From Meyerozyma guilliermondii (Eukaryota), in the NCBI GenBank assembly GCA_051546255.1, contig CP128816.1, forward strand, positions 1-64,000: DNA of 64,000 nucleotides, given 5' to 3'. Shown here piece by piece: positions 1-64,000 of this stretch. The position numbers and the translations under genes were made by a program. The notes under the pieces are model-generated. The model was not told the DNA's origin. It did not search any database and saw only the letters and a list, made by a program, of their open reading frames with translations. Position 1 is the first letter of the stretch. The number at the start of each line of letters is the position of its first letter.

Positions 1-384
1 TAGTACACCAGTACACCAGTACACCAGTACACCAGTACACCAGTACACCAGTACACCAGTACACCAGTACACCAGTACACCAGTACACCAGTACACCAGT
101 ACACCAGTACACCAGTACACCAGTACACCAGTACACCAGTACACCAGTACACCAGTACACCAGTACACCAGTACACCAGTACACCAGTACACCAGTACAC
201 CAGTACACCAGTACACCAGTACACCAGTACACCAGTACACCAGTACACCAGTACACCAGTACACCAGTACACCAGTACACCAGTACACCAGTACACCAGT
301 ACACCAGTACACCAGTACACCAGTACACCAGTACACCAGTACACCAGTACACCAGTACACCAGTACACCAGTACACCAGTACAC
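1..384. repeat. Telomeric repeat array, 8-nt unit (CAGTACAC)n on the + strand, (GGTGTACT)n on the G-rich strand; left chromosome end
   Basis: Perfect tandem 8-mer from position 2 to 384 (about 48 units) at the window start. C-rich strand on top, with the Rap1-type GGTGT core. Confidence 0.95.
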
Positions 385-1190
385 TTGCGCTTCTGCGTCG
401 GAGATAGCGTATGTTTTCAGTTCCGGTCCTTCCATACATTCCCTTACCTTTGCAGCTATGCGCTACGCACAAAAAGCGTCCAAGATGCATAAGTTTGGGT
501 GGAAATTTTTTGGGAGCGACATTGCAAGTGTGGATAGCGACAACTTGAAGGGTGGGAAACGGCGAATATTTGTGTTCTTTTTGTGGTTCCGTAGCGTTTA
601 TAGTTGTGGAATTGTTGTCAAAAAATGAATTACTTTAAAGATCTCTTACACGTAATCATGCATTTGTCCGAGGGCGCGGTGCATTCACCCAATCGAGGGC
701 GTGTTTGTTGATCCGACCGCCAGTAGCGGTGGCGGTCGGTCATGTAGTACATCGGTAAACTGCTTCGTCGGAGATATCGTATAAATTATGTGTTTGGGTG
801 CTTCCATGCATTTTATTATGCACCCTTGATTCCATTAAAGCATGAGGTTTCAAACCGATTCACCACTAGGATAAAATCTGTCAAATAACGGTGAATCTTT
901 ACTTGTATATTTTTGCCCGTTACGATGTGTCAAGCGCCGCACCAAAATGGCTGCAAATTTGATTAGATGATATAGCTGGTATATTTAAGCTTGACAAAGA
1001 AGGGTAGCTGCAACAATTTCCAATCTTATATAGAATCGGTTTAATCTATCATTTAGTGCTCCGCGTGGATCTCTAATTCACCACGTCAAGATGAATTATC
1101 CAGCATTGAGCCGGGAAAGAGTTGAAACTCACAATGGCAGCTCCGTGCTTATTTGAAAGGGTATTAGTTGTTCTTCACACGTTCTGAAAC

Positions 1191-3275
1191 TCATGGAAAA
1201 CGTCTGTAAATGTCTGTACCAGGATACCTGTGTAGTTCTTTTATTTCACATGGCCCATCACAATATTCTAAAACTTGAAAATTGACTGGCATTTTCGAGA
1301 GGTCTATCACTTTAATATTATAACCATCTAGACGTAGCTGTGTGAGTCTCTCAGCTCCAATTAGATCAAATGAAAACTTCTTAAACCCAGTGAGTGAGAA
1401 ATCGAGAAACTTTAGCTCCAGCTTCTTTGATATCGCAAGACTTGAAAGTTTTGGATTTTCATCAAGGTATAAAGTTTCAATATGAGACTTGATTTTCAAT
1501 GATCTCAAATCATTACCTCCCAAATCTAAAAAAGTAAGTGTTTGCGGAATGGTGAGCTTATTGATGTGTTTCAAGTGATTGCTGTCTAATTCTAGTGATT
1601 TCAAGCCGAGGGGGAGCTCGATCATTGTGTCGTCGACTATATTCAATTCACAAGTGCTCAAAATCAATTCTCTCAATTCTGATCCTTTGGCAAATTTGAC
1701 TCCACGCATACTCGACAAGTTTGATTCTCTAAAGTTTAGTTCTTGAATTGATGATGGGAATGTGTAGTTCCTAGGAGCTCCAAAACCAGCTCGCGAGAGG
1801 TCTAAAACTTTTAAATTAGGAGGCAATTCAGACATTATGGGAAGATATAGTACATTGTTGCTGAGAATAAGGACTTTAAGACAAGCTGGGAGTTTGGGAA
1901 TTGTAAAAAGCTTATTTTCATCCAAGTCAATATGCTCAAGAACGGGAGCTTCAATCTCAACTCTCTTTAAAATATTTCTTTCCAAGCTTAAGAATTCACA
2001 GCAAGGAAGAACGGCTTCGAAAGATGAAAGGTTATTTCTTGCAAGTGAAAGTCTCTTCAATCGGGCAGGTTTTAGCCATCTGACTGTCAGTGTAATGTTA
2101 CAATTCTCTAGTTTGAGGTCAACTAAGTTGGGAGGAAATTTAACTTTGGCTATATTTTTGAACAGACGATCCGTAATCGAAAGTTTGACCAAGTTGGGCG
2201 GAAATTTTAAACTGTCGATCACACCTGGCAGCACCAATGTAAGGCTGAGCAAGTTGGGCGGTAATTCAAAACTGTTGATGTTATCTGTTGGCAGCTTTAA
2301 CGTAAGTGATGTCATCTGTGTAAAAGCAGGCAAATTTTCGAAGCTTCCACCATGGTAGGAATATAATGAGCGTAGCAGCCTGGGAATTGTAGACGACATT
2401 GAACCAGAAAATCCAAGACTTGTCAATTCCTTGCCGAGCTTGGAGTAGATTTCTCCCTCTATTACCCCGCGATTTTCATAGTCGTCTCTTCCGTATCGAG
2501 GGGTATACGAAAAATGTTCCAAATCTTTCCTGAGTAGTCGTAGTAGCAAGGAACAGTCGGAAGGTTCTAGTGCGTTTTCTAGAGCCAACACTGTGAGAGC
2601 TTCTAGCTTTGGATGATTTTCATTCATCTCTATACTGCACCATCTTGTTACCAACTTTTTCAAATTAACTGGTAATGTGCTGAAAGTCACCTCTTTAAGA
2701 TACAAGTTCCTCAATCTGGGGTGGTTGTGGTCAACTGTTATAACTACCTCATCGCCATAAAAAGTCTCCAATTTCGGAAAATTATTCAAATCGATATTTT
2801 GGCTCAGATGACCATAAGAATTTTTTAATGAAAGGCAAGTGACGTTGAGATTGATATCATGGTCTGAAAAGAAAGGATAGTTTTGAAACGCAGATCCTAT
2901 GAAGTCGCCATGGATGCCCAATTCTTGGCCATTGTAAATTGACTTGATTTCGTCAAGACTTTGGTGCATTTGAGAGATATTTTCCCAGATATAATGGAAC
3001 CAAAGAGGACATTTGAGTGACTTTTCTTCAAGGTTTTTGTGTATGCGTACAAACCGGTCGAAATCAGTTTCATAGTGGGCTTCAATACCTTCAATTTTAT
3101 TAATTTCGTATCTTCGAAAGCGCTTGAAATACCATAAACTATTGAGGTTATCAGCTGCAGCTTCAAGAATGATATCAGGAATGTTCTCCAATAATACTAT
3201 GTCGGTGAGGAGATCTGTGCTCAAGTAGGAAAAGCAACGCGAGAGTATTTCACGAGGTAAGTCATTTAGTCTCAT
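1191..3275 (-). CDS. F-box plus leucine-rich-repeat protein (IFA/LPF-like subtelomeric family), 694 aa
   Basis: N-terminal F-box signature (LNDLPREILSRCFSYL). Many LPxNLxxLxL and LxLxxNxL LRR units. Confidence 0.8.
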   Translation of the reverse strand: MRLNDLPREILSRCFSYLSTDLLTDIVLLENIPDIILEAAADNLNSLWYFKRFRRYEINKIEGIEAHYETDFDRFVRIHKNLEEKSLKCPLWFHYIWENISQMHQSLDEIKSIYNGQELGIHGDFIGSAFQNYPFFSDHDINLNVTCLSLKNSYGHLSQNIDLNNFPKLETFYGDEVVITVDHNHPRLRNLYLKEVTFSTLPVNLKKLVTRWCSIEMNENHPKLEALTVLALENALEPSDCSLLLRLLRKDLEHFSYTPRYGRDDYENRGVIEGEIYSKLGKELTSLGFSGSMSSTIPRLLRSLYSYHGGSFENLPAFTQMTSLTLKLPTDNINSFELPPNLLSLTLVLPGVIDSLKFPPNLVKLSITDRLFKNIAKVKFPPNLVDLKLENCNITLTVRWLKPARLKRLSLARNNLSSFEAVLPCCEFLSLERNILKRVEIEAPVLEHIDLDENKLFTIPKLPACLKVLILSNNVLYLPIMSELPPNLKVLDLSRAGFGAPRNYTFPSSIQELNFRESNLSSMRGVKFAKGSELRELILSTCELNIVDDTMIELPLGLKSLELDSNHLKHINKLTIPQTLTFLDLGGNDLRSLKIKSHIETLYLDENPKLSSLAISKKLELKFLDFSLTGFKKFSFDLIGAERLTQLRLDGYNIKVIDLSKMPVNFQVLEYCDGPCEIKELHRYPGTDIYRRFP

Positions 3276-3527
3276 GAATAGTGTAAGAGTTGAAGTTCAA
3301 GTTCGCTTAGGGAGAATTGTGATCTGTGCAGGATCGTGGCTGCAAATTCCACATTTACCAATGTGAAAAGAGAAGTGGGGAAGAAACAGAGCCATTGAGC
3401 ATTGAGGTTCATCATATGGTTCATTCTTACAATAAATTTTCATGTTTGCATAATGTTACAATTTTGAAAAATCTATAAAATTCGCATTATCTTCCTCATC
3501 ACACTTAACTATACAGCCATGGCAGCC

Positions 3528-5629
3528 CTAATATCGAAGGCTAATCCTAGCCATAAGAGGTCCGTAGATGTATGATTGGCCCGTATCGGGTTCTTTCAAT
3601 GTACAATTTCCACCATCTTGATGTTCTAGAATCTGAAAATTGGCTGGCATACTCAAAAGATCAATCATTTCAAGCTCAGCACCTAGACGTAGTTGTGCGA
3701 GTTTTTCAGCTCGAACCATTTCAAACGAAAAGGATGTAAGTCCAACACCTTCAAGATCAAGAACTCTTAGCTCCAGATCCTCATGTACCACAAAGTTGTC
3801 TTCTATTGGATTATAATCAAGATAGAGTGTCTCAATATGAGACTTGACTTCAAATGATTTTAAATCGTTTTCTCCCAAGTCTAGAAATGTAACTGATTGT
3901 GGAATGGTGAAACCATCTATGTTTTGCAAGTCCATTCCACGCAACTTTAGTGCCTTCAAACCTGGGGGGAGCTCAATCATTCTGTCGTGGATAGTAGTTA
4001 AATAATCTTCGTCCAATGAACTTAGTATAGATTTGCTCAATATCAATTCTTTCAATCTTGACCCTTTGGCAAATTTGACTCCACTCATACCTGACAAGTC
4101 CAAGCCCGTAAAGTGAAGTTCTTCAATTGATGATGGGAATGTGTAGTTTTGAAAAGCTCCAGTTCCAGCTCCCGAGAGTTCTACAAGTTTTAAATTAGGA
4201 GGCAATTCAGACATCTTGGGAAGATATAGTCCAAATCTTCCGAAACTAGGGACTTGAAGACATATTGAAAGTTTGGGAGTCGAAGTCAACTTATTTGTAG
4301 TCAAATCAATATGCTCAAGGAAGGGAGCTTCAATTTCGACTTCCGTTAATTTATTGCCTCTCAAGTTCAAAAATTCACAGCAAGGAAGAAGCGCTTTGAA
4401 AAGCTTATTTCCTGCAAGTGAAAGTGTCTTCAATTGAGCTGGTTTTAACCAGCCGGTGGTCAGAGTAATATTACATATCTCTAACTCAAGGTCGACAATT
4501 TCAGACGGAAAATTGATTATGGCCAAGTCTTTGAACTTAGCAGACCTAATAGAAAGTTTGACCAAGGTGGGCGGAAATTTTAAGCTGTCAATCTCATCTC
4601 TTGGGAAATTCAATGTAATGCGGAGCAAGTTGGGCGGTAATTCACAATTGTTGATGTCTGATGGCAACTTCAATGTAAGAGAAGTCATCTGTGTAAAAGC
4701 AGGCAAATTTTCGAGGCTTCCACCATTCAAGGAGTATAATGAGCGTAGCAGCCTGGGGATCCTAGTCGAAATTGAACCAGAGAATCCGAAACTTGTCACT
4801 TTGGGGCCGAGCATTGATAAAATTTCATCCTCCTCTATTATCACACGATATTCATCATTCTTTATTTCACGTTGATTGATATACGAAAAATGCTCTAACT
4901 CTTTGTTCCAGAGTTCTCTGACTAGGGAGGGGTTATCAGAAGGTCCGACCATGTTTTTTAAATCCAACACTGTGAGAACAGGTAGTTTTGGTTGGTCCTC
5001 GTTCATCCATATCCAGCTCTCTTATGCAACTAACTTTATCAAATGATTCGGTAATGCGCTGAGAGTCCCTCCCACAAGATTAAGGCTCTTCAAGCTGGAG
5101 TGAGTATTTTGCATTTAAGGCCATAAAAAGTCTCCAACTTTGGAAAATTATTCAAATCGATACAACTAGTAGTACTCAATGAAAGGCAAGTGATTTTGAG
5201 ATATATCTCATGGTCTAAAAAAATAGGATAGTATTGAAATGCCTTGTCATTGAGGTCCACATGGATGCCCAATTTTTGGCCGTTGTAAACTAGGTTGATT
5301 TCATCGAGGCATTTGTGCATTTGAGAAATGTTGCTCCATACATAATGGAACCAGAGAGGGCAATTGACTGACTTTTCTTCGAAAATCTTGTGTATTCGTA
5401 GAAATCGGTAGAAATCCGTTTCATAGTAAGCCTCATTACCTTCAAATATAGCTTCAATTGTATAGAATTGAATACGCTCTGAATACCATAAATGGTTAAG
5501 ATGGTCAGCTACAGCTTAAACTATATGATCAGAAAAAATCTCCAGTAGTATTATGTTGGTGAGCAGCTTTGTGTCCAAGTAAGAAAAGCAACTTGAGATT
5601 ATTTCATAAGGTAAAGAATTGAGGCTCAT
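3528..5629 (-). pseudogene. Disabled tandem paralog of the F-box/LRR gene
   Basis: ATG at 5629 (MSLNSLPYEIISSCFSYL) aligns with the intact copy. In-frame TAA at 5516-5518, a frameshift near 5105 and a second TAA near 5021. The 3' part survives as ORF 3528..5006. Confidence 0.85.
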
Positions 5630-6790
5630 TATCAAACTTTCAGGGGTCCATGTGGAAAAAAAAGGTGTTCAGATAATGTGTTATGGTGCATCAAGGTACG
5701 CCACACCGCATGAGGCATATACTTCCCAACACCACTTCACGTTGCACCCTACCAGCTGGAACTAAATAGCACGACAAACCGGTATAATTCAAACCCAGAA
5801 GTTCTTACTGAATGCTGATCTTTGCTTGGGTCCAAATTTCGAGTGAAAATAAGCTACTTGATTTCAATAACCCTTTTTGACACATACCTGATCAGTTAAG
5901 TCACTCAATCCTCAAAAGAGTTAACTGCACTTAAGTCAACTATTGCCGGTGATTGAGCAAGTTGTCAGTTTATGTGACAGGAGGTGAAGGTCACTACCTC
6001 CAAAGTGTAAGTCTCTAGATGCTATTCCTTTGGTTACCTGAGTCAAATATATAGACGTATTATAGATTTGCACGCTTTCAAACTACGCCAATCTCTGAAT
6101 ATTGGGTGTAAGAAGTTAATGCTATTAACTCAAAGCATCCTTCTACCAAAATCTTCACTTAAAGCAGCATATACGCTTTATGTTGTTAGATACAGGACCT
6201 TTGGCTGCAAATTGCAAAAACTATAATTTTCGCGATTGGAAAGATTAGTACGAGATTAAGAAGGCAAGTCCCTTCGATTGATTGCTGAAGTTTACTCCAC
6301 GTTCTCTTTTACTACTTATACCGCAACACTATTCGTCTCAGATGTGTGCCGCGCAAGCCAAGCGACACGATATTGGTATCGTAGTTGACACAAAGTAACC
6401 CTGGGTGAGAAAGATGTCAGTACGCCAGTACCTTATAATGAATGCTAATTATACCTCAGCATTTATTTCCTGTTCTCATGCATGATCCCTCATACCTTGG
6501 CGTCATTAGATACCAAATGCCTTTTTCGACCAATTTTACTTGGCGGCTATCAAGTGATGAAAGTCGATGCCACTAGCATTTCACTTTTAGGCGTTAATTG
6601 CCAGAATAGTCACATCCGCTACAGTGTTACTCTCCTCCACCTTCTGGCTCACTGAATTTGCAACCGATTGCGCGAAATAGCGGGGTATATGCAGTCCACT
6701 GATAAGAGCGGAGGTTGATATGGAAGGTCGAGTCGCGGGTGCGAAATTGATGAATTAGTATAAAATGAATCTCCTCCAGTGAATGCTCTA

Positions 6791-8419
6791 ATGAGCATTG
6801 AGACAGAAAAAAAGAATCAGTCGGTACAGGTTGACATAGAAGAAGTGAAATCTCAAGCACAAGCTTTGGTTGTGCAAAATAAAGATGGAGAAGAAATTAA
6901 GCGTGCCCAAATTGTAGATCAACCAACGACTACAAAATGGGAAGTTTTGATGTACGCACTCTACTACTTTGGAAATAATGCTACTGGTCCTTATACTTTT
7001 ACTCCAACTCAGTATCAGAATTTATTGAGTCAATCTGGTTGGATCAAAGGGAAGCGAAACGTTTCATGCTCGGATGATCCAAATGGGCTTTGTGTGGTAT
7101 CTTTTGCCGGTACGGTCAAGACAGTCAATTCAGTGGTATTGATTAATCTGGGAATTGGGTTTGCGTTACAGTCGGTAGTTTTCTTGTTTCTTGGAGGTTT
7201 GTCTGATTATGGTCAATATGGTTCATGGGTACTCATTGGCCTTTCAATTATGAGTTGGGGAGTTCAATTTGGTTTCTTAGGTGTGCATGACGGAAGGAAA
7301 CATGAAGCAGCGTTTGCATTGAGTGTGTTATCGTCATTGGGGTATCAAGGTTGTCAATCATTTTGGACTGCAATGTTTCCACGTTTGGCAAGAAATTTGC
7401 CCAAGACAAGAGCCGCCGAAGAAAAAATGCTCAACGGTGAAATCCTGGAATCTGAATATCACAAGGTGGACTCATACTATCGTAACAAAATCACCAATTA
7501 CAGTTTTGCTTTTTCAATGTTTGGTTTCACACTCGTATGTGCCATTTCAATTGGAATATTAAAGTCAATGGATTCTACTGCCAATCAAGCAAATAATAAT
7601 TGGGCAATGTCTGTGTGTATTATGTTTGCAACTATTTGGTGGATTGTATTTGGTACTCCCTGGTTTTTCACTGAAAAGAAAAGAATTAATGAAAAATTAC
7701 CCGAAGGTGTGAGCTACTTGAGCTTGCCTTTGAAACAATTGGGATATGCGTTTAAGAGCTTCCTGAAGTTGAGGCAAACTGCTCTATATTTGTTCTCCTA
7801 CTGGTTATTAGGTGACGGTTTGAACACTGCTATAAGTCTTCAATCGACTATTCAAAACGAAGTCATTTCTTATAATATGGTCACTTCCATGTACTTGAAC
7901 ATTGTTAACGGTGTTACCAGTGTGATAGGGGTGGTAATGTTTTGGTGGATCCAGAAAACGTTCAAAATTTCTACAAGAAACATGTACATTGTGTGCTCTG
8001 TTTTCATCACCTTGTTCCCAATTTATGGATTGATTGGAATGTGGACAAACAGAATTGGTTTCCACAATATTTGGGAAGAATGGTTCTATAACGCTTATTC
8101 TGGGATATTCATTGCTCCTTATTATGCATACTCATCAACAATGATGAGTGAAGTTTGTCCAAGAGGAAAGGAATTCGTGTTTTTTGCTATTTTCAGCACC
8201 ATTAACAAAACCTCCAGCTTTATTGGTCCTTTTGTTTCTTCCGCCATCATTGATGACACAGGAAACAATAATAGTGGCTTTTCATTCCTTGTGGGAATAT
8301 GCTGTGTGTCATTGGCATCTTCATTTTTCTTGAATCAAGACAAAGCGAGAGTCCAAGCTGAAGAATTCTTGATTGAAGAGAAAAGACGGATAGCAAACGG
8401 CGAATCGCTCATCTTCTGA
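6791..8419 (+). CDS. Atg22-like MFS (vacuolar amino-acid effluxer family)
   Basis: About 12 hydrophobic segments. Motifs LGGLSDYG, MFPRLARN, PRGKEFVFFAIFSTINKTSSFIGP. First in-frame ATG at 6791 (the track start is GTG). Confidence 0.8.
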   Translation: MSIETEKKNQSVQVDIEEVKSQAQALVVQNKDGEEIKRAQIVDQPTTTKWEVLMYALYYFGNNATGPYTFTPTQYQNLLSQSGWIKGKRNVSCSDDPNGLCVVSFAGTVKTVNSVVLINLGIGFALQSVVFLFLGGLSDYGQYGSWVLIGLSIMSWGVQFGFLGVHDGRKHEAAFALSVLSSLGYQGCQSFWTAMFPRLARNLPKTRAAEEKMLNGEILESEYHKVDSYYRNKITNYSFAFSMFGFTLVCAISIGILKSMDSTANQANNNWAMSVCIMFATIWWIVFGTPWFFTEKKRINEKLPEGVSYLSLPLKQLGYAFKSFLKLRQTALYLFSYWLLGDGLNTAISLQSTIQNEVISYNMVTSMYLNIVNGVTSVIGVVMFWWIQKTFKISTRNMYIVCSVFITLFPIYGLIGMWTNRIGFHNIWEEWFYNAYSGIFIAPYYAYSSTMMSEVCPRGKEFVFFAIFSTINKTSSFIGPFVSSAIIDDTGNNNSGFSFLVGICCVSLASSFFLNQDKARVQAEEFLIEEKRRIANGESLIF

Positions 8420-8906
8420 TGTAGCAACAAACTTTTTTTGTCATTGTTTTAATTCAGTAGCCAGGTGCTATATACAATTTAGTTTTATTGAAATTCGATG
8501 TTTATCAAGTGTGATATAGGTTAAGAAAGTAGAGTTCAAAAGCTACTTTCGCCAATTCCCGAGTGGTTGCAATCAACTGAATGCATTAGAGCACCAGAAA
8601 TTAAGACATTAAACTTGGGGTAAAATTAAGACTCAAGAGAATACGTTGGTAGTGTTTCTCATAAGAAGTTCGGCAATGACTGCTTAATATATTCTCTTCT
8701 CTCCATATATTTTTCTTCTTTATGATGGTGAATTGTGTGAATTTGTCATTGGCTGCAGATTTCATAATTTCCTAATAGTCCTCATAAATTTCTATAAACT
8801 CTAATTTATTATTTGTAGCCTGTATTGAACACCTCGTGAGACTACTTGAAAAATGCCTTGGCAAACATTTGATATTCGCTCAATTATCACAAATTCTTTG
8901 CAATCG

Positions 8907-10424
8907 TTAATTGGCCATTTTGGATTTGGACCGTATAATGGACCCATATCTGTAAAAGATGAATGGAACTGGAACCAAGACGAGAGAGAAACACCCAATT
9001 AGAGTAGTCCCCCATTTTATCAGCATGGCTGCAAACATCTGGTGAGCAAAGAGAGGAAATGCCCCGCCAAATCCAGCTCGTAAAAATGCATTCAGTGCTA
9101 ATGCCGATGCCGAAATATGCAAATATACATCGACAATGTATGTAAGGCAAGGAAGAAATACCGTGATCAATCCAGCACCAACAAATACTAGACCAAGGGT
9201 AGGAACGATCCAATGAACAGAAGTTGTCCATCCAAACCAAAACATGCCAATTGGAAAGAGAATTGAACCCACAAGCATTGGAGGAAGCCGATCTTCTGGT
9301 CCATTTTTTTTCTTGTTGTCGAAAAAAATTATAATTAGTGTACCAAAAATAATTCCAATGAACAATGCAAGATATGGGAGATTCTCCGTTTCACCAAGGT
9401 ATCCAAAAGCTAACGGAATTGCTGTCAAAAGTAAATAAAGTATCCCATACATGAATGCATTGTATAAACTTACCAATGCAAGAATTGGTTCTGAGACCAA
9501 CATTTTGAGCGGCCGAGCAATATTATACTGGAATATCTCCTTTACACTCAATGATACTTCTTCATGAGCGGCATAGATAGCTCTGTTCCCTGTTCTTCTG
9601 CGTAATTCTTCAGCTCTCTGAGTCAATAAAGTCGGATGATGTGATTCTTTGAACCATAATAAGAGCATAAATGAAACACAACCGAAAAATCCAGCAAAGT
9701 AAAGGTTCCATCTATAACCCAAATTGCTGGTTGTATAGCCTCCAATGATAGGAGCAATCATTGGTCCACTAAATATAATCAAGCCAAATCCACTCATGGC
9801 AATTCCTCTTTGTGATTTTGGAAACATATCAGATAAACTCGATGGAGTTACCACTGCTGGAGCACCACCAATAAACCCACAAAAAAACCGACAAATCATA
9901 AGGGTTTGAATATCTTTTGCTGTAGCAGCTCCAAATGCAAAGCATAAATAACCAAATGCTGAAAGAAGCAAGATTGGTCTTCGACCATAAAGTTCTGATA
10001 GTGGACCCCAAATCACCGGACCAGCTGCAAATCCAAAAATGAAAAGAGAAGTGGATAGAGTTGCAACTGTGTGACAGACATGGAAAACCTTGGCTATTTC
10101 TTTGGTGCTAGGTGCAATAATAGCTGAACCAATTTGGATATTGAAAGGTGCCCACAAAATTGAAATTGTATTCACCAACTTTTTCTTTAATGGCCAATTC
10201 AATGGACACAATGGATCATCCGCTTCAAAAATAACTAGATCGGAAGTTATTGGGGGTAAGGGTTTATCTGAACTCTTTGCTTCTTTTATCAAAATTTCAG
10301 AATTGGTAATTTTTCTACTAATTGTTCTTGAAAGTTCAAGTTCATTATTTGATTCCTTATTCTCTGTTAAGGGGTAAGCCTCGAGGTCTGTGCTCGAGGT
10401 CGAACTGATAGAAGAATCATCCAT
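8907..10424 (-). CDS. MFS drug:H+ antiporter, DHA1 family (TPO/FLU1/MDR1-like)
   Basis: Motifs DDPLCPLNWP, GPLSELYGRRP, RFFCGFIG, PEDRLPP, FPLFAHQMF. Confidence 0.9.
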   Translation of the reverse strand: MDDSSISSTSSTDLEAYPLTENKESNNELELSRTISRKITNSEILIKEAKSSDKPLPPITSDLVIFEADDPLCPLNWPLKKKLVNTISILWAPFNIQIGSAIIAPSTKEIAKVFHVCHTVATLSTSLFIFGFAAGPVIWGPLSELYGRRPILLLSAFGYLCFAFGAATAKDIQTLMICRFFCGFIGGAPAVVTPSSLSDMFPKSQRGIAMSGFGLIIFSGPMIAPIIGGYTTSNLGYRWNLYFAGFFGCVSFMLLLWFKESHHPTLLTQRAEELRRRTGNRAIYAAHEEVSLSVKEIFQYNIARPLKMLVSEPILALVSLYNAFMYGILYLLLTAIPLAFGYLGETENLPYLALFIGIIFGTLIIIFFDNKKKNGPEDRLPPMLVGSILFPIGMFWFGWTTSVHWIVPTLGLVFVGAGLITVFLPCLTYIVDVYLHISASALALNAFLRAGFGGAFPLFAHQMFAAMLIKWGTTLIGCFSLVLVPVPFIFYRYGSIIRSKSKMAN

Positions 10425-11483
10425 AAATTCAATTGAGAGCGAAAAGAGTTTATATGACTGGTGATGCCATCAGGTGACTATTTAGATCCCTTTTGGGAAA
10501 GTGACTAATAGATAAGAACGAGACTATCTGAAAATGACTTTTTTGCTGATGTGGTGCCAAGCTATAACAGAGATTATTCTGGAAGTGGGTTAAGACTGTC
10601 TTGTGATTTTCTTTGATTGACTGGCTCTGCAGCAAAATGAGTCTTTGCAGAAAAATCTGGCATTGCAGCAAGTGCGGCTCACCAGATCTTTCACAGTCTC
10701 GAATTTCAGAACAGTAAAATTCTGCCTTTATAATTCACCAGTGACCAAGTACAGTCAGTGGAGCTTGCAACGTTGTAAGCAGATAGACAAGTGTAATTTT
10801 GGATGTTCAATTGCTCTTTTGAGGTCCTGCGTGCATGAATTATAAGGTCCTGTTGATGAGTCGGGCATTTTTTTCTTCCAGCTTTCAGTACTAAGTATTG
10901 TGAATCATCTTCCTCTTTAAACAACAATACTTCACGGTCCATTGTCAAGCAATGACAGAGGAACTTGAAGTTGAGAGGGTGAAATGTTGAGACAGACCTC
11001 ACCTCTCACAGTAGCGGTAAGCCTCTTCAGATTCTCCACTATAACAGTTCAACGTTTCGTTGAAAATATTGTATAGAGAGTAAGACTTTCATTTCATAAT
11101 TCTTCCAAGACATTTTCATCCATACAAAATGAACCCATTTGTTAAAGCACTACTATCAAGGTTAATGAAAATTACAATCATTTAGCTGCAAGCTAAGAGC
11201 TAAGAAAATTCCTTGTACTATCGACTTGGACAAAGACACTTCTACAATCTCTAGGCTTGGATGAAATCTTGAAGGTGTAAATTCGTGCCTTTGAGCTGGT
11301 ACAGCTGAAGAGGTCGTGCTGCACAAATGGATAGTTCAAATAGCTGGGCTATATTTCAGCCGAAGATTTGAAGGAGCTGATGAGTTAGATTGCCAAGTTC
11401 AAAGATCTGTCGACATTACAGCGATCACATAACTCACATTTTCATTTTCATGATTCATCGTTCTCAATTAGTACATTCATATC

Positions 11484-11909
11484 TTAATTTTTATCTTCAG
11501 GAATATAACGAAGATGGCCCGCAATTCTTGATTTTCCATTGTTATCCTTTGGGTGATTCATACCATCTGTTACAGGAATATCTGCAAAATCAAAAGGACT
11601 AACTCCCTCCAAGCAAGCTGCATTCACACCAAATTTTCCAGGATTAGATCGTCTTTGATGGTGGGTATATATTCCACAATGTGAGCAAAAATAGTGTTCT
11701 ACAGACTTGGTATGAAACCGATACACTGTGAGATCTTCTTTTCCCTTGATAAACTTGATACTACCGGAATTTGCCATGACAGTCACCGCACCTCTCATTC
11801 GACAATAAGAGCAATTGCAGCGAAGAGCAGAGTTGAGGTCATCATAGAGAGTCACCTCGAAGCTCACGGCACCACAATGACACTGGGCGTTTCTTACGGT
11901 ATTCAGCAT
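11484..11909 (-). CDS. GFA / CENP-V / Mss4-like Zn-binding protein, bacterial-type
   Basis: CxCG, CxCxxC and FCxxCG zinc ligands; HQRRSNP and EGVSPFDF motifs; no intron. Confidence 0.85.
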   Translation of the reverse strand: MLNTVRNAQCHCGAVSFEVTLYDDLNSALRCNCSYCRMRGAVTVMANSGSIKFIKGKEDLTVYRFHTKSVEHYFCSHCGIYTHHQRRSNPGKFGVNAACLEGVSPFDFADIPVTDGMNHPKDNNGKSRIAGHLRYIPEDKN

Positions 11910-12787
11910 GAGTATGTTATCAATAATTCTTTAGTTTTATCGAACTCTTATCACAACTATTCGCGCCGTTCGCCCGGCTTGAGTCCGATGCACTCCACAT
12001 CGAAAAAGCACTTCGCATAAAAATCGGATCTCATGCCAAACTCAGACGACTTGCCGTATATTGCTAATTCGACACATCATGATTGTGCTAAAATAGATGT
12101 TGTTTGGAATGGTGATCGTGCCAGATATTGTCATTTAAGCTAAGAATGAGCAGAGGTTGATCAAAAGTGTAGCTGCAAATGCCATACCAGACTCAGCAAT
12201 GCCCACTTTGAAGCTTGTAACTAAAGAGAAAAGTATTCAGTTCCTCTTATGTGAAAAGTACTCACATTCATTCAATGTAGAGCTCTCACTTTGAGAAGCT
12301 ACTTTGTTCAGAGCGCTTTAGTCCAATTGCAGCAAATGAATAGTGATTCTTCAAAGGTGATTAGGAGGTTTCCAGCAAAGGAACTACCGATCTCCTAGTG
12401 GGGCCGATTGCAATTCATAGCTTTTTTAGCAAGCATGAGTCACCTACTTTTAGTATCTTGATGACTATACCATGAATTGGTGATTCGCTTTCTCTAGGTT
12501 AATCCTTCCAGCATTACTGTCATGATGATCATTTCCTGAGAAGTCGCTTTTGTTCTTGATCAGTTAGTGGACTTTCCAGTCAAGACGTTGATTCAAATAG
12601 GCTGACTGGATACTTTTGCGTTACCTTTCTCTCACAAAATATTTCTGGTTTTGCAACTGCCTTTGACCCCACTCTTTTGTTTGATGGCATTTTCTTTTCT
12701 ATTCCCAAACTTGGACTAGTCATATATTGCTGCAACCATACCTTTGGTGTGACCAAAAGATCTTGACTTCTAGGGTTGTGTAACATA

Positions 12788-13067
12788 GCCGAGCCTCCTC
12801 ATCGCTCACAATGTTATCGGGCCGCATCATCTGCGGCGCTTGCGCGGCGCATAATCTTACCGATCTATGCCAAGAACTCATTCACCATGACATGCCAAGA
12901 GTTCATGAGAATACTGCTGCTCGGTCAAATCATCTTGATGCTTCAAGCTTCATCAACCATCCTAAAGCCTTTCAAAAGGTCAATTTTCCAAACTACAAAA
13001 CTAAGGCGGCCCGGCGCGGCTCGTATCTATCCGATCTCGGGTTTTGTGCATGCAGGCGACGAGCCGT
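12788..13067. promoter_or_regulatory. GC-rich CGGC/CGGCTC cluster upstream of the OPT gene (Stp1/2-like sites)
   Basis: TGCGGCGCTTGCGCGGCGC (~12832), GGCGGCCCGGCGCGGCTC (~13005) and GAGCCG (~13061), followed by TATAAAA at ~13088. Confidence 0.45.
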
Positions 13068-13128
13068 AGGCACATTGACGCTTGCAATATAAAAAGTTTT
13101 TCTGCTCTGTTTTCGTATTGTTTTTACA

Positions 13129-15678
13129 ATGGGTGACGAAAAAAATGAGGAAAAACGAGAGTTCACTCAAGAACACTCAAAAGATGATTTCGCGCTTGAT
13201 GATCACTATAAGCAACAGCTTTATGAAAAGTTAGGGCATGCCGATGTTTTGACAGAAAATGCATCAATTCCTGACGTTGAGTTTCTTTTTGAAAAAACCG
13301 ACCAATTGCAATTATCAAAAGCGATTGAAATCTTGAAGCGATGCATCGAGGACCATAATGATGATCCAAATTTTCCTTTGGAAGACCTTGAACTTATTCA
13401 AAAAATCGTTGGTGGCTTCAATGACGATTTGGAAATGAGTTATAACGATTGGGTTTTCAATGTCAAAATGTATGCGGCATTGAACGAGTACCATTCTCCA
13501 TATCCAGAAGTGCGTGCTATTTCCTCACCTACTGATGATCCCAATATTCCTTGTGAAACTATTCGTGCTTATATGTTAGGAATCTTTTGGTGTATTGTTG
13601 GTACTGGTGTCAATGAGCTCTTTTCTCGAAGACAGCCTTCTATCTACATTTCAGCTTCTGTGTGTCAAATGTTAATGTACCCAAGTGGCCTCGCACTCGA
13701 GTATATTTTGCCCGATTGGGGCTTCACTGTTTTTGGAACAAGACATTCATTGAACCCAGGTCCTTGGAATTATAAGGAACAGATGTTTGCTACAGTTATG
13801 TTTGATATTGCAATTGGCGGTATGTACGTGGGATACAATTTTTATGTTGAGAAACTCAAGGTGTTTTATGGCAATAGTTGGATAACTGTTGGTTACCAGA
13901 TTTTGATTTCCCTTTCTACCCAATTATTTGGTTTTGGATTTGCAGGTATACTTCGTAAGATTGTGGTTTATCCTATTCGTGCCGTTTGGCCTACCATCTT
14001 ACCTACACTTGCCCTTAATCGTGCATTGTTAAAAAGGGACAAGAAAGAGAGTATTCATGGTTGGAAGATAACCAGGTACAACTTTTTCTTTATTGTATTT
14101 GCTTGTTCATTCTTATGGATGTGGGTACCAGATTATCTTTTTCAAGCATTGTCTTATTTCAATTGGATGACTTGGATCAAACCAGATAACTTTAATTTGG
14201 CAGTTGTCACTGGATCGGTTCTGGGTCTTGGATTAAATCCAATTACTAGTTTTGACTGGAATATTGTTGGTTACTGGCTTCCTTTGGCCTTCCCATTTTA
14301 CACTTATATGAATATGATGATTGGAATGTTTATTGGGTTCTTTGTCATCATTGGGCTCTATTACAGTAATTACAAGTGGACTGCCTACCTTCCAATTAAT
14401 GATAACAATATTTATACCAACACTGGTCAGATATATGAGGTTCAAGAAGTCCTTACAAACGGCAAACTCGATGAGAAAAAGTATAAGCAGTATGGACCGC
14501 CATACTTGTCGGCTGCAAATTTGGTAGTTTATGGTGCCAATTCTGCACTTTATACCTTTATGATTCCATATGTCTTTTTCACTGAATGGAAGGGTATTTG
14601 GAATTCGTTCAAGTCGTTAAAAGATCTGATAACTGACTTTAGATCGTCCAATTATACCCGGTTCAAAGACCCTCATTCAAGAATGATGGCTCGCTACAAA
14701 GAAGTACCCGATTGGTGTTTTCTAGTTATCATGTTAATTGCCTTAGTATTTGCCATAGTCTGTGTCAAAGTATACCCAGCAAACACTCCAGTTTGGGGTA
14801 TCTTCTTGGTTCTTGCTATCAATGCCGTGTTCGTGATTCCCTTGTGTATCATCTATGCCATTACAGGCTACTACTTTACACTTGAAGTTTTTGTTGAGTT
14901 GATAATTGGATATGCTGTTCCTGGCAATGGTGATGCTTTGATGTTTTTGAAAGCTTTGGGTTTCAATATTACTGGTCAAGCCCTGCAATATGTGTACGAC
15001 TTGAAAATGGCACACTATGCAAAAGTCCCTCCAAGAGCGGTTTTCCGTGGTCAATTCTTCGGCACAATTTTCCAGATTATTGCATCTTTGCTTGTTATAA
15101 ATTGGGAGATTTACAACCTCAAAGGGATTTGTACTGACGAACAGTCGAACAATTTCTCATGTCCTTCTGAAGTCTCTTACTATTCGTCTTCGGTGTTCTG
15201 GGGTGTCATTGGACCCAAGAGAGTTTTCAACAAGTTATACCCAATTTTGCCCTATTGCTTCCTCATTGGTTTCTTACTTGCTATTTTGTGCCTTTTGATA
15301 AGGCGTTACTTTTACAAACAGACTCGCTGGTTCCAGCCTGCCGTAGTCATTGGTGGTCTTTTCAATTATGCACCTTATAACTTGAGTTATTTCATTCCTG
15401 GCCTTTACGTTTGTTTCGCCTTTAATCACTATATTAAAAGAAGGTATAGTGCATGGTGGGAGAAGTATAATTATGTATTGTCCTCGGCACTTGATGCTGG
15501 TGTGGCTTTTGGGGGTATAATCATTTTCTTTGCAGTACAGTATCATGATAAGAGTATTACTTGGTGGGGAAATACTGTTTCGTATAGTGGAACAGATGGT
15601 GGACTTGGTCAAACTAGTCTATTAGATCCGACCAGTGCAAAAGATGGATATTTTGGAATCAGGTCCAAGGACTTTTAA
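13129..15678 (+). CDS. OPT-family oligopeptide transporter
   Basis: Motifs SPYPEVRA, NPGPWNYKEQM, DLKMAHYAKVPPR, WWEKYNYVLSSALDAG, WWGN. Confidence 0.95.
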   Translation: MGDEKNEEKREFTQEHSKDDFALDDHYKQQLYEKLGHADVLTENASIPDVEFLFEKTDQLQLSKAIEILKRCIEDHNDDPNFPLEDLELIQKIVGGFNDDLEMSYNDWVFNVKMYAALNEYHSPYPEVRAISSPTDDPNIPCETIRAYMLGIFWCIVGTGVNELFSRRQPSIYISASVCQMLMYPSGLALEYILPDWGFTVFGTRHSLNPGPWNYKEQMFATVMFDIAIGGMYVGYNFYVEKLKVFYGNSWITVGYQILISLSTQLFGFGFAGILRKIVVYPIRAVWPTILPTLALNRALLKRDKKESIHGWKITRYNFFFIVFACSFLWMWVPDYLFQALSYFNWMTWIKPDNFNLAVVTGSVLGLGLNPITSFDWNIVGYWLPLAFPFYTYMNMMIGMFIGFFVIIGLYYSNYKWTAYLPINDNNIYTNTGQIYEVQEVLTNGKLDEKKYKQYGPPYLSAANLVVYGANSALYTFMIPYVFFTEWKGIWNSFKSLKDLITDFRSSNYTRFKDPHSRMMARYKEVPDWCFLVIMLIALVFAIVCVKVYPANTPVWGIFLVLAINAVFVIPLCIIYAITGYYFTLEVFVELIIGYAVPGNGDALMFLKALGFNITGQALQYVYDLKMAHYAKVPPRAVFRGQFFGTIFQIIASLLVINWEIYNLKGICTDEQSNNFSCPSEVSYYSSSVFWGVIGPKRVFNKLYPILPYCFLIGFLLAILCLLIRRYFYKQTRWFQPAVVIGGLFNYAPYNLSYFIPGLYVCFAFNHYIKRRYSAWWEKYNYVLSSALDAGVAFGGIIIFFAVQYHDKSITWWGNTVSYSGTDGGLGQTSLLDPTSAKDGYFGIRSKDF

Positions 15679-16449
15679 TATCATAGTGTTCGAATATATC
15701 GTTATGAATTTGGAAAAGAATGAGAAAATGCATAATTTTGAAAAAATGAAAAATAAAAAAATGGTTGGAATTTTTGAAGATGGATAATCTGGCAACTTTC
15801 AACTCACCTTGACTGCTTGCTATTGTTAACTCAAAATGCACTTGCAAGGTTACATTCTATGTATCTCGGATATTTATATGCACACTTTGAGTTGCAAATT
15901 TATGAGCCATTGATGCAAGATAATGCGCCAAAGTTGAACAATAGATAAGGTTTCAAGGATGATGGCCGAGTAAATCAAAGCAGCATTAGCCATAATTGAA
16001 TTTGCTAGATAACATTAGCCAAGCTAAGGTGTATCTTTTTTCCATTTCGGAACTATAATGAAAATTCTCAAGTAGGAAAATAACTGATTAGCTTCGAAGT
16101 TCCAATAACAAGAATATAGTTTGACCACCTGAGCTATCCTAATGAAATTGTAAAGTTTTAATGTTGAACCAGCATAATTCTCCAACATGTTCCGTCTTGA
16201 AGCGATCGCTTTCTTTTTTAAACCTAGAAGTAGCTTGTCCACCTCCGAGCAAACAAGCTCTGGCATAAAGAGTTCACGAGAGGTAGAGTGAAAAGATTCA
16301 AGACATAACTATATATTTTTGCGTGTTTCACCATTTTTATGAGTAAGTTCTACCGATCGTCATCAATGAGATACACCAGATCAAATTATCCACATACGCT
16401 GGAATTGAGCAATGATTCGTCACTCATCAAATCCATCTCACAAGCCTCT

Positions 16450-17511
16450 TCAACTTTCCGAGCTCTCCATTTCAATATCCTTAACCTCGACATAGTCACC
16501 GTCAACATCTCTCCAGATGTACATCAAAAATGGAAGGGCAAACAATTCAACAATATCAGGTACGCTGTACCCATAATACTCATCAGGCAAGAACAAGTGC
16601 ATGACGAACCTAAACACATCTTCTGGTGCTGGAAACAGGACCATTGGTTTCAAAAAGTATACTGCAGTGACAATTGCTGCCGACTTCTTTACTAATGGAT
16701 ACTCTTCTGTATCCTTGTAGGTGCGGTACATAGAAAAGGCTAGAAGCAAGACAGCAGCAACTCGGGCAACTACCGAAACAATTTCCAATACACTGTCATT
16801 ATCAAGATACTGGAAACGAGACTGATTATCAGTAGTGACGTACACGTATTCCTCGAAAATGGAACCAAATGAGGAAACGGAAAAAAGAATGGTCATTATT
16901 GCTGATTTTGCCAATGCGTACTTTTCTTTTTCAAGAGTGAAAAACTTGACGCCGTAACCAAACGAGAAGAGGGCAAGTAACATGTATGGTGTAACTGATA
17001 AAAATGCCCTCAACACCGAGTAAGTGAAAAACACCCATGGCAGGCGTACTTTCTTGTATTCGAATTCAAATACCGCAACCAAGAACACAAAGTAGACCAA
17101 GGAAAACACCAATTTTACCGCAAAATAAGCATATATGATTTTGCTCAACTTAGAAAATTTGAAGAGATATCTGTACGCCTGACGTCTCCTGACATATAAG
17201 AAAAGAAGTGCCATAAATGCAATCAAGTATACTGGTAAAGAAACCTCCAATTTCTGTCTTTGGTCATAATGGGCATAATGCAAAGAAGGTCCCCTATGAT
17301 CTGCTGAATTGAACGAGTAAGAGTCTGTCAGATTGAATTGAGCCTTTTCAACACTAGTTTTCAAAAGGGTTATGAGCTGATCACTTGAGTAATCAGTAAG
17401 GTTCAATTTTCCACCAGTGTTCAATATATCTGACAAGCTACTTTTGCTCTCAAAAGCGATACCTTGATAGAGGCCATCCTCTTCATTGGATAAGTGAATG
17501 TTGAGTGTCAT
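16450..17511 (-). CDS. Multi-pass (about 7TM) membrane protein, paralog A, possibly GOST/PTM1-like
   Basis: Hydrophobic C-terminal two-thirds with LLALFSFGYGV, closely similar to the neighbour. Start placed at MTLNIHL by analogy with the paralog; an in-frame ATG at 17559 is also possible. Confidence 0.65.
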   Translation of the reverse strand: MTLNIHLSNEEDGLYQGIAFESKSSLSDILNTGGKLNLTDYSSDQLITLLKTSVEKAQFNLTDSYSFNSADHRGPSLHYAHYDQRQKLEVSLPVYLIAFMALLFLYVRRRQAYRYLFKFSKLSKIIYAYFAVKLVFSLVYFVFLVAVFEFEYKKVRLPWVFFTYSVLRAFLSVTPYMLLALFSFGYGVKFFTLEKEKYALAKSAIMTILFSVSSFGSIFEEYVYVTTDNQSRFQYLDNDSVLEIVSVVARVAAVLLLAFSMYRTYKDTEEYPLVKKSAAIVTAVYFLKPMVLFPAPEDVFRFVMHLFLPDEYYGYSVPDIVELFALPFLMYIWRDVDGDYVEVKDIEMESSES

Positions 17512-17739
17512 CGTTTTTGCCTTCCGATGCAAGGAATTGAGAAAATAGCCTCCTTCCATAAGCCACGATTAGCTAATAATAGAAGTGCAATTTGACACAT
17601 ATGACGCATATTACCTACATAGAGCTGCAGCATAAACTAAAGTGCACTTTATTTTCTCAGTTTCTAAACAATGTTTACGACCAACAATGATTGAACCTCT
17701 CCAATCTCAAAAACTCAAAAAAGCTACTTTTACGAGCGG

Positions 17740-18765
17740 CTAAGTCTTACTCTCAACATCTTCCACTTCATAATCACCATCAATATCTCTCCAAATATAC
17801 ATCAAAGCTGGAAGCGCAACCAACTCAACAATATCAGGAACACGAATTCCATAGTATTCGTCTGGCAAAAACAAGTGCATGAAGAATCTGTATACATCTT
17901 CTGGTGCTGGAAACACTACTAATGATTTCAAAAAGTACACTAGTGCGACAATTGCACCTGATTTTTTAACCAATGGGTACACTTCGGTATCTTTGAAGGT
18001 GTGGTACAGCGAAAGGACAAGTACTGCAAATGCAGCAGTTCGAACTAGAACAGTCTGCCCCTCCACGAAAGGCAGAAAATGATAACCATCGTCCGTCATG
18101 TACCAATACTCCTCTATAATCGAGGTAACCGCCGGAAAAGAAAAGAGACCTGTCATACTAATTGCCTTTCTCAAGTTGTACCTTTCGCTCCAAATATCAA
18201 AGTACGTAATGCCATATCCACACGAGAAGAGGGCAAGTAGCATATAAGGGGCAATTGATAGACAAGTTCTCATTACCGTATAAATGAAAAACAGCCATGG
18301 CAGGCGTATCTTCTCGTACCCAAATTCATACACAGCAATCAAGAAACCAAAGTAAGCCAAGGAAAATAATAATTTGACTGTGAAATAAGCATAAATGATC
18401 TTGCTCATCTTTGAAAACTTGAAGAGATATCTGTATGCTTGGCGCTTTTTGACGTAGAAGAAAACGAGCATTGTCAATGCTATCAAGTATACAGGCAAAG
18501 AGACTTGCAACTTTCTCTTTTGATAGTAATGGGAATGTTTCTCAATTCGTTCAAAGCGAGGCAACCTCTTCACAGTGTGAAACTCTGTAAAATTCACTTG
18601 CGTGACAGCCGCATGTAGAAGGCCATTGTATTCTTCCAGTGAATACAGTGAAAAGTTTTGGTTCTCGTTTTGATACAAAGCGTCAAAATTTGGGTTCATA
18701 TCCTTGTAGACGATGAATTTGGTATCGCCATTGATCCTAAAATCAAGTCTCAAATTGACAGACAT
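17740..18765 (-). CDS. Multi-pass (about 7TM) membrane protein, paralog B
   Basis: Shares VSLPVYLIA, RQAYRYLFKFSK and FPAPEDV..F.MHLFLPDEYYG..VPDIVEL with paralog A. Start placed at MSVNLRL; the longer ORF extends to 18912. Confidence 0.65.
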   Translation of the reverse strand: MSVNLRLDFRINGDTKFIVYKDMNPNFDALYQNENQNFSLYSLEEYNGLLHAAVTQVNFTEFHTVKRLPRFERIEKHSHYYQKRKLQVSLPVYLIALTMLVFFYVKKRQAYRYLFKFSKMSKIIYAYFTVKLLFSLAYFGFLIAVYEFGYEKIRLPWLFFIYTVMRTCLSIAPYMLLALFSCGYGITYFDIWSERYNLRKAISMTGLFSFPAVTSIIEEYWYMTDDGYHFLPFVEGQTVLVRTAAFAVLVLSLYHTFKDTEVYPLVKKSGAIVALVYFLKSLVVFPAPEDVYRFFMHLFLPDEYYGIRVPDIVELVALPALMYIWRDIDGDYEVEDVESKT

Positions 18766-18988
18766 TACAAAAAGGTAAATTCGTGCGTAATTAGTTAAAT
18801 GCGATAAGGGTTTTTTTTTTAATTCGCTAAATTTAGACACAGGATGTGTCAAATTTTGACATTTTTCACTTGGCGCATTTCGACCGTTCGCAGCCAGCGA
18901 ATTGACGAACATTCAAAAATACCTCTAGACTAAAAATAACCTCTTCTCCTAGGTACATGTAATTTTGCCAATGGCAGATCTCTATATT

Positions 18989-20428
18989 CTAGTATCTAAA
19001 CCCCTTTTCAGCTAGCACCGAGTTATCCACCAAAACTCCAGGAGCCACCTGTTCCAACTCACTATAAGTTGATGCCAATTTTCCAGTCTTGTCTCTATAA
19101 AGAACGTACGCCTCCTTTATGCCCTTGACCGATGCTCGAATTCTAACCTGGCGTTCATCCCAAACCAACGGTTTGAGTCCAACATTTGATTTGGCGGATA
19201 CCACCAAGTGGTTGAGATAGTTACAATATTCAACATCTTCAGGAAAGTTCATGTCGTGAAAGTTTTTCCCATTACCCTTGATCTTGATTCTATCGTCCTC
19301 CCACTTTTTCATCTCTTCAAATGATGGAAGAGGGACTTTTCCCGACCACACCTTTGCCAACCAGCACGCTTGTGATTCAGAAACTCGGGTTGGAAGTACA
19401 AATTTTGGCAATCCTACCACAGCCAAGTTTGGAAAATTGTAAAGTAGTACGTGCTGATAAGTTCCGTGTACTTTGTGACCATCTGTAAGAATGGGTGTTT
19501 TCGATTTGTTGAGTTTTTCAAAGAAGGGATACGACTTCAAATAACCTGTTGCAAAAATGACTTTTTCCACATTATCCATATACGATTGGTCAATAAAATA
19601 GACTCTTTTCTGGGATGCATCGAACCGGTCTATATCAGGCTTGTCCACAATCTTGTTGCTGGGACTCGCTGGCTGAAGGTTTTCTGATCTTCTGGATTTA
19701 TAGATTGTTCTTTTCAATCCCTCAGCTAGCTGATAGCAGATATCGCCAGCAGAGGCAGAGTTTCCCACCACCAATATATCTCCCTTGACATTTTCAAATT
19801 GTTTAGGAGACTTGAATGCCTTCACATGACTAATGGTTCCAGGGAATTGTTGGTTCCACTGTTCCATGCCGTTTCTATGTGGAATAAACGGAACGTCGTA
19901 ATTACCCACGGCAGCCACCACAGCGTCAAAGTACTCAACTGTGTCTTGATCTGACCGTTCACCACCGGCAGTTTCTAGATTCACAGGACGAGAAAGTACC
20001 TTCCATTGGTCATTTTCCCGTTCCACCAGAACCACCACAGTATTAAATTGGGTTATTGGACTGATATCCTTGGCGTAATTTTGCATATACTTCAACACAT
20101 CAGAACGATGGGGAAATAGCGGGAGAGTATCGGGAAATGGCAGAGATGCATAAGTCATCACATCGGTGGGAACATTAGTATCCAAAAGATCATAGGCAGC
20201 ACTGGGCCATACTATCTTATCATCCTTAATGATCGGAGTTATTTTATATGGAACCTCATTGGGAACCGGGAAATTTTCAGTTTCCGATTCATAGTTCCAA
20301 AGACCACCAAATTGGCTTCTTTTTTCAAAAACTTTAACCTTGTTGAAACACCGTTCAGCAACAAATGCCTTGGCAGCAGCGGCTCCACATGGCCCTCCTC
20401 CAACTATGGCAATTGATTTAATGCTCAT
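18989..20428 (-). CDS. FMO1: Flavin-containing monooxygenase (yeast FMO1-like, thiol-specific type)
   Basis: GGGPCG FAD motif, FMO fingerprint FPGTISHVKAF, GNSASAGD NADPH motif, ATGY. Confidence 0.85.
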   Translation of the reverse strand: MSIKSIAIVGGGPCGAAAAKAFVAERCFNKVKVFEKRSQFGGLWNYESETENFPVPNEVPYKITPIIKDDKIVWPSAAYDLLDTNVPTDVMTYASLPFPDTLPLFPHRSDVLKYMQNYAKDISPITQFNTVVVLVERENDQWKVLSRPVNLETAGGERSDQDTVEYFDAVVAAVGNYDVPFIPHRNGMEQWNQQFPGTISHVKAFKSPKQFENVKGDILVVGNSASAGDICYQLAEGLKRTIYKSRRSENLQPASPSNKIVDKPDIDRFDASQKRVYFIDQSYMDNVEKVIFATGYLKSYPFFEKLNKSKTPILTDGHKVHGTYQHVLLYNFPNLAVVGLPKFVLPTRVSESQACWLAKVWSGKVPLPSFEEMKKWEDDRIKIKGNGKNFHDMNFPEDVEYCNYLNHLVVSAKSNVGLKPLVWDERQVRIRASVKGIKEAYVLYRDKTGKLASTYSELEQVAPGVLVDNSVLAEKGFRY

Positions 20429-20486
20429 AAGTTGATAAGAAATTACGAGGAAAATTATATACTTTTAGTTAGAGTGGGCCGATAGC

Positions 20487-21052
20487 GCCACAGTTTGCAA
20501 TTTCTAATCGCCGATTTCGCTTATCGTGCGTCATATTGTTCCGTTTACGAATTATCCGACAGCACGTCAACGGTCAAACTGCGCCCGACCGCACAAACAA
20601 TTAATTCGCGAGTACTGAATTTTTCATTGCATTCTTCACTCTTTTTCGAGCCATAGTGATTCTCAATTTGCTCATTGTAATGATCTTCGTAAACGCCTGT
20701 TGAGCCACATGTGAAAAATTTGTCAATGCTTGGAAGTATACGCCTTCCGAACGTGCATATCGTTGTCGGCGTTTAGGTTCATGTCAAAATGTAAAGACTA
20801 GAACCTTTTGTTTCTTCAGAAATTTGAAATACTTTTCGAAATATCGGCAATCCAAAATTTAGTAGCCATCAGGAATGAAGTACATCTATAATTTGCACCA
20901 CTCAGTAAATCATTTAGGCCCTCACCGCTTTCATTTAGACCATCGTCGCTTTCGCTGCCGCAATTGAGTCACTGCACGTTATCATGCGGCTGCATTTGGG
21001 CTTTTCATTTCCTGCACTGTCATCATCAGATCTGCGAATTCTCAACTGTGGC
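20487..21052. promoter_or_regulatory. Met31/Met32-type sites in the divergent FMO/permease promoter
   Basis: GCCACAGTTT (reverse complement AAACTGTGGC) at 20487-20496 and AACTGTGGC at 21044-21052, each about 55-60 bp from one ATG. Confidence 0.6.
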
Positions 21053-21105
21053 TCTGAAGACTATTTAATTATGAATTTTTCATGAAATTCTGAAAATCAC
21101 CAAAT

Positions 21106-22659
21106 ATGGAAAAGAAAGAGGAAATAGTTTCTGTCCACCTGGGTACAGATGCAAAGGTGGTCGCCATTTCCAATGCCGACGAAACCTTGCACTTTATGAG
21201 AGAATACGATTCTCAAATTCCAGAAATCACCCCTGCTCAAGATAAGAAATTATTTCGGAAAGTACTCTTTCGGGTGCTTGGAATGACATTCCTTGTAAAT
21301 ATGATAATGTACATGGACAAGGCAACCTTATCGTACTCGTCCATTTTGGGCCTTTGGGAGAACACTGGAATTGATCAAAACAAGTATAACAACATCAACA
21401 CTTTGTTCTATGTGGGTTTTCTTTTAGGCCAGCTTCCATCGCCGTATATTCTTCAAAAGTTCCCGCTATCAAAAGTGCTCTTTGTTATCGTCGTACTTTG
21501 GTCAGTGCTCATCTTTTTGATTTGTGCAGCTTATAACTATCCTGGAATATTGATGCTTCGATTCTTTCTTGGTTTTGTTGAAGCTCTGGCAATTCCCTTG
21601 TTGACCACAACCAATGGTATGTTCATGACTAAGGATGAGCGTGCTACTATCCAGCCAATTTTCTATGCTTCATGTATGGCATCACCAATTCCAATTGGTT
21701 TCATTGCCTATGGAATTGCCTACCTTCATTCGAGCTTCCCAGGGTACAAGGTCCTCAATATAGTGATTGGTGGAGTCACCATCTTGCTCGCTGTTATAGT
21801 GTGGTTTTTCTACCCCGATAACCCAGCCAAAGCAAAGTTTCTTTCGGTTGAAGAGAAAGTGTGGGTTATCAGAAGAGTACAACGGACTCAGCTCAACACT
21901 ATAGAGCAAAAACACCTTTTTAAAAGAGCACATGCTATCGAAGCTTTCAAAGATCCAATTTCTTGGTTGATAACCGGGTTCTTCTTGCTTCAGCAGTTGG
22001 CGAACAATTTGACTTATCAGCAAACGCTTCTTTATGAAGAAATGGGCGGGGTTTCAAATCTAGGACTGACTCTTGTGACTGTAGCTGGTGCCGGATATGC
22101 GGTCTTATGGGCATTATTTGCCAGTGGAGTGATGTATTTCTTCCCCAATACCACCTGTTTCTGTGTCATATGGTCCACGTTGCCTGCTTGGGTTGGATCG
22201 ATTGCTGCCGTCAGCCTTAACTTAAAGAACTCAATTGGAATGTTGGCCGTGACTTGTATGGCTTCACTGTCTTTTGGAGTACCTTGGATTTGTGCCTTTG
22301 GCTTGGCAGCGTCAACGGCTGGAGCCTCTTACTCTAAGAGACTTACCAGAAATTCCATGGTTATGGGCGCTTATTCTGTGGCCAACATCATATCCCCACA
22401 ACTCTGGCAAAGCCGTGATGCTCCGAGATACGTTCCTGCCTGGATTGTTCAGATTGTTCTTAGTTTTACCATCGCTCCTGGCTTGATTGGAATAGTGTGG
22501 ATCATTTTGAGCCGGAGAAATAAAGCGAGACTTGCTGCATTGCACGAAGGCGATCGTACTGGATACGTCGAAGACGAGTCTGGGGCCAAAATAGAAGTCG
22601 ATGTTGCAGCATTGGACTTGACAGATTTGGAGGACAAGACCTTTATATACCCATTATGA
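21106..22659 (+). CDS. MFS allantoate-permease (DAL5/ACS) family, most like the cysteine transporter YCT1
   Basis: Motifs MDKATLSYSSILG, LRFFLGFVE, LQQLANNLTYQQ, PQLWQSRDAPRY, LDLTDLEDKTFIYPL. Confidence 0.8.
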   Translation: MEKKEEIVSVHLGTDAKVVAISNADETLHFMREYDSQIPEITPAQDKKLFRKVLFRVLGMTFLVNMIMYMDKATLSYSSILGLWENTGIDQNKYNNINTLFYVGFLLGQLPSPYILQKFPLSKVLFVIVVLWSVLIFLICAAYNYPGILMLRFFLGFVEALAIPLLTTTNGMFMTKDERATIQPIFYASCMASPIPIGFIAYGIAYLHSSFPGYKVLNIVIGGVTILLAVIVWFFYPDNPAKAKFLSVEEKVWVIRRVQRTQLNTIEQKHLFKRAHAIEAFKDPISWLITGFFLLQQLANNLTYQQTLLYEEMGGVSNLGLTLVTVAGAGYAVLWALFASGVMYFFPNTTCFCVIWSTLPAWVGSIAAVSLNLKNSIGMLAVTCMASLSFGVPWICAFGLAASTAGASYSKRLTRNSMVMGAYSVANIISPQLWQSRDAPRYVPAWIVQIVLSFTIAPGLIGIVWIILSRRNKARLAALHEGDRTGYVEDESGAKIEVDVAALDLTDLEDKTFIYPL

Positions 22660-24080
22660 GATACGGCAAGAACAATAGAACAATAAAGTAAAGAACAAGT
22701 GACAAGAACAAGAGCGCAGTGAGTTGCACCCAGGAACCTCAGAGTTGTAGCAAAGCTTGAATCGACGAGATTTGGACAAACTCTGTCTGACTAAGTTGAG
22801 TCGCGACGGCTAGACGAGTCGGCTAGTGAATATGTGGTGGGAGATATTAGGCGCCATTGCATAGTCCACTTCAGTCGAGTACAACTTTAAACAGCAATGA
22901 TGTTTCCAAAAAGGGACACAAAAAAACACGAAAGTGGTTAGGTAATTCTCTGATGCGAAAAGAAACAGGTACGATACTTTGAGATTGGCGGCGATCACAG
23001 AAAGACTTGGCACTTAAGCAATTCTTATGGGCCCATCGACTTTTACGAGCAAAAGTCTTTTTGAGCTAAATGCTGCATTTGATACAGCCAGAGTCAACAT
23101 AGACAAACCAGGAAGCAGTAGATAACGATTGGTTCGCAGCCGGCAGTTGAGTTGCAACTTTATGCCTTGAAGTAGTAATAAATATTTTTGGACAACTTAT
23201 TCTTCTTTAAGCGGACGGCATCCAAGACCCAAAAATGGGTGCAAAATGAATGAGAAAATAACCCAGCATGCATCAAATACGCACAACGTGCGGCTCTTCG
23301 AGTCTTTAAGATCAGTTCTTTCACATGGATGATATTTTTACCGACTTAATCCGGGGTGCATCAGGCGTTTTACAGCACTATTGTACTGTTATAATATTTT
23401 TCCCTATACGAAATTTTTTGCCAGCCTTAGCTTCGTTTTCAGCCAAGTCGTCGATTATTGTAGAAATCGAGGTCTCGTAAATTGCTAAACAATAAGGAAG
23501 TAATTCATGGACCAATTGACTCGTAATAACTAGCAAATCCAATCCATGTGAGCTCACACATTGGTGATTGTGGTTCAGAAAGATGGGTCGAAATAAAGCT
23601 AATTGAAGCTCGCTAAAAATTACTGGCATCAATTAAATATCTGCCCAGCGTCGCAAGTACATCCGCTCGTCGCGAAGGACTAAAGAAGACATGCGGTTAC
23701 ATCATGCATGAAAACGAGTCCAAGCGCCATGCATATTTTGTGGAAAGTTATCTCGACCATTTTAGTTGTTCCAAAACTTTGTAAGACTACCAAATACACA
23801 ACCTTCGTCCCTTCAAGTTCACAAGGTTTCTCGGTGTTGTAAAAAGACGCCAACTGCTAGAAACCTGAAGGTTTTAAACCCAGGATTTGCATTTGGGATG
23901 CGTCAGCTAGCAGTAAGTTTCTAGCATAACCTGCGATGCATACGACTTATTTCGATGATGCGTTTAACCGCCGAAACCGCAACCAGTCGCAACACGCTTT
24001 TGACGAACCAATTGGGTGATCGTTGCATCAACGTTTCTCTCTTATATAAGAGTATTCCCCACCGGATATTCATCCAAAAG

Positions 24081-27000
24081 ATGCGGATTTACTCGCTTAT
24101 CGCAGCAGCTTTGCTGGTTACCGGAGCATTGGGTATCACGATATCTCAAGATACAGTGACTCTGGGTCCACTTAATGCTTTCGTTGGTCTTACAAAGGTC
24201 GACGCTGGTGCATATTGGTCCATCGTCAACAATGCCGTTTCTAGTTTTTTGGGAAGTCTTCAAGTGGATGGAAAGCTCTTCATTAGCAGTAATACCAATT
24301 TGATAGGTTTGACTGTTGAATTGCTCGGTGTTCTCAATTCAATCACCAATAATGGAGATATTTCTCTTGACTCCTCAAAGTCGATTTTAGCTCCCAACTA
24401 TAACCTTATTGGCGCCCTGTTCACCAACAACGGAAATATGTGGCTCGCTGGTGATGGTAGTGTTGGTACACCGCAAATGTCAATCACTTCTCTTAGCTGG
24501 AATAATAAGGGACTTATCGTTTTCCAACAAAAAGTCTTATCAAGTGGTTTCGTTACCTTGGGTGCAGTCGGCACTAGTATCCAAAACGATGGTACCATCT
24601 GTTTGATAAACGAAGTTTATTCACAAACCACTGCTATTAAAGGAAGTGGTTGTTTTGACATTGGTGCCAAAAGTAATGTGTGGATTCAAAACTCTCTCTT
24701 GAGTGTTGACCCTAACCAAACGTTCTACTTGAGCAGTCCATCGTCTAGTATGAGAGTTGAAGCGCTTTCATTGAGTCAAACCTTCAAGGTTGCTGGGTTC
24801 GGAAATGGAAACGTTTTGGGGATCAGTCTTCCAATTTTCAGCTTCCTGTACAGTCCAGTAACAGGTATTTTGAAGATAAATACCTCGCTCCTCTTCTCGT
24901 TCAACTTTAATATCGGAACAGGTTATGACCCTACTAAGTTCGAGAGGTTCACTACCGACTTCGGAGGAATACTTACGACTGTGATCAACGGAGGTATCAG
25001 GTATAACGGACCTGTACCATCAGGAGCCACGCAGCCTACTGCTTGTAAGGCTTGTCTTCCATTGCCAACACCTCCACAACCTTCGTCATCGTCGAGTCTG
25101 AGTTCATCTAGTGCACCACCTTCGTCAAGTGCTTCTTCAAGTGCACCACCTTCATCTAGTGCACCATCTTCGTCAAGTGCACCAGCGTCGTCGAGCGCTC
25201 CATCTTCTTCTAGTGCTCCAGCTTCGTCTAGTGCACCATCCTCATCTAGTGCACCATCCTCATCTAGTGCACCATCTTCTTCTAGTGCACCATCCTCATC
25301 TAGCGCTCCAGCTTCGTCAAGTGCTCCTTCTTCGTCTAGCGCTCCGGCTTCTTCAAGTGCTTCGTCTAGTGCTCCAGCTTCATCAAGTGCTTCGTCTAGC
25401 GCCCCAGCTTCATCTTCAAGTGCTCCATCTTCATCTTCTGGATCATCTTCTTCAAGCGGACCATCCTCATCTTCTGGACCATCTTCGTCTAACGGACCAT
25501 CTTCTTCTGGTGGACCATCTTCGTCAAGTGGACCTTCGTCGTCAAGAGGACCTTCTTCATCTTCTGGACCTTCCTCCGCTGGACCTTCCTCATCTTCTGG
25601 CAGTGGTGGACCAACGGGACCTTCTTCATCTTCGGGCAATGGAGGCCCTACTGGACCTTCTTCATCTTCTGGAAATGGAGGCCCAACTGGACCAACTGGA
25701 CCTTCTTCATCTTCTGGAAATGGAGGCCCAACTGGACCAACTGGACCTTCTTCATCTTCTGGAAATGGAGGCCCAACTGGACCAACTGGACCTTCTTTAT
25801 CTTCTGGAAATGGGGGCCCAACTGGACCAACTGGACCTTCTTCATCTTCTGGAAATGCGGGCCCAACTGGACCTTCTTCTCTTTGTCCAGGATGCACAAA
25901 GTTCCCAACCACTTTTGTCTCAACAAAGACTGATGGCTCTATCGAAACTGACACTGGAAACTATGTCATCACAACGGACACGACTGGACATTTGACAACT
26001 TACACCACTGATATTGGACCTCTTTGTCCAGGATGCACAAAGTTCCCAACAACTTTCGTTAGCACCAAAACCGATGGCTCGATTGAAACTGACACCGGAA
26101 ACTATGTTATCACAACTGACACGACTGGTCACTTAACCACATACACCACTGATATTGGACCTCTTTGTCCAGGATGTACCAAGTTCCCAACAACTTTCGT
26201 TAGCACCAAAACCGACGGCTCAATTGAAACTGACACTGGAAACTATGTTATCACAACGGACACGACTGGTCACCTAACCACATACACCACTGATATCGGA
26301 CCTCTCTGCCCAGGATGCACAAAGTTCCCAACCACTTTTGTCTCAACAAAGACTGACGGCTCAATTGAAACTGACACCGGAAATTATGTTATTACGACCG
26401 ACAATGGTGGACATTTGACAACTTATACCACTGATATTGGACCTCTCTGTCCAGGATGCACAAAGTTCCCAACAACTTTCGTGAGTACCAAAACCGACGG
26501 CTCAATTGAAACTGACACTGGAAACTATGTTATCACGACGGACAAGACTGGTCATTTGACAACTTATACGACTGACATTGGACCTCTCTGTCCAGGTTGC
26601 ACAAAGTTCCCAACAACATTTATCTCAACGAAGACTGATGGTTCTGTTGAAACTGACACTGGAAACTATGTGATCACAACCGACAAAGGAGGACACTTGA
26701 CAACCTACACCACCGACATTGGACCTCTTTGTCCAAAGTGTACGAAATTCCCAACGACTTTCACCACCAAGACCGATGGTTCTGTCAAGACCAAGACTGG
26801 AAATGTTATCGTTACCACCGACTCAAAGGGCCACTTAACCACATACACCACTGATATTGGCCAACTTTGTCATGTTTGTACAGAGTACACCACTGTGTGC
26901 CCAGCTAGCAGTGGTACTGGAAAGATAACCAGCAAAGTGATTGTAACCACAAGCGGAGCTGTTACCTACACCACCACGGTTCCATGTGACACAGTTCAAG

Positions 27001-27326
27001 CTGTCAGCACCACAGTCGTCACTATCACCAGTTGCCACAAAGACAAGTGTTCTACTGGAGTTGTTACCACTGGAGTCGCTACATTTTCCAAGTCCAACAC
27101 CGTTTATACCACATTTGTGCCATTATCCAGTGTTGCTGTGGTGACAAATCCTCCTAAATCTGCTGCCCCAGCAGTTTCTGGTGCTCCTCCCGTCACGTTA
27201 TCTTCGTCAAAAACCACCCTCGCATCACTCTCGAGAACCATCTCAGTCGCTCAAGGAGCCGGTGAAATGAATTCTCCTTTCTCCTTTGCGGTTGCTGGTG
27301 CTTTATTCTTGGGAATGTTGTTCTAA
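24081..27326 (+). CDS. Hyr/Iff-family GPI-anchored cell-wall adhesin (paralog 1)
   Basis: Signal peptide (MRIYSLIAAALLVTGALG), Hyphal_reg_CWP-like domain (GAYWSIVNN, NDGTICL, VAGFGNGN), Ser-rich and GPT-rich stalk, seven Thr-rich CxxC repeats, hydrophobic GPI tail. Confidence 0.9.
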   Translation: MRIYSLIAAALLVTGALGITISQDTVTLGPLNAFVGLTKVDAGAYWSIVNNAVSSFLGSLQVDGKLFISSNTNLIGLTVELLGVLNSITNNGDISLDSSKSILAPNYNLIGALFTNNGNMWLAGDGSVGTPQMSITSLSWNNKGLIVFQQKVLSSGFVTLGAVGTSIQNDGTICLINEVYSQTTAIKGSGCFDIGAKSNVWIQNSLLSVDPNQTFYLSSPSSSMRVEALSLSQTFKVAGFGNGNVLGISLPIFSFLYSPVTGILKINTSLLFSFNFNIGTGYDPTKFERFTTDFGGILTTVINGGIRYNGPVPSGATQPTACKACLPLPTPPQPSSSSSLSSSSAPPSSSASSSAPPSSSAPSSSSAPASSSAPSSSSAPASSSAPSSSSAPSSSSAPSSSSAPSSSSAPASSSAPSSSSAPASSSASSSAPASSSASSSAPASSSSAPSSSSGSSSSSGPSSSSGPSSSNGPSSSGGPSSSSGPSSSRGPSSSSGPSSAGPSSSSGSGGPTGPSSSSGNGGPTGPSSSSGNGGPTGPTGPSSSSGNGGPTGPTGPSSSSGNGGPTGPTGPSLSSGNGGPTGPTGPSSSSGNAGPTGPSSLCPGCTKFPTTFVSTKTDGSIETDTGNYVITTDTTGHLTTYTTDIGPLCPGCTKFPTTFVSTKTDGSIETDTGNYVITTDTTGHLTTYTTDIGPLCPGCTKFPTTFVSTKTDGSIETDTGNYVITTDTTGHLTTYTTDIGPLCPGCTKFPTTFVSTKTDGSIETDTGNYVITTDNGGHLTTYTTDIGPLCPGCTKFPTTFVSTKTDGSIETDTGNYVITTDKTGHLTTYTTDIGPLCPGCTKFPTTFISTKTDGSVETDTGNYVITTDKGGHLTTYTTDIGPLCPKCTKFPTTFTTKTDGSVKTKTGNVIVTTDSKGHLTTYTTDIGQLCHVCTEYTTVCPASSGTGKITSKVIVTTSGAVTYTTTVPCDTVQAVSTTVVTITSCHKDKCSTGVVTTGVATFSKSNTVYTTFVPLSSVAVVTNPPKSAAPAVSGAPPVTLSSSKTTLASLSRTISVAQGAGEMNSPFSFAVAGALFLGMLF
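25083..25883 (+). repeat. Coding minisatellites: (APSSSS)n, (GPSSSS)n, then (GPTGPTGPSSSSGNG)n
   Basis: 18-bp and 45-bp near-perfect units are visible in the DNA. Confidence 0.85.
25884..26867 (+). repeat. Seven 141-bp (47-aa) Hyr1-type repeats (last unit 138 bp)
   Basis: CPGCTKFPTTF...TTDIGPL recurs every 141 bp from 25884 to 26730. Confidence 0.9.
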
Positions 27327-28178
27327 ACTTGACCTAATGTGACACGAACCATATTATTATTGCGGGCGCTGGCAGGTTCCTTACAGCTCTATTTGTTAAA
27401 TTCTGGTTTTCTAAATCACGCCAAAAGTTCAATTTGAACATTTGAGTCTTGTTTATATTCTACTCGTACGCGAGCACTTTTAATATATGATATCCTTTTT
27501 CATGCTGTAAACGTGAGTGAGACTTTCGTGTTGTAGCGAAACGCGAAAGATCAAGTTCTCAAACTAAAGAAGACCATGGATAATGTACAGGATTAGACAT
27601 AGAAATAATTGATGCAATTTTGCAGACAAAGACAAGTACCTTCTTTTTAGATCTTACACATTTGGCTCTCTTGGGTGAAAAATAGATTTACGAAGTAATC
27701 AGATCAATCTTGTACAACTATTTACTATCTTAAAGAATTTAATGAGGTGACAACATATAATTCTCTTGGCACACTCTTACCATCATATTCGACCTTTAGA
27801 GAATGGTCTAGATACCATTGGAATCCTGAATATCACAAATGAAACCAAGCAATTTTCTCATTTGTTCCCCTCAGTGCGGTTTATTCCTGAAATGAGGAGA
27901 TCCATGGATCACAAGCGTTGCTGATCTTTATCCCTTGTCACTTGCGCCTGGTGCCGGCTTTGTTCTCCGTCCTCTACGAATAAATACCGCATGTCGCTTA
28001 GGCTGCCATATGGGGTATGAACTACGCGCGTCGTTAACTACGCGCAGCCGTTACCCCACATGCCCCCCACAATTTCGCAGCCGCATTTCCAAGAACGACT
28101 CACGAGACTTGTCATTGTGAGTCTCCCAGCTATATATATTCTTTGCATGTCTGCTTTGAGTATTCATTCTTCACTATC

Positions 28179-29714
28179 ATGTCAACTCAATTTTGGAAAC
28201 CAGGAAAACAGGTGAGCTACGCAGTAACATTTACTTGTGAGCTCGCATTCATTCTCTTCGGAGTCGAACAAGGTATTGTGGGAAACTTGATTGATGGTGA
28301 AAACTTCTTGAATCAGTTTGGACACCCTACGGGCAGCTACTTGGGAATTATAGTTTCAATCTATACGCTCGGATGCTTTTTTGGTTGCATTCTCACATAC
28401 TTTGTTGGTGACTATTTAGGGCGCCGGAAGACTATTGCAGCAGCTATGGTATTAGTGATTGTTGGAGTTGCTCTTCAAACTAGTGCTTTCACGGTAGCAC
28501 ACTTGATGATAGGAAGGTTTATTTGTGGTCTTGGTACCGGAATGGAAACTAGCTCGGTTCCCATGTATCAAGCTGAGCTTTCTCGTCCGGAACTTCGTGG
28601 TCGACTTGTGTGCTCCGAAGCATTGTTTGTTGGAGTTGGTTTAGTTTATGCTTATTGGTTCACTTATGGGATGTCGTTCACCTCAGGAGCCATTGTATGG
28701 CGGCTTCCAATTGCTACACAAATAATTTTTGCAGCGGTGGTTCTTGGTCTTACTTGCACCATTCCAGAATCGCCTCGGTACTTGTACTTCAAGGGTCGGA
28801 AAGACGAGGCCAAAAAGGTTCTCTGCTATGTATTTGGGAAGCCAGAAACCGATCCGGAGATTACTAGTTTGTACCAAGAAATCGAGGAAGCCATGATACT
28901 TGAGAGTACTGAAGGTGCGTATTCTTGGAAAAAACTTCTCGTTAAAGACACAGCCAAAACCCGCCATAGAGTGCTTTTGGCATACATGTCAATGTTTGCT
29001 CAACAGGTTGGAGGAGTTAACTTGATAAACTACTACATAACCACGGTTTTGATCAATAACGTTGGCATAGAACGTAACTTGGCTATGATTCTTGCAGGAT
29101 GTACAGTCATTTGCTTTACAGTTGGATCCTTGGTGCCCTCATTCTTCAGTGATTCGCTTGGAAGAAGATTACCATTAGTGTATGGATATATTGGATGCGG
29201 AGTATCCATGCTTTTCATAACTATTCTTTTGAGTTTCCAAGACAATAGTCGGTTGAAAGAGTCCACGGGATCGGCTGCGGTTGCCTTCTTCTTCCTTTTC
29301 CAGCTTATATTTGGTGCTTCCGGTAACTGTATTCCTTGGGTAATTGTGCCAGAGATACTTCCTTTGCATGCAAGAGCCAAGGGAACTGCTATTGGTATTT
29401 CTGCCAACTGGTTGTGGAATTTTTTTGTGGTGGAAATAACCCCAACTATCATCACCAACATCAAGTGGAGATCGTATCTCATATTCACGGTAACGAACTT
29501 TGCATTTGCATTGATGTTCTACTTTTTCTACCCCGAAACCAAAGGGCTCACCTTGGAGTCAATCGACAAACTCTTTTCCGAAAACAGCACGATGCTTATG
29601 GGATTCGTTGACACCAAACAATACCGCAATACTCCGCTAGAAGAATGGGACTCCGGGACTTCCAATGCGAAAAGCATTAGTTTGCAACATGTTGAATCAG
29701 TAGGATCTAGTTAG
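28179..29714 (+). CDS. Sugar porter (MFS), STL1-like sugar/polyol transporter
   Basis: Motifs GDYLGRR, GRFICGLG, PESPRYL, QQVGGVNLINYY, PEILPLHAR, PETKGLTLE. TATA-like run at ~28131. Confidence 0.9.
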   Translation: MSTQFWKPGKQVSYAVTFTCELAFILFGVEQGIVGNLIDGENFLNQFGHPTGSYLGIIVSIYTLGCFFGCILTYFVGDYLGRRKTIAAAMVLVIVGVALQTSAFTVAHLMIGRFICGLGTGMETSSVPMYQAELSRPELRGRLVCSEALFVGVGLVYAYWFTYGMSFTSGAIVWRLPIATQIIFAAVVLGLTCTIPESPRYLYFKGRKDEAKKVLCYVFGKPETDPEITSLYQEIEEAMILESTEGAYSWKKLLVKDTAKTRHRVLLAYMSMFAQQVGGVNLINYYITTVLINNVGIERNLAMILAGCTVICFTVGSLVPSFFSDSLGRRLPLVYGYIGCGVSMLFITILLSFQDNSRLKESTGSAAVAFFFLFQLIFGASGNCIPWVIVPEILPLHARAKGTAIGISANWLWNFFVVEITPTIITNIKWRSYLIFTVTNFAFALMFYFFYPETKGLTLESIDKLFSENSTMLMGFVDTKQYRNTPLEEWDSGTSNAKSISLQHVESVGSS

Positions 29715-29741
29715 ACAGAAATTTATGATGATGGATTTCTT

Positions 29742-31520
29742 TCATGTAGATGGAGAATTATCTCCGTTCCAATAAGCCTCCAAATCTCTCGCTCGAAACC
29801 CCAGCTGCCAGCCAGTGGTGGACTCGATTTTATGTAACAAGTTTAGCACAATTTCATGTTCCTCTTTACTACTAAGCAATTGACCCGCAATCCAAAGAGG
29901 CTGCAACGCATTGTTCCAGGAACCATGGTGCTCGTTGTGAAGACTAATAGCACATATTCTTTTAGCATGCCAAACTGGAGACCGTACATGCTCCAGAAAT
30001 ACGATTTTGTGAGCCCGGGGCTTGTTTTGGGTCAAAAGAATCACAGTCATATGGTAAAGTTGATTCGAAGAAATTGCCGGTCCATTCATATAGAGTATAC
30101 CGGGAAAAGGAGTTTGTTCGGTTTCCATTATAGGCATTAGTTGAAAAGGCCGATTCTTGTGCCATTCACTAACTTCGTCCCATACTTGTTTCCATTCAAT
30201 TGCATAGTCTTCTCTATCATTTGCTATCAAGTTGAGAACTCGAGCACATAAAAAAACCATGTAATTTGCATACATATCCTCCTGGTTTCCAAAAGAGGTG
30301 AATAGCGATTTCAGGTCGGATACACTGCAATCATTGGGTAACCATTTTTCCGAAGGTATCAAAGTGGGTTGCTCCCCTATAACTGCGGAAATGACATCCA
30401 TTCGAGCATAGCACCAGAAAAGTCCTCTCTGAAGAGGTTCGCAAAAACCATGGATATTGTGTGTCTTGAAAAGAGAAGCACATCCTTCAAGATGGTACCT
30501 CCAGGTTTTAGGAGATGAAGACATGAGCTCCAAGACACAGAGAATAACACAAGCGCAGATAATCGAGGTATCCAAGCAATCTTTAACGGTGGGAATTAGG
30601 TATCTGAGCGAATCACGATACAACGACAAGGTTATACTGGGAGAATACTTGTTGTCTCGTTGTTCCTTTTGTCTCGAAGCAATGGTTAAAATGGTGTAAA
30701 ACAATGCGTCGCTTCTAGTCGCAAGCAGAGGAATGACGGTCCCAAACTGCCTAGAGCCATCGAACATATCAAGCCATGGTGCAATCTCGTAAAGGTAAGT
30801 TTTGTATAAATCCAACTTTTCACTTTCTGTAATTTGTTCCTTAAAGGTTGTGTTCGTTGGTTGTTCTCCCGTCAATTGAGTGCTAGAGTCTTTCAACAAC
30901 TCAGGCATGGGAGATTGTAAGATATTAGTGAAGTCCACCGCCAGAACGTCGGCAGGAGAATTCATCGATGACGATGCAACATTTGTAAAGATATAATCTC
31001 TAAATGTTCTGTGTAAGCTTCTATAATGTAGAAACGGACTGAGATCGGTAGATATGTCCAGCAATTCATTCGGTGGTTCATCAGCTGAAAATTGATCGAC
31101 AAACGGCACCAAGGACTGGGGTTCATTTTTCATGATAGAGTTGCTGTGAGACATCGAACGAGATGGAGAAAGAAGTTCGTATCTCATACCATCTTGTTCT
31201 CCCGTATTCATAATGTTGTGAAGCTTGGGAGTAGTAGTCGACATCATAGGAGGGGTCCGTTGGGTCTCATTATTGTTGAGTGTTTCTTGAAGACGTTTTG
31301 AATAAACTTTAAGAGACTCTTCTTTTGTTGAGTTATTTGTTCCGTTCGATACCACCTTGTTCACAAACCTGCCACTCAAAGAGGGCCAAATGCAGTTGTT
31401 ATTTCGTTTAACACATCTCAGACATTTTGGCTTGAGTTCATCACATTTCTTATGAATCTCTCTACATTTAAGACACCCCGTTTTAACCCGATTTCGCGTA
31501 GATTTGGCTTCTTTCACCAT
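29742..31520 (-). CDS. Zn(II)2Cys6 transcription factor with a Fungal_trans_2-type C-terminal domain
   Basis: CxxC-x6-C-x6-CxxC-x6-C binuclear cluster at the N-terminus; APWLDMFD, WRYHLEG, FWCYARMD. Confidence 0.92.
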   Translation of the reverse strand: MVKEAKSTRNRVKTGCLKCREIHKKCDELKPKCLRCVKRNNNCIWPSLSGRFVNKVVSNGTNNSTKEESLKVYSKRLQETLNNNETQRTPPMMSTTTPKLHNIMNTGEQDGMRYELLSPSRSMSHSNSIMKNEPQSLVPFVDQFSADEPPNELLDISTDLSPFLHYRSLHRTFRDYIFTNVASSSMNSPADVLAVDFTNILQSPMPELLKDSSTQLTGEQPTNTTFKEQITESEKLDLYKTYLYEIAPWLDMFDGSRQFGTVIPLLATRSDALFYTILTIASRQKEQRDNKYSPSITLSLYRDSLRYLIPTVKDCLDTSIICACVILCVLELMSSSPKTWRYHLEGCASLFKTHNIHGFCEPLQRGLFWCYARMDVISAVIGEQPTLIPSEKWLPNDCSVSDLKSLFTSFGNQEDMYANYMVFLCARVLNLIANDREDYAIEWKQVWDEVSEWHKNRPFQLMPIMETEQTPFPGILYMNGPAISSNQLYHMTVILLTQNKPRAHKIVFLEHVRSPVWHAKRICAISLHNEHHGSWNNALQPLWIAGQLLSSKEEHEIVLNLLHKIESTTGWQLGFRARDLEAYWNGDNSPST

Positions 31521-31894
31521 TGGACATTAGACTAGTGGAGGGACTTGTAAATCAAGTATTAGATGGACTAAATGTTTAGCTGGGTATTAGTAGTAAAGCT
31601 AGATTCAAGGTTAGGTAGCTCAAGTAAAATACTGCACACAATCAATTGTCTAATAAAGTTGAAATAAAGAACAACAACTATAGACTCCCGATAAGTGGGG
31701 TCACACGCCCTGGTCACAGCCTTGGTTTCAGCCACGGGTTTCGGAATTTGAAAATTTCCACTTTTCCCCGAAAAATTTCACATTGGACAATGCATGTTAC
31801 CCCAGATTCTATACCCAAAGAGGAAATTTTTGCCGCAGTACGGGGATTATTTCGGGTGTTAAAATTTCATTCAAATTGTATTCAAATTGGTACA

Positions 31895-33946
31895 CTAAAC
31901 AGCTAGCAAGTCCTGAAACTCGAATTTGATGTCTGGGTCTTCGTACTCCTTGATGTAGCGCTCAATTCTGTCGGCAATTTTTGCGCTGTTGAACCCAAAG
32001 TAATCGTAGACTATAGAACCAGGTAACGACTTTCCAAAAGTAGTCATGTTGAAACCGGCTGTAGCATAGCGCTCCCATCCGTTTGGGGCATAGGCTTCGA
32101 TTACAACACAAGGAACTTTACCTCTTTTCAATACCGAACGTTTGTAGTTCAACGACTGCTGTTCAAATAACCTTTGAGAAGGAAACGAAACTACTCTCGA
32201 CTTGATACCTTTGTCACGCAAAACCTTTGAAGCTCCAACTGCAAACGTGAGTTCTGCTCCCACACCAATAATTGTGATCTGTGCATCTTCATCTTCTTGT
32301 AAAAGATAGGCACCTTTTGCAACCATTTGTCGATTGGTGGTAATTTGCTGTTCAAGGTTGTGTCTAGACAATGAGATGATTGTGGGAGTATCAGCCTTCA
32401 AAGCCGCTATCCAAGCACCAGCAGTCTCCTCAGAGTCGGCTGGCCGAATATAGTTGATTTGTGGTAAGGCTCTGTAGAAAGTAGCCAACGCAATTGGCTG
32501 GTGCGTAGGTCCATCTTCTCCGAGTCCTACTGAATCATGAGTTGCAACATGAATAACTTTTAGCTTGGACAAGGCTCCATATCTGACTGCGGGGGCAGCA
32601 TAGAGATAGAACATGAAAAACGACGAAGTAACGGGAATAAAAGTTCCTGGGTTGTAGGCGGCTATCCCATTGGCTATACCTGCCATTGAGTGTTCTCTGA
32701 TACCATAGTGTAAGTATCTTCCCAGGTAATCCCCATTAGTACCACAAGCTGTGTCAATGGCAGGATTTTGAAAGTCAACCTTCGATTTCCACGATAAGTT
32801 GACCGAGGGAGAAAGATCCGCTGTACCAAAAAAAAGACTCTTGATGTTCTCGGCGAGATTTTGAACGCACAAACCACTAGATTTACGTGAAGCAGTAGGA
32901 GTTGAAGGGAATTGAGTTGGAACCAAAGATTCCCAATTGCTTGGTAGCTTTCCATTTACTCTGTTCAAGAATTCTTTGGCCAATTCGGGATGTGCCGCTT
33001 GATACTTAGTCAAAAGTTCATTCCATTGCTTCTCTTCATTTTCTTCCTTCTTGAAAAAATCATACATGTATTGCGGAACCACGATTTTTTTATCGACTGG
33101 GAACCCATTAACAGAGTGGAGTCTGTCAACTTCATCCTGACCAAATGCAGCACCATGAGCAGCAGCCGTACCTTCTATATTTGACCCATATCCAATCTTG
33201 GTTTGGACATTGACAAGAGTGGGTTTATCAGACTTTCTGGAAGCTTCAAGAGCTGTTACAATTGCTGAAACGTCTTCAGATCCATCCATGATCTCAATCA
33301 CGTTCCAATTGCAAGCCCGAAACTTTTCATTGATATTTTCGGTGTTGGTGAGATCAACAGAACCATCGCAGGTAATCTGATTATTGTCATAAATTATCGT
33401 CAAATTGTCGAGACAAAGATGACCTGCCAACGAGATAGCTTCTAAGGAAATACCCTCTTGCAAACAAGCATCGCCAACAATACAAAACGTGTGGTTGGAA
33501 ACAATTGGATATTCAGGACGATTGTATGTCGCTTGTAAATTTTTCGCAGCAATTGCTAACCCCACCGAGTTTGCTACTCCTTGGCCCAAAGCACCAGTGG
33601 TCACCTCAATACCTGGATGTTCATTTTCTGGATGTCCAGGGCAATAAGAATCCAATTCAGCAGAATGATACGACTTTAATTGGTCCAATGTCATATGCTT
33701 GTAGCCAACAAGATGATGAAAAGCATACTGGAACAAGCATGTGTGACCATTGGAAAGCACAAACCTATCCCTATTGAAGAAATTGGGATTACTAGGAGAT
33801 ATCCGTAGAACATGCTTCCATAAAGCTACACCAATTGCAGCCATTCCCATGGCTCCACCAGGATGTCCTCCATTGTACTGTTGCACCAAATCAGCAATTA
33901 GGATACGAAACGTAACCAAAATCTTGTCGTAGTCGTCGGTGGTCAT
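31895..33946 (-). CDS. Transketolase, dihydroxyacetone-synthase (DHAS)-like subgroup
   Basis: GGHPGGAMG, RDRFVLSNGHTC, GDAC...N ThDP motif, HDSVGLGEDGPTHQP. The GGHPG, NGHTC and GDAC variants are DHAS-like. First ATG at 33946. No PTS1 (ends LLAV). Confidence 0.85.
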   Translation of the reverse strand: MTTDDYDKILVTFRILIADLVQQYNGGHPGGAMGMAAIGVALWKHVLRISPSNPNFFNRDRFVLSNGHTCLFQYAFHHLVGYKHMTLDQLKSYHSAELDSYCPGHPENEHPGIEVTTGALGQGVANSVGLAIAAKNLQATYNRPEYPIVSNHTFCIVGDACLQEGISLEAISLAGHLCLDNLTIIYDNNQITCDGSVDLTNTENINEKFRACNWNVIEIMDGSEDVSAIVTALEASRKSDKPTLVNVQTKIGYGSNIEGTAAAHGAAFGQDEVDRLHSVNGFPVDKKIVVPQYMYDFFKKEENEEKQWNELLTKYQAAHPELAKEFLNRVNGKLPSNWESLVPTQFPSTPTASRKSSGLCVQNLAENIKSLFFGTADLSPSVNLSWKSKVDFQNPAIDTACGTNGDYLGRYLHYGIREHSMAGIANGIAAYNPGTFIPVTSSFFMFYLYAAPAVRYGALSKLKVIHVATHDSVGLGEDGPTHQPIALATFYRALPQINYIRPADSEETAGAWIAALKADTPTIISLSRHNLEQQITTNRQMVAKGAYLLQEDEDAQITIIGVGAELTFAVGASKVLRDKGIKSRVVSFPSQRLFEQQSLNYKRSVLKRGKVPCVVIEAYAPNGWERYATAGFNMTTFGKSLPGSIVYDYFGFNSAKIADRIERYIKEYEDPDIKFEFQDLLAV

Positions 33947-34010
33947 TCTGAATGGGTTTTCCGGACTTTCCACCACTTTTTTATGTTTTTGCACCGATGC
34001 AGTTCCAAGT

Positions 34011-34149
34011 GTGGGGGTCGCGGCAAACCCATAGCGGGTCGCGGCTACCACTTCCCGATTGGGGATGTTGCAATCTGACGTGCGTCACCAAAGTGTAATA
34101 CCGAGCGCCAAATTAGCCGCAGACCCAGGTGTGGGGAGTCTGCGGCAAC
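34011..34149. promoter_or_regulatory. Short divergent promoter with four G(G/A)GTC(T)GCGGCWA motifs and Mig1-like GTGGGG boxes
   Basis: GGGTCGCGGCAA (34015), GGGTCGCGGCTA (34036), reverse-strand GGGTCTGCGGCTA (~34114-34126), GAGTCTGCGGCAA (34136). GTGGGG at 34011 and 34131. Confidence 0.6.
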
Positions 34150-34197
34150 TTTTCACTTCTGGATTTATGTATGGCGACTCTGCTCGTCTCCCATTCA

Positions 34198-35268
34198 ATG
34201 ACTTTTACAAACCCATCGTTACAGGTGACCAAAAACCACACTCTCGAATTGAATGAGACCGCAGTAAATCGTCCTCAACCCGGACAGGTACTTTTACATG
34301 TACGCGCCACAGGAATATGTGGATCTGATATCCATTTTTGGAAAACGGGTGCAATTGGTGAGCTTAAGGTCTTGGGAAATTGTACCTTGGGCCACGAAGC
34401 GGCAGGAGAGGTGATTGAAGTGGGAGAAAATGTCACCAATGTTGCAGCCGGTGATAGAGTAGCCATTGAGCCTGGAGTTCCATGCGGAAATTGCTTTCTT
34501 TGCTCCCAGGGAGACTATAATTTGTGTGAGCAGGTCCAGTTCATTGGCGTGTATCCTTATCATGGCTCAATGCAGAGATTTTTGGTTCATGATGCTCGGT
34601 ATGTGCACAAGCTTCCTGATAATATGTCTTATGAGAAAGGTGCATTGGTGGAACCTGCTTCTGTTGCTTACCATGCCATTGAAAGAGCTCAGCTTCGGCT
34701 TGGTGGAGGAGTGCTTGTTGCTGGAGCTGGCCCAATTGGACTTTTCACGTTATTATTGGCAAAGGCATCTGGTTGTACTCCATTATGCATTACTGATATT
34801 TCTCAAGACAGACTCGACTTTGCCAAGAAATTGGTTCCAGAGTTAAAGACGTACCGTATCAACCCCAAGTTGACCCCACAAGAAACTGGATTGGAAATTA
34901 AAAAGCAATTTGGTCCTACAGAATATCATGCTCCACATGTTTCTCTCGAATGTACTGGAGTGGAATCAAGTATCAATTGTTGTGCCTATGCTACCAGAAG
35001 ATCTGGTACACTTATGGTTGTGGGAGTAGGAAAGGACGAAATAAAGATTCCTTTCATGACTTTGTCGCTTGCTGAAGTGGATGTCAAATTTATCAATCGT
35101 TACCACCATAGTTGGGCTCCTGTTATCAAGTTGATAAGTGAAGGTATTATCAAGGTAGAGCCCTTGGTTACTCATCGGTTTCCATTGGAACAAGCCAAGG
35201 CCGCTCTTGAATGCTCACAAGATCCTACATCGGGTAGTATCAAGGTGATGATAGTGGATACAGAATGA
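34198..35268 (+). CDS. Zn-dependent polyol dehydrogenase (L-arabinitol 4-dehydrogenase / sorbitol DH family)
   Basis: GICGSDIH, GHEAAG, structural Zn CxxCxxC-x7-C, GAGPIG, ECTG. Start at 34198 or 34171. Confidence 0.9.
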   Translation: MTFTNPSLQVTKNHTLELNETAVNRPQPGQVLLHVRATGICGSDIHFWKTGAIGELKVLGNCTLGHEAAGEVIEVGENVTNVAAGDRVAIEPGVPCGNCFLCSQGDYNLCEQVQFIGVYPYHGSMQRFLVHDARYVHKLPDNMSYEKGALVEPASVAYHAIERAQLRLGGGVLVAGAGPIGLFTLLLAKASGCTPLCITDISQDRLDFAKKLVPELKTYRINPKLTPQETGLEIKKQFGPTEYHAPHVSLECTGVESSINCCAYATRRSGTLMVVGVGKDEIKIPFMTLSLAEVDVKFINRYHHSWAPVIKLISEGIIKVEPLVTHRFPLEQAKAALECSQDPTSGSIKVMIVDTE

Positions 35269-38200
35269 GTAGTCGTTCTTATAAGTTTTTAGCCAATCTC
35301 TTTCTGCTCATGTAACTTGAATAAACTTGACATTGATTCGACTGCAATTGAAATTCATTGGAAACTAGATCTTCATCTCACACTAGGGCTATCAGCGAGT
35401 ATTTTGGACTTCTTCGAATGAAGCTTTGAATAACTGGGAAATGCTTCTAATTCAATTACTTGAAAGGTATTATTACCGTAGTATCATTTCCAGTAATGAG
35501 CTAGTTAGTTTTGAAAGAACAAGCTAACTACCATAAGTCATCAAAAAAAACGAATAAAGTAAAATTCAAACCAAGAAAGTAAACATAATCTTTTCAAGCA
35601 TCAAGAAATAAAGGCAAAGAGCTTTCTACACAGCCAATCTACTCATTGCAACTTTGACTTTGAAAAACGATGAAACCCAATCACGACAGAAGCCCAGCTC
35701 AAATGCAACCAAGTCACAAACAGGTAAACATTTCAATTGGGTCCGATTTCCATTTTAGGCGTTCAGATCTGGTCGCTCTTTTTGCAGCCGAGATCCACTA
35801 TGCGCCGATTGCGAGCGCGCGACGTCGAAAATTCAAAGACACCGAAAATACGAGATACTCGGTAACTTGAGCAGATTTACGGGAATTTCATATTTAGACA
35901 AAAACAGCATGAGGTGAACCCCATGCTTAACACACCCACTCTCTGGCAGAATTGAATCTCCTCAGCCAAATTCAGAGAATATTCAGCGAGGTGGCTAAGA
36001 ACAGTCCAGTGCAACTTTGTAAAGTAGAGTCAACTTTTGAGTGAGAAGCTGTCCGTGATAAAAACTGCATCGAGTAAAAAGAGAGAAGTGATAGATTTAA
36101 CAAAGTCTAACTTTGTTGAGCTAGACTATGCTTTTTTGTAGTTAGTTTGACACAAACGTAGCCAAATGTAGGTTCACGAATTCGCTGAAAAGTGAACCAG
36201 ATTCAGACTAAATCTCAGTAATCGAAACCAAGACTTCATTACTAATAACGATTTTAATGCTTATATGAACCTCTTTCTTTACAAGCAAGGGATTAAGCGA
36301 GAGTACTGGTAATCTTCCACGAATTGAATACTGTAATTTTGCAGATTATGATATTCAACAAAATCTTTAACAGTTGAATTGCCCAGAATCGTTAATGGAT
36401 GCTACTGCTGCAATGACCGACTACTACTCTAGCAAAGAAAACTGTTTCGTGATATCACAATTGAGGTAGAAATTGTAGCACACTTTTTTTCTAACTTCTT
36501 TGAGTATTTTCTCCGAGCACTTTTCTGGGCATTTCTCCAGCACTTCTGATTGGACTTTTAATCAACTTTGCACTGGCGATGGTTAGCACCATCTGCTAAC
36601 ATATACTACTAGTAATTATCACCAGAGCTAACCATTGGCTTCTCTAAATGCTACCACCCACGATATTATTAGGCTACGGAAATTCGCCAGTAGTTGATTA
36701 ACTACCGACCGGATTTCGGACTTCGAAATAACGCAATTTACGAATTTACTAATACGTAGGTATTGTTTCAACAAACCTATTGTTATCGTATTAGTAACAT
36801 TCGACCATTAGATGCAATTATGCGCGTTAAATCTTACGAAATGATCACGGTGCCGCGAAAGACAATAGAATTTGGCTACGCGGCACGATGGGCATTCGCG
36901 GGTTACGTGCACAGGCCACGCCCATACTAAATGGATGCGCGCACATGTTAGGAGCACATACTACCGTGCAGCGGTAATGCTACCCTTGAATAGCATCACA
37001 CATGCATCGTCTGCATAGCTAAGAAAGCTTTCTGCAATAGAGGAGAACGTGCAGTAATTTTCATCCCAACATTTTTCGCTGGCTTTCTATTGTTCGGAAA
37101 GCTTGGGTGATGGCCCATTTTGGACCTTCAAAGCCCCGATTCTGTCAGGAGGGTCCGACAAATTAGAGTCCGCTTTGCGATTCAATATTTTTCATGTGCA
37201 AAGGGTAGAATCATCCCAAGCGGTTGAGGCGAAAATAATATATCTTGTTTTAAGGTTTGAGCCCAAACAAAATACGAGCACACCTCATTCTCAAGTCTCT
37301 CGAAAACAACTAACTTTCGTAAAAGAAAGCCATTGTTCTCAGCAACCCTAATAATACATCGCAAGATTTACGTCGTGTAAGTTTGCTCGCAGAGCTCGTG
37401 CGGCGTCCAATCTGAAGTTGCAGAATGCGGGGATGCAAAAAATAATTCATCACAGAGTAATTGACCCCTACTGGTTGAGATCAATAGAATAAAGCTAGGA
37501 GAACACAATCAAAGAGTAGCAACAAATATGGCCAAAACGTAATAAAATGATGAAAAATGGCAAACAAATTATTGAATGCAACCGGTCCAACATAGGCTTG
37601 ACATGGTGGCTAAATCCGATAATGCATGCGCATGCATAATGCATGGATTAAAATTGGCCCAAATTACACTAAAACACGCTGATGACATTCGCACACTCGT
37701 GAACATGCAGCAAGATATGCACACCTAAAGAGTCACTGATTGCCTAATATAGGCTAGTTTCCGAAACACTCAATCTAGTCGCTTCAAAGGCAACTATAAT
37801 CGTAAATGCCGTGGACGGATGCGGCGCATTGTGTACGCATTCGGTATACGGGAACTTCCGTTGCATGTTTATCGACACTTCCTTCAATAGTCTGCAAAAC
37901 GCACCTCTGTAGTATACGATATCATAATTCTTCTCTGTTCCAAACTCGTAAGTTGCCGCTCAAGTTTCGCTCCATCGTTGCACAACTTGTACGGCAACAT
38001 TGTAAAATTTCCGTCGCAAAATTAGCCATCCATGCATTTTCCCTTTGGGCGGAATCGGCACCATAATTCGATATGCACCACGAATAAACCCGAGAAATGC
38101 GCAACCCCACGATTACTAGCTTTGCGTCGATCGTGAACATGGCCCGAAGAGGCAAAGAAACCGTCGAAACAGGCAAGGCCCCATGCTGCTGAACTTCTTG

Positions 38201-38308
38201 GCAATTGCAGCACAAATCCTTTCTCCTCTTGAGTTTTGCATCCATAGGATAATATAAAAGAACAGTTTCCAGAATGTTAGTCTTTAAAGAAGTAGCGCTG
38301 GACTGATA

Positions 38309-41698
<3,390 letters not shown>

Positions 41699-41952
41699 GA
41701 CAGCATTATTTTATAATTTCGCCTAGTACGAGGTACTACCGGACCTTTTTTCGAGTTATTTAGTTAATACCATTTTTTGATTATAAGGAAACATTCGATT
41801 GGCGCGAAAATAAGTGCGACGGCTGCGAATTGCTGTGGCTGCGAAAATGTGAGGGTGCGAAAAATGCAACGGTTGCGAAAAACTCACTTAATATCTTTTT
41901 TCTCAAATCTAAAAACACTACAGCTACTTAACAAAACAAGAACAGTTTGAGG

Positions 41953-43623
41953 TTATGCCAAACTCTTGATCGGCTGGGACTCCACAGGCTCAAGTTCCAC
42001 TTCCTTATACTCCAACTGGTTCCATTCTTCTTCCCGCTGATTATAGTGCTTGTAACAAACCCAAAAAAGGCACCCAGCTACGAAGCACGATACTGCCAAG
42101 CCGGTGTACGACCACACAAACTTGGGGTTTTCAGATGTGGAAGATAAAGCTATTCCAAGGGCTGAACCTCCAGCGTTGGTTAGCAAGAACAACGACATGA
42201 TAAACGACTTCATACTAACAGGCGCCTTTGTATAAGCGTACTCCAAGCCTGTAATGGAGGCAAAAATCTCCGACAACGCAATCAAGACATAAGCGGGAAC
42301 TTGAAGGGCAATATGGATACGATTTGGAACACCTTCAAATCCCTTGCAAGTCAAAGGTTCGTCGTAACAAGGTCCGGCTTTGTAGATGTAATGTTGCAAT
42401 ACCCCAGCATATACCATTGCAGCGGTACCAAACATGAAGCCCAAAGTGATTTTTGTGATGGACTTTAAAGGAGTGAACTTTCTAACGAATGGATATACAA
42501 AATGCTCACAGATGGGAATAAAGACAATGATAGTAATCGAGTCGATAACCTGAAGAAAATCGTTGGGCAACCCATGGAGCTCCATTTGGCCTGCTTGGGA
42601 TACAAAGTTGTTGAGCATTTGTCCATAAACCACCCAGTAGATGGGGTAGTACAAGAAAACCTTACAAGCATACACGGCTCTTTTCACTTCTTCAACAAAA
42701 TGGTCAGTCCACGGAAACTCTTTTTCAGGATTTTTCGACGGTTTGGCAGCTTCAAATGTGAACCGACTCCTTAAAGCTATCCAAGTACATTGAAAAGACT
42801 TGGCAATAACCTTATTAGAAACTGGAACTATGGTATAAGAATTCCTACCAAGAATCAATGCTGCGATAGCAATGAAGAAGAAACAGAAAGGTAAAAGGAA
42901 AGCTGCCCAGAACCCCACACGGGCCTCTAATTCAGTGGTTGCAATAATAGACAAAGAACCAATATTAATCATGAGATAGAAAAACATGAACACATTTTGT
43001 ATGGTGATTGCTGGGTCCTGCACCACTCTTTCTCCAGACTTCAAAACTTTGATAACTGGCTGGGTTTTTGGAACCTGATCTGCAATCAAAGGTGACACAT
43101 TTGACGAGATTCCACCAGTTCCAATTCCAATGATGACAATTGCAACTATATACCCTCCCAAAGCTGTGTTGTAGCTGGTAATAGCGGGAATAGACGTGAT
43201 GAACAAAATGAGGATTCCAGCCATATAAATAAGACAGAAAACCACAATGGTCTTGTACTTGCCCCAAAAAGTATCAGCAACCCAGGCTCCAAAAATCGGA
43301 GTGACATAGCACCAAAATTGGAAAAAATATGACAACGCAGTGGCTCCTTGATTTTTTAAGTTTAAAGCTCCAGGAGGAGTTCCACTAGGACCATTTTGCA
43401 TGTAGTTTTGGAAAGGTGCACTCAAACCAAAGGACGAAAAAGTTCCTGCCAACTCCACCACACCCACAAGATAACAACTAATGGGGATTTTTGCGGCAAC
43501 ATGGCGTAAATTATTTAATTCGTCCAAAGTCGGAGTTCTGCCTTCGTCGTCTTCATATGATCTTTCTCCAGAAAAGGTACCAGAGTCGATGTTGATCACG
43601 TCCAAATTCTTTTCGTTGTTCAT
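41953..43623 (-). CDS. PTR/POT-family transporter, PTR2-like, with a non-canonical substrate site
   Basis: GLSAPFQNY, GAWVADTFWGKYKTI, FYLMINIGSL, SQAGQM, SEIFASITGLEYAYTKAP. The ExxERFxYY motif reads ELAGTFSSF. Confidence 0.9.
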   Translation of the reverse strand: MNNEKNLDVINIDSGTFSGERSYEDDEGRTPTLDELNNLRHVAAKIPISCYLVGVVELAGTFSSFGLSAPFQNYMQNGPSGTPPGALNLKNQGATALSYFFQFWCYVTPIFGAWVADTFWGKYKTIVVFCLIYMAGILILFITSIPAITSYNTALGGYIVAIVIIGIGTGGISSNVSPLIADQVPKTQPVIKVLKSGERVVQDPAITIQNVFMFFYLMINIGSLSIIATTELEARVGFWAAFLLPFCFFFIAIAALILGRNSYTIVPVSNKVIAKSFQCTWIALRSRFTFEAAKPSKNPEKEFPWTDHFVEEVKRAVYACKVFLYYPIYWVVYGQMLNNFVSQAGQMELHGLPNDFLQVIDSITIIVFIPICEHFVYPFVRKFTPLKSITKITLGFMFGTAAMVYAGVLQHYIYKAGPCYDEPLTCKGFEGVPNRIHIALQVPAYVLIALSEIFASITGLEYAYTKAPVSMKSFIMSLFLLTNAGGSALGIALSSTSENPKFVWSYTGLAVSCFVAGCLFWVCYKHYNQREEEWNQLEYKEVELEPVESQPIKSLA

Positions 43624-44772
43624 TGTCACAAGTGGAGCGAGCACACCATTTTATACCTTTGTGGGATCAGATAATATGCCCTCACAGGATTTGCAGCAAG
43701 GGTCCATTCGTAATGTCACAGCCGCACGGACGCCGCACTGAAGCCACAGGGACGCTGCTGTCAAGCCCAATACGGAGCATTACAGCCACACACCCACACT
43801 AAACCAAGTCAATGAATAGAGGCTGAGCTGTGCCTCAAGGGTGCCACTTGAGCCACGACGGAGCCACGACAGCCGTGCCACATACGGCAAAGTCAGGCTA
43901 CATTGAGTAACATATACGGATTCTGGAATTTTGGTTTTGAGTGGAAGAACCGGGAGTTTTTCACACCAAATTATCAATGTTAGCTCTTTAGCGTCAGAAT
44001 GCAACCTTTAGAGCGTGCATACGACTGCAGCATACTTTGGTTATTCGCGAAGGTAAGATCTTATTTGGACCAATGAAACGATTTTGCCGTATGCCGGACT
44101 CTCACCACAGTCATGCCGTTCCCCACACTGAATCTCGTTTACTGGTGCGGCTGAGTTGATCATACGAGGAAGTGCAATGGGAAACAAGAGTGAGGAGCCT
44201 ATAAACCTGAGATGCTATAAAATGTAATTGGGTTGAGTATTGCGTGACTCGCAATATAGCTAAGCTTGGAACGAGAGCTATTTGTCGAGCATACTGGAAA
44301 TCTTATGATGATTATCACTAATAATTGTCACTTATTACCCTCACTAGTAATTGTCACTGATTTTCCTCACTAACAATTCTCACCAACTATTACTAACAGT
44401 TCACATTCGTGACTCATTCGAACTTGTGATTAGTTTATGACGCCGATCACTTCGTATCCATGACCCCGTGGTTAAAGCCTTATCGTCTACCACATGGTTG
44501 CATTGAGGAGTCATGCTTTCGGATTTACTATCGTCGGCATTGAGCCGATCTTCATTACACTCAATTTAATGACCTCGCTGATCAATTCTCGGCATAAGAC
44601 GGCAAAAGGCAACACGGCTGGACGGAAGACGGCTCGGCTATCACCTCGACGTCACCATGCGTCAGATGGTTCCTCGAATCACATCAATGCACCGAGATGA
44701 CTTTAATTTACGAACTCGAACACATTGTCTTGGCATGCATTTAAATATCCACCCAAACGGCCCCGAAGGCCA

Positions 44773-45972
44773 ATGGCTTCAGAACCTCCACCTCCATATG
44801 AGAAAGAAACACCAAATGGCGAAATTACATTCGCATCCCAAACTGAAAGATTGGAACAGTTATTCCATGACCCACCACGGTACCCTACCATTATCGAAAA
44901 CCCGAAACCCTCGAGCTCCCGCAATGGGGTCAGCTGTCTTATGTCGCTCACGGCGTTCATAATGTACCTTTTGGTGGTTATTGGCTGCTCAGTTAATGGG
45001 TTAAAAGGCTTATACTTGGTCCGCTTTGACAACGTGGGTGCTCGTTTCTTGGTGAGAGATTATGCTTATGCCGCTACAGTCACGGCAAGAAGAATGGAGG
45101 TGACAAGTATTCCCTCAACCACAAGAAGCTTCTCCTTGAGGCCTTCAATCGAGGCATTTGCAACCGCTACAGAAATTTCCGCATCGGGTAATATGGTTGC
45201 AACCACCACCCAGTCCTCGTTCACAACTCCTACATCTGCCAGTTCGATGGGTTCATCAAAAAGCGCTTTTCAATCAGCAACAGCATCCTGGAGATCTAGA
45301 ACAACTCCCATTACTAGTGCAAGAGCCCTGGCAACATCATACTACACCAGACCAGAAGCCCTGTACCTTCCAACCAATTTGGGAAATTTCACGGTATTTA
45401 TGGGCTACTATGGTACAGTCAAGAACGCACACTATCGTTATGGTTGGTCATTGGGAATACCGTCCGAGTACTATGTTGGTATTTGGTCTTATGGCTATTT
45501 TTCCACAGGCTACAAAACAAAGAGAAACACCATTTATTCTGGAATTGACTACTCGAAAATGGTCAATGATAACGCCGTTGTCTGGGTGTATATGCCTGGG
45601 CTCAACTATAAGGAAAAAGAGATTGAATTTCTGGGAAGATCCAAAATGAACCAGACAAATAAAATTGCCATGGCACTCCAGCCTTTATCTGTGATCTTGA
45701 TGGTGTCACTAGTGTTCTTTGTTGGAATGGCATTTCAAATACTTCCTCGGAAATGGGCCCGTTATATTGCACCTCTGACTGTTGTCTACTCACTTGTATT
45801 CAACATTCTATACAACGTGGTTGCAAGAAGGTATGGTTCTTATATTACCACGGCATTTCCGAAGAAAGAAGTCACTGTCGACAAAGGATTGAAATCTGTT
45901 CCAATTCTCTGGATTGCATTTGCGTTCCAGTGCATCACCAGCTTCATTGAATTGATTCTTCTGCTTCATTGA
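44773..45972 (+). CDS. SUR7/PalI-like four-TM protein with N-terminal PY motifs (paralog 1)
   Basis: PPPPY and PPRY motifs, one TM, large Ser/Thr-rich loop with YYVGIWSY, three C-terminal TMs. First ATG at 44773. Confidence 0.6.
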   Translation: MASEPPPPYEKETPNGEITFASQTERLEQLFHDPPRYPTIIENPKPSSSRNGVSCLMSLTAFIMYLLVVIGCSVNGLKGLYLVRFDNVGARFLVRDYAYAATVTARRMEVTSIPSTTRSFSLRPSIEAFATATEISASGNMVATTTQSSFTTPTSASSMGSSKSAFQSATASWRSRTTPITSARALATSYYTRPEALYLPTNLGNFTVFMGYYGTVKNAHYRYGWSLGIPSEYYVGIWSYGYFSTGYKTKRNTIYSGIDYSKMVNDNAVVWVYMPGLNYKEKEIEFLGRSKMNQTNKIAMALQPLSVILMVSLVFFVGMAFQILPRKWARYIAPLTVVYSLVFNILYNVVARRYGSYITTAFPKKEVTVDKGLKSVPILWIAFAFQCITSFIELILLLH

Positions 45973-46510
45973 ACTGCTATTTATTCTTGAGATGAAATTA
46001 TTGATTATGATCTACGATACAATGTACGAATAGAGAAACTAAAAAATTAAGCATTTGAGAATTGTAGCAGAATCATAGAATTTGCACCAGAATCAGTCCA
46101 TTCCAAAATAAGTCGTGAATTGATAAGCAGCTCCAATCAAATCAACCCTATTAGGGTCATTCACCGATAAGATCTTCCTGACAGTTTAAAGCAAGTGAGA
46201 CCGAGGCCTTATCTTCACCACCTTGCATGACCTCGTTTTGAGTGCACGTGGAAAATTGATGAAATTAGTGACCAAAAGTACGAGAATTAGCGAATGCCAT
46301 AGTTGCTTTCAACAATTTACTGCTTACGAATTATTCACAGTATTGCTGTAACACGGCCCTCAAGATCGGCTGCGAAAATCGGTAATTGAGATAGCGCCGC
46401 GCAGACCAGCGCACCTAACCAGATTTACACCAGATTTACGAACAGCACCAATTGCTTGGCAGTCGCTTATAAGCACAGAAGTAGCTGCTATATGGTCCAC
46501 TGAACCAAGT

Positions 46511-47671
46511 ATGGACACGGAATTTCTACCAACATATGAAAAAGCGATCCACTCAAATACTGCAACATTACCTGTTGACGGAACCTCACCATTGGGCGGC
46601 ACTCAAACTCTTAGAAACCACGAACAACCACCAAAGTATACTCTTATCGATGGATATTTGCGAGAAAACTACAGAAAGTCCAAGAAAAACCCATGTTTGG
46701 CATTACTTGGTTGGATCTTGTCGATATTTGTGTTCATATCATACCTCATTGTCGTCTTGGGATGTGTGACAAAACCACTCAAAAACCTATACTTTGTTCA
46801 TTTTGACATTGAACATGCCAGTTATGTTAAGGGAGTACGTCGATATGGCTATGGCTACGCAGCAGAAGATAAGAGCAAACTACCGCTAAATGAAGTGGAT
46901 ACTAGCAGTGCGACAGTCTCCGAATTTGCAGCCATAAAGAAATATGATCTTTCAAGTGAAGAAGTTACGGAAAGGTTAAGCTCAAGAACCACTCCCAGCC
47001 CTTCAAAAGCAATCCCTTTTTCAAGAGATTCTGTGTCAAATCCATCTCTGCTCTTGCCAACAAGAATCCCATATCTTGAAACGTATATGGGATACTTTGG
47101 TCCACTAGATGACAATGCTACCTATGTGAGCGGAAAAGATCTTTTTCTTGATCAAAGCTACTTTGCGGGAGTGTGGGTTTGGGGAAGGGAAAATTATGGT
47201 TTCTACGAATCAACCTACTTACCACTTGAGCCAGGGTTGAATATTTCTCAAAAAATGAACGAATACACAAGTACTTCACATCTCAATATGGTTGGGTTGA
47301 ACTACTTACCCGATGAGTTTCCTCAAAGATCCACTGTACTCCATTGGAACAAAGTATTCAAAGCCCTTCAGCCCTTATCAGCAGTGTCTTTATTTGCAAC
47401 TTTCATTTTTTTGTTTCTCAGCTTTCAAGTTGTTCCTACAAAATTTACCTTGGCAGTATCTTTGGTGTCACTTTGCATTGCACTTGCTTTTAATGTGTTG
47501 TATACTGTTGTTTCCACTTCTTTTGCTTCCAATTTGTCAAAGGCATTCTGCTTTAAAGAAGTACCAGTAAAACGAGGAACAACCTCAATTATCCTACTAT
47601 GGGTTAGCTTTGCTGTTCAAGTAATCGTATCAGTTTTGCGAATACTGATTTTTTTGACCAACGACAGATAA
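46511..47671 (+). CDS. SUR7/PalI-like four-TM protein with PY motifs (paralog 2)
   Basis: LPTY and PPKY motifs, same topology. Shares YL.VV.GC, LK.LY.V.FD, MGY.G, ALQPLS and FN.LY.VV with paralog 1. Confidence 0.6.
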   Translation: MDTEFLPTYEKAIHSNTATLPVDGTSPLGGTQTLRNHEQPPKYTLIDGYLRENYRKSKKNPCLALLGWILSIFVFISYLIVVLGCVTKPLKNLYFVHFDIEHASYVKGVRRYGYGYAAEDKSKLPLNEVDTSSATVSEFAAIKKYDLSSEEVTERLSSRTTPSPSKAIPFSRDSVSNPSLLLPTRIPYLETYMGYFGPLDDNATYVSGKDLFLDQSYFAGVWVWGRENYGFYESTYLPLEPGLNISQKMNEYTSTSHLNMVGLNYLPDEFPQRSTVLHWNKVFKALQPLSAVSLFATFIFLFLSFQVVPTKFTLAVSLVSLCIALAFNVLYTVVSTSFASNLSKAFCFKEVPVKRGTTSIILLWVSFAVQVIVSVLRILIFLTNDR

Positions 47672-48569
47672 ATCGACTGCTCGGAGCCAAATGTAAAACA
47701 CATCGTTTGGTGAGAAATTTAGGAATTTTCTGTGATTTTTTGACTTAGAGTATATTTATGACCAATTTAATGATTAAGATTGAAATACAATCACCAGTAA
47801 AGAAGCTCAACCATCAATATATCACTTGATTTGCAGCCATTTCTTTACAATTGAGGAAAGACTTTTGGAGTACATTGCTAATACTCTACTGTTGTCTTGG
47901 CTGCAGCACACCCACACATTCACGTGAACGCTATTGGGTCGGACCTACGTAGAGTTTACAGATAGTAAACCAGAGGAAGTCTTTTGGTTATAAATAATGC
48001 AAGGACTGTATATAAAACACCCAAATCTTTAATAGATTAGAAGTCTGCCGATGGAAAGGCGTGAAGGATATAAGATGAAAAATACCTCTTTCAGCATTTT
48101 GTTAATGTTACTCCATGAAATTGCTGATAATTTCGGCAGTTATCATATTCTTGTATGCAAAGATTTTAGGCTTATCCTTGTTGGCAAAAACTTACCATGT
48201 GAGACAATTTTATCACAATACAATATCACCACCATACTACACGAAATTTTTCGTATAAGTCTACCTATAACTCTATATAAAGAAGAGTATATAGAAAGTG
48301 ATTATACGATATGCCAAACTTTGATGATGTTAGAGATTTCAGATACAAAAGATATGGATATTATTGATAAGTATAAATTGATATCTAATAACATTGAAAC
48401 CATCTCTGGGTTTTTTGGGGTAAATACGAGCTAAATATATGCTTTGAAACATAACTGTCTGCTTCTTAGTGTTGTTGACTTGTTGGTTCTCTGGTGTATA
48501 TTTCATCAGGCACCTGCATGCAGCCTGGTTCTTGTTCAGTGAGAAGTTAGCCTGATCTTTCATCTCACC

Positions 48570-48818
48570 ATGCTTCCATGTTCGGTGACTCTAAACATCC
48601 CTTTTCAAACGGAAAAACAAGCCGTCATAGCAAAAAGAAGCCTAGAACCAGATCCAATTCTCAAAGCTAACGAATTGGCTGTGGAATATATCGCTGAGGA
48701 CTCTAGCCTAATTTGCAAATTCACCGGGGTCAATGATAGAGCACTCCGAGTGGCTATTAGCAGTGTCATAGACAATCTTAAGACGGTGGTCGAGTGTATG
48801 GATGAGTTTGAGCGATAG
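48570..48818 (+). CDS. PCC1: EKC/KEOPS complex subunit Pcc1
   Basis: TLNIPFQTEKQAVIA..SL.PDPIL and DRALRVAISSVIDNLKTVVECMDEF match the Pcc1 pattern. Confidence 0.88.
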   Translation: MLPCSVTLNIPFQTEKQAVIAKRSLEPDPILKANELAVEYIAEDSSLICKFTGVNDRALRVAISSVIDNLKTVVECMDEFER

Positions 48819-49055
48819 TGAAGTACTGGTAAGATTGAATCTGAATCCAGAAACTTATGAAATAGAAAGAAGATACTCAAGGTAAGTACCTATGCATATA
48901 ACGAATACGAACAAAGCTGAACATTTGTAGTATTGTAGAGATCAAATTGAGACGGACTTACTTTCCAAGCGAATAATTTCCCTAATAATTCTTCGCCAAT
49001 ATTCTTCCCCAGAATTCTCATTCTTCACCAATTCTTCGCGAATTATTCTTCTCCA

Positions 49056-50816
49056 ATGCATCCATCGCTCGCTAGCAGCAGGCGATCCACACTAATAAAA
49101 CCACTTCTAGGAAACTCTAAGAGTACAAAAAGGTTTATACACCCAACATCAAGCCCATGTGGCATTTTCAAGCCTCCACCGATCGAAAAAGATGTTTTTC
49201 ACCACGAATACTCAATTCGTCCCGACACTTATGCATTCAAAGTGGCCAATACCGGTCCTCATCCCCTCCAAAAGTCAGAATCTAGCCGATTCAACGCCAT
49301 TGACTTCATATATAAACATGCTACAAACTATCCCTTTTCTGAAAGGTCTCCAGAACAAGTGTTCAATACCTTTCCCAAGATCAACGCGGCGAAATTGAAC
49401 AGAAGAAAGGCTCGTCCTTCAAAGGTGAAGATGTTGACGGGAGATTTCATCGAGGACAGCTTGTACAATCAGAACTATGGATACTTTTCAAAAGAGGTGG
49501 AGATTTTTCACCCCGAAAAACCATTTGACTACAACAATATAACCGATATTGATGACTTTTTGGAAAATTGGAAGAATGCTTATAGCAAATACGACCAGAA
49601 GGAGGCACCCAAACCAAACCAGCCCCTTCCAAAGCCATCGGGCAATTCCAAATTTGCTTCAAGAGCCGTTCAGGTATACCAACAGGATGCCCAGGTGGCT
49701 CCGCAACAGTCTCGAAGATCACTTCAATTATGGCATACCCCCACAGAACTTTTTCTGCCTCATTACGGAGAAGCTTTGGCTAGGTATCTTCTTGTAAACT
49801 ACAAGCTTAACGGCACTTACCCCTATGCCGATTTGGTGATCTATGAAATGGGTGGTGGTAATGGAACGTTGATGTGCAACGTACTCAATTATATCAAAGA
49901 AAACCAGCCCGACGTCTACGCAAGAACCCATTACAAGATTATTGAAATCTCGTCGCAACTTGCAACCAAACAGATGGAGAGTGCGTTGAGAGCCAAATTA
50001 ACAAGAGAAAAAATCGATAATAGTAAGGTGGAAGTGATCAATCAATCGATCTTTGAATGGGACAAGGTGGTACAAGAACCATGTTTTTTCATAGCACTTG
50101 AGGTGTTTGATAATTTTCCCCATGACTTGGTCCGCTATGATAACACGACTGGTGAACCCCACGAAGGTTATGTTCTTGTTGATGAGCAAGGTGATTTCTT
50201 TGAATTTTTCACTCCCGAATTGAGCTATTACACAGATACCTTCCTTCGATTGCGGGAGAGCGACTCAGAGTCCGTATTGAAGAAAAGCAAAACATGGAAA
50301 GGAAAATTGGAAACAGCAAAGAGTCTCGTTCCATTCAAATCTCATGATAATATTCACCCACTTCTCCAGTCGTCACACAAACTAGGCCTTAAAAACTCAT
50401 TGTTTCCATTTAAAGACAACTTGACACCGGGAGAGTTCATCCCTACGAGACTTTTACAGTTTTTCCAGATCCTCAAACACCGGTTTCCGAATCATTCTCT
50501 TATATGCTCGGATTTCAATGCCCTTCCCAAAACCATCCCAGGCTACTATAATGCGCCAGTGGTACAGACGGTGCTCAAGGACAAAATGGTGGACGTCACA
50601 ACATACATGGTCAACCAAGGCTACTTTGACATTATGTTTGCAACCGATTTCAATGTCGCCAGTTCGCTCTACAGGCAGGTGACAGGAAAGATGCCGCGAG
50701 TTGAACTGCACCGCGATTTCTTGGAGCAATGGGCTGATGTCGAGGCAACCACCACCAAGGCGGGCGAAAACCCCATGTTGGACTTTTATAGAAATGTTAG
50801 CTTCATGGTGAGCTAA
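49056..50816 (+). CDS. MidA/NDUFAF7-type SAM-dependent methyltransferase, probably mitochondrial
   Basis: Basic presequence-like N-terminus; DFIEDSLYN..YGYF, WHTPTELF, IYEMGGGNGT, ALEVFDN, GYFDIMF.TDF. Confidence 0.82.
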   Translation: MHPSLASSRRSTLIKPLLGNSKSTKRFIHPTSSPCGIFKPPPIEKDVFHHEYSIRPDTYAFKVANTGPHPLQKSESSRFNAIDFIYKHATNYPFSERSPEQVFNTFPKINAAKLNRRKARPSKVKMLTGDFIEDSLYNQNYGYFSKEVEIFHPEKPFDYNNITDIDDFLENWKNAYSKYDQKEAPKPNQPLPKPSGNSKFASRAVQVYQQDAQVAPQQSRRSLQLWHTPTELFLPHYGEALARYLLVNYKLNGTYPYADLVIYEMGGGNGTLMCNVLNYIKENQPDVYARTHYKIIEISSQLATKQMESALRAKLTREKIDNSKVEVINQSIFEWDKVVQEPCFFIALEVFDNFPHDLVRYDNTTGEPHEGYVLVDEQGDFFEFFTPELSYYTDTFLRLRESDSESVLKKSKTWKGKLETAKSLVPFKSHDNIHPLLQSSHKLGLKNSLFPFKDNLTPGEFIPTRLLQFFQILKHRFPNHSLICSDFNALPKTIPGYYNAPVVQTVLKDKMVDVTTYMVNQGYFDIMFATDFNVASSLYRQVTGKMPRVELHRDFLEQWADVEATTTKAGENPMLDFYRNVSFMVS

Positions 50817-51129
50817 AACCTGTAAATAGAATTATGCAACTAAATGCGCCGGAATCGGAGCTGCAAAAGGTTGAGTGAGCCGCACGGCGCACATTAGGCG
50901 AGGTGGTATCGGCATTTCACGTGGAACTACGGCATTTGTTAACGGCGTTTTTCAGTAGCGGTGATTTCCGTATCCGTTATCGTGCATCAAATAGGCGCCA
51001 GATGTGGCTTCTTATAGATGATACGAATCATTAATTGGTTTCGGAATATTACCAACCGTCAGCCGCACGATGAGCCACAGTGTGCAGCAGCTATAAGAAG
51101 TGCGATGCCATTGTGCATCCCGGTGCATA

Positions 51130-52827
51130 ATGGGCTTTTTGACTGACCCACTCAAGCGACTCAAATGGGGGTTTATACCTACCAGACGTGAGGTAGAGGA
51201 CGAGATTGAAGTGGATGTGGTGGAGGTTAAGTCTGATGAGAAAGCCGACGTTTCAAGCGATTCTACCGCTGACGGCCCGGTATTGGAATATCGCGATGAG
51301 CTGCAACGCAAATGGTATAAATTCTTTGACGAGTACGAATACCGTCTTAATAGTAAGACCAGAAGTCAACACAAGTGGTTCAAATGGTTTAATGAAACCG
51401 ATACCGCCGCGGAGCGCAAATTGATTACCAAACTCGACATCCTCTTAACGTTCTATTCACTCATGGCATACTGGGTCAAGTACTTGGACCAAACCAACAT
51501 TAATAATGCTTATATCGGAGGCATGAAGGAAGGTGTGGGCATGAAAGGAAACGATTTGGTCAATGTTCAAGTCATGTTCAAGATTGGTAACATTATTTTT
51601 CAGATTCCATTCATGTACGCTCTTTATGGTTTACCACTCAACTTTGTGCTTCCTGCCCTCGATGTGTGTTGGTCCATTTTGACGGTTTGCATCTACAAGG
51701 TGGAGCATGTGGGACAACTTAAGGCAATAGTGTTCTTTGTGGGAGCTTTCGAAGCACCAGCTTATTTGGCTTATCAGTACCTTTTTGGGTGTTGGTACAA
51801 GGTTGATGAAATGGCTCGTAGATCCATGATTTATTACTTTGGACAATTCCTCGGCTTGATGACTAGTGGACTCTTAAGTGGTGCCATAGAATGACATTTG
51901 GATGGCGCCAATGGGTTGGCAGCTTGGCAATGGATCTTCATTGTCGATGGTATTCTCTCCATTGTTGTTGGATTCATCGGCTTTTATGTTCTTCCAGGAA
52001 CCCCTACCGACTGCTACTCGATCTTCTTGAGCGATGACGAGATCAGATTGGCCAGAAAAAGATTGAAAGACAACAAGACAGCTACCAGACCAGACAAAGA
52101 CCTTGTCAAATCACTTTTCTCTTTCAAACTTTGGAAACGAATCCTTGGCTCGTGGGAAATTTATGTGTTGAGTTTGTGGAACATTTTCTGCTGGAACAAT
52201 AATAACGGTACTTCGGGTTCGTACGTTTTGTGGATCAATTCTCTCTTGGACAAAAACGGTAATCCAAGATACGGGAAAGGGAAGAAGCAAGATTATACCG
52301 CTCTTACTCCAGGATTGGGTCTTTTGTGGCTTTTTATCACCTGTACGTTTGCAGATTTGTCACATTCCAGATGGGGAGCCTTAATCTTTTCCCAAGTATT
52401 CAACTTGATCGGTAACATACTTTTGGCAGTTTGGCATATTCCAGAAAGAGCAAAGTGGTTTGCATTCTGTCTCCAGTACTTTGGCTGGGCCATGGCGCCA
52501 GTTCTTTATTCGTGGCAAAACGATATCTGCCGTCATGACGCTCAAATTAGAGCGGTGGTGTTGGTATGGATGAACATGCTAGCACAGTCAACCACAGCTT
52601 GGACATCGGTTTTGGTATGGAAAACTGTCGAGGCCCCAAGATACCTCAAGGGATACTCGTTTACTGCTGCCTGTGCTTTGGCATTGTCCTTGTGGACATT
52701 TGTTGTGTTGTGGTTCTACAAGAGAACCGAGAGACAAAATGCCCGAGAACAAGGTATTGTAATTTTGGATTCGGAGTCGTCTGAACAGACAAAGATAGAT
52801 ATAGACGCGAAGAAGGAGGACTACTAA
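51130..52827 (+). pseudogene. SEO1: SEO1-like MFS permease interrupted by one in-frame TGA (nonsense allele, readthrough or sequencing error)
   Basis: DPLKRLKWGFIP, EYRDE, YWVKYLD, FCWNNNN and KTVEAPRY match Seo1. The two ORF halves are in frame, joined by GAA TGA CAT TTG (TGA at 51892-51894). Confidence 0.8.
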
Positions 52828-52994
52828 GCAACTTAATAGACATTGTGACCAGATTGTGACCATATTGACCAAAATTGTAATGCATTAGTGTACCTTTTTG
52901 CACCCATTTTAGATGTTCCTCTCTTAGTTCGCGCGAATCCTGCACGCACACCCGATGTTCTTTTTTCCTCACCTCTTCCAACTCTTCTCCAACC

Positions 52995-55937
52995 ATGGGT
53001 GTGCCAGCTTTATTTAGGTGGCTATCTCGAAAATACCCCAAGATCATCACTCCTGTTTATGAAGATCCACCCGAAGAGATAGGTGGTCCTCAGTATTCAG
53101 ATCCTAATCCTAATGGAGAATTGGACAATTTGTACCTCGATATGAATGGTATTGTTCATCCATGTTCCCACCCAGAACACAAACCAGCGCCTGAAACCGA
53201 AGACGAAATGTTTCTTGATGTCTTCAAGTACACGGATCGTGTTCTCATGATGGCAAGACCTCGGAAAGTGTTGATGATTGCCGTTGATGGTGTCGCACCT
53301 CGTGCCAAGATGAACCAGCAACGTTCGAGACGGTTCAGATCGGCTCAGGAAGCCAAGATTGCAGACGAGGAGAAACAGCGTCAAATCAAGGAGCGAGAGC
53401 TTCGTGGAGAATCCATAGACGAAGCTATAAAGGGCAAAAGATCGTGGGACTCCAATGCCATTACTCCAGGTACTCCATTTATGGACAAATTGGCCACAGC
53501 TTTGAGGTACTGGGTTGCCTACAAGTTGACTTCAGACCCTGGATGGGCCAATGTTCAGGTGATTATCAGCGATGCCACAGTTCCCGGTGAAGGTGAGCAT
53601 AAAATCATGAACTTTATAAGGCTGCAAAGACTGGATCCAGAATATGATCCCAACACGAAACACTGTATTTATGGGCTCGATGCCGATTTGATTTTCTTGG
53701 GCTTGGCGACACATGAACCTCACTTCCGGGTTTTACGTGAAGACGTCTTTGCCAATCAATCCAGGCAATTACGAGTGCTGGACCAGATTCTGATGACCCA
53801 AGAGCAGAAGGACTCGCTTGCTGCTCAGGATGCCAGAAAACCATTTTTGTGGCTTCACATTAACGTTTTGCGTGAGTACCTTGAAACCGAGCTTTTTGTG
53901 CCTCATCTTCCATTCACCTTCGATGTTGAGCGAGCCATCGACGATTGGATTTTTATGTGTTTCTTTGTTGGAAACGATTTCTTGCCGCATCTTCCAAGTT
54001 TAGATGTTCGTGATAATGGTATTGACATTCTTTTGGGGTGCTGGAAACGAGTGGTCCCCAAACTAAAAGGCTATATCACTTGCGATGGAAATCTTAATGT
54101 CGAAAGTGTGGAAAAGTTGATGAATGCTCTCACCTACAAAGAAGCAGAAATCTTTCGTAAGAGGCACGAGCAAGAAAAAAGGAGGGAAGAAAACGATAAA
54201 CGTCGTAAAGTGTTCCAAGAAGAAGACAGAGCGCTTAAAAACCAGTACCTTTCTCAGGTATCGAAGGGCCAAGATAAAGCACCGTTGGTAGCTGACACAC
54301 AAATGCCGTTGATGACTACCAGCGGAGAGGTGGTGGAAGGATACGCAAAGTTGTCCAATCGTGATATAGTCCACCATCGTGATGTTATAACGAAAGCCAA
54401 TATGCTGAACGCAGAAGCCGCCGCAGAACTCAAGAAATTGTTGGATGGTGGTATGGACAACTCCACGGATCAACAAGATTCAGAGACCAACGTGCAATCG
54501 AATGCCAGCGAGACTCTGGAGCAACCTTCACGCAAGCGTCCTTTAGAAAGCGAGCTTCCCACACCAGATGAGAATGGAGATGCCGTGAGAATGTGGGAGC
54601 CTGGTTACCATGATCGCTACTACCAAACCAAATTTCACCTTACAACCCAAGAGGAAATTGATGAAACTCGCCGAGGTCTTGTGCGGAGTTACTTGGAGGG
54701 GATTTCATGGGCATTGCTTTACTATTATCAAGGGTGTCCATCGTGGCAGTGGTATTATCCGTACCATTATGCTCCGTTCGCGGCGGACTTTGTGAATGTT
54801 TCAGACATTATTGGAGAGGAAGGTATCAAGTTTGATCTAGGGACTCCATTTCGGCCTTATGAGCAATTAATGGCGGTTCTTCCAGCAGCATCGGGACATA
54901 ATCTTCCCGAAGTTTTTCGTGATTTAATGTCAAATCCTGATAGTCCTATCATAGATTTCTATCCTGAAGAATTTGAAATTGATATGAACGGTAAGAAGAT
55001 GAGCTGGCAGGGTATAGCGTTACTTCCGTTTATCGAAGAAAAACGATTATTACTGGTGCTTGAGAGCAAATACCCGGAATTGACCGATGACGAAAGGGAC
55101 CGCAATACGCTCAAATCTGAAGTGCTTGTGATGTCTGCTCAAAACGTGAACTACAATCGGTTCAGTGAAATCTACAAATCCACCGACGAGAAAACCATCA
55201 CTTTTGGTTGCAGTGCAACCAATTTGGCGGGAACCATCTTTAAAAACGACCACTTTCAACTCGAAGGACTAACCAAATTTCCATTGAGTTATGGAGATAT
55301 GCCAGATATAGATAACGTGGAATACTTTTTGAGCTCCTACCACATGCCTCCCAAGAAACGGGGCAAATCCATGCTTCTTTGTGGTTACATTTCTCATCAG
55401 CCAGTGTTGACTCAAGACGATAAAAATACCATAATCTATGGATCGAGAAACAACGGTGGAGGAGGTCGCTTCCGGAGTCCCAATGATAACCGCGACTACG
55501 TCAATTCCGGTCCTATGGGCTCAGAGATTTACAAGGTTTACTCAATGAGAAGAGGAGGGTACAGGGCGTTCATCGAGATGCAGAATCAAGCCCAAAATTA
55601 TGGCTCACAAGGAGCCAATTATCAAAACGGAAACCAGGGTTATAATCAAGGAAACCAAGGATATAACCAAGGAAATCAAGGTTACAACCAAGGGTACCAA
55701 AATCAAGGTTACAATCGAAATCAAGGAAACCAATATAACCAAAATTACACTCAAGGCTACAATCAAGGTTATCAAGAAAATCAAAACTACAATCAAAATT
55801 ACAACCAAGGAAACCAAGGAAACCAAGGATACAGCCGCTACAACCAAGGAGGTTATAACCAAAATCAGGGATATCAAGGTGCCCGCCGCACCAATCGTGG
55901 TGGATTTGGTTCGCAACGGTCGTCTTATCGCCGTTAA
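52995..55937 (+). CDS. RAT1: 5'-3' exoribonuclease Rat1/Xrn2
   Basis: MGVPALFRWLSRKYPK, LYLDMNGIVH, DGVAPRAKMNQQR, NAITPGT, PGEGEHKI, GNDFLPH. N/Q/G/Y-rich tail. Confidence 0.95.
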   Translation: MGVPALFRWLSRKYPKIITPVYEDPPEEIGGPQYSDPNPNGELDNLYLDMNGIVHPCSHPEHKPAPETEDEMFLDVFKYTDRVLMMARPRKVLMIAVDGVAPRAKMNQQRSRRFRSAQEAKIADEEKQRQIKERELRGESIDEAIKGKRSWDSNAITPGTPFMDKLATALRYWVAYKLTSDPGWANVQVIISDATVPGEGEHKIMNFIRLQRLDPEYDPNTKHCIYGLDADLIFLGLATHEPHFRVLREDVFANQSRQLRVLDQILMTQEQKDSLAAQDARKPFLWLHINVLREYLETELFVPHLPFTFDVERAIDDWIFMCFFVGNDFLPHLPSLDVRDNGIDILLGCWKRVVPKLKGYITCDGNLNVESVEKLMNALTYKEAEIFRKRHEQEKRREENDKRRKVFQEEDRALKNQYLSQVSKGQDKAPLVADTQMPLMTTSGEVVEGYAKLSNRDIVHHRDVITKANMLNAEAAAELKKLLDGGMDNSTDQQDSETNVQSNASETLEQPSRKRPLESELPTPDENGDAVRMWEPGYHDRYYQTKFHLTTQEEIDETRRGLVRSYLEGISWALLYYYQGCPSWQWYYPYHYAPFAADFVNVSDIIGEEGIKFDLGTPFRPYEQLMAVLPAASGHNLPEVFRDLMSNPDSPIIDFYPEEFEIDMNGKKMSWQGIALLPFIEEKRLLLVLESKYPELTDDERDRNTLKSEVLVMSAQNVNYNRFSEIYKSTDEKTITFGCSATNLAGTIFKNDHFQLEGLTKFPLSYGDMPDIDNVEYFLSSYHMPPKKRGKSMLLCGYISHQPVLTQDDKNTIIYGSRNNGGGGRFRSPNDNRDYVNSGPMGSEIYKVYSMRRGGYRAFIEMQNQAQNYGSQGANYQNGNQGYNQGNQGYNQGNQGYNQGYQNQGYNRNQGNQYNQNYTQGYNQGYQENQNYNQNYNQGNQGNQGYSRYNQGGYNQNQGYQGARRTNRGGFGSQRSSYRR

Positions 55938-56023
55938 TTCGCACCGTTTTCAAATTCATTTGTAATATTACAACTGTGTATACTAGTAATTGCAACGATT
56001 ACCTCCCCATAGACCATTGAGCC

Positions 56024-57151
56024 ATGTACCCCTTGTATAAATATAACGATAAGGTCGTTCTGGCCAAAGATGATTATCTGTTAGTTCGAGATTTAGCTGA
56101 ATCTTCTGTTCCTCGATTGACTCCTAGTATCATTTCCCACTATAATGAAGGCCATCAGCTCTACATAGTTGACTCTGTGTACTCGGGAACTGGTCGTTCA
56201 AACGAGCTGGACGTGTACCAGAAGCTCATAAAGCCACTGTTTTTAGAATTGGGAATTGACCACAAGTACGTTTCTACCTCATCGGCAGACACCATTTCAG
56301 AGTTTGCTGGTTCTCTCAATGGGTCCGTTTGCACGGTTTTGTTCATCAGTGGCGATACTTCAGTCAATGAGTTTATCAATTCTCTTCTGGAGACAAAAGA
56401 GGGAACTGTTAACGTTGGTATAATTCCTCTGGGAACCGGCAATAGTATTGCACTCTCTCTTGGAATCACCAATGTTTTCGTGGCACTACAAAGGTTTTTC
56501 CAAAGCATTGAACTGAAAAAAACCGTCCCTTTCTACACATACGAAGCTTCTTTTCCCCGTGGCTCCTACTTTATTCACCAAAATGTCAAGACCCATACCA
56601 TCGAGAACCCAGTGCGATTCCTGGTGGTTCTTTCATGGGCATTTCACGCTGCCCTCGTTGCCGATAGCGATACCCCCGAGCTTCGGAAGCACGGGGTAAG
56701 CCGTTTTCGCATGGCTGCCGAGAATAATTTGAAACTGAATACTTTTTATAACGGCTCTTATTCCGTTGGAGGGGAAACTTACAATGGTCCTTTTGCTTAT
56801 TGGCTAGTTACAGCCACGTCAAGGTTCGAGGAAAAGTTTTTGATTCTGCCCAAGGGCAACATTCTTCACCCAGACCTCTACTTGGTTCTGTTTGGAGCTC
56901 AAGAAGATAATTCAGGAAAATACATCATGGATGTAATGGAACAGGTTTATCTGGAAGGAAGCCATTTGGCAAACCCTGACGTTGAGTATAAGCAAATTGA
57001 TTCTACATCACAACTAAAGCTTTCAGTCGACTCTCCGGACCAGCGGTTGTGTCTAGATGGTGCCATTGTAAAGGTTCCAGAACCAGGCTCCATCTCAGTC
57101 AAAGTACTGGGTAACGAAATAGGAAAGTGGAAACTCTACATTATCACATAA
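56024..57151 (+). CDS. DAGK catalytic-domain protein (sphingosine/diacylglycerol kinase-like)
   Basis: SGDT (for SGDG) followed by NEFINS, then IP.GTGNSIA and CLDG. Confidence 0.75.
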   Translation: MYPLYKYNDKVVLAKDDYLLVRDLAESSVPRLTPSIISHYNEGHQLYIVDSVYSGTGRSNELDVYQKLIKPLFLELGIDHKYVSTSSADTISEFAGSLNGSVCTVLFISGDTSVNEFINSLLETKEGTVNVGIIPLGTGNSIALSLGITNVFVALQRFFQSIELKKTVPFYTYEASFPRGSYFIHQNVKTHTIENPVRFLVVLSWAFHAALVADSDTPELRKHGVSRFRMAAENNLKLNTFYNGSYSVGGETYNGPFAYWLVTATSRFEEKFLILPKGNILHPDLYLVLFGAQEDNSGKYIMDVMEQVYLEGSHLANPDVEYKQIDSTSQLKLSVDSPDQRLCLDGAIVKVPEPGSISVKVLGNEIGKWKLYIIT

Positions 57152-57323
57152 GAACTAGATATGAACTGACTACTATAGACGAATATATATGATCAGATGA
57201 TTACAGACAGAACTATTACATATGGCTACTCCATCTTTTTTATGTGTCCCTCTTTTCCTTGGTGCTCTGATTCATGCAGTCCATCGCTCAATATTTCAAA
57301 ACATCTTCGCTGAGAACAACAGC

Positions 57324-60300
57324 ATGCACTGGTCTATCGAGCCTTTTGAGGAATGCTACAATTCCATTCGAAAGTTTGGTTCTGTGGACCAAAATCTTCT
57401 AGAGAACATTAGTGAAGATCTATTGTCTCTTTTGATTCATCCTGGAAGAAACGACAAATCCAAGTCGCAGCTCATCAACGAAAACGAACCTATCACGTTC
57501 TCCAATGGTGACCAATATAGACTCAACAGAGAGTTCATTGACGTCTCGGGAGTGCTTGCAGCAGAACTTGACTTGGACGAAATAGCAACTGCCGAACTTC
57601 TTTGGTACGCCAACAAATTATCTTTCAACAACGGCACATCTTTCATCGACAGTGGTCGTTACGCATATTTCACAAGAGCTCAGTATATCCTTAATATCCT
57701 TGGATACCTCACACTGCAAGAGGAGCTCGGAATGGTTGTCAAAGACTACCAAAAATTTCTTGACAATGTTTTACAAAGTTTCAAAATCATATACTCACAC
57801 GTGAGTACCCTAAATGAACTTATTGATAAACAAAAGGTTACAGGTGACATTAACAATCTCCAGTTTACTAGTGCCATTGCTTACCTGCGCTCGAACTTGT
57901 TCAAATTTCACGAACTACTTGGTGAACTATTGTTTGGACTTTTTTCCAGGTACTTTGCTCACTACAATACTTCTCAACATTTCACAAAAAATATCGACCA
58001 TATCAAACAAAACGTTGCCGATGAAGACGTTCTCATCTTTCACTACCTCCCTGCTCTTTTCTCCTTTGTGAATCACCTCGACAAAATTAAAGACGTCGAC
58101 CAACTCCACAGGTCCATCACCTCAAAATTGAATCAAGATTACCTGAAACTTTCCAGTGCCGATGAAGTCCGCATATCCAACTCAAACCTAAAGGGATTCG
58201 AAGTCCTTATTTACATGTTCTTCTTCATCTACTTTATTACTTGGTGTAAGTCGCTGGATGAGAGAATACGAAAATTCGATTTCAAAGAAGACTGCCTCAA
58301 ATACATTGAGATTGTGATAAGCTATGGCGCTGCAGAAAAGCTTCTTTGCTGCACAGCTGATTCTGCTCACCCCAAAACCACAGAACTCATTGAAATGAAA
58401 AATTTGTACGATTTTCGTTCATTGTTACAAAAGGTGTTTCCAAGATTCACCTCTGTCAAATTCGCCTATCCCAACCAAGACTTACAGAGCATCGTAAGCG
58501 CCAACCCGGAATTGACAAATATCAATGCATTGCTCGTTACCTATTCAGTTTCTGATGAATTTAACGAAAACTTACTAGCACCCTTTTATCACGAATTTTT
58601 CAGAGAATTCGTTAATAACGCAGCAATTGTGATGACACTGTTAAGGGACAACGAAGAGGACTTTTTGTTGTCGTCGTTGAATAAACAGCTCTTGGACGAT
58701 CCCAACGCTGCTTCCAAGAAAGCAAATTCGAACGATTTTGCTGGTGTTGATCTTGATGAAATTGCAGAAGTCGCAGACTTGGAGAGATTGTATTTGGCGT
58801 TCAGTTATAGTTATCTCCACCGTCCAGAGCTTTGTGCTATGCTCTGGGTCGATGAGGAACTTTCACCCGACATTGTTGGCTTTATCAACTGGGGACTCAG
58901 TTATAATACCTCTCCATTAATTGCTTCGACTTTTTGCTTGTTACTTGGGTCCATTACTTATGCTGGTCCAAGCTCTGCTGTCAAGGTGTGGGACTTGTTG
59001 GTCAGCAACAATAATGCCTCCTTGAAGAAGAACGATTACTCGAAAATATCACTTGACTCGATTGTCGACTCTTTGGAATATTATATTGGCGCCTTGTTTG
59101 AAAACTTCGAAAACGACTTGAATGAGCAACTAAAGCAGCAACAAAAAAGACAAGACTACATGTTTTCAGCGAACTTTGCATCGGAATCTGACTCTCGCAA
59201 TATTACAATTGAATTAGCGGAAGACTCCATTGTGTTCATTTCTGGGTTCGTTCAGCTTATCTCGCTGATTGTGAGAAACATCTCATCGTATCCTGCAGCT
59301 TCAACGTTGCTGGCCTCAGATTCCTCCAACCTTAAGAACACAATCTTCAACCGCTTTTTACCTCTCATCACCGATTTCCTCAAGTTTGACAACACAATAA
59401 TGGGAATCAAAAACAGCACAGGCGATAACAAAATTTACGAAGGTAGCATCACAGTCAACACAGAAACGAGGGTAGTGTTGATAAACTTGATGCTAAACTT
59501 TTTGGAAGACTTTGTTCATGCGAACGATGACTTGACCTTGCGATACCAAATCTGGAATTTGATTGACAAGTGGTTTTGCCATGCCCTTGCCGAAAAAGAG
59601 AATCAATCCAACGGCTTTTTGAATAACAACGTTAAAAGAAGCCGTGTGAAACTTGTCAGAATCGAGGATGGATTTCACATGAACTTATCACATATTTCAC
59701 AGGTCAACAATTTTGTCGATTTGTTGATTCTGTTACTAAAGCCGTTGCATAACACTCACCAAGCATTCATAACATACAAGCTCTTGTATCCACCCGACCT
59801 TGGTGATGGCCACAGACCTCAAGATCATATAGGAATATGGCCATATATGGAGTACCTATTGGTGGAGGTATTCGGAAAGTCAACCCAAGTTGATGAGAAA
59901 TTTAGGATACTGCTTCAGCTCAAGTTGGTCAAGCTTATGGAGCTGTCTTTGAATGAAATTGACTGGCAGTTCTTGGCTGTCGTTGCTCCAAAGCTCATTC
60001 GAAACTACGACATCAGCTCGATCTTCGACACCTCGTATGCGCCATTGGATTTTCAACTCTTTGCGAAACTTCACCATTCGATTGCAATTCTTCATTACAC
60101 CTATGAAGACAGCGTTACGAGATCTTTGTTCTCTATCGTTGACACTGGTATTGAAGGACTTAATAGCTCTCCAAAATCAGAAACTTTGGTTGAAAACTGT
60201 TTGAAAGTTGCAGATAAGATCCTACTGTTGCAGGACTTTTATGTCGGCCAGGCACTCCCGGTATTGAGAGACACAGCAAAACCGCCTACCTCGTCGCATA

Positions 60301-62738
60301 CATCAATGTCTTTAGTCGCAGCTTCTAATAACATCTACGACCGTGTGAGTCTCCCACAAAATTTGGGAAACGGCGTTGTTGACTTTTTCCAGGTCTTTTT
60401 GTTCAATTTATCGTCCGTTGCGACATTGGCCTTGTACGTTGGGAGCGACAGTATACCGATTGCCAAAGTTTCTCTTGAGATATTGAAGAAACTTGCCAGT
60501 TCTCAATTCTTCGATGGTCAATCAGGTGCCGAAAATCTTACAGACAGCAACCGTCTTTTGACAATTTTCAAATCTGTGGATGAATCTGACAGAATCAAGT
60601 TTGGATTCATTCAGCAGCTACAGAAGGATACTGAAAGCATCGAGATTTTGGAACTCAAATTACAAATCTTGAATTTCTTGATTGATAATCTTCAGCTGCA
60701 CCGAATGTCTGTCTCTCACTTTTTATTGGGATTCAAGTCCCAGGGTGGTATCATACACCTTGATCCATCTGATGAGCACAATACCCTCTTGAAATCGTTG
60801 CTTGTGTCTCTCGATACTTTTTTCCGGTCCATGGCTGAGCTAGACTATCAGAACGGAAACAGGCATGTAATTGATGTTGGTTCCACCACTCTTGTTTCCT
60901 TGATCATGGATTTGATAGCGAACCTTTGTCGTCATCCTCAGACATCATCAACCACTTTGTCATACATAAAAGGACTGGTTAATGTCGATATTTTCCGAGT
61001 CTCTGTGGAAGCTCAACCAGTCGTTGATGTGCGAACCATCTGGTTTGACACGGAGTTTGATGGAGAATTGCACGAAAGGTTGCAGAACAAATTCATACAG
61101 AGCAATTTAGCTGTTGGGTCTTTCTTTGCATTTATAAAGCAGAGGAACCTTGTGTTCCAGCTCCTTGCACTTGATATGCTTAATTTTTCAGATAACAGTT
61201 CTTTGATGAAGAAGAAAGCGTACAAGCAGTTACTTCTAGCTGGTCAAAACACCTTGAATGGAGCTCCAAAGTTGCTTTCGTTTCTAGACGTACTCAATTA
61301 CGAATTCAGTGACTTTGGGGACTTGAAAGTGGAGACTTATTCTCAAAAGTACGACTTGAAGTACTTTTTTGAGTTATTGCAAAACAAGCCGTCGGGCTTG
61401 GGCCGAGCCGTCGATCTCTCTGTGATTGAGAAAACTTTCATGCTTCTTTGCAGAAACCAGAGCGATAGTATACTATCAGATCTCACGAAAGAGTCGATAT
61501 CTCAACTGATTATAACTGAAGGAAACTACCTAGCCGATTATATGACCAAATTGGTGTTCTCACAGGAGCTTGAAGACCTCCAGGTTTCGTGCTTACACTC
61601 TTGGTCCCAATTAGTTCAAGCGCTTCTTTTGGACGATTCTATGGAATCATCGGAGAGGATCAATTTTATCATGGAAGTGTTCCAGATTATTCTCCCCAAA
61701 ATCAATGATTCTTATGATACGAGGATAAGGTTTTGTGAAGAGTTGATCTCATTATGTGTTCCTTTGTTTGAAGTTTTCGATACAGATCAATCGAAAAAAG
61801 AAGATGTGGAGGAACGTATCCATAAGTCGATTCCTTTGCTCTTGACATGTATCAAAGGAATAACGTCATCCACCTCTACTCCAGAATTGAGGTCTGACCT
61901 TTACGTGCTTTCTACCAAGTATCTTCAACAAGTAATGGGGCACGAAACATTGGAGTTGGTGACGAAAAATTTGGTCAAATCCAACGATACGAGATTGCTT
62001 GCAACTGTATGTAACGATGCAATTTGTGCTGAAGGGGCGCCAAGAATCACGTCGCTCTTGTTCCTTGAATCGCTTATTCATCTAGCATCCAACTGCAAAG
62101 ACGATTTTGCCATGGAAACCATCTTGAAGACCAACTCTCTTGTATTGTTGGTACATTCGTTGAAGCGTACCGATGAGGTGATAACAGAGTTTCTGAAGGA
62201 TGGCTCTCTGAATATGCATATGGGAGTAGAGTCGTTGGTATACGAACTCATTTCATTCAAGACCATGCTTTATGTGTTTTTGCGTATTGCTCAAACGAGA
62301 ACAGGTGCATCCCAGCTTGTTCAAAATGACATTTTTACCATATTCAAGCTGTTGAAATTCATATCCATCGATCCTGACTTGGGCATGGACCTCAGGCTTA
62401 GACCACAAGGCGATGGAAATAAGTTTGAGTTGAATTTTTCACTCGACCATAACTTGACTTTTTCTGGTGATCCCGATGATGGTATTTCATATTTTGAATT
62501 TCTCATCCCTGCTTTCCAAGTGATAAATGCTATTTTATTGGCAATGGGTCCATCATATAAGCCCACTGTGATCCAAGCGAAAGATTTGATGCGGCATTTC
62601 CGAGTATTAATAGTAGGAGTTTTAAAGAGAGATGTTCTCTTGGCCGAGAAGAAAAAGACAAACTACACTGCAGGGTTGCACCAGTTGATAGAGTTGTTTA
62701 CATTGTTAGACACTTTGGTGACACAAAGTGAAGAGTGA
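57324..62738 (+). CDS. NUP192: Nucleoporin Nup192 (Nup205 family)
   Basis: About 1800-aa helical protein; ELDLDEI..AEL, DLERLYL, LG.G.R...GIWPY, DPDLG. Start at MHWS (57324), or at 57222. Confidence 0.88.
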   Translation: MHWSIEPFEECYNSIRKFGSVDQNLLENISEDLLSLLIHPGRNDKSKSQLINENEPITFSNGDQYRLNREFIDVSGVLAAELDLDEIATAELLWYANKLSFNNGTSFIDSGRYAYFTRAQYILNILGYLTLQEELGMVVKDYQKFLDNVLQSFKIIYSHVSTLNELIDKQKVTGDINNLQFTSAIAYLRSNLFKFHELLGELLFGLFSRYFAHYNTSQHFTKNIDHIKQNVADEDVLIFHYLPALFSFVNHLDKIKDVDQLHRSITSKLNQDYLKLSSADEVRISNSNLKGFEVLIYMFFFIYFITWCKSLDERIRKFDFKEDCLKYIEIVISYGAAEKLLCCTADSAHPKTTELIEMKNLYDFRSLLQKVFPRFTSVKFAYPNQDLQSIVSANPELTNINALLVTYSVSDEFNENLLAPFYHEFFREFVNNAAIVMTLLRDNEEDFLLSSLNKQLLDDPNAASKKANSNDFAGVDLDEIAEVADLERLYLAFSYSYLHRPELCAMLWVDEELSPDIVGFINWGLSYNTSPLIASTFCLLLGSITYAGPSSAVKVWDLLVSNNNASLKKNDYSKISLDSIVDSLEYYIGALFENFENDLNEQLKQQQKRQDYMFSANFASESDSRNITIELAEDSIVFISGFVQLISLIVRNISSYPAASTLLASDSSNLKNTIFNRFLPLITDFLKFDNTIMGIKNSTGDNKIYEGSITVNTETRVVLINLMLNFLEDFVHANDDLTLRYQIWNLIDKWFCHALAEKENQSNGFLNNNVKRSRVKLVRIEDGFHMNLSHISQVNNFVDLLILLLKPLHNTHQAFITYKLLYPPDLGDGHRPQDHIGIWPYMEYLLVEVFGKSTQVDEKFRILLQLKLVKLMELSLNEIDWQFLAVVAPKLIRNYDISSIFDTSYAPLDFQLFAKLHHSIAILHYTYEDSVTRSLFSIVDTGIEGLNSSPKSETLVENCLKVADKILLLQDFYVGQALPVLRDTAKPPTSSHTSMSLVAASNNIYDRVSLPQNLGNGVVDFFQVFLFNLSSVATLALYVGSDSIPIAKVSLEILKKLASSQFFDGQSGAENLTDSNRLLTIFKSVDESDRIKFGFIQQLQKDTESIEILELKLQILNFLIDNLQLHRMSVSHFLLGFKSQGGIIHLDPSDEHNTLLKSLLVSLDTFFRSMAELDYQNGNRHVIDVGSTTLVSLIMDLIANLCRHPQTSSTTLSYIKGLVNVDIFRVSVEAQPVVDVRTIWFDTEFDGELHERLQNKFIQSNLAVGSFFAFIKQRNLVFQLLALDMLNFSDNSSLMKKKAYKQLLLAGQNTLNGAPKLLSFLDVLNYEFSDFGDLKVETYSQKYDLKYFFELLQNKPSGLGRAVDLSVIEKTFMLLCRNQSDSILSDLTKESISQLIITEGNYLADYMTKLVFSQELEDLQVSCLHSWSQLVQALLLDDSMESSERINFIMEVFQIILPKINDSYDTRIRFCEELISLCVPLFEVFDTDQSKKEDVEERIHKSIPLLLTCIKGITSSTSTPELRSDLYVLSTKYLQQVMGHETLELVTKNLVKSNDTRLLATVCNDAICAEGAPRITSLLFLESLIHLASNCKDDFAMETILKTNSLVLLVHSLKRTDEVITEFLKDGSLNMHMGVESLVYELISFKTMLYVFLRIAQTRTGASQLVQNDIFTIFKLLKFISIDPDLGMDLRLRPQGDGNKFELNFSLDHNLTFSGDPDDGISYFEFLIPAFQVINAILLAMGPSYKPTVIQAKDLMRHFRVLIVGVLKRDVLLAEKKKTNYTAGLHQLIELFTLLDTLVTQSEE

Positions 62739-62853
62739 AATATACGCAGAATAGAGAGTTTAGTAAAAAAAATGCTGAGAGTAAATGGCTGTAGTCAATG
62801 AAAGGCTTGGTAATGCCAGTATAATTTTGGGATGTGCTTTTTCCTCCAGCAAT

Positions 62854-62927
62854 GGTTCTGTGGTCTAGTTGGTTATGGCATCTGCTTAACACGCAGAACG
62901 TCCCCAGTTCGATCCTGGGCAGAATCA
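62854..62927 (+). tRNA. tRNA-Val(AAC)
   Basis: Acceptor stem GGTTCTG/CAGAATC, anticodon arm TCTGC-TTAACAC-GCAGA, T-loop GTTCGATC, no intron. Confidence 0.96.
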
Positions 62928-62937
62928 TTTTTTTTTT
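62928..62937 (+). terminator. Pol III oligo-T terminator
   Basis: Run of 10 T directly after the tRNA discriminator base. Confidence 0.85.
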
Positions 62938-63175
62938 CAAATTTTTTTGCTTCATTGCAAGACAAGTTAAGAAGGAAGAAGCACGCATAAGAGAAACAAT
63001 GGAGAAGAATTTAAAAAAGATTGTTGCCCCTATATTGTGCCCCTGGTGTCTCTAAGCCACGGATCTATGGAGGACTCTCCGGACGAAATTCCACTTTGGG
63101 TAATTCGAGCGGTTGCAAAAAATCACAAAAAACTATAAATTTGCACCAAAATTTTAAAATACAGCTTAACCTAAG

Positions 63176-63637
63176 ATGCCTGAAACCCATATACTCAACC
63201 TGATTACGGAACGTGAAGCTGTCGCAGATGCTTTGTATCGTGCTGCCAGTGCATTTGACGACAATGATGTTGGCTTGTTCAACTCGGCAATGTGTGAAGA
63301 TGTGATTTTTAAAATGAACGAAAATGTTATTACTGGACGGGAAGCCATCAAGACTCAGTTCCTTGACTTTGTGGGACCCAAGGATACCACACATATGATC
63401 AGCAATGTGAGAGTTGACTTGAAGCCTGGAGACAAGACGGCCTCTTTAAGCGCATATGCCCAGGCTCAGCATTGCCATCCAGGACAAGGTTGTGATACCA
63501 GCAGCCCCAAGTACATGTCTGGATCCCGGTACAATCTCAATCTCGTGAAAGACAAGGAAAATGTTTGGAAAATCAAGGAATGGAATATGAAGATTATCTG
63601 GCTTGAAGGTGATGCCTCTGTGTTGCTGAGGGAGTAG
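63176..63637 (+). CDS. SnoaL-like / NTF2-like domain protein
   Basis: TEREAVADALYR...FDDND, GREAI, DTTHMISNVRV, A...AQH, W.IK.W..KIIW.EGD. Confidence 0.8.
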   Translation: MPETHILNLITEREAVADALYRAASAFDDNDVGLFNSAMCEDVIFKMNENVITGREAIKTQFLDFVGPKDTTHMISNVRVDLKPGDKTASLSAYAQAQHCHPGQGCDTSSPKYMSGSRYNLNLVKDKENVWKIKEWNMKIIWLEGDASVLLRE

Positions 63638-64000
63638 GTTAGATGGCCGGGGTTTGGCCTGGTACAAGGTCAGGAACAATGGCTGGTACAAGACCTCTAC
63701 AAGTGTCGGTATCGTATAAGTTGGTGCAGTGTTGAATTGTGCCAGAAACTCTTCTCAATAAACGATAGAACACAATAGAAATTCAAGTCTCGCAAGGCAG
63801 AAATTGTGGTTTTCAGGTATTCTTCAACATTTGTTCTTCACTTGTGCTTTTTTGTGTCTCGTTACCTCAGTACTGAATTCTTGTGTCTTGCTACTTTAGT
63901 CACTTATCTCGGCGCATTCGCTCCAAAACTCCGAGTTCACAACTTCGCACCATTTCTTTTTACATTATCCTGGTAGTCGTAAATTGCCATTTACGGCTTG

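Follow-up and report, generated by a model that had tools for sequence, protein, structure and literature searches.

The four genes at positions 28179-35268 of the window, the 64-kb stretch of Meyerozyma guilliermondii DNA analysed in this study, are best read, with a probability of about one half, as a yeast representative of an old, uncharacterised ascomycete gene module that serves the catabolism of a polyol or perhaps of a ketose. The genes encode a sugar porter, a Zn2Cys6 transcription factor, a transketolase and a zinc dehydrogenase. Relatives of the two enzymes are neighbours in many other fungi, and the recurrence of the gene set across Ascomycota argues for one pathway.

Organization of the gene cluster

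The features of the cluster are as follows.

28179-29714, plus strand: sugar porter gene, 511 aa (ORF list; Pfam Sugar_tr/MFS_1)
29742-31520, minus strand: Zn2Cys6 transcription factor gene, 592 aa (ORF list; Pfam Zn_clus and Fungal_trans_2)
31521-31894, no strand: intergenic stretch with the regulator promoter and the 3' end of the transketolase gene
31895-33946, minus strand: transketolase gene, 683 aa, assigned to the DAS family (TktC-type) (Pfam Transketolase_N/Transket_pyr/Transketolase_C_1)
33947-34170, no strand: bidirectional promoter of the transketolase and dehydrogenase genes, 224 bp
34171-35268, plus strand: zinc polyol dehydrogenase gene (MDR), 365 aa, putatively LadC-class (Pfam ADH_N/ADH_zinc_N)

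All four ORFs are intronless, and the ORF and Pfam results agree with the first-pass annotation, which had placed a porter, a Zn2Cys6 factor, a transketolase and a LAD-like dehydrogenase within 7.1 kb. Of the gaps given there (27, 370 and 250 bp), the first two hold, at 27 bp where the porter and regulator genes converge and 374 bp between regulator and transketolase, and the third was measured at 224 bp. The two enzyme genes are divergently transcribed, as had been described. The Pfam scan of the window included 24 tested ORFs of at least 150 aa, among which no sugar kinase, DAK, isomerase or GMC alcohol oxidase and no TPI-like or RpiB-like domain was found. A DAK gene used as tblastn query also had no match in the window, in keeping with the earlier statement that kinase, isomerase and alcohol oxidase genes are not nearby. 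Four of the scanned ORFs had no Pfam match at all, so a novel enzyme in the window is conceivable. Two Hyr/Iff-type adhesin genes flank the cluster, and many transporter genes are located around it.

The transketolase

The three transketolase domains detected by Pfam place the protein in the ThDP-dependent transketolase superfamily. Its score is 586 bits against S. cerevisiae TKL1 and 550 bits against the S. stipitis transketolase, while the 119 non-self sequences among the best 120 listed reach 958-1121 bits at 60-70% identity; those with names are called dihydroxyacetone synthase, formaldehyde transketolase or plain transketolase. In trees, all built with FastTree, the protein falls within a DAS-family clade of 79 sequences, separate from 5 classical transketolases. 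By sequence, then, the window enzyme is a DAS-family paralogue (DAS/TktC subfamily). The candidate identity as the housekeeping TKL1 was rejected on both the scores (586 against at least 958 bits) and the tree placement, and the DHAS-like label of the first-pass annotation passed this check.

In the alignment with 1gpu, His30, His69, His103, His263, Arg359, Ser386, Glu418, His469, Asp477, His481 and Arg528 are all matched; their catalytic and phosphate-binding roles we take to be those of the yeast TKL1 literature. The phosphate-site residues R354, S381, H470 and R528 are invariant across 26 aligned DAS-family sequences. Since the binding site for the substrate phosphate is complete, with its four residues in place, at least one reaction partner, Xu5P or GAP, is probably phosphorylated. 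With the phosphate pocket intact, the active site alone gives no pointer to a free ketose donor, and the reverse, DAS-like direction with a free aldehyde as acceptor would suit the site equally well. The protein ends in -LAV and has no PTS1-like tripeptide, as annotated earlier, and it is predicted to be cytosolic. The transketolase relatives that were fetched end in -DLN or similar.

The dehydrogenase

Among solved structures, the dehydrogenase is closest to the L-arabinitol 4-dehydrogenase of N. crassa (335 bits), with human sorbitol dehydrogenase next (288 bits). The zinc ligands C50/H75/E76/E161 are kept, and the NAD-type Asp209 is present in all 120 listed relatives, which fits an NAD-type enzyme oxidising a polyol to a ketose. 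The C-terminus is -DTE, with no PTS1-like tripeptide.

Two signature positions characterise this group: L65 (119 of the 120 relatives listed) and N309 (120 of 120). They lie opposite Met and Tyr in N. crassa LAD, and opposite F59 and F297 in the alignment with 1pl6. These are specificity positions according to the relevant part of PMC2731777, with M70/Y318 in A. niger LadA and Phe/Phe in SDH/XDH (F59 and F297 in human SDH). Both a LadA-type L-arabinitol 4-dehydrogenase and an SDH/XDH-type enzyme were rejected on these residues. The LAD-like label given previously can thus be narrowed, and the replaced LadA specificity residues set the protein apart from the enzyme of the usual L-arabinose pathway.

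From residues and synteny, the window dehydrogenase appears to belong to the orphan LadC class. In A. nidulans, AN8552, listed as ladC in a table of PMC4021826, adjoins AN8551.2, a DAS-type transketolase among the best 120 listed; the equivalence rests on the AN8551/AN8552 numbering and on A. granulosus, where a single 30.9-kb contig carries both genes. LadC forms a branch apart from LadA with a differing function, as described in a section of PMC2731777, and the portions of that paper and of PMC8601170 that deal with LadC report no substrate. Relatives of the dehydrogenase are present in the L-arabinose-using yeasts Candida arabinofermentans and Ambrosiozyma monospora.

Porter, regulator and shared promoter

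The porter belongs to the MFS sugar porter family (PF00083, Sugar_tr; profile positions 3-452 of 452, 336 bits) and is presumed to import the pathway substrate. Its relatives are automatically annotated as STL1-like, myo-inositol-transporter-like or hexose-carrier-like, and seven of them (64-74% identity) lie on contigs equal in size to those of DAS-type transketolases. In Pezizomycotina clusters the porters share no more than 22-35% identity with the window porter, so conservation of the transporter together with the cluster is confined to yeasts.

The regulator carries a Zn_clus domain (residues 14-45), with Cys16, 19, 26, 33, 36 and 43 of the six-Cys binuclear cluster all present, and a Fungal_trans_2 domain (238-566). 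Relatives of it are encoded next to DAS-type transketolases; over the C-terminal ~340 residues they match it at 34-42% identity and 180-320 bits. It is presumed to be pathway-specific.

Four GCGGCWA boxes are found in the 224-bp shared promoter, at 34020, 34041, 34114 (minus strand) and 34142, and two of them are preceded by GTGGGG, a Mig1/CreA-like SYGGRG sequence. These four of the 11 matches in the window fall within 130 bp, where the average of 6.24 per 64 kb in shuffled sequence predicts ~0.013 per such stretch. One further GCGGCAA box is located at 31830-31836 (minus strand) between regulator and transketolase. The window-wide total is unremarkable (11 against 6.2 +/- 2.5; 5 of 100 shuffles reach 11), the three window promoters share no more k-mers than shuffled sequences (12 eight-mers; mean 9.0, maximum 19), and the motif is not kept in distant intergenic regions. 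The GCGGCWA boxes are probably sites for the Zn2Cys6 factor, and the GTGGGG boxes suggest glucose repression.

Linkage of the genes across fungi

In Priceomyces, the relatives of porter, dehydrogenase and transketolase carry consecutive locus tags, as do those of transketolase and dehydrogenase in Penicillium chrysogenum. Thirteen of the 120 listed dehydrogenase relatives are on contigs equal in size to that of one of the 120 listed transketolase relatives, seven contigs being shorter than 100 kb. A metagenome set provided 80 loci, of which 70 were non-redundant and fungal, and 39 of these were informative, with 1.5 kb or more of sequence available on the upstream side of the transketolase. 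A polyol-type dehydrogenase was present beside the DAS-type transketolase in 25 of the 39: a LadC-like MDR in 15 and an SDR in 11, with one locus having both. Divergent and adjacent orientation was observed in 13 MDR and 6 SDR non-redundant loci. Members of the regulator family were found in 16 of the 80 loci (14 of the 39 informative non-redundant ones) and a Sugar_tr gene in 8 of the 39. None of the partner genes was found in 10 of the 39, and two of those 10 are ordinary transketolases with ~40% identity.

It can be seen that two unrelated dehydrogenase folds, MDR and SDR, partner the same transketolase family. The MDR/SDR label follows the clades of the transketolase tree: it takes 3 changes, compared with 8.5 on average for shuffled labels, and none of 500 shuffles came as low. 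The best solved matches of the SDR partners are mannitol 2-dehydrogenase and carbonyl reductase (115-134 bits). As judged from these sequences, the pairing of transketolase and dehydrogenase is old and not a product of chance, and the synteny check across ascomycetes proposed earlier gave a recurring gene set. A DAK-family kinase gene is next to the transketolase in one locus (L008) and within the cluster in another (L071), the only two such loci among the 70 non-redundant ones.

Comparison with known systems

The DAS1/DAS2 enzymes of methylotrophic yeasts (EC 2.2.1.3), which act in the xylulose-monophosphate pathway with dihydroxyacetone kinase, belong to the same transketolase subfamily (60-70% identity). 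Their ThDP, catalytic and phosphate-site residues are likewise conserved in the window enzyme, and the DAK-type kinase of that pathway has its counterpart in the two related loci above. PTS1 is required in the methylotroph enzyme, according to a passage of PMC6052537, unlike the -LAV end here. The context also differs: no alcohol oxidase (GMC) or Dak domain occurs in the 64-kb window, and the transketolase here is accompanied by genes for a polyol dehydrogenase, a sugar porter and a Zn2Cys6 factor. The DAS family exists in many non-methylotrophs, where its role is called an open question in the part of Ravin 2013 concerned (PMC3866509), and in A. niger models the family member is simply an annotation, TktC (PMC6231085, PMC9781776).

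LadA, LadB and LadC of filamentous fungi, known from L-arabinose and oxidoreductive D-galactose catabolism, share the MDR subfamily, zinc ligands and NAD-type site with the window dehydrogenase; LadA differs at the two specificity positions. The erythritol cluster of Yarrowia lipolytica (EUF1, EYD1, EYK1, EYI1, EYI2) is also compact, combines a Zn2Cys6 activator with a polyol dehydrogenase and is polyol-induced, as stated in sections of PMC5992420 and PMC11394100. In data given in part of PMC10935855, Euf1 and erythritol also switch on YALI0D02277g, a second gene of transketolase type. The Yarrowia UAS box A, GGAAAGCCGCY (PMC5557077), has a GCCGC-type core like the window boxes, a weak resemblance. 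That cluster contains a DAK-family erythrulose kinase and two isomerases, whereas Dak, TPI-like and RpiB-like domains are missing from the window; compared by length only, Euf1 (~960 aa) is larger than the window regulator (592 aa). The bacterial apulose-4-phosphate transketolase of D-apiose catabolism resembles the proposed system, by description and not by sequence, as a pathway-dedicated enzyme cleaving an unusual ketose within a sugar catabolic cluster; it differs in being split-type and in using a phosphorylated ketose. No paper describing the four-gene module was found in a literature search.

Alternative explanations

The transketolase could instead run as an aldehyde-fixing, DAS-like enzyme, converting xylulose-5-P and free formaldehyde or glycolaldehyde to dihydroxyacetone or L-erythrulose and GAP, with the aldehyde arising inside the pathway (for example by aldolase cleavage of a ketose-1-phosphate from an imported polyol) and the dehydrogenase acting upstream or on the ketose product. 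Methylotroph DAS derives from or belongs to this family, as seen from the names of relatives and from text in Ravin 2013. The intact Xu5P/GAP phosphate site agrees with this direction, as do the SDR partners, which resemble NADP-dependent ketose reductases, and the DAK-family kinase at L008 and L071, a natural consumer of dihydroxyacetone or erythrulose. Against this, the kinase gene is rare among the loci and missing from the window, and the Pfam-scanned window ORFs include no alcohol or amine oxidase as a nearby source of formaldehyde. The NAD-type dehydrogenase and the importer suggest catabolism beginning with a polyol, though they are common to both readings. On balance, aldehyde fixation is considered possible but somewhat unlikely.

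Ordinary oxidoreductive catabolism, in which the dehydrogenase is an L-arabinitol/galactitol dehydrogenase of the L-arabinose or D-galactose pathway and the transketolase an extra isoenzyme raising pentose-phosphate flux, is quite unlikely. It agrees with the best solved relative and with the L-arabinose-using yeasts among the hosts of dehydrogenase relatives. Parts of two papers also favour it: Ogataea DAS1 performs the classical transketolase reaction as well and affects xylose fermentation (PMC6052537), and a second transketolase-like protein of Yarrowia is more abundant during xylose assimilation (PMC8407480). The residues distinguishing LadA and SDH, however, are replaced by Leu and Asn here and in 119 and 120, respectively, of the 120 listed relatives. 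L-xylulose, the LAD product, does not have the 3S,4R configuration required of transketolase donors, which also counts against this explanation. The separate branch and function of LadC point in the same direction, and A. nidulans ladC is down on xylose (0.15-0.32; table in PMC4021826).

That the genes are functionally unlinked neighbours in a variable region is very improbable. The adhesin and transporter genes around the cluster would suit such a region, and the named sequence nearest to the porter (88% identity) comes from a Meyerozyma sp. for which no transketolase or dehydrogenase relative above 70% or 73% identity, respectively, is listed, suggesting a patchy distribution. The same families nevertheless recur together from Saccharomycotina to Pezizomycotina, mostly divergent as here, and the synteny counts disfavour chance.

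Proposed pathway

In the preferred reading, a catabolic module for a polyol or ketose, the porter would bring the compound into the cell and the LadC-class NAD+-dependent zinc dehydrogenase would turn it into a free 2-ketose. The cytosolic DAS-family transketolase would then join the unphosphorylated carbon skeleton to the pentose-phosphate pathway via ketol transfer, with a free ketose as the presumed donor and a shorter aldehyde as product, and with glyceraldehyde-3-P entering and xylulose-5-P leaving as the phosphorylated partners. In response to a presumed inducer, the Zn2Cys6 factor would activate the genes, probably through the GCGGCWA boxes of the shared promoter, with glucose repression suggested by GTGGGG. 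Tetritols via L-erythrulose are candidate substrates, and larger polyols are as well, since the pocket residues of the dehydrogenase are smaller than in LAD and SDH.

The route from polyol through ketose to transketolase, as first proposed, is plausible and in part supported by the gene families, the NAD-type enzyme and the linkage. The part of that proposal in which phosphorylation is skipped altogether is not supported, given the conserved phosphate site and the DAK-family kinase at two related loci. The module probably feeds a sugar alcohol into central metabolism by an uncharacterised route.

Organization of the cluster and its surroundings

The cluster consists of four long ORFs, all lacking internal stops. 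The first-pass annotation had proposed this four-gene arrangement, and it is confirmed by the positions of the ORFs, their Pfam identities and the divergence of the two enzyme genes.

Genes of the cluster and selected ORFs around it
16450-17559, - strand: ORF without Pfam match at E <= 1e-5
17740-18912, - strand: ORF without Pfam match at E <= 1e-5
23955-27326, + strand: Hyphal_reg_CWP (Hyr/Iff-type) adhesin-like gene with Flocculin_t3 repeats
28179-29714, + strand: sugar porter, 511 aa (Pfam Sugar_tr, 336 bits)
29742-31520, - strand: Zn2Cys6 factor, 592 aa (Pfam Zn_clus and Fungal_trans_2)
31895-33946, - strand: transketolase, 683 aa, complete with three domains by Pfam
34171-35268, + strand: zinc-type medium-chain dehydrogenase, 365 aa (Pfam)
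38309-41698, + strand: Hyphal_reg_CWP (Hyr/Iff-type) adhesin-like gene with Flocculin_t3 repeats
44773-45972, + strand: ORF without Pfam match at E <= 1e-5
51130-51894, + strand: ORF without Pfam match at E <= 1e-5
(the four ORFs without Pfam match measure 254-399 aa)

The spacers between the cluster ORFs are 27, 374 and 224 bp. From the 224-bp spacer, transcription runs outward in both directions, into the transketolase on one side and the dehydrogenase on the other. The porter and the regulator converge, with their stop codons just 27 bp apart (29715-29741), so that their 3' ends and terminators must overlap. If CTG is read as Ser, one residue changes in the dehydrogenase and seven change in the regulator, and no ORF border moves. 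Among the 24 ORFs of at least 150 aa tested in the 64-kb window, no sugar kinase, DAK, isomerase or GMC oxidase domain was found, which bears out the earlier statement that no kinase, isomerase or alcohol oxidase lies nearby.

The cluster lies between the two adhesin-like genes, which suggests that it sits in a variable and possibly subtelomere-like part of a CTG-clade yeast genome; the 88%-identical porter of a Meyerozyma species likewise speaks for the CTG clade. The surroundings are rich in transporters (6791-22659 and 41953-43623), including an ATG22-like protein, two MFS proteins, an OPT oligopeptide transporter and a PTR2/POT peptide transporter; an FMO-like monooxygenase is located in this stretch at 18989-20428.

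A transketolase of the DAS family

The window transketolase scores 586 bits against S. cerevisiae TKL1, the housekeeping transketolase, and 550 bits against the S. stipitis enzyme. A housekeeping orthologue in a CTG-clade yeast would be expected to score far above the latter value. The 119 non-self proteins among the best 120 database matches score 958-1121 bits at 60-70% identity, and those with names are called dihydroxyacetone synthase (DAS), formaldehyde transketolase or plain transketolase. They include the yeasts Yamadazyma, Priceomyces, Cyberlindnera, Wickerhamomyces, Kuraishia, Ogataea, Candida boidinii and Lipomyces, and many Pezizomycotina, A. nidulans AN8551.2 being one. In a tree of 84 rows (all trees were built with FastTree), the window enzyme falls within a DAS-family clade of 79 rows, and 5 classical transketolases lie outside with support 100. 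The bit scores and the position in the tree show that the enzyme is not the housekeeping TKL1. The lack of a PTS1 reported in the first-pass annotation is also upheld, as the protein ends in -LAV; the fetched relatives end in -DLN or similar.

A database copy of the enzyme (P0001, 1578 bits, listed as 100% identical) is 718 aa long, with 35 extra residues at the N-terminus, and has two substitutions (GPNL versus GSNI). As there is no in-frame ATG upstream, these extra residues probably stem from a prokaryote-style gene finder choosing an alternative start.

Alignment to the yeast TKL1 structure 1gpu indicates that all of the catalytic residues are kept. TKL1 Arg359, Ser386, His469 and Arg528, which hold the substrate phosphate, correspond to R354, S381, H470 and R528 of the window enzyme, and these four are invariant across the aligned DAS-family proteins (n = 26). 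Since they are both kept and invariant, the enzyme is very probably still built for binding one phosphorylated partner.

The dehydrogenase and the LadC class

Among solved structures, the dehydrogenase is closest to N. crassa L-arabinitol 4-dehydrogenase (335 bits), followed by human sorbitol dehydrogenase (288 bits). The tree of its best 120 matches (at least 435 bits; 36 Saccharomycotina versus 84 Pezizomycotina rows) mirrors the species tree, as expected of one orthologous group. All 120 keep the zinc ligands and Asp209, which marks the use of NAD over NADP, as well as Asn309; Leu65 is found in 119. According to the residue correspondences in PMC2731777, two pocket positions separate LadA (Met70, Tyr318) from the sorbitol and xylitol dehydrogenase classes, SDH and XDH (Phe, Phe). 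In our alignments, Leu65 and Asn309 fall exactly at both of these positions, and because they occupy the discriminating sites, the enzyme is by its pocket residues neither LadA-type nor SDH/XDH-type.

By synteny, through locus numbering and a contig of A. granulosus, we infer that the dehydrogenase corresponds to LadC. In a table of PMC4021826, ladC is given as AN8552, and its numerical neighbour AN8551 is a DAS-type transketolase; in A. granulosus, the transketolase and dehydrogenase genes lie on one 30.9-kb contig. The section on LadC in PMC2731777 (2009) places it on its own branch, finds it in the majority of fungi tested and calls a function unlike that of LadA "likely". The methylotrophic species Ogataea polymorpha carries three distinct LadC-class dehydrogenases (P0132, P0141 and P0146; 61-66% identity to the window enzyme) in one clade, which looks like a lineage-specific expansion.

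Conservation of the gene neighbourhood

In named genomes, synteny was read from locus tags and contig sizes. Consecutive tags are carried by the porter, dehydrogenase and transketolase of Priceomyces carsonii (…447001, …448001 and …449001) and by the transketolase/dehydrogenase pair of Penicillium chrysogenum (N7489_005896 and N7489_005897). When the best 120 rows of each list were compared, 13 of the 120 dehydrogenase rows had a contig size equal to that of a transketolase row, 7 of these contigs being smaller than 100 kb, and the same was true for 7 porter rows (4 contigs below 100 kb); matches between large contigs are weak evidence.

The fungal metagenomes were scanned with a single protein, giving 51 pattern matches and 0 confirmed, and with an alignment of 26 DAS-family proteins, giving 80 fungal loci. 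Clustering of all ORFs of at least 90 aa across the 80 loci yielded four recurrent neighbour families, namely LadC-like medium-chain dehydrogenases (MDR, 20), short-chain dehydrogenases (SDR, 16), the family of the window's regulator (16) and Sugar_tr porters (10). Collapsing near-identical loci left 70, of which 39 are informative because their sequence reaches 1.5 kb or more upstream of the transketolase. A polyol-type dehydrogenase is present in 25 of these 39 (15 MDR and 11 SDR, one locus having both), the regulator family in 14 and a sugar porter in 8; 10 have none of the partner genes, and 2 of these 10 are ordinary transketolases at ~40% identity. The dehydrogenase is immediately upstream on the opposite strand, the layout of the window, in 13 MDR and 6 SDR non-redundant loci.

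The SDR partners resemble fungal NADP-dependent mannitol dehydrogenase and carbonyl reductase (115-134 bits). The type of partner is clade-structured on the transketolase tree, with 3 changes compared to 8.5 after shuffling (0 of 500 shuffles as low). The yeast clade holding the window gene and the clade of AN8551 and P. chrysogenum have MDR partners, and a further clade in Pezizomycotina has SDR partners; the regulator family goes with either type. Because the Pezizomycotina cluster porters are only 22-35% identical to the window porter, the porter is a conserved member only among yeasts. The ESM Atlas returned only generic MFS and STL1 names for it. An 88%-identical relative of the porter occurs in a named Meyerozyma species. 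The best non-self relatives among the matches listed reach 70% for the transketolase and 73% for the dehydrogenase, with no Meyerozyma row listed; the occurrence of the enzyme pair in close relatives may be patchy.

A DAK-family kinase (Dak1 and Dak2) was found in two of the loci and in no other.

DAK-family genes in metagenome loci with DAS-type transketolases
L008, 2959-4810, - strand: beside the transketolase
L071, about 3300-5350, + strand: inside the cluster, which also has a porter, the regulator family and an SDR

In two loci that are not related to each other (L028, 7271-8989, + strand; L062, 2-1308, + strand), the gene immediately upstream of the DAS-type transketolase has a 6-phosphofructo-2-kinase domain. 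As a clue to the substrate, no family beyond the dehydrogenase, the regulator, the porter and DAK (twice) recurs across unrelated loci.

This conservation shows that the LadC-type dehydrogenase and the DAS-type transketolase are ancient, divergently transcribed neighbours, accompanied by a dedicated regulator and, in yeasts, also by the porter. The conserved unit of DAS-family transketolase, polyol/ketose oxidoreductase and dedicated Zn2Cys6 factor, plus porter, has the architecture of a fungal catabolic cluster.

Promoters of the cluster

Zn2Cys6 factors usually bind CGG-containing repeats. In the shared 224-bp promoter, four GCGGCWA boxes lie close together on 130 bp, and in front of two of these stands GTGGGG, which we take to fit the Mig1/CreA consensus; a fifth box is located in the regulator's own promoter. 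The count over the whole window is not significant (11 versus 6.2 +/- 2.5), and it is the local concentration that stands out. K-mers common to the three cluster promoters were not above shuffles, and conservation of the box does not extend to the transketolase-dehydrogenase spacers of distant fungi. CreA-like k-mers are enriched in these spacers (CCCCGCA in 13 of 19, expected 2.9), which may reflect kinship of the loci. With a view to a possible kinship with the Yarrowia erythritol regulator Euf1, the boxes were also compared with the Yarrowia promoter element box A; the GCCGC/GCGGC resemblance is weak and was not taken as evidence.

Proposed pathway and alternatives

Because the dehydrogenase is NAD-type, oxidation of an imported polyol to a ketose is favoured, and the transketolase would then link an unphosphorylated intermediate to the pentose-phosphate pathway. 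Two transketolase schemes fit because the phosphate pocket is intact. In the one preferred here, to which we give a probability of roughly 0.5, the enzyme, within a module for polyol catabolism, would take a free ketose as its donor and GAP as its acceptor. The first-pass annotation had suggested a route from polyol to free ketose with phosphorylation skipped; the free ketose donor remains fitting as a scheme, and a phosphorylated partner had to be added in view of the pocket. The opposite direction, that of DAS, would run from Xu5P as the donor to a short free aldehyde as the acceptor; it is equally compatible with the pocket and is given clearly lower odds. That the dehydrogenase is a plain enzyme of L-arabinose or galactose catabolism is unlikely, being disfavoured by its pocket residues and the published descriptions of LadC; the cluster is probably not simply the known L-arabinose pathway. 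Chance adjacency of the genes is highly improbable. Conserved synteny, a check proposed at the outset, was found both in named ascomycetes and in the metagenome loci.

As candidate substrates, tetritols are attractive since L-erythrulose is the homologue that follows next after dihydroxyacetone among transketolase substrates. They are also attractive because, in the Yarrowia work described in PMC10935855, erythritol and its regulator Euf1 induce a second transketolase-like gene, and because two related clusters contain DAK-type kinases, the family to which the Yarrowia erythrulose kinase belongs. What speaks against tetritols is that the smaller pocket residues (Leu/Asn for Phe/Phe or Met/Tyr) could accommodate larger polyols instead. 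A further, rather doubtful reading, a shade less probable than the DAS direction, is that the LadC and DAS-type pair forms the core of a kinase-poor fungal route for tetritols or another small polyol, with the formaldehyde-fixing DAS of methylotrophic yeasts a later peroxisome-targeted offshoot of this older pathway. Erythritol or threitol would be oxidized to L-erythrulose, and the transketolase would either convert free L-erythrulose and GAP to Xu5P and glycolaldehyde, or recapture formaldehyde or glycolaldehyde freed after phosphorylation and aldolase cleavage.

Significance

DAS-type genes in non-methylotrophs were noted by Ravin et al. 2013, who call their role an open question (PMC3866509), and A. 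niger models assign the formaldehyde reaction to TktC (PMC6231085, PMC9781776). Searches over the full text of papers turned up none in which LadC, or another LAD-like dehydrogenase, is connected to a DAS/TktC-type transketolase, and no description of this gene cluster. Full-text search gave no match for AN8551, and AN8552 appeared only in the expression table of PMC4021826. The family memberships are already known, and the cluster is therefore presented as a fungal polyol/sugar catabolic cluster with an unusual transketolase-based exit.

LadC and the DAS/TktC-type transketolase of non-methylotrophs are widespread and have so far stood in annotations and models without a demonstrated role. Their linkage makes a single testable pathway hypothesis out of two annotations that had been orphans. 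If the route holds true, polyols would have a new way into the pentose-phosphate pathway, and fungal metabolic models giving TktC a methanol-assimilation reaction would need correcting. It would also provide a compact four-gene cassette with an inducible bidirectional promoter for yeast engineering, and the origin of the key enzyme of yeast methylotrophy could be explained.

Follow-up and report, generated by a model that had tools for sequence, protein, structure and literature searches.

An apparently maintained PTR2 duplicate of Meyerozyma guilliermondii without the canonical POT coupling and carboxylate-clamp residues, a candidate uncoupled facilitator or exchanger

The PTR2-family gene found in the window (the whole stretch of 64,000 nucleotides of Meyerozyma guilliermondii DNA that was analysed) appears to be a maintained duplicate without the canonical coupling and carboxylate-clamp network of POT carriers. 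From its sequence, and by analogy with mutants of other POTs, we give about an even chance to its product working by facilitated diffusion or exchange, perhaps by export, independently of protons and with a changed recognition of the carboxylate end of the substrate. The features concerned are the following.

41953..43623, minus strand: PTR2-family gene, an uninterrupted reading frame that encodes 556 aa and closes with a stop codon.
43426..43455, minus strand: TM1 motif ELAGTFSSFG, which replaces ExxERFxYYG, from codon reading and alignment with hPepT1.
43105..43107, minus strand: Ser173 (TCG) in GTGGISSNV, at the conserved TM4 Lys position (hPepT1 K140, PepTSt K126).
42964..42966, minus strand: Asn220 (TM5, MINIG), kept; equivalent to hPepT1 N171 and nearly invariant in our alignment A3.
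42268..42270, minus strand: Glu452 (TM10, SEIF), kept; equivalent to hPepT1 E595 and nearly invariant in the same alignment.
43624..44772, no strand assigned: intergenic region of 1149 bp upstream of the paralog, presumed promoter from its position only.

The ORF gives an identical open translation with tables 1 and 12, none of its 47 Leu codons being CTG, and the protein matches Pfam PF00854 over profile positions 1-384 of 392 (E 2.7e-90, 303.6 bits versus a cut-off of 27), in agreement with the original prediction of an intact PTR2 copy. The predicted AF2 model (pLDDT 90.7, pTM 0.87), whose best Foldseek matches are SLC15A4/PHT1, PepT2, PepTSo and NRT1.1 (probability 1.00, TMt up to 0.80), is that of an intact POT-type MFS fold. 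Both termini are short, with about 46 residues N-terminal of TM1 and about 30 C-terminal of TM12, and most canonical homologues (548-652 aa) are longer. The upstream region is held in common with a divergently oriented ORF (44773..45972), and no enrichment in GATAAG, a hint of nitrogen regulation, was found in its 1149 bp, where a single site occurs (44479). Across the entire window, 40 GATAAG sites are present versus 28.7 expected.

Direct reading of the TM1 codons gives E57 (GAG, 43453-43455), L58, A59, G60 (GGA), T61 (ACT), F62, S63, S64 (TCC), F65 (TTT) and G66 (GGT, 43426-43428), that is, the changes E60G, R61T, Y64S and Y65F relative to the consensus; of ExxERFxYY, the first Glu (E57) and the Phe alone survive. 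In the phmmer alignment with human PepT1 (7pmw), ELAGTFSSFG lies opposite EFCERFSYYG (E23, E26, R27, Y30, Y31), and K140, N171 and E595 lie opposite S173, N220 and E452, respectively; PepTSt was not among the phmmer matches at E<=0.001, and the residue correspondence was taken via hPepT1. The altered TM1 motif and the TM4 Lys to Ser replacement had been predicted, as had the retention of the MINIG Asn and the SEIF Glu, which we take to be the pair binding the amino end of the peptide, and all of these readings hold. Counted on the codons, a minimum of six nucleotide changes is required for the five replacements in TM1 and TM4.

The altered residues are common to a small clade. In the 90% cluster of the window protein (P0001), all ten full-length members have E-G-T-S-F as their motif residues and Ser in place of the TM4 Lys, and these include P0129, which represents a 96%-identical lineage. 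In an orthologue cluster 84% identical to the window protein (the P0003 lineage), the five full-length members read A-E-Q-Y-Y and Ala, the TM1 motif being ALAEQFSYYG. Outside this clade, E, E, R and K are kept in every one of the 131 full-length yeast PTR2 homologues that make up the canonical comparison set, from which the divergent clade was left out; one Tyr is replaced by Phe in four of them. A homologue search with residues 40-190 gave no further non-canonical members among the best 120, and none of the 33 loci recovered in a scan of metagenome contigs with P0001 carries a non-canonical motif (canonical ExxER in 27 of 33; best match 73% identical). The changes are, then, not private to this strain, being distributed over three lineages.

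The window protein is nested in the PTR2 tree of the yeasts of the CTG clade, as sister to the Meyerozyma PGUG_05281 group. In the maximum likelihood tree, ((P0001,P0129),P0003) is sister to ((P0304,P0012),P0021), with UFBoot/SH-aLRT values of 98/95 and a FastTree value of 96, and the pairwise identities run in parallel in the divergent and canonical clades (96.0 versus 96.1% and 83.6 versus 87.1%). These mirrored topologies over three lineages point to an old duplication of which both copies were kept. A tblastn search of the 64-kb window with P0304 matched only the gene at 41953..43623, and co-occurrence with the canonical PGUG_05281-type copy in the same genome is deduced from the trees. 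Of the proposed identity as a PTR2 paralog, the PTR2 part stands directly on the ORF and the Pfam match, and the paralogy is supported indirectly, via the sister clade with its mirrored topology.

Near-invariant columns were defined as those in which at least 130 of the 131 canonical yeast PTR2s agree (n=102). P0001 and P0129 deviate at three of them (E60G, R61T and K173S) and P0003 at E57A, R61Q, W104F, T169S and K173A, against a mean of 0.49 deviating columns (median 0, maximum 7) when canonical sequences are left out one at a time. In Tajima relative-rate tests with seven outgroups, P0001 shows 43-54 unique changes versus 50-67 in the canonical P0304 (p 0.05-0.69), and P0003 shows 40-50 versus 54-66 in P0021; in the maximum likelihood tree, the divergent clade has a stem of 0.31 and the canonical clade one of 0.52. 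Of 171 columns conserved at >=95%, ten separate P0001 from P0003, and two separate the members of the canonical pair; motif or Lys positions account for six of the ten, and W51Y, W104F and T169S fall in the same stretches of TM1, TM2 and TM4. Elsewhere, the differences between P0001 and P0003 sit in variable columns, as they do in the canonical pair. With 99 of the 102 near-invariant columns kept and no rate acceleration relative to the canonical sister, the changes do not have the character of decay, in line with the original view; judged from the alignments, they are targeted, and the relaxation is local to TM1, TM2 and TM4. The comparison supports a constraint on the rest of the protein as strong as that on the canonical copy, and these protein-level tests suggest purifying selection on the paralog. 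Because the changes run through a clade of three lineages and the constraint elsewhere is normal, a private and drifting set of changes is removed as an explanation.

In canonical POTs, the pair formed by the TM1 Arg and the TM4 Lys acts in proton coupling and adjoins the bound ligand. The roles of Glu22, Glu25, Arg26, Tyr29, Tyr30 and Lys126 of PepTSt are described in the sections of Solcan 2012 (PMC3419923) on which we draw, where the alanine mutants of the motif, with the exception of Tyr29, gave measurable uptake under counterflow only; Arg26Ala was not expressed and Lys was used instead, and Glu22Gln and Glu25Gln behaved as the alanine mutants did. With Ala, Arg, His or Gln at position 126, counterflow persisted and proton-driven uptake was lost; the same paper terms the TM4 Lys 'absolutely conserved'. 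For plant NPFs, accumulation of the substrate by NPF2.11 is reported to require the charges of EXXEK (PMC4675897); according to PMC12780319, NPF2a and NPF7 members naturally do without ExxER/K, efflux through NAXT1 is passive, and absence of the motif has been linked to export. In Candida, according to a survey of PTR carriers (preprint 10.1101/2022.03.14.484144), none of the members studied departs from any of the three family motifs.

In the reading favoured here, the common ancestor of the three lineages would have lost the positive pair first, the TM1 Arg and the TM4 Lys, and the orphaned network would then have eroded separately in each lineage (E60G, Y64S and Y65F in that of the window, E57A in its sister), with one of the two motif Glu left in each. 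The alternating-access machinery is otherwise intact, and the TM5 Asn and the TM10 Glu are still present for binding, so that small amine-bearing solutes would most likely still be bound and moved. As the canonical ExxER/Lys mechanism of proton coupling would no longer be usable, the protein would equilibrate or exchange its substrate, or perhaps export it, without coupling; the loss of the charged coupling residues points, in any case, to a probably different kind of carrier. Amines, non-carboxylate compounds and sulfur compounds, like an export function, are earlier proposals that may apply to it. That Arg and Lys were lost first is suggested by parsimony, and an ExxEK intermediate is possible; the loss of canonical coupling is suggested by the mutagenesis of other POTs, and a changed substrate and the direction in which it is moved are likewise deduced. 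A bolder view, which we put forward tentatively and regard as somewhat less probable, is that a recent PTR2 duplicate shows a stepwise natural conversion of a symporter into an uncoupled carrier, in which each lineage gave up one unpaired Glu while the alternating-access machinery stayed under full purifying selection, and in which the new substrates might do without a free carboxylate. The loss of a motif does not prove the loss of coupling, and the remaining motif Glu and the TM10 Glu could still bind protons.

The strongest alternative, although an unlikely one, is that the protein is still a proton-coupled importer of di- and tripeptides, in which the remaining TM1 Glu, that of TM10 or some other residue carries the coupling and in which affinity may be reduced or the peptide preference moved. 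The retention of the TM5 Asn, the TM10 Glu and nearly all the near-invariant columns would be in agreement with it. Nevertheless, in the PepTSt results considered here, substitution of Glu22, Glu25, Arg26, Tyr30 or Lys126 in each case abolishes proton-driven uptake (PMC3419923), and four or five such equivalent sites are changed at once in this clade, in which a new conserved charged residue, or a compensating proton-binding one, was sought and none was found. Different motif residues have eroded in the two lineages, and this fits a network that is no longer in use.

A non-transporting receptor, sensor or scaffold, comparable to the yeast nutrient sensors or to SLC15A4 in its recruitment of TASL, had been among the suggested functions, and it loses ground with the present data. 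The loss of the residues for energised transport, together with a ligand pocket under constraint, could be expected from a sensor, and the solved SLC15A4-TASL complexes, among the best fold matches, indicate that POT folds can be scaffolds. Snf3, Rgt2 and Ssy1, however, have long cytosolic tails, whereas the 556-aa window protein has short tails and no added cytosolic domain; its rate is not accelerated, and besides the three coupling sites every near-invariant column is kept, as a working carrier predicts. A sensing role is for these reasons improbable.

Slightly less probable still is that the gene no longer has a function and is a duplicate in slow decay, having been inactivated when its coupling residues were lost. 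The missing key residues, the unequal erosion of the two lineages and two cases of truncated or split gene calls in the set of 19 cluster members speak for it: P0130 (286 aa, on a 9.7-kb contig) and the pair P0133 (231 aa, with a noisy tail) and P0132 (321 aa), split on one 9.1-kb contig, may be disrupted alleles or assembly errors. The open frame is, however, full-length in 15 of the 19 sequences, over three lineages up to 16% divergent, and one of the four short members, P0136, lies on a contig of only 1.9 kb; moreover, the near-invariant columns altered are few, the lineage-specific changes are fewer than in the canonical paralog, and differences outside the motif region are confined to variable columns, as in the canonical pair. 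The pseudogene reading was rejected on these open frames, the columns kept, the lack of acceleration and the local nature of the relaxation. A sequencing or assembly artefact of the record was rejected as well and has a negligible probability, since all the full-length members of the window's cluster, from several sources and contigs, carry the same motif, and at least six separate substitutions would be needed, in line with the original view that the changes are not errors.

No paper on the window paralog was found in open-access PMC and bioRxiv. ExxERFxYY together with the TM4 Lys counts as a hallmark of the POTs, yet a Ptr2 relative about 70% identical to the canonical protein has lost both and is no less tightly conserved than its canonical sister. 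The divergent and canonical copies, with different end-states in two lineages of the former, offer a natural near-isogenic pair for dissecting proton coupling in POTs, and bear on the use that a yeast makes of an uncoupled POT and on the shift in recognition after the loss of Arg and Lys. If the proposal of an uncoupled carrier is true, this pair of paralogs in one yeast lineage would show which few natural changes suffice to turn H+-coupled import by a POT into facilitated diffusion, exchange or export. The uptake of peptide-based antifungals delivered via PTR carriers in Candida-type yeasts could also be altered by a second carrier with another mechanism.

Among known systems, the closest is the canonical yeast Ptr2 (S. 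cerevisiae PTR2/YKR093W type), with the same Pfam family, POT fold, TM5 Asn and TM10 Glu; the nearest canonical sequence is the M. guilliermondii ATCC 6260 PGUG_05281 cluster (P0304), 69.8% identical over 553 columns. The window protein differs from it in its shorter N-terminal tail and in the residues that it has lost: in TM1 the Arg and the second Glu of ExxER and the two Tyr of FxYY, in TM4 the Lys. The PepTSt mutants (Solcan 2012) are altered at the same positions and provide the functional model adopted here by analogy, but each of them carries one change, made in the laboratory, in a bacterial protein, whereas in the yeast clade four to six changes have evolved together and seem to be kept under selection. 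Plant NPF2a (NAXT1/NPF2.7) and NPF7 proteins resemble the window protein in that duplicated members of the family were retained although they had naturally lost the TM1 motif; they are, however, unrelated to it by descent, since it nests in yeast PTR2, their substrates are anions and hormones, and some NPF7 members are still proton-coupled. Plant NPFs also mostly keep the positive TM4 residue (87% of 2383; PMC6288477), which the window protein has lost too. MFSD1, an uncoupled lysosomal dipeptide uniporter of the MFS superfamily, illustrates that dipeptide uniport is physiologically used; it belongs to another MFS family, is not a POT by descent, and is likened by description only. Finally, in other fungal POTs, 29 of the 91 representatives of 50% clusters that cover the six sites deviate at E, E, R or K, and in about three of the 91 neither the TM1 Arg position nor the TM4 Lys position holds a positive residue (P0183, P0198 and P0272 are named as deviant). 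These are old lineages, 31-36% identical and less certainly aligned, whereas the window paralog represents a recent loss inside an otherwise invariant yeast PTR2 group.

The divergent PTR2 gene and the sites altered in its 556-aa product (P0001) occupy the following positions:

41953..43623, minus strand, divergent PTR2 gene, 556 codons in one uninterrupted frame closed by TAA
43426-43455, minus strand, TM1 residues ELAGTFSSFG (E57, L58, A59, G60 GGA, T61 ACT, F62, S63, S64 TCC, F65 TTT, G66)
43453-43455, minus strand, E57, codon GAG by direct reading, start of ELAGTFSSFG
43426-43428, minus strand, G66, codon GGT by direct reading
43105-43107, minus strand, S173, codon TCG, inside GTGGISSNV

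Direct codon reading and a phmmer alignment to human PepT1 (7pmw) agree with the original prediction on the coordinates and residues of the TM1 and TM4 sites. In this alignment ELAGTFSSFG pairs with EFCERFSYYG (E23, E26, R27, Y30, Y31), S173 with K140, N220 with N171, and E452 with E595; by arithmetic from the codons, the five residue replacements amount to at least six nucleotide substitutions. The copy is also intact, as had been proposed, judging from its open frame and a match to Pfam PF00854 (PTR2/POT) at 303.6 bits (E 2.7e-90). Its translation does not depend on whether CTG is read as Leu (standard code) or as Ser (yeast code), since its 47 Leu codons include no CTG; CTG codons are scarce in the window's other ORFs, and the neighbours include Hyr/Iff adhesins, an OPT transporter and leucine-rich-repeat proteins, a set that, together with the few CTG codons, fits a CTG-clade yeast. 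The surroundings contain the following features:

23955..27326, plus strand, Hyr/Iff-type cell-wall adhesin (Pfam Hyphal_reg_CWP N-terminal domain, E 1e-114)
38309..41698, plus strand, Hyr/Iff-type cell-wall adhesin (Pfam Hyphal_reg_CWP N-terminal domain, E 2e-117)
1191..3275 and 3528..5006, minus strand, apparent tandem paralog pair
16450..17559 and 17740..18912, minus strand, apparent tandem paralog pair
44773..45972 and 46511..47671, plus strand, apparent tandem paralog pair
28179..29714, sugar transporter adjoining a Zn2Cys6 regulator, a transketolase-family gene and a zinc alcohol dehydrogenase
51130..51894, plus strand, ORF of 254 aa containing hydrophobic segments, without a Pfam match at E<=1e-5

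In both large adhesin genes, Ser/Ala-rich sequence extends over long stretches and a unit of about 40 aa (CPxCTxFPTTF...) recurs in tandem about 10 times; 254 bp separate the end of the second gene from the PTR2 copy's stop. One of the three tandem pairs is leucine-rich-repeat, one is membrane-looking without a Pfam match, and one has a member weakly matching SUR7/PalI; recent duplications seem frequent in this region. Carriers and potential nutrient-use genes crowd the interval 6791..35268 (ATG22-like, two MFS_1, one OPT oligopeptide transporter).

A search of 5.8 billion clustered proteins gives yeast PTR2s, 60-99% identical, as its 120 best homologues; adding cluster members and a further search with the N-terminal region brings the pool to 152 proteins, 146 of them full-length (>=500 aa) and aligned. 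Outside the divergent clade, the two Glu and the Arg of TM1 and the Lys of TM4 are kept in 131/131 sequences, and a single Tyr is replaced by Phe in four. Fifteen full-length sequences, grouped in two 90% clusters, make up the divergent clade. E-G-T-S-F plus Ser is carried by ten: the window protein, eight variants at 99-100% identity and the 96%-identical P0129. The five of the P0003 cluster, 84% identical, read ALAEQFSYYG and GSGGIASNV, with the first Glu changed to Ala, Arg to Gln and Lys to Ala, and both Tyr retained. The altered state is therefore fixed in many independent assemblies and common to two lineages, in different forms, which upholds the earlier judgement that the changes are unlikely to be errors and shows that they are not private to one strain. 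A metagenome scan returned only relatives of <=73% identity, none with a non-canonical motif. Two source names in these searches are odd, the bacterial Kocuria palustris for the yeast PTR2 P0093 and the basidiomycete Naganishia cerealis for P0303, which shares a 90% cluster with the Meyerozyma PGUG_05281 protein; both probably reflect contaminated assemblies.

A clade sharing the changes among yeast PTR2s, which the original prediction had proposed to look for, is recovered with its three lineages in all three trees (FastTree, 86 rows; IQ-TREE quick, 35 rows; IQ-TREE careful, the same 35 rows, LG+C20), with support 100/99 in the careful IQ-TREE. Its sister is the canonical P0021 plus the P0012 cluster (98/95 in the careful IQ-TREE, 96 in FastTree), whose source names include Meyerozyma guilliermondii ATCC 6260 PGUG_05281 (P0304) and Meyerozyma sp. 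JA9. The two topologies mirror each other, ((P0001,P0129),P0003) versus ((P0304,P0012),P0021), with nearly equal terminal and inner branch lengths (0.19 and 0.19; 0.14 and 0.12) and pair identities of 96.0 versus 96.1% and 83.6 versus 87.1%; the window itself contains this one PTR2-type gene only. The simplest reading would be a duplication predating the split of three related lineages, each retaining both copies. On this placement the window most likely derives from a Meyerozyma yeast or one closely related.

Among columns >=85% conserved in canonical PTR2, only six departures are common to the whole divergent clade: A54G, R61 (T or Q), D81G, K173 (S or A), V226I and F325Y. Charges are lost clade-wide at R61, D81, position 151, K173, position 188 and position 542, and no position shows a gained charged residue that is clade-conserved and rare in canonical proteins. 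Parsimony on the protein residue states suggests that the Arg/Lys pair was lost first, in the common ancestor of the divergent lineages, and that the remainder of ExxERFxYY would then have eroded independently (E60G, Y64S and Y65F in the window lineage; E57A in the other); one Glu is left in each, as would fit the loss of a buried negative charge that had no counter-charge. An ExxEK intermediate is a possible alternative order. The fold is predicted to be intact. AlphaFold2, run on an alignment of 78 sequences, gives a model with a mean pLDDT of 90.7 and a pTM of 0.87 in which residues 1-18 and 547-556 alone score low; among solved structures, Foldseek matches this model best to SLC15A4/PHT1, PepT2, bacterial POTs and NRT1.1.

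For loss of the motif or the Lys, published POT mutagenesis points in a single direction. In PepTSt, alanine mutants of the motif, Tyr29 excepted, take up substrate measurably in counterflow only, Glu22Gln and Glu25Gln are inactive in proton-driven uptake and active in counterflow, Lys126 replaced by Ala, Arg, His or Gln abolishes proton-driven uptake and leaves counterflow intact, and Lys was used at Arg26, where the Ala mutant was not expressed (Solcan et al. 2012, PMC3419923); in NPF2.11 the EXXEK charges are reported as essential for substrate accumulation (Jorgensen et al. 2015, PMC4675897). The window protein combines four to six such coupling-site changes, and the remaining requirements of an alternating-access carrier, N220 and E452 included, are all kept. 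The best reading, at about even odds, is a carrier that works uncoupled, as a facilitator or exchanger and perhaps as an exporter; recognition of the ligand's carboxylate end would be altered, because Arg and Lys adjoin the ligand in solved POTs (PMC3419923). That it is still a proton-coupled importer, working through the remaining residues, seems rather unlikely beside the mutagenesis; some NPF7 members are described as retaining an ExxER/K-independent, low-affinity proton coupling (2025 review, PMC12780319). A non-transporting sensor or scaffold is a less likely role again, given that the protein has no added tail and shows no rate acceleration.

A relic in slow decay is very unlikely, and the protein-level tests sustain the earlier view that the gene is not decaying. 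At the 102 columns on which at least 130 of the 131 canonical yeast PTR2s are identical, P0001 and P0129 depart at exactly three (E60G, R61T, K173S) and P0003 at five (E57A, R61Q, W104F, T169S, K173A). Leave-one-out comparison of the canonical sequences gives a mean of 0.49 deviating columns (median 0), with a few sequences above this, P0141 at 7, P0140 at 5 and P0150 at 4. The chance of three random changes among the 102 columns all falling on the four coupling residues is about 2e-5, by post hoc arithmetic. Tajima relative-rate tests with seven outgroups give 43-54 lineage-specific changes in P0001 versus 50-67 in P0304 (p 0.05-0.69) and 40-50 in P0003 versus 54-66 in P0021 (p 0.03-0.69), and the stem branch is shorter in the divergent clade (0.31 versus 0.52, careful IQ-TREE), so that, on these sequences, the divergent copy is, if anything, the slower evolving of the pair. 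Among 171 columns >=95% conserved, P0001 and P0003 differ at 10 versus 2 for P0012 and P0021 (Fisher p 0.035); the motif and the Lys account for six of the 10, another three (W51Y, W104F, T169S in TM1, TM2 and TM4) adjoin them, and removing the motif and Lys sites leaves 4/165 versus 2/171, so constraint is relaxed locally and normal elsewhere. Counting against a maintained gene are some of the 19 cluster members: P0130 is called as a 286-aa C-terminal piece on a 9.7-kb contig, and a single 9.1-kb contig carries the gene split in two, as P0133 (231 aa, ending in a noisy run of many substitutions) and P0132 (321 aa). These three may be disrupted alleles or assembly errors, and P0136 (260 aa, 1.9-kb contig) is probably cut by the contig end. 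An artefactual motif, finally, has a negligible probability beside its recurrence across assemblies.

The original interpretation is supported in part: the gene is intact, under constraint and not confined to one strain, and its substrate and transport mode are putative. By descent, the window protein is a POT/PTR2 member nested in yeast PTR2; of the features that define a proton-dependent oligopeptide symporter, it lacks both the TM1 motif and the Lys of TM4, and it should not be filed as such without an assay. No description of the divergent paralog was found in searches covering open-access PMC and bioRxiv; a preprint on Candida PTRs describes the three family motifs as well conserved in all members studied and mentions C. 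guilliermondii in the introduction only (10.1101/2022.03.14.484144). Plant POTs offer a precedent for the loss in their natural motif-less members: a positive residue occupies the TM4 site in 87% of 2383 NPFs (Longo 2018, PMC6288477), Arabidopsis NPF2a and NPF7 are reported to lack the motif, and NAXT1 is described as a passive efflux carrier (2025 review, PMC12780319). POTs without the motif evidently occur elsewhere in fungi. Of the 150 best representatives taken from clusters at 50% identity (P0153-P0302), 91 cover all six sites; 29 of the 91 have a change at E, E, R or K, in most cases confined to the first Glu; across fungal POTs that Glu is often G, A or S, and the ER pair and TM4 Lys stay. 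About three (P0183, P0198, P0272) have lost the positive residue of TM1 as well as that of TM4, at 31-36% identity, a distance at which the alignment is less secure. These fungal cases are distant; the window's case is unusual as a recent loss within the otherwise invariant yeast PTR2 group that can be compared with a canonical twin, and the pair offers a natural experiment on proton coupling in POTs.
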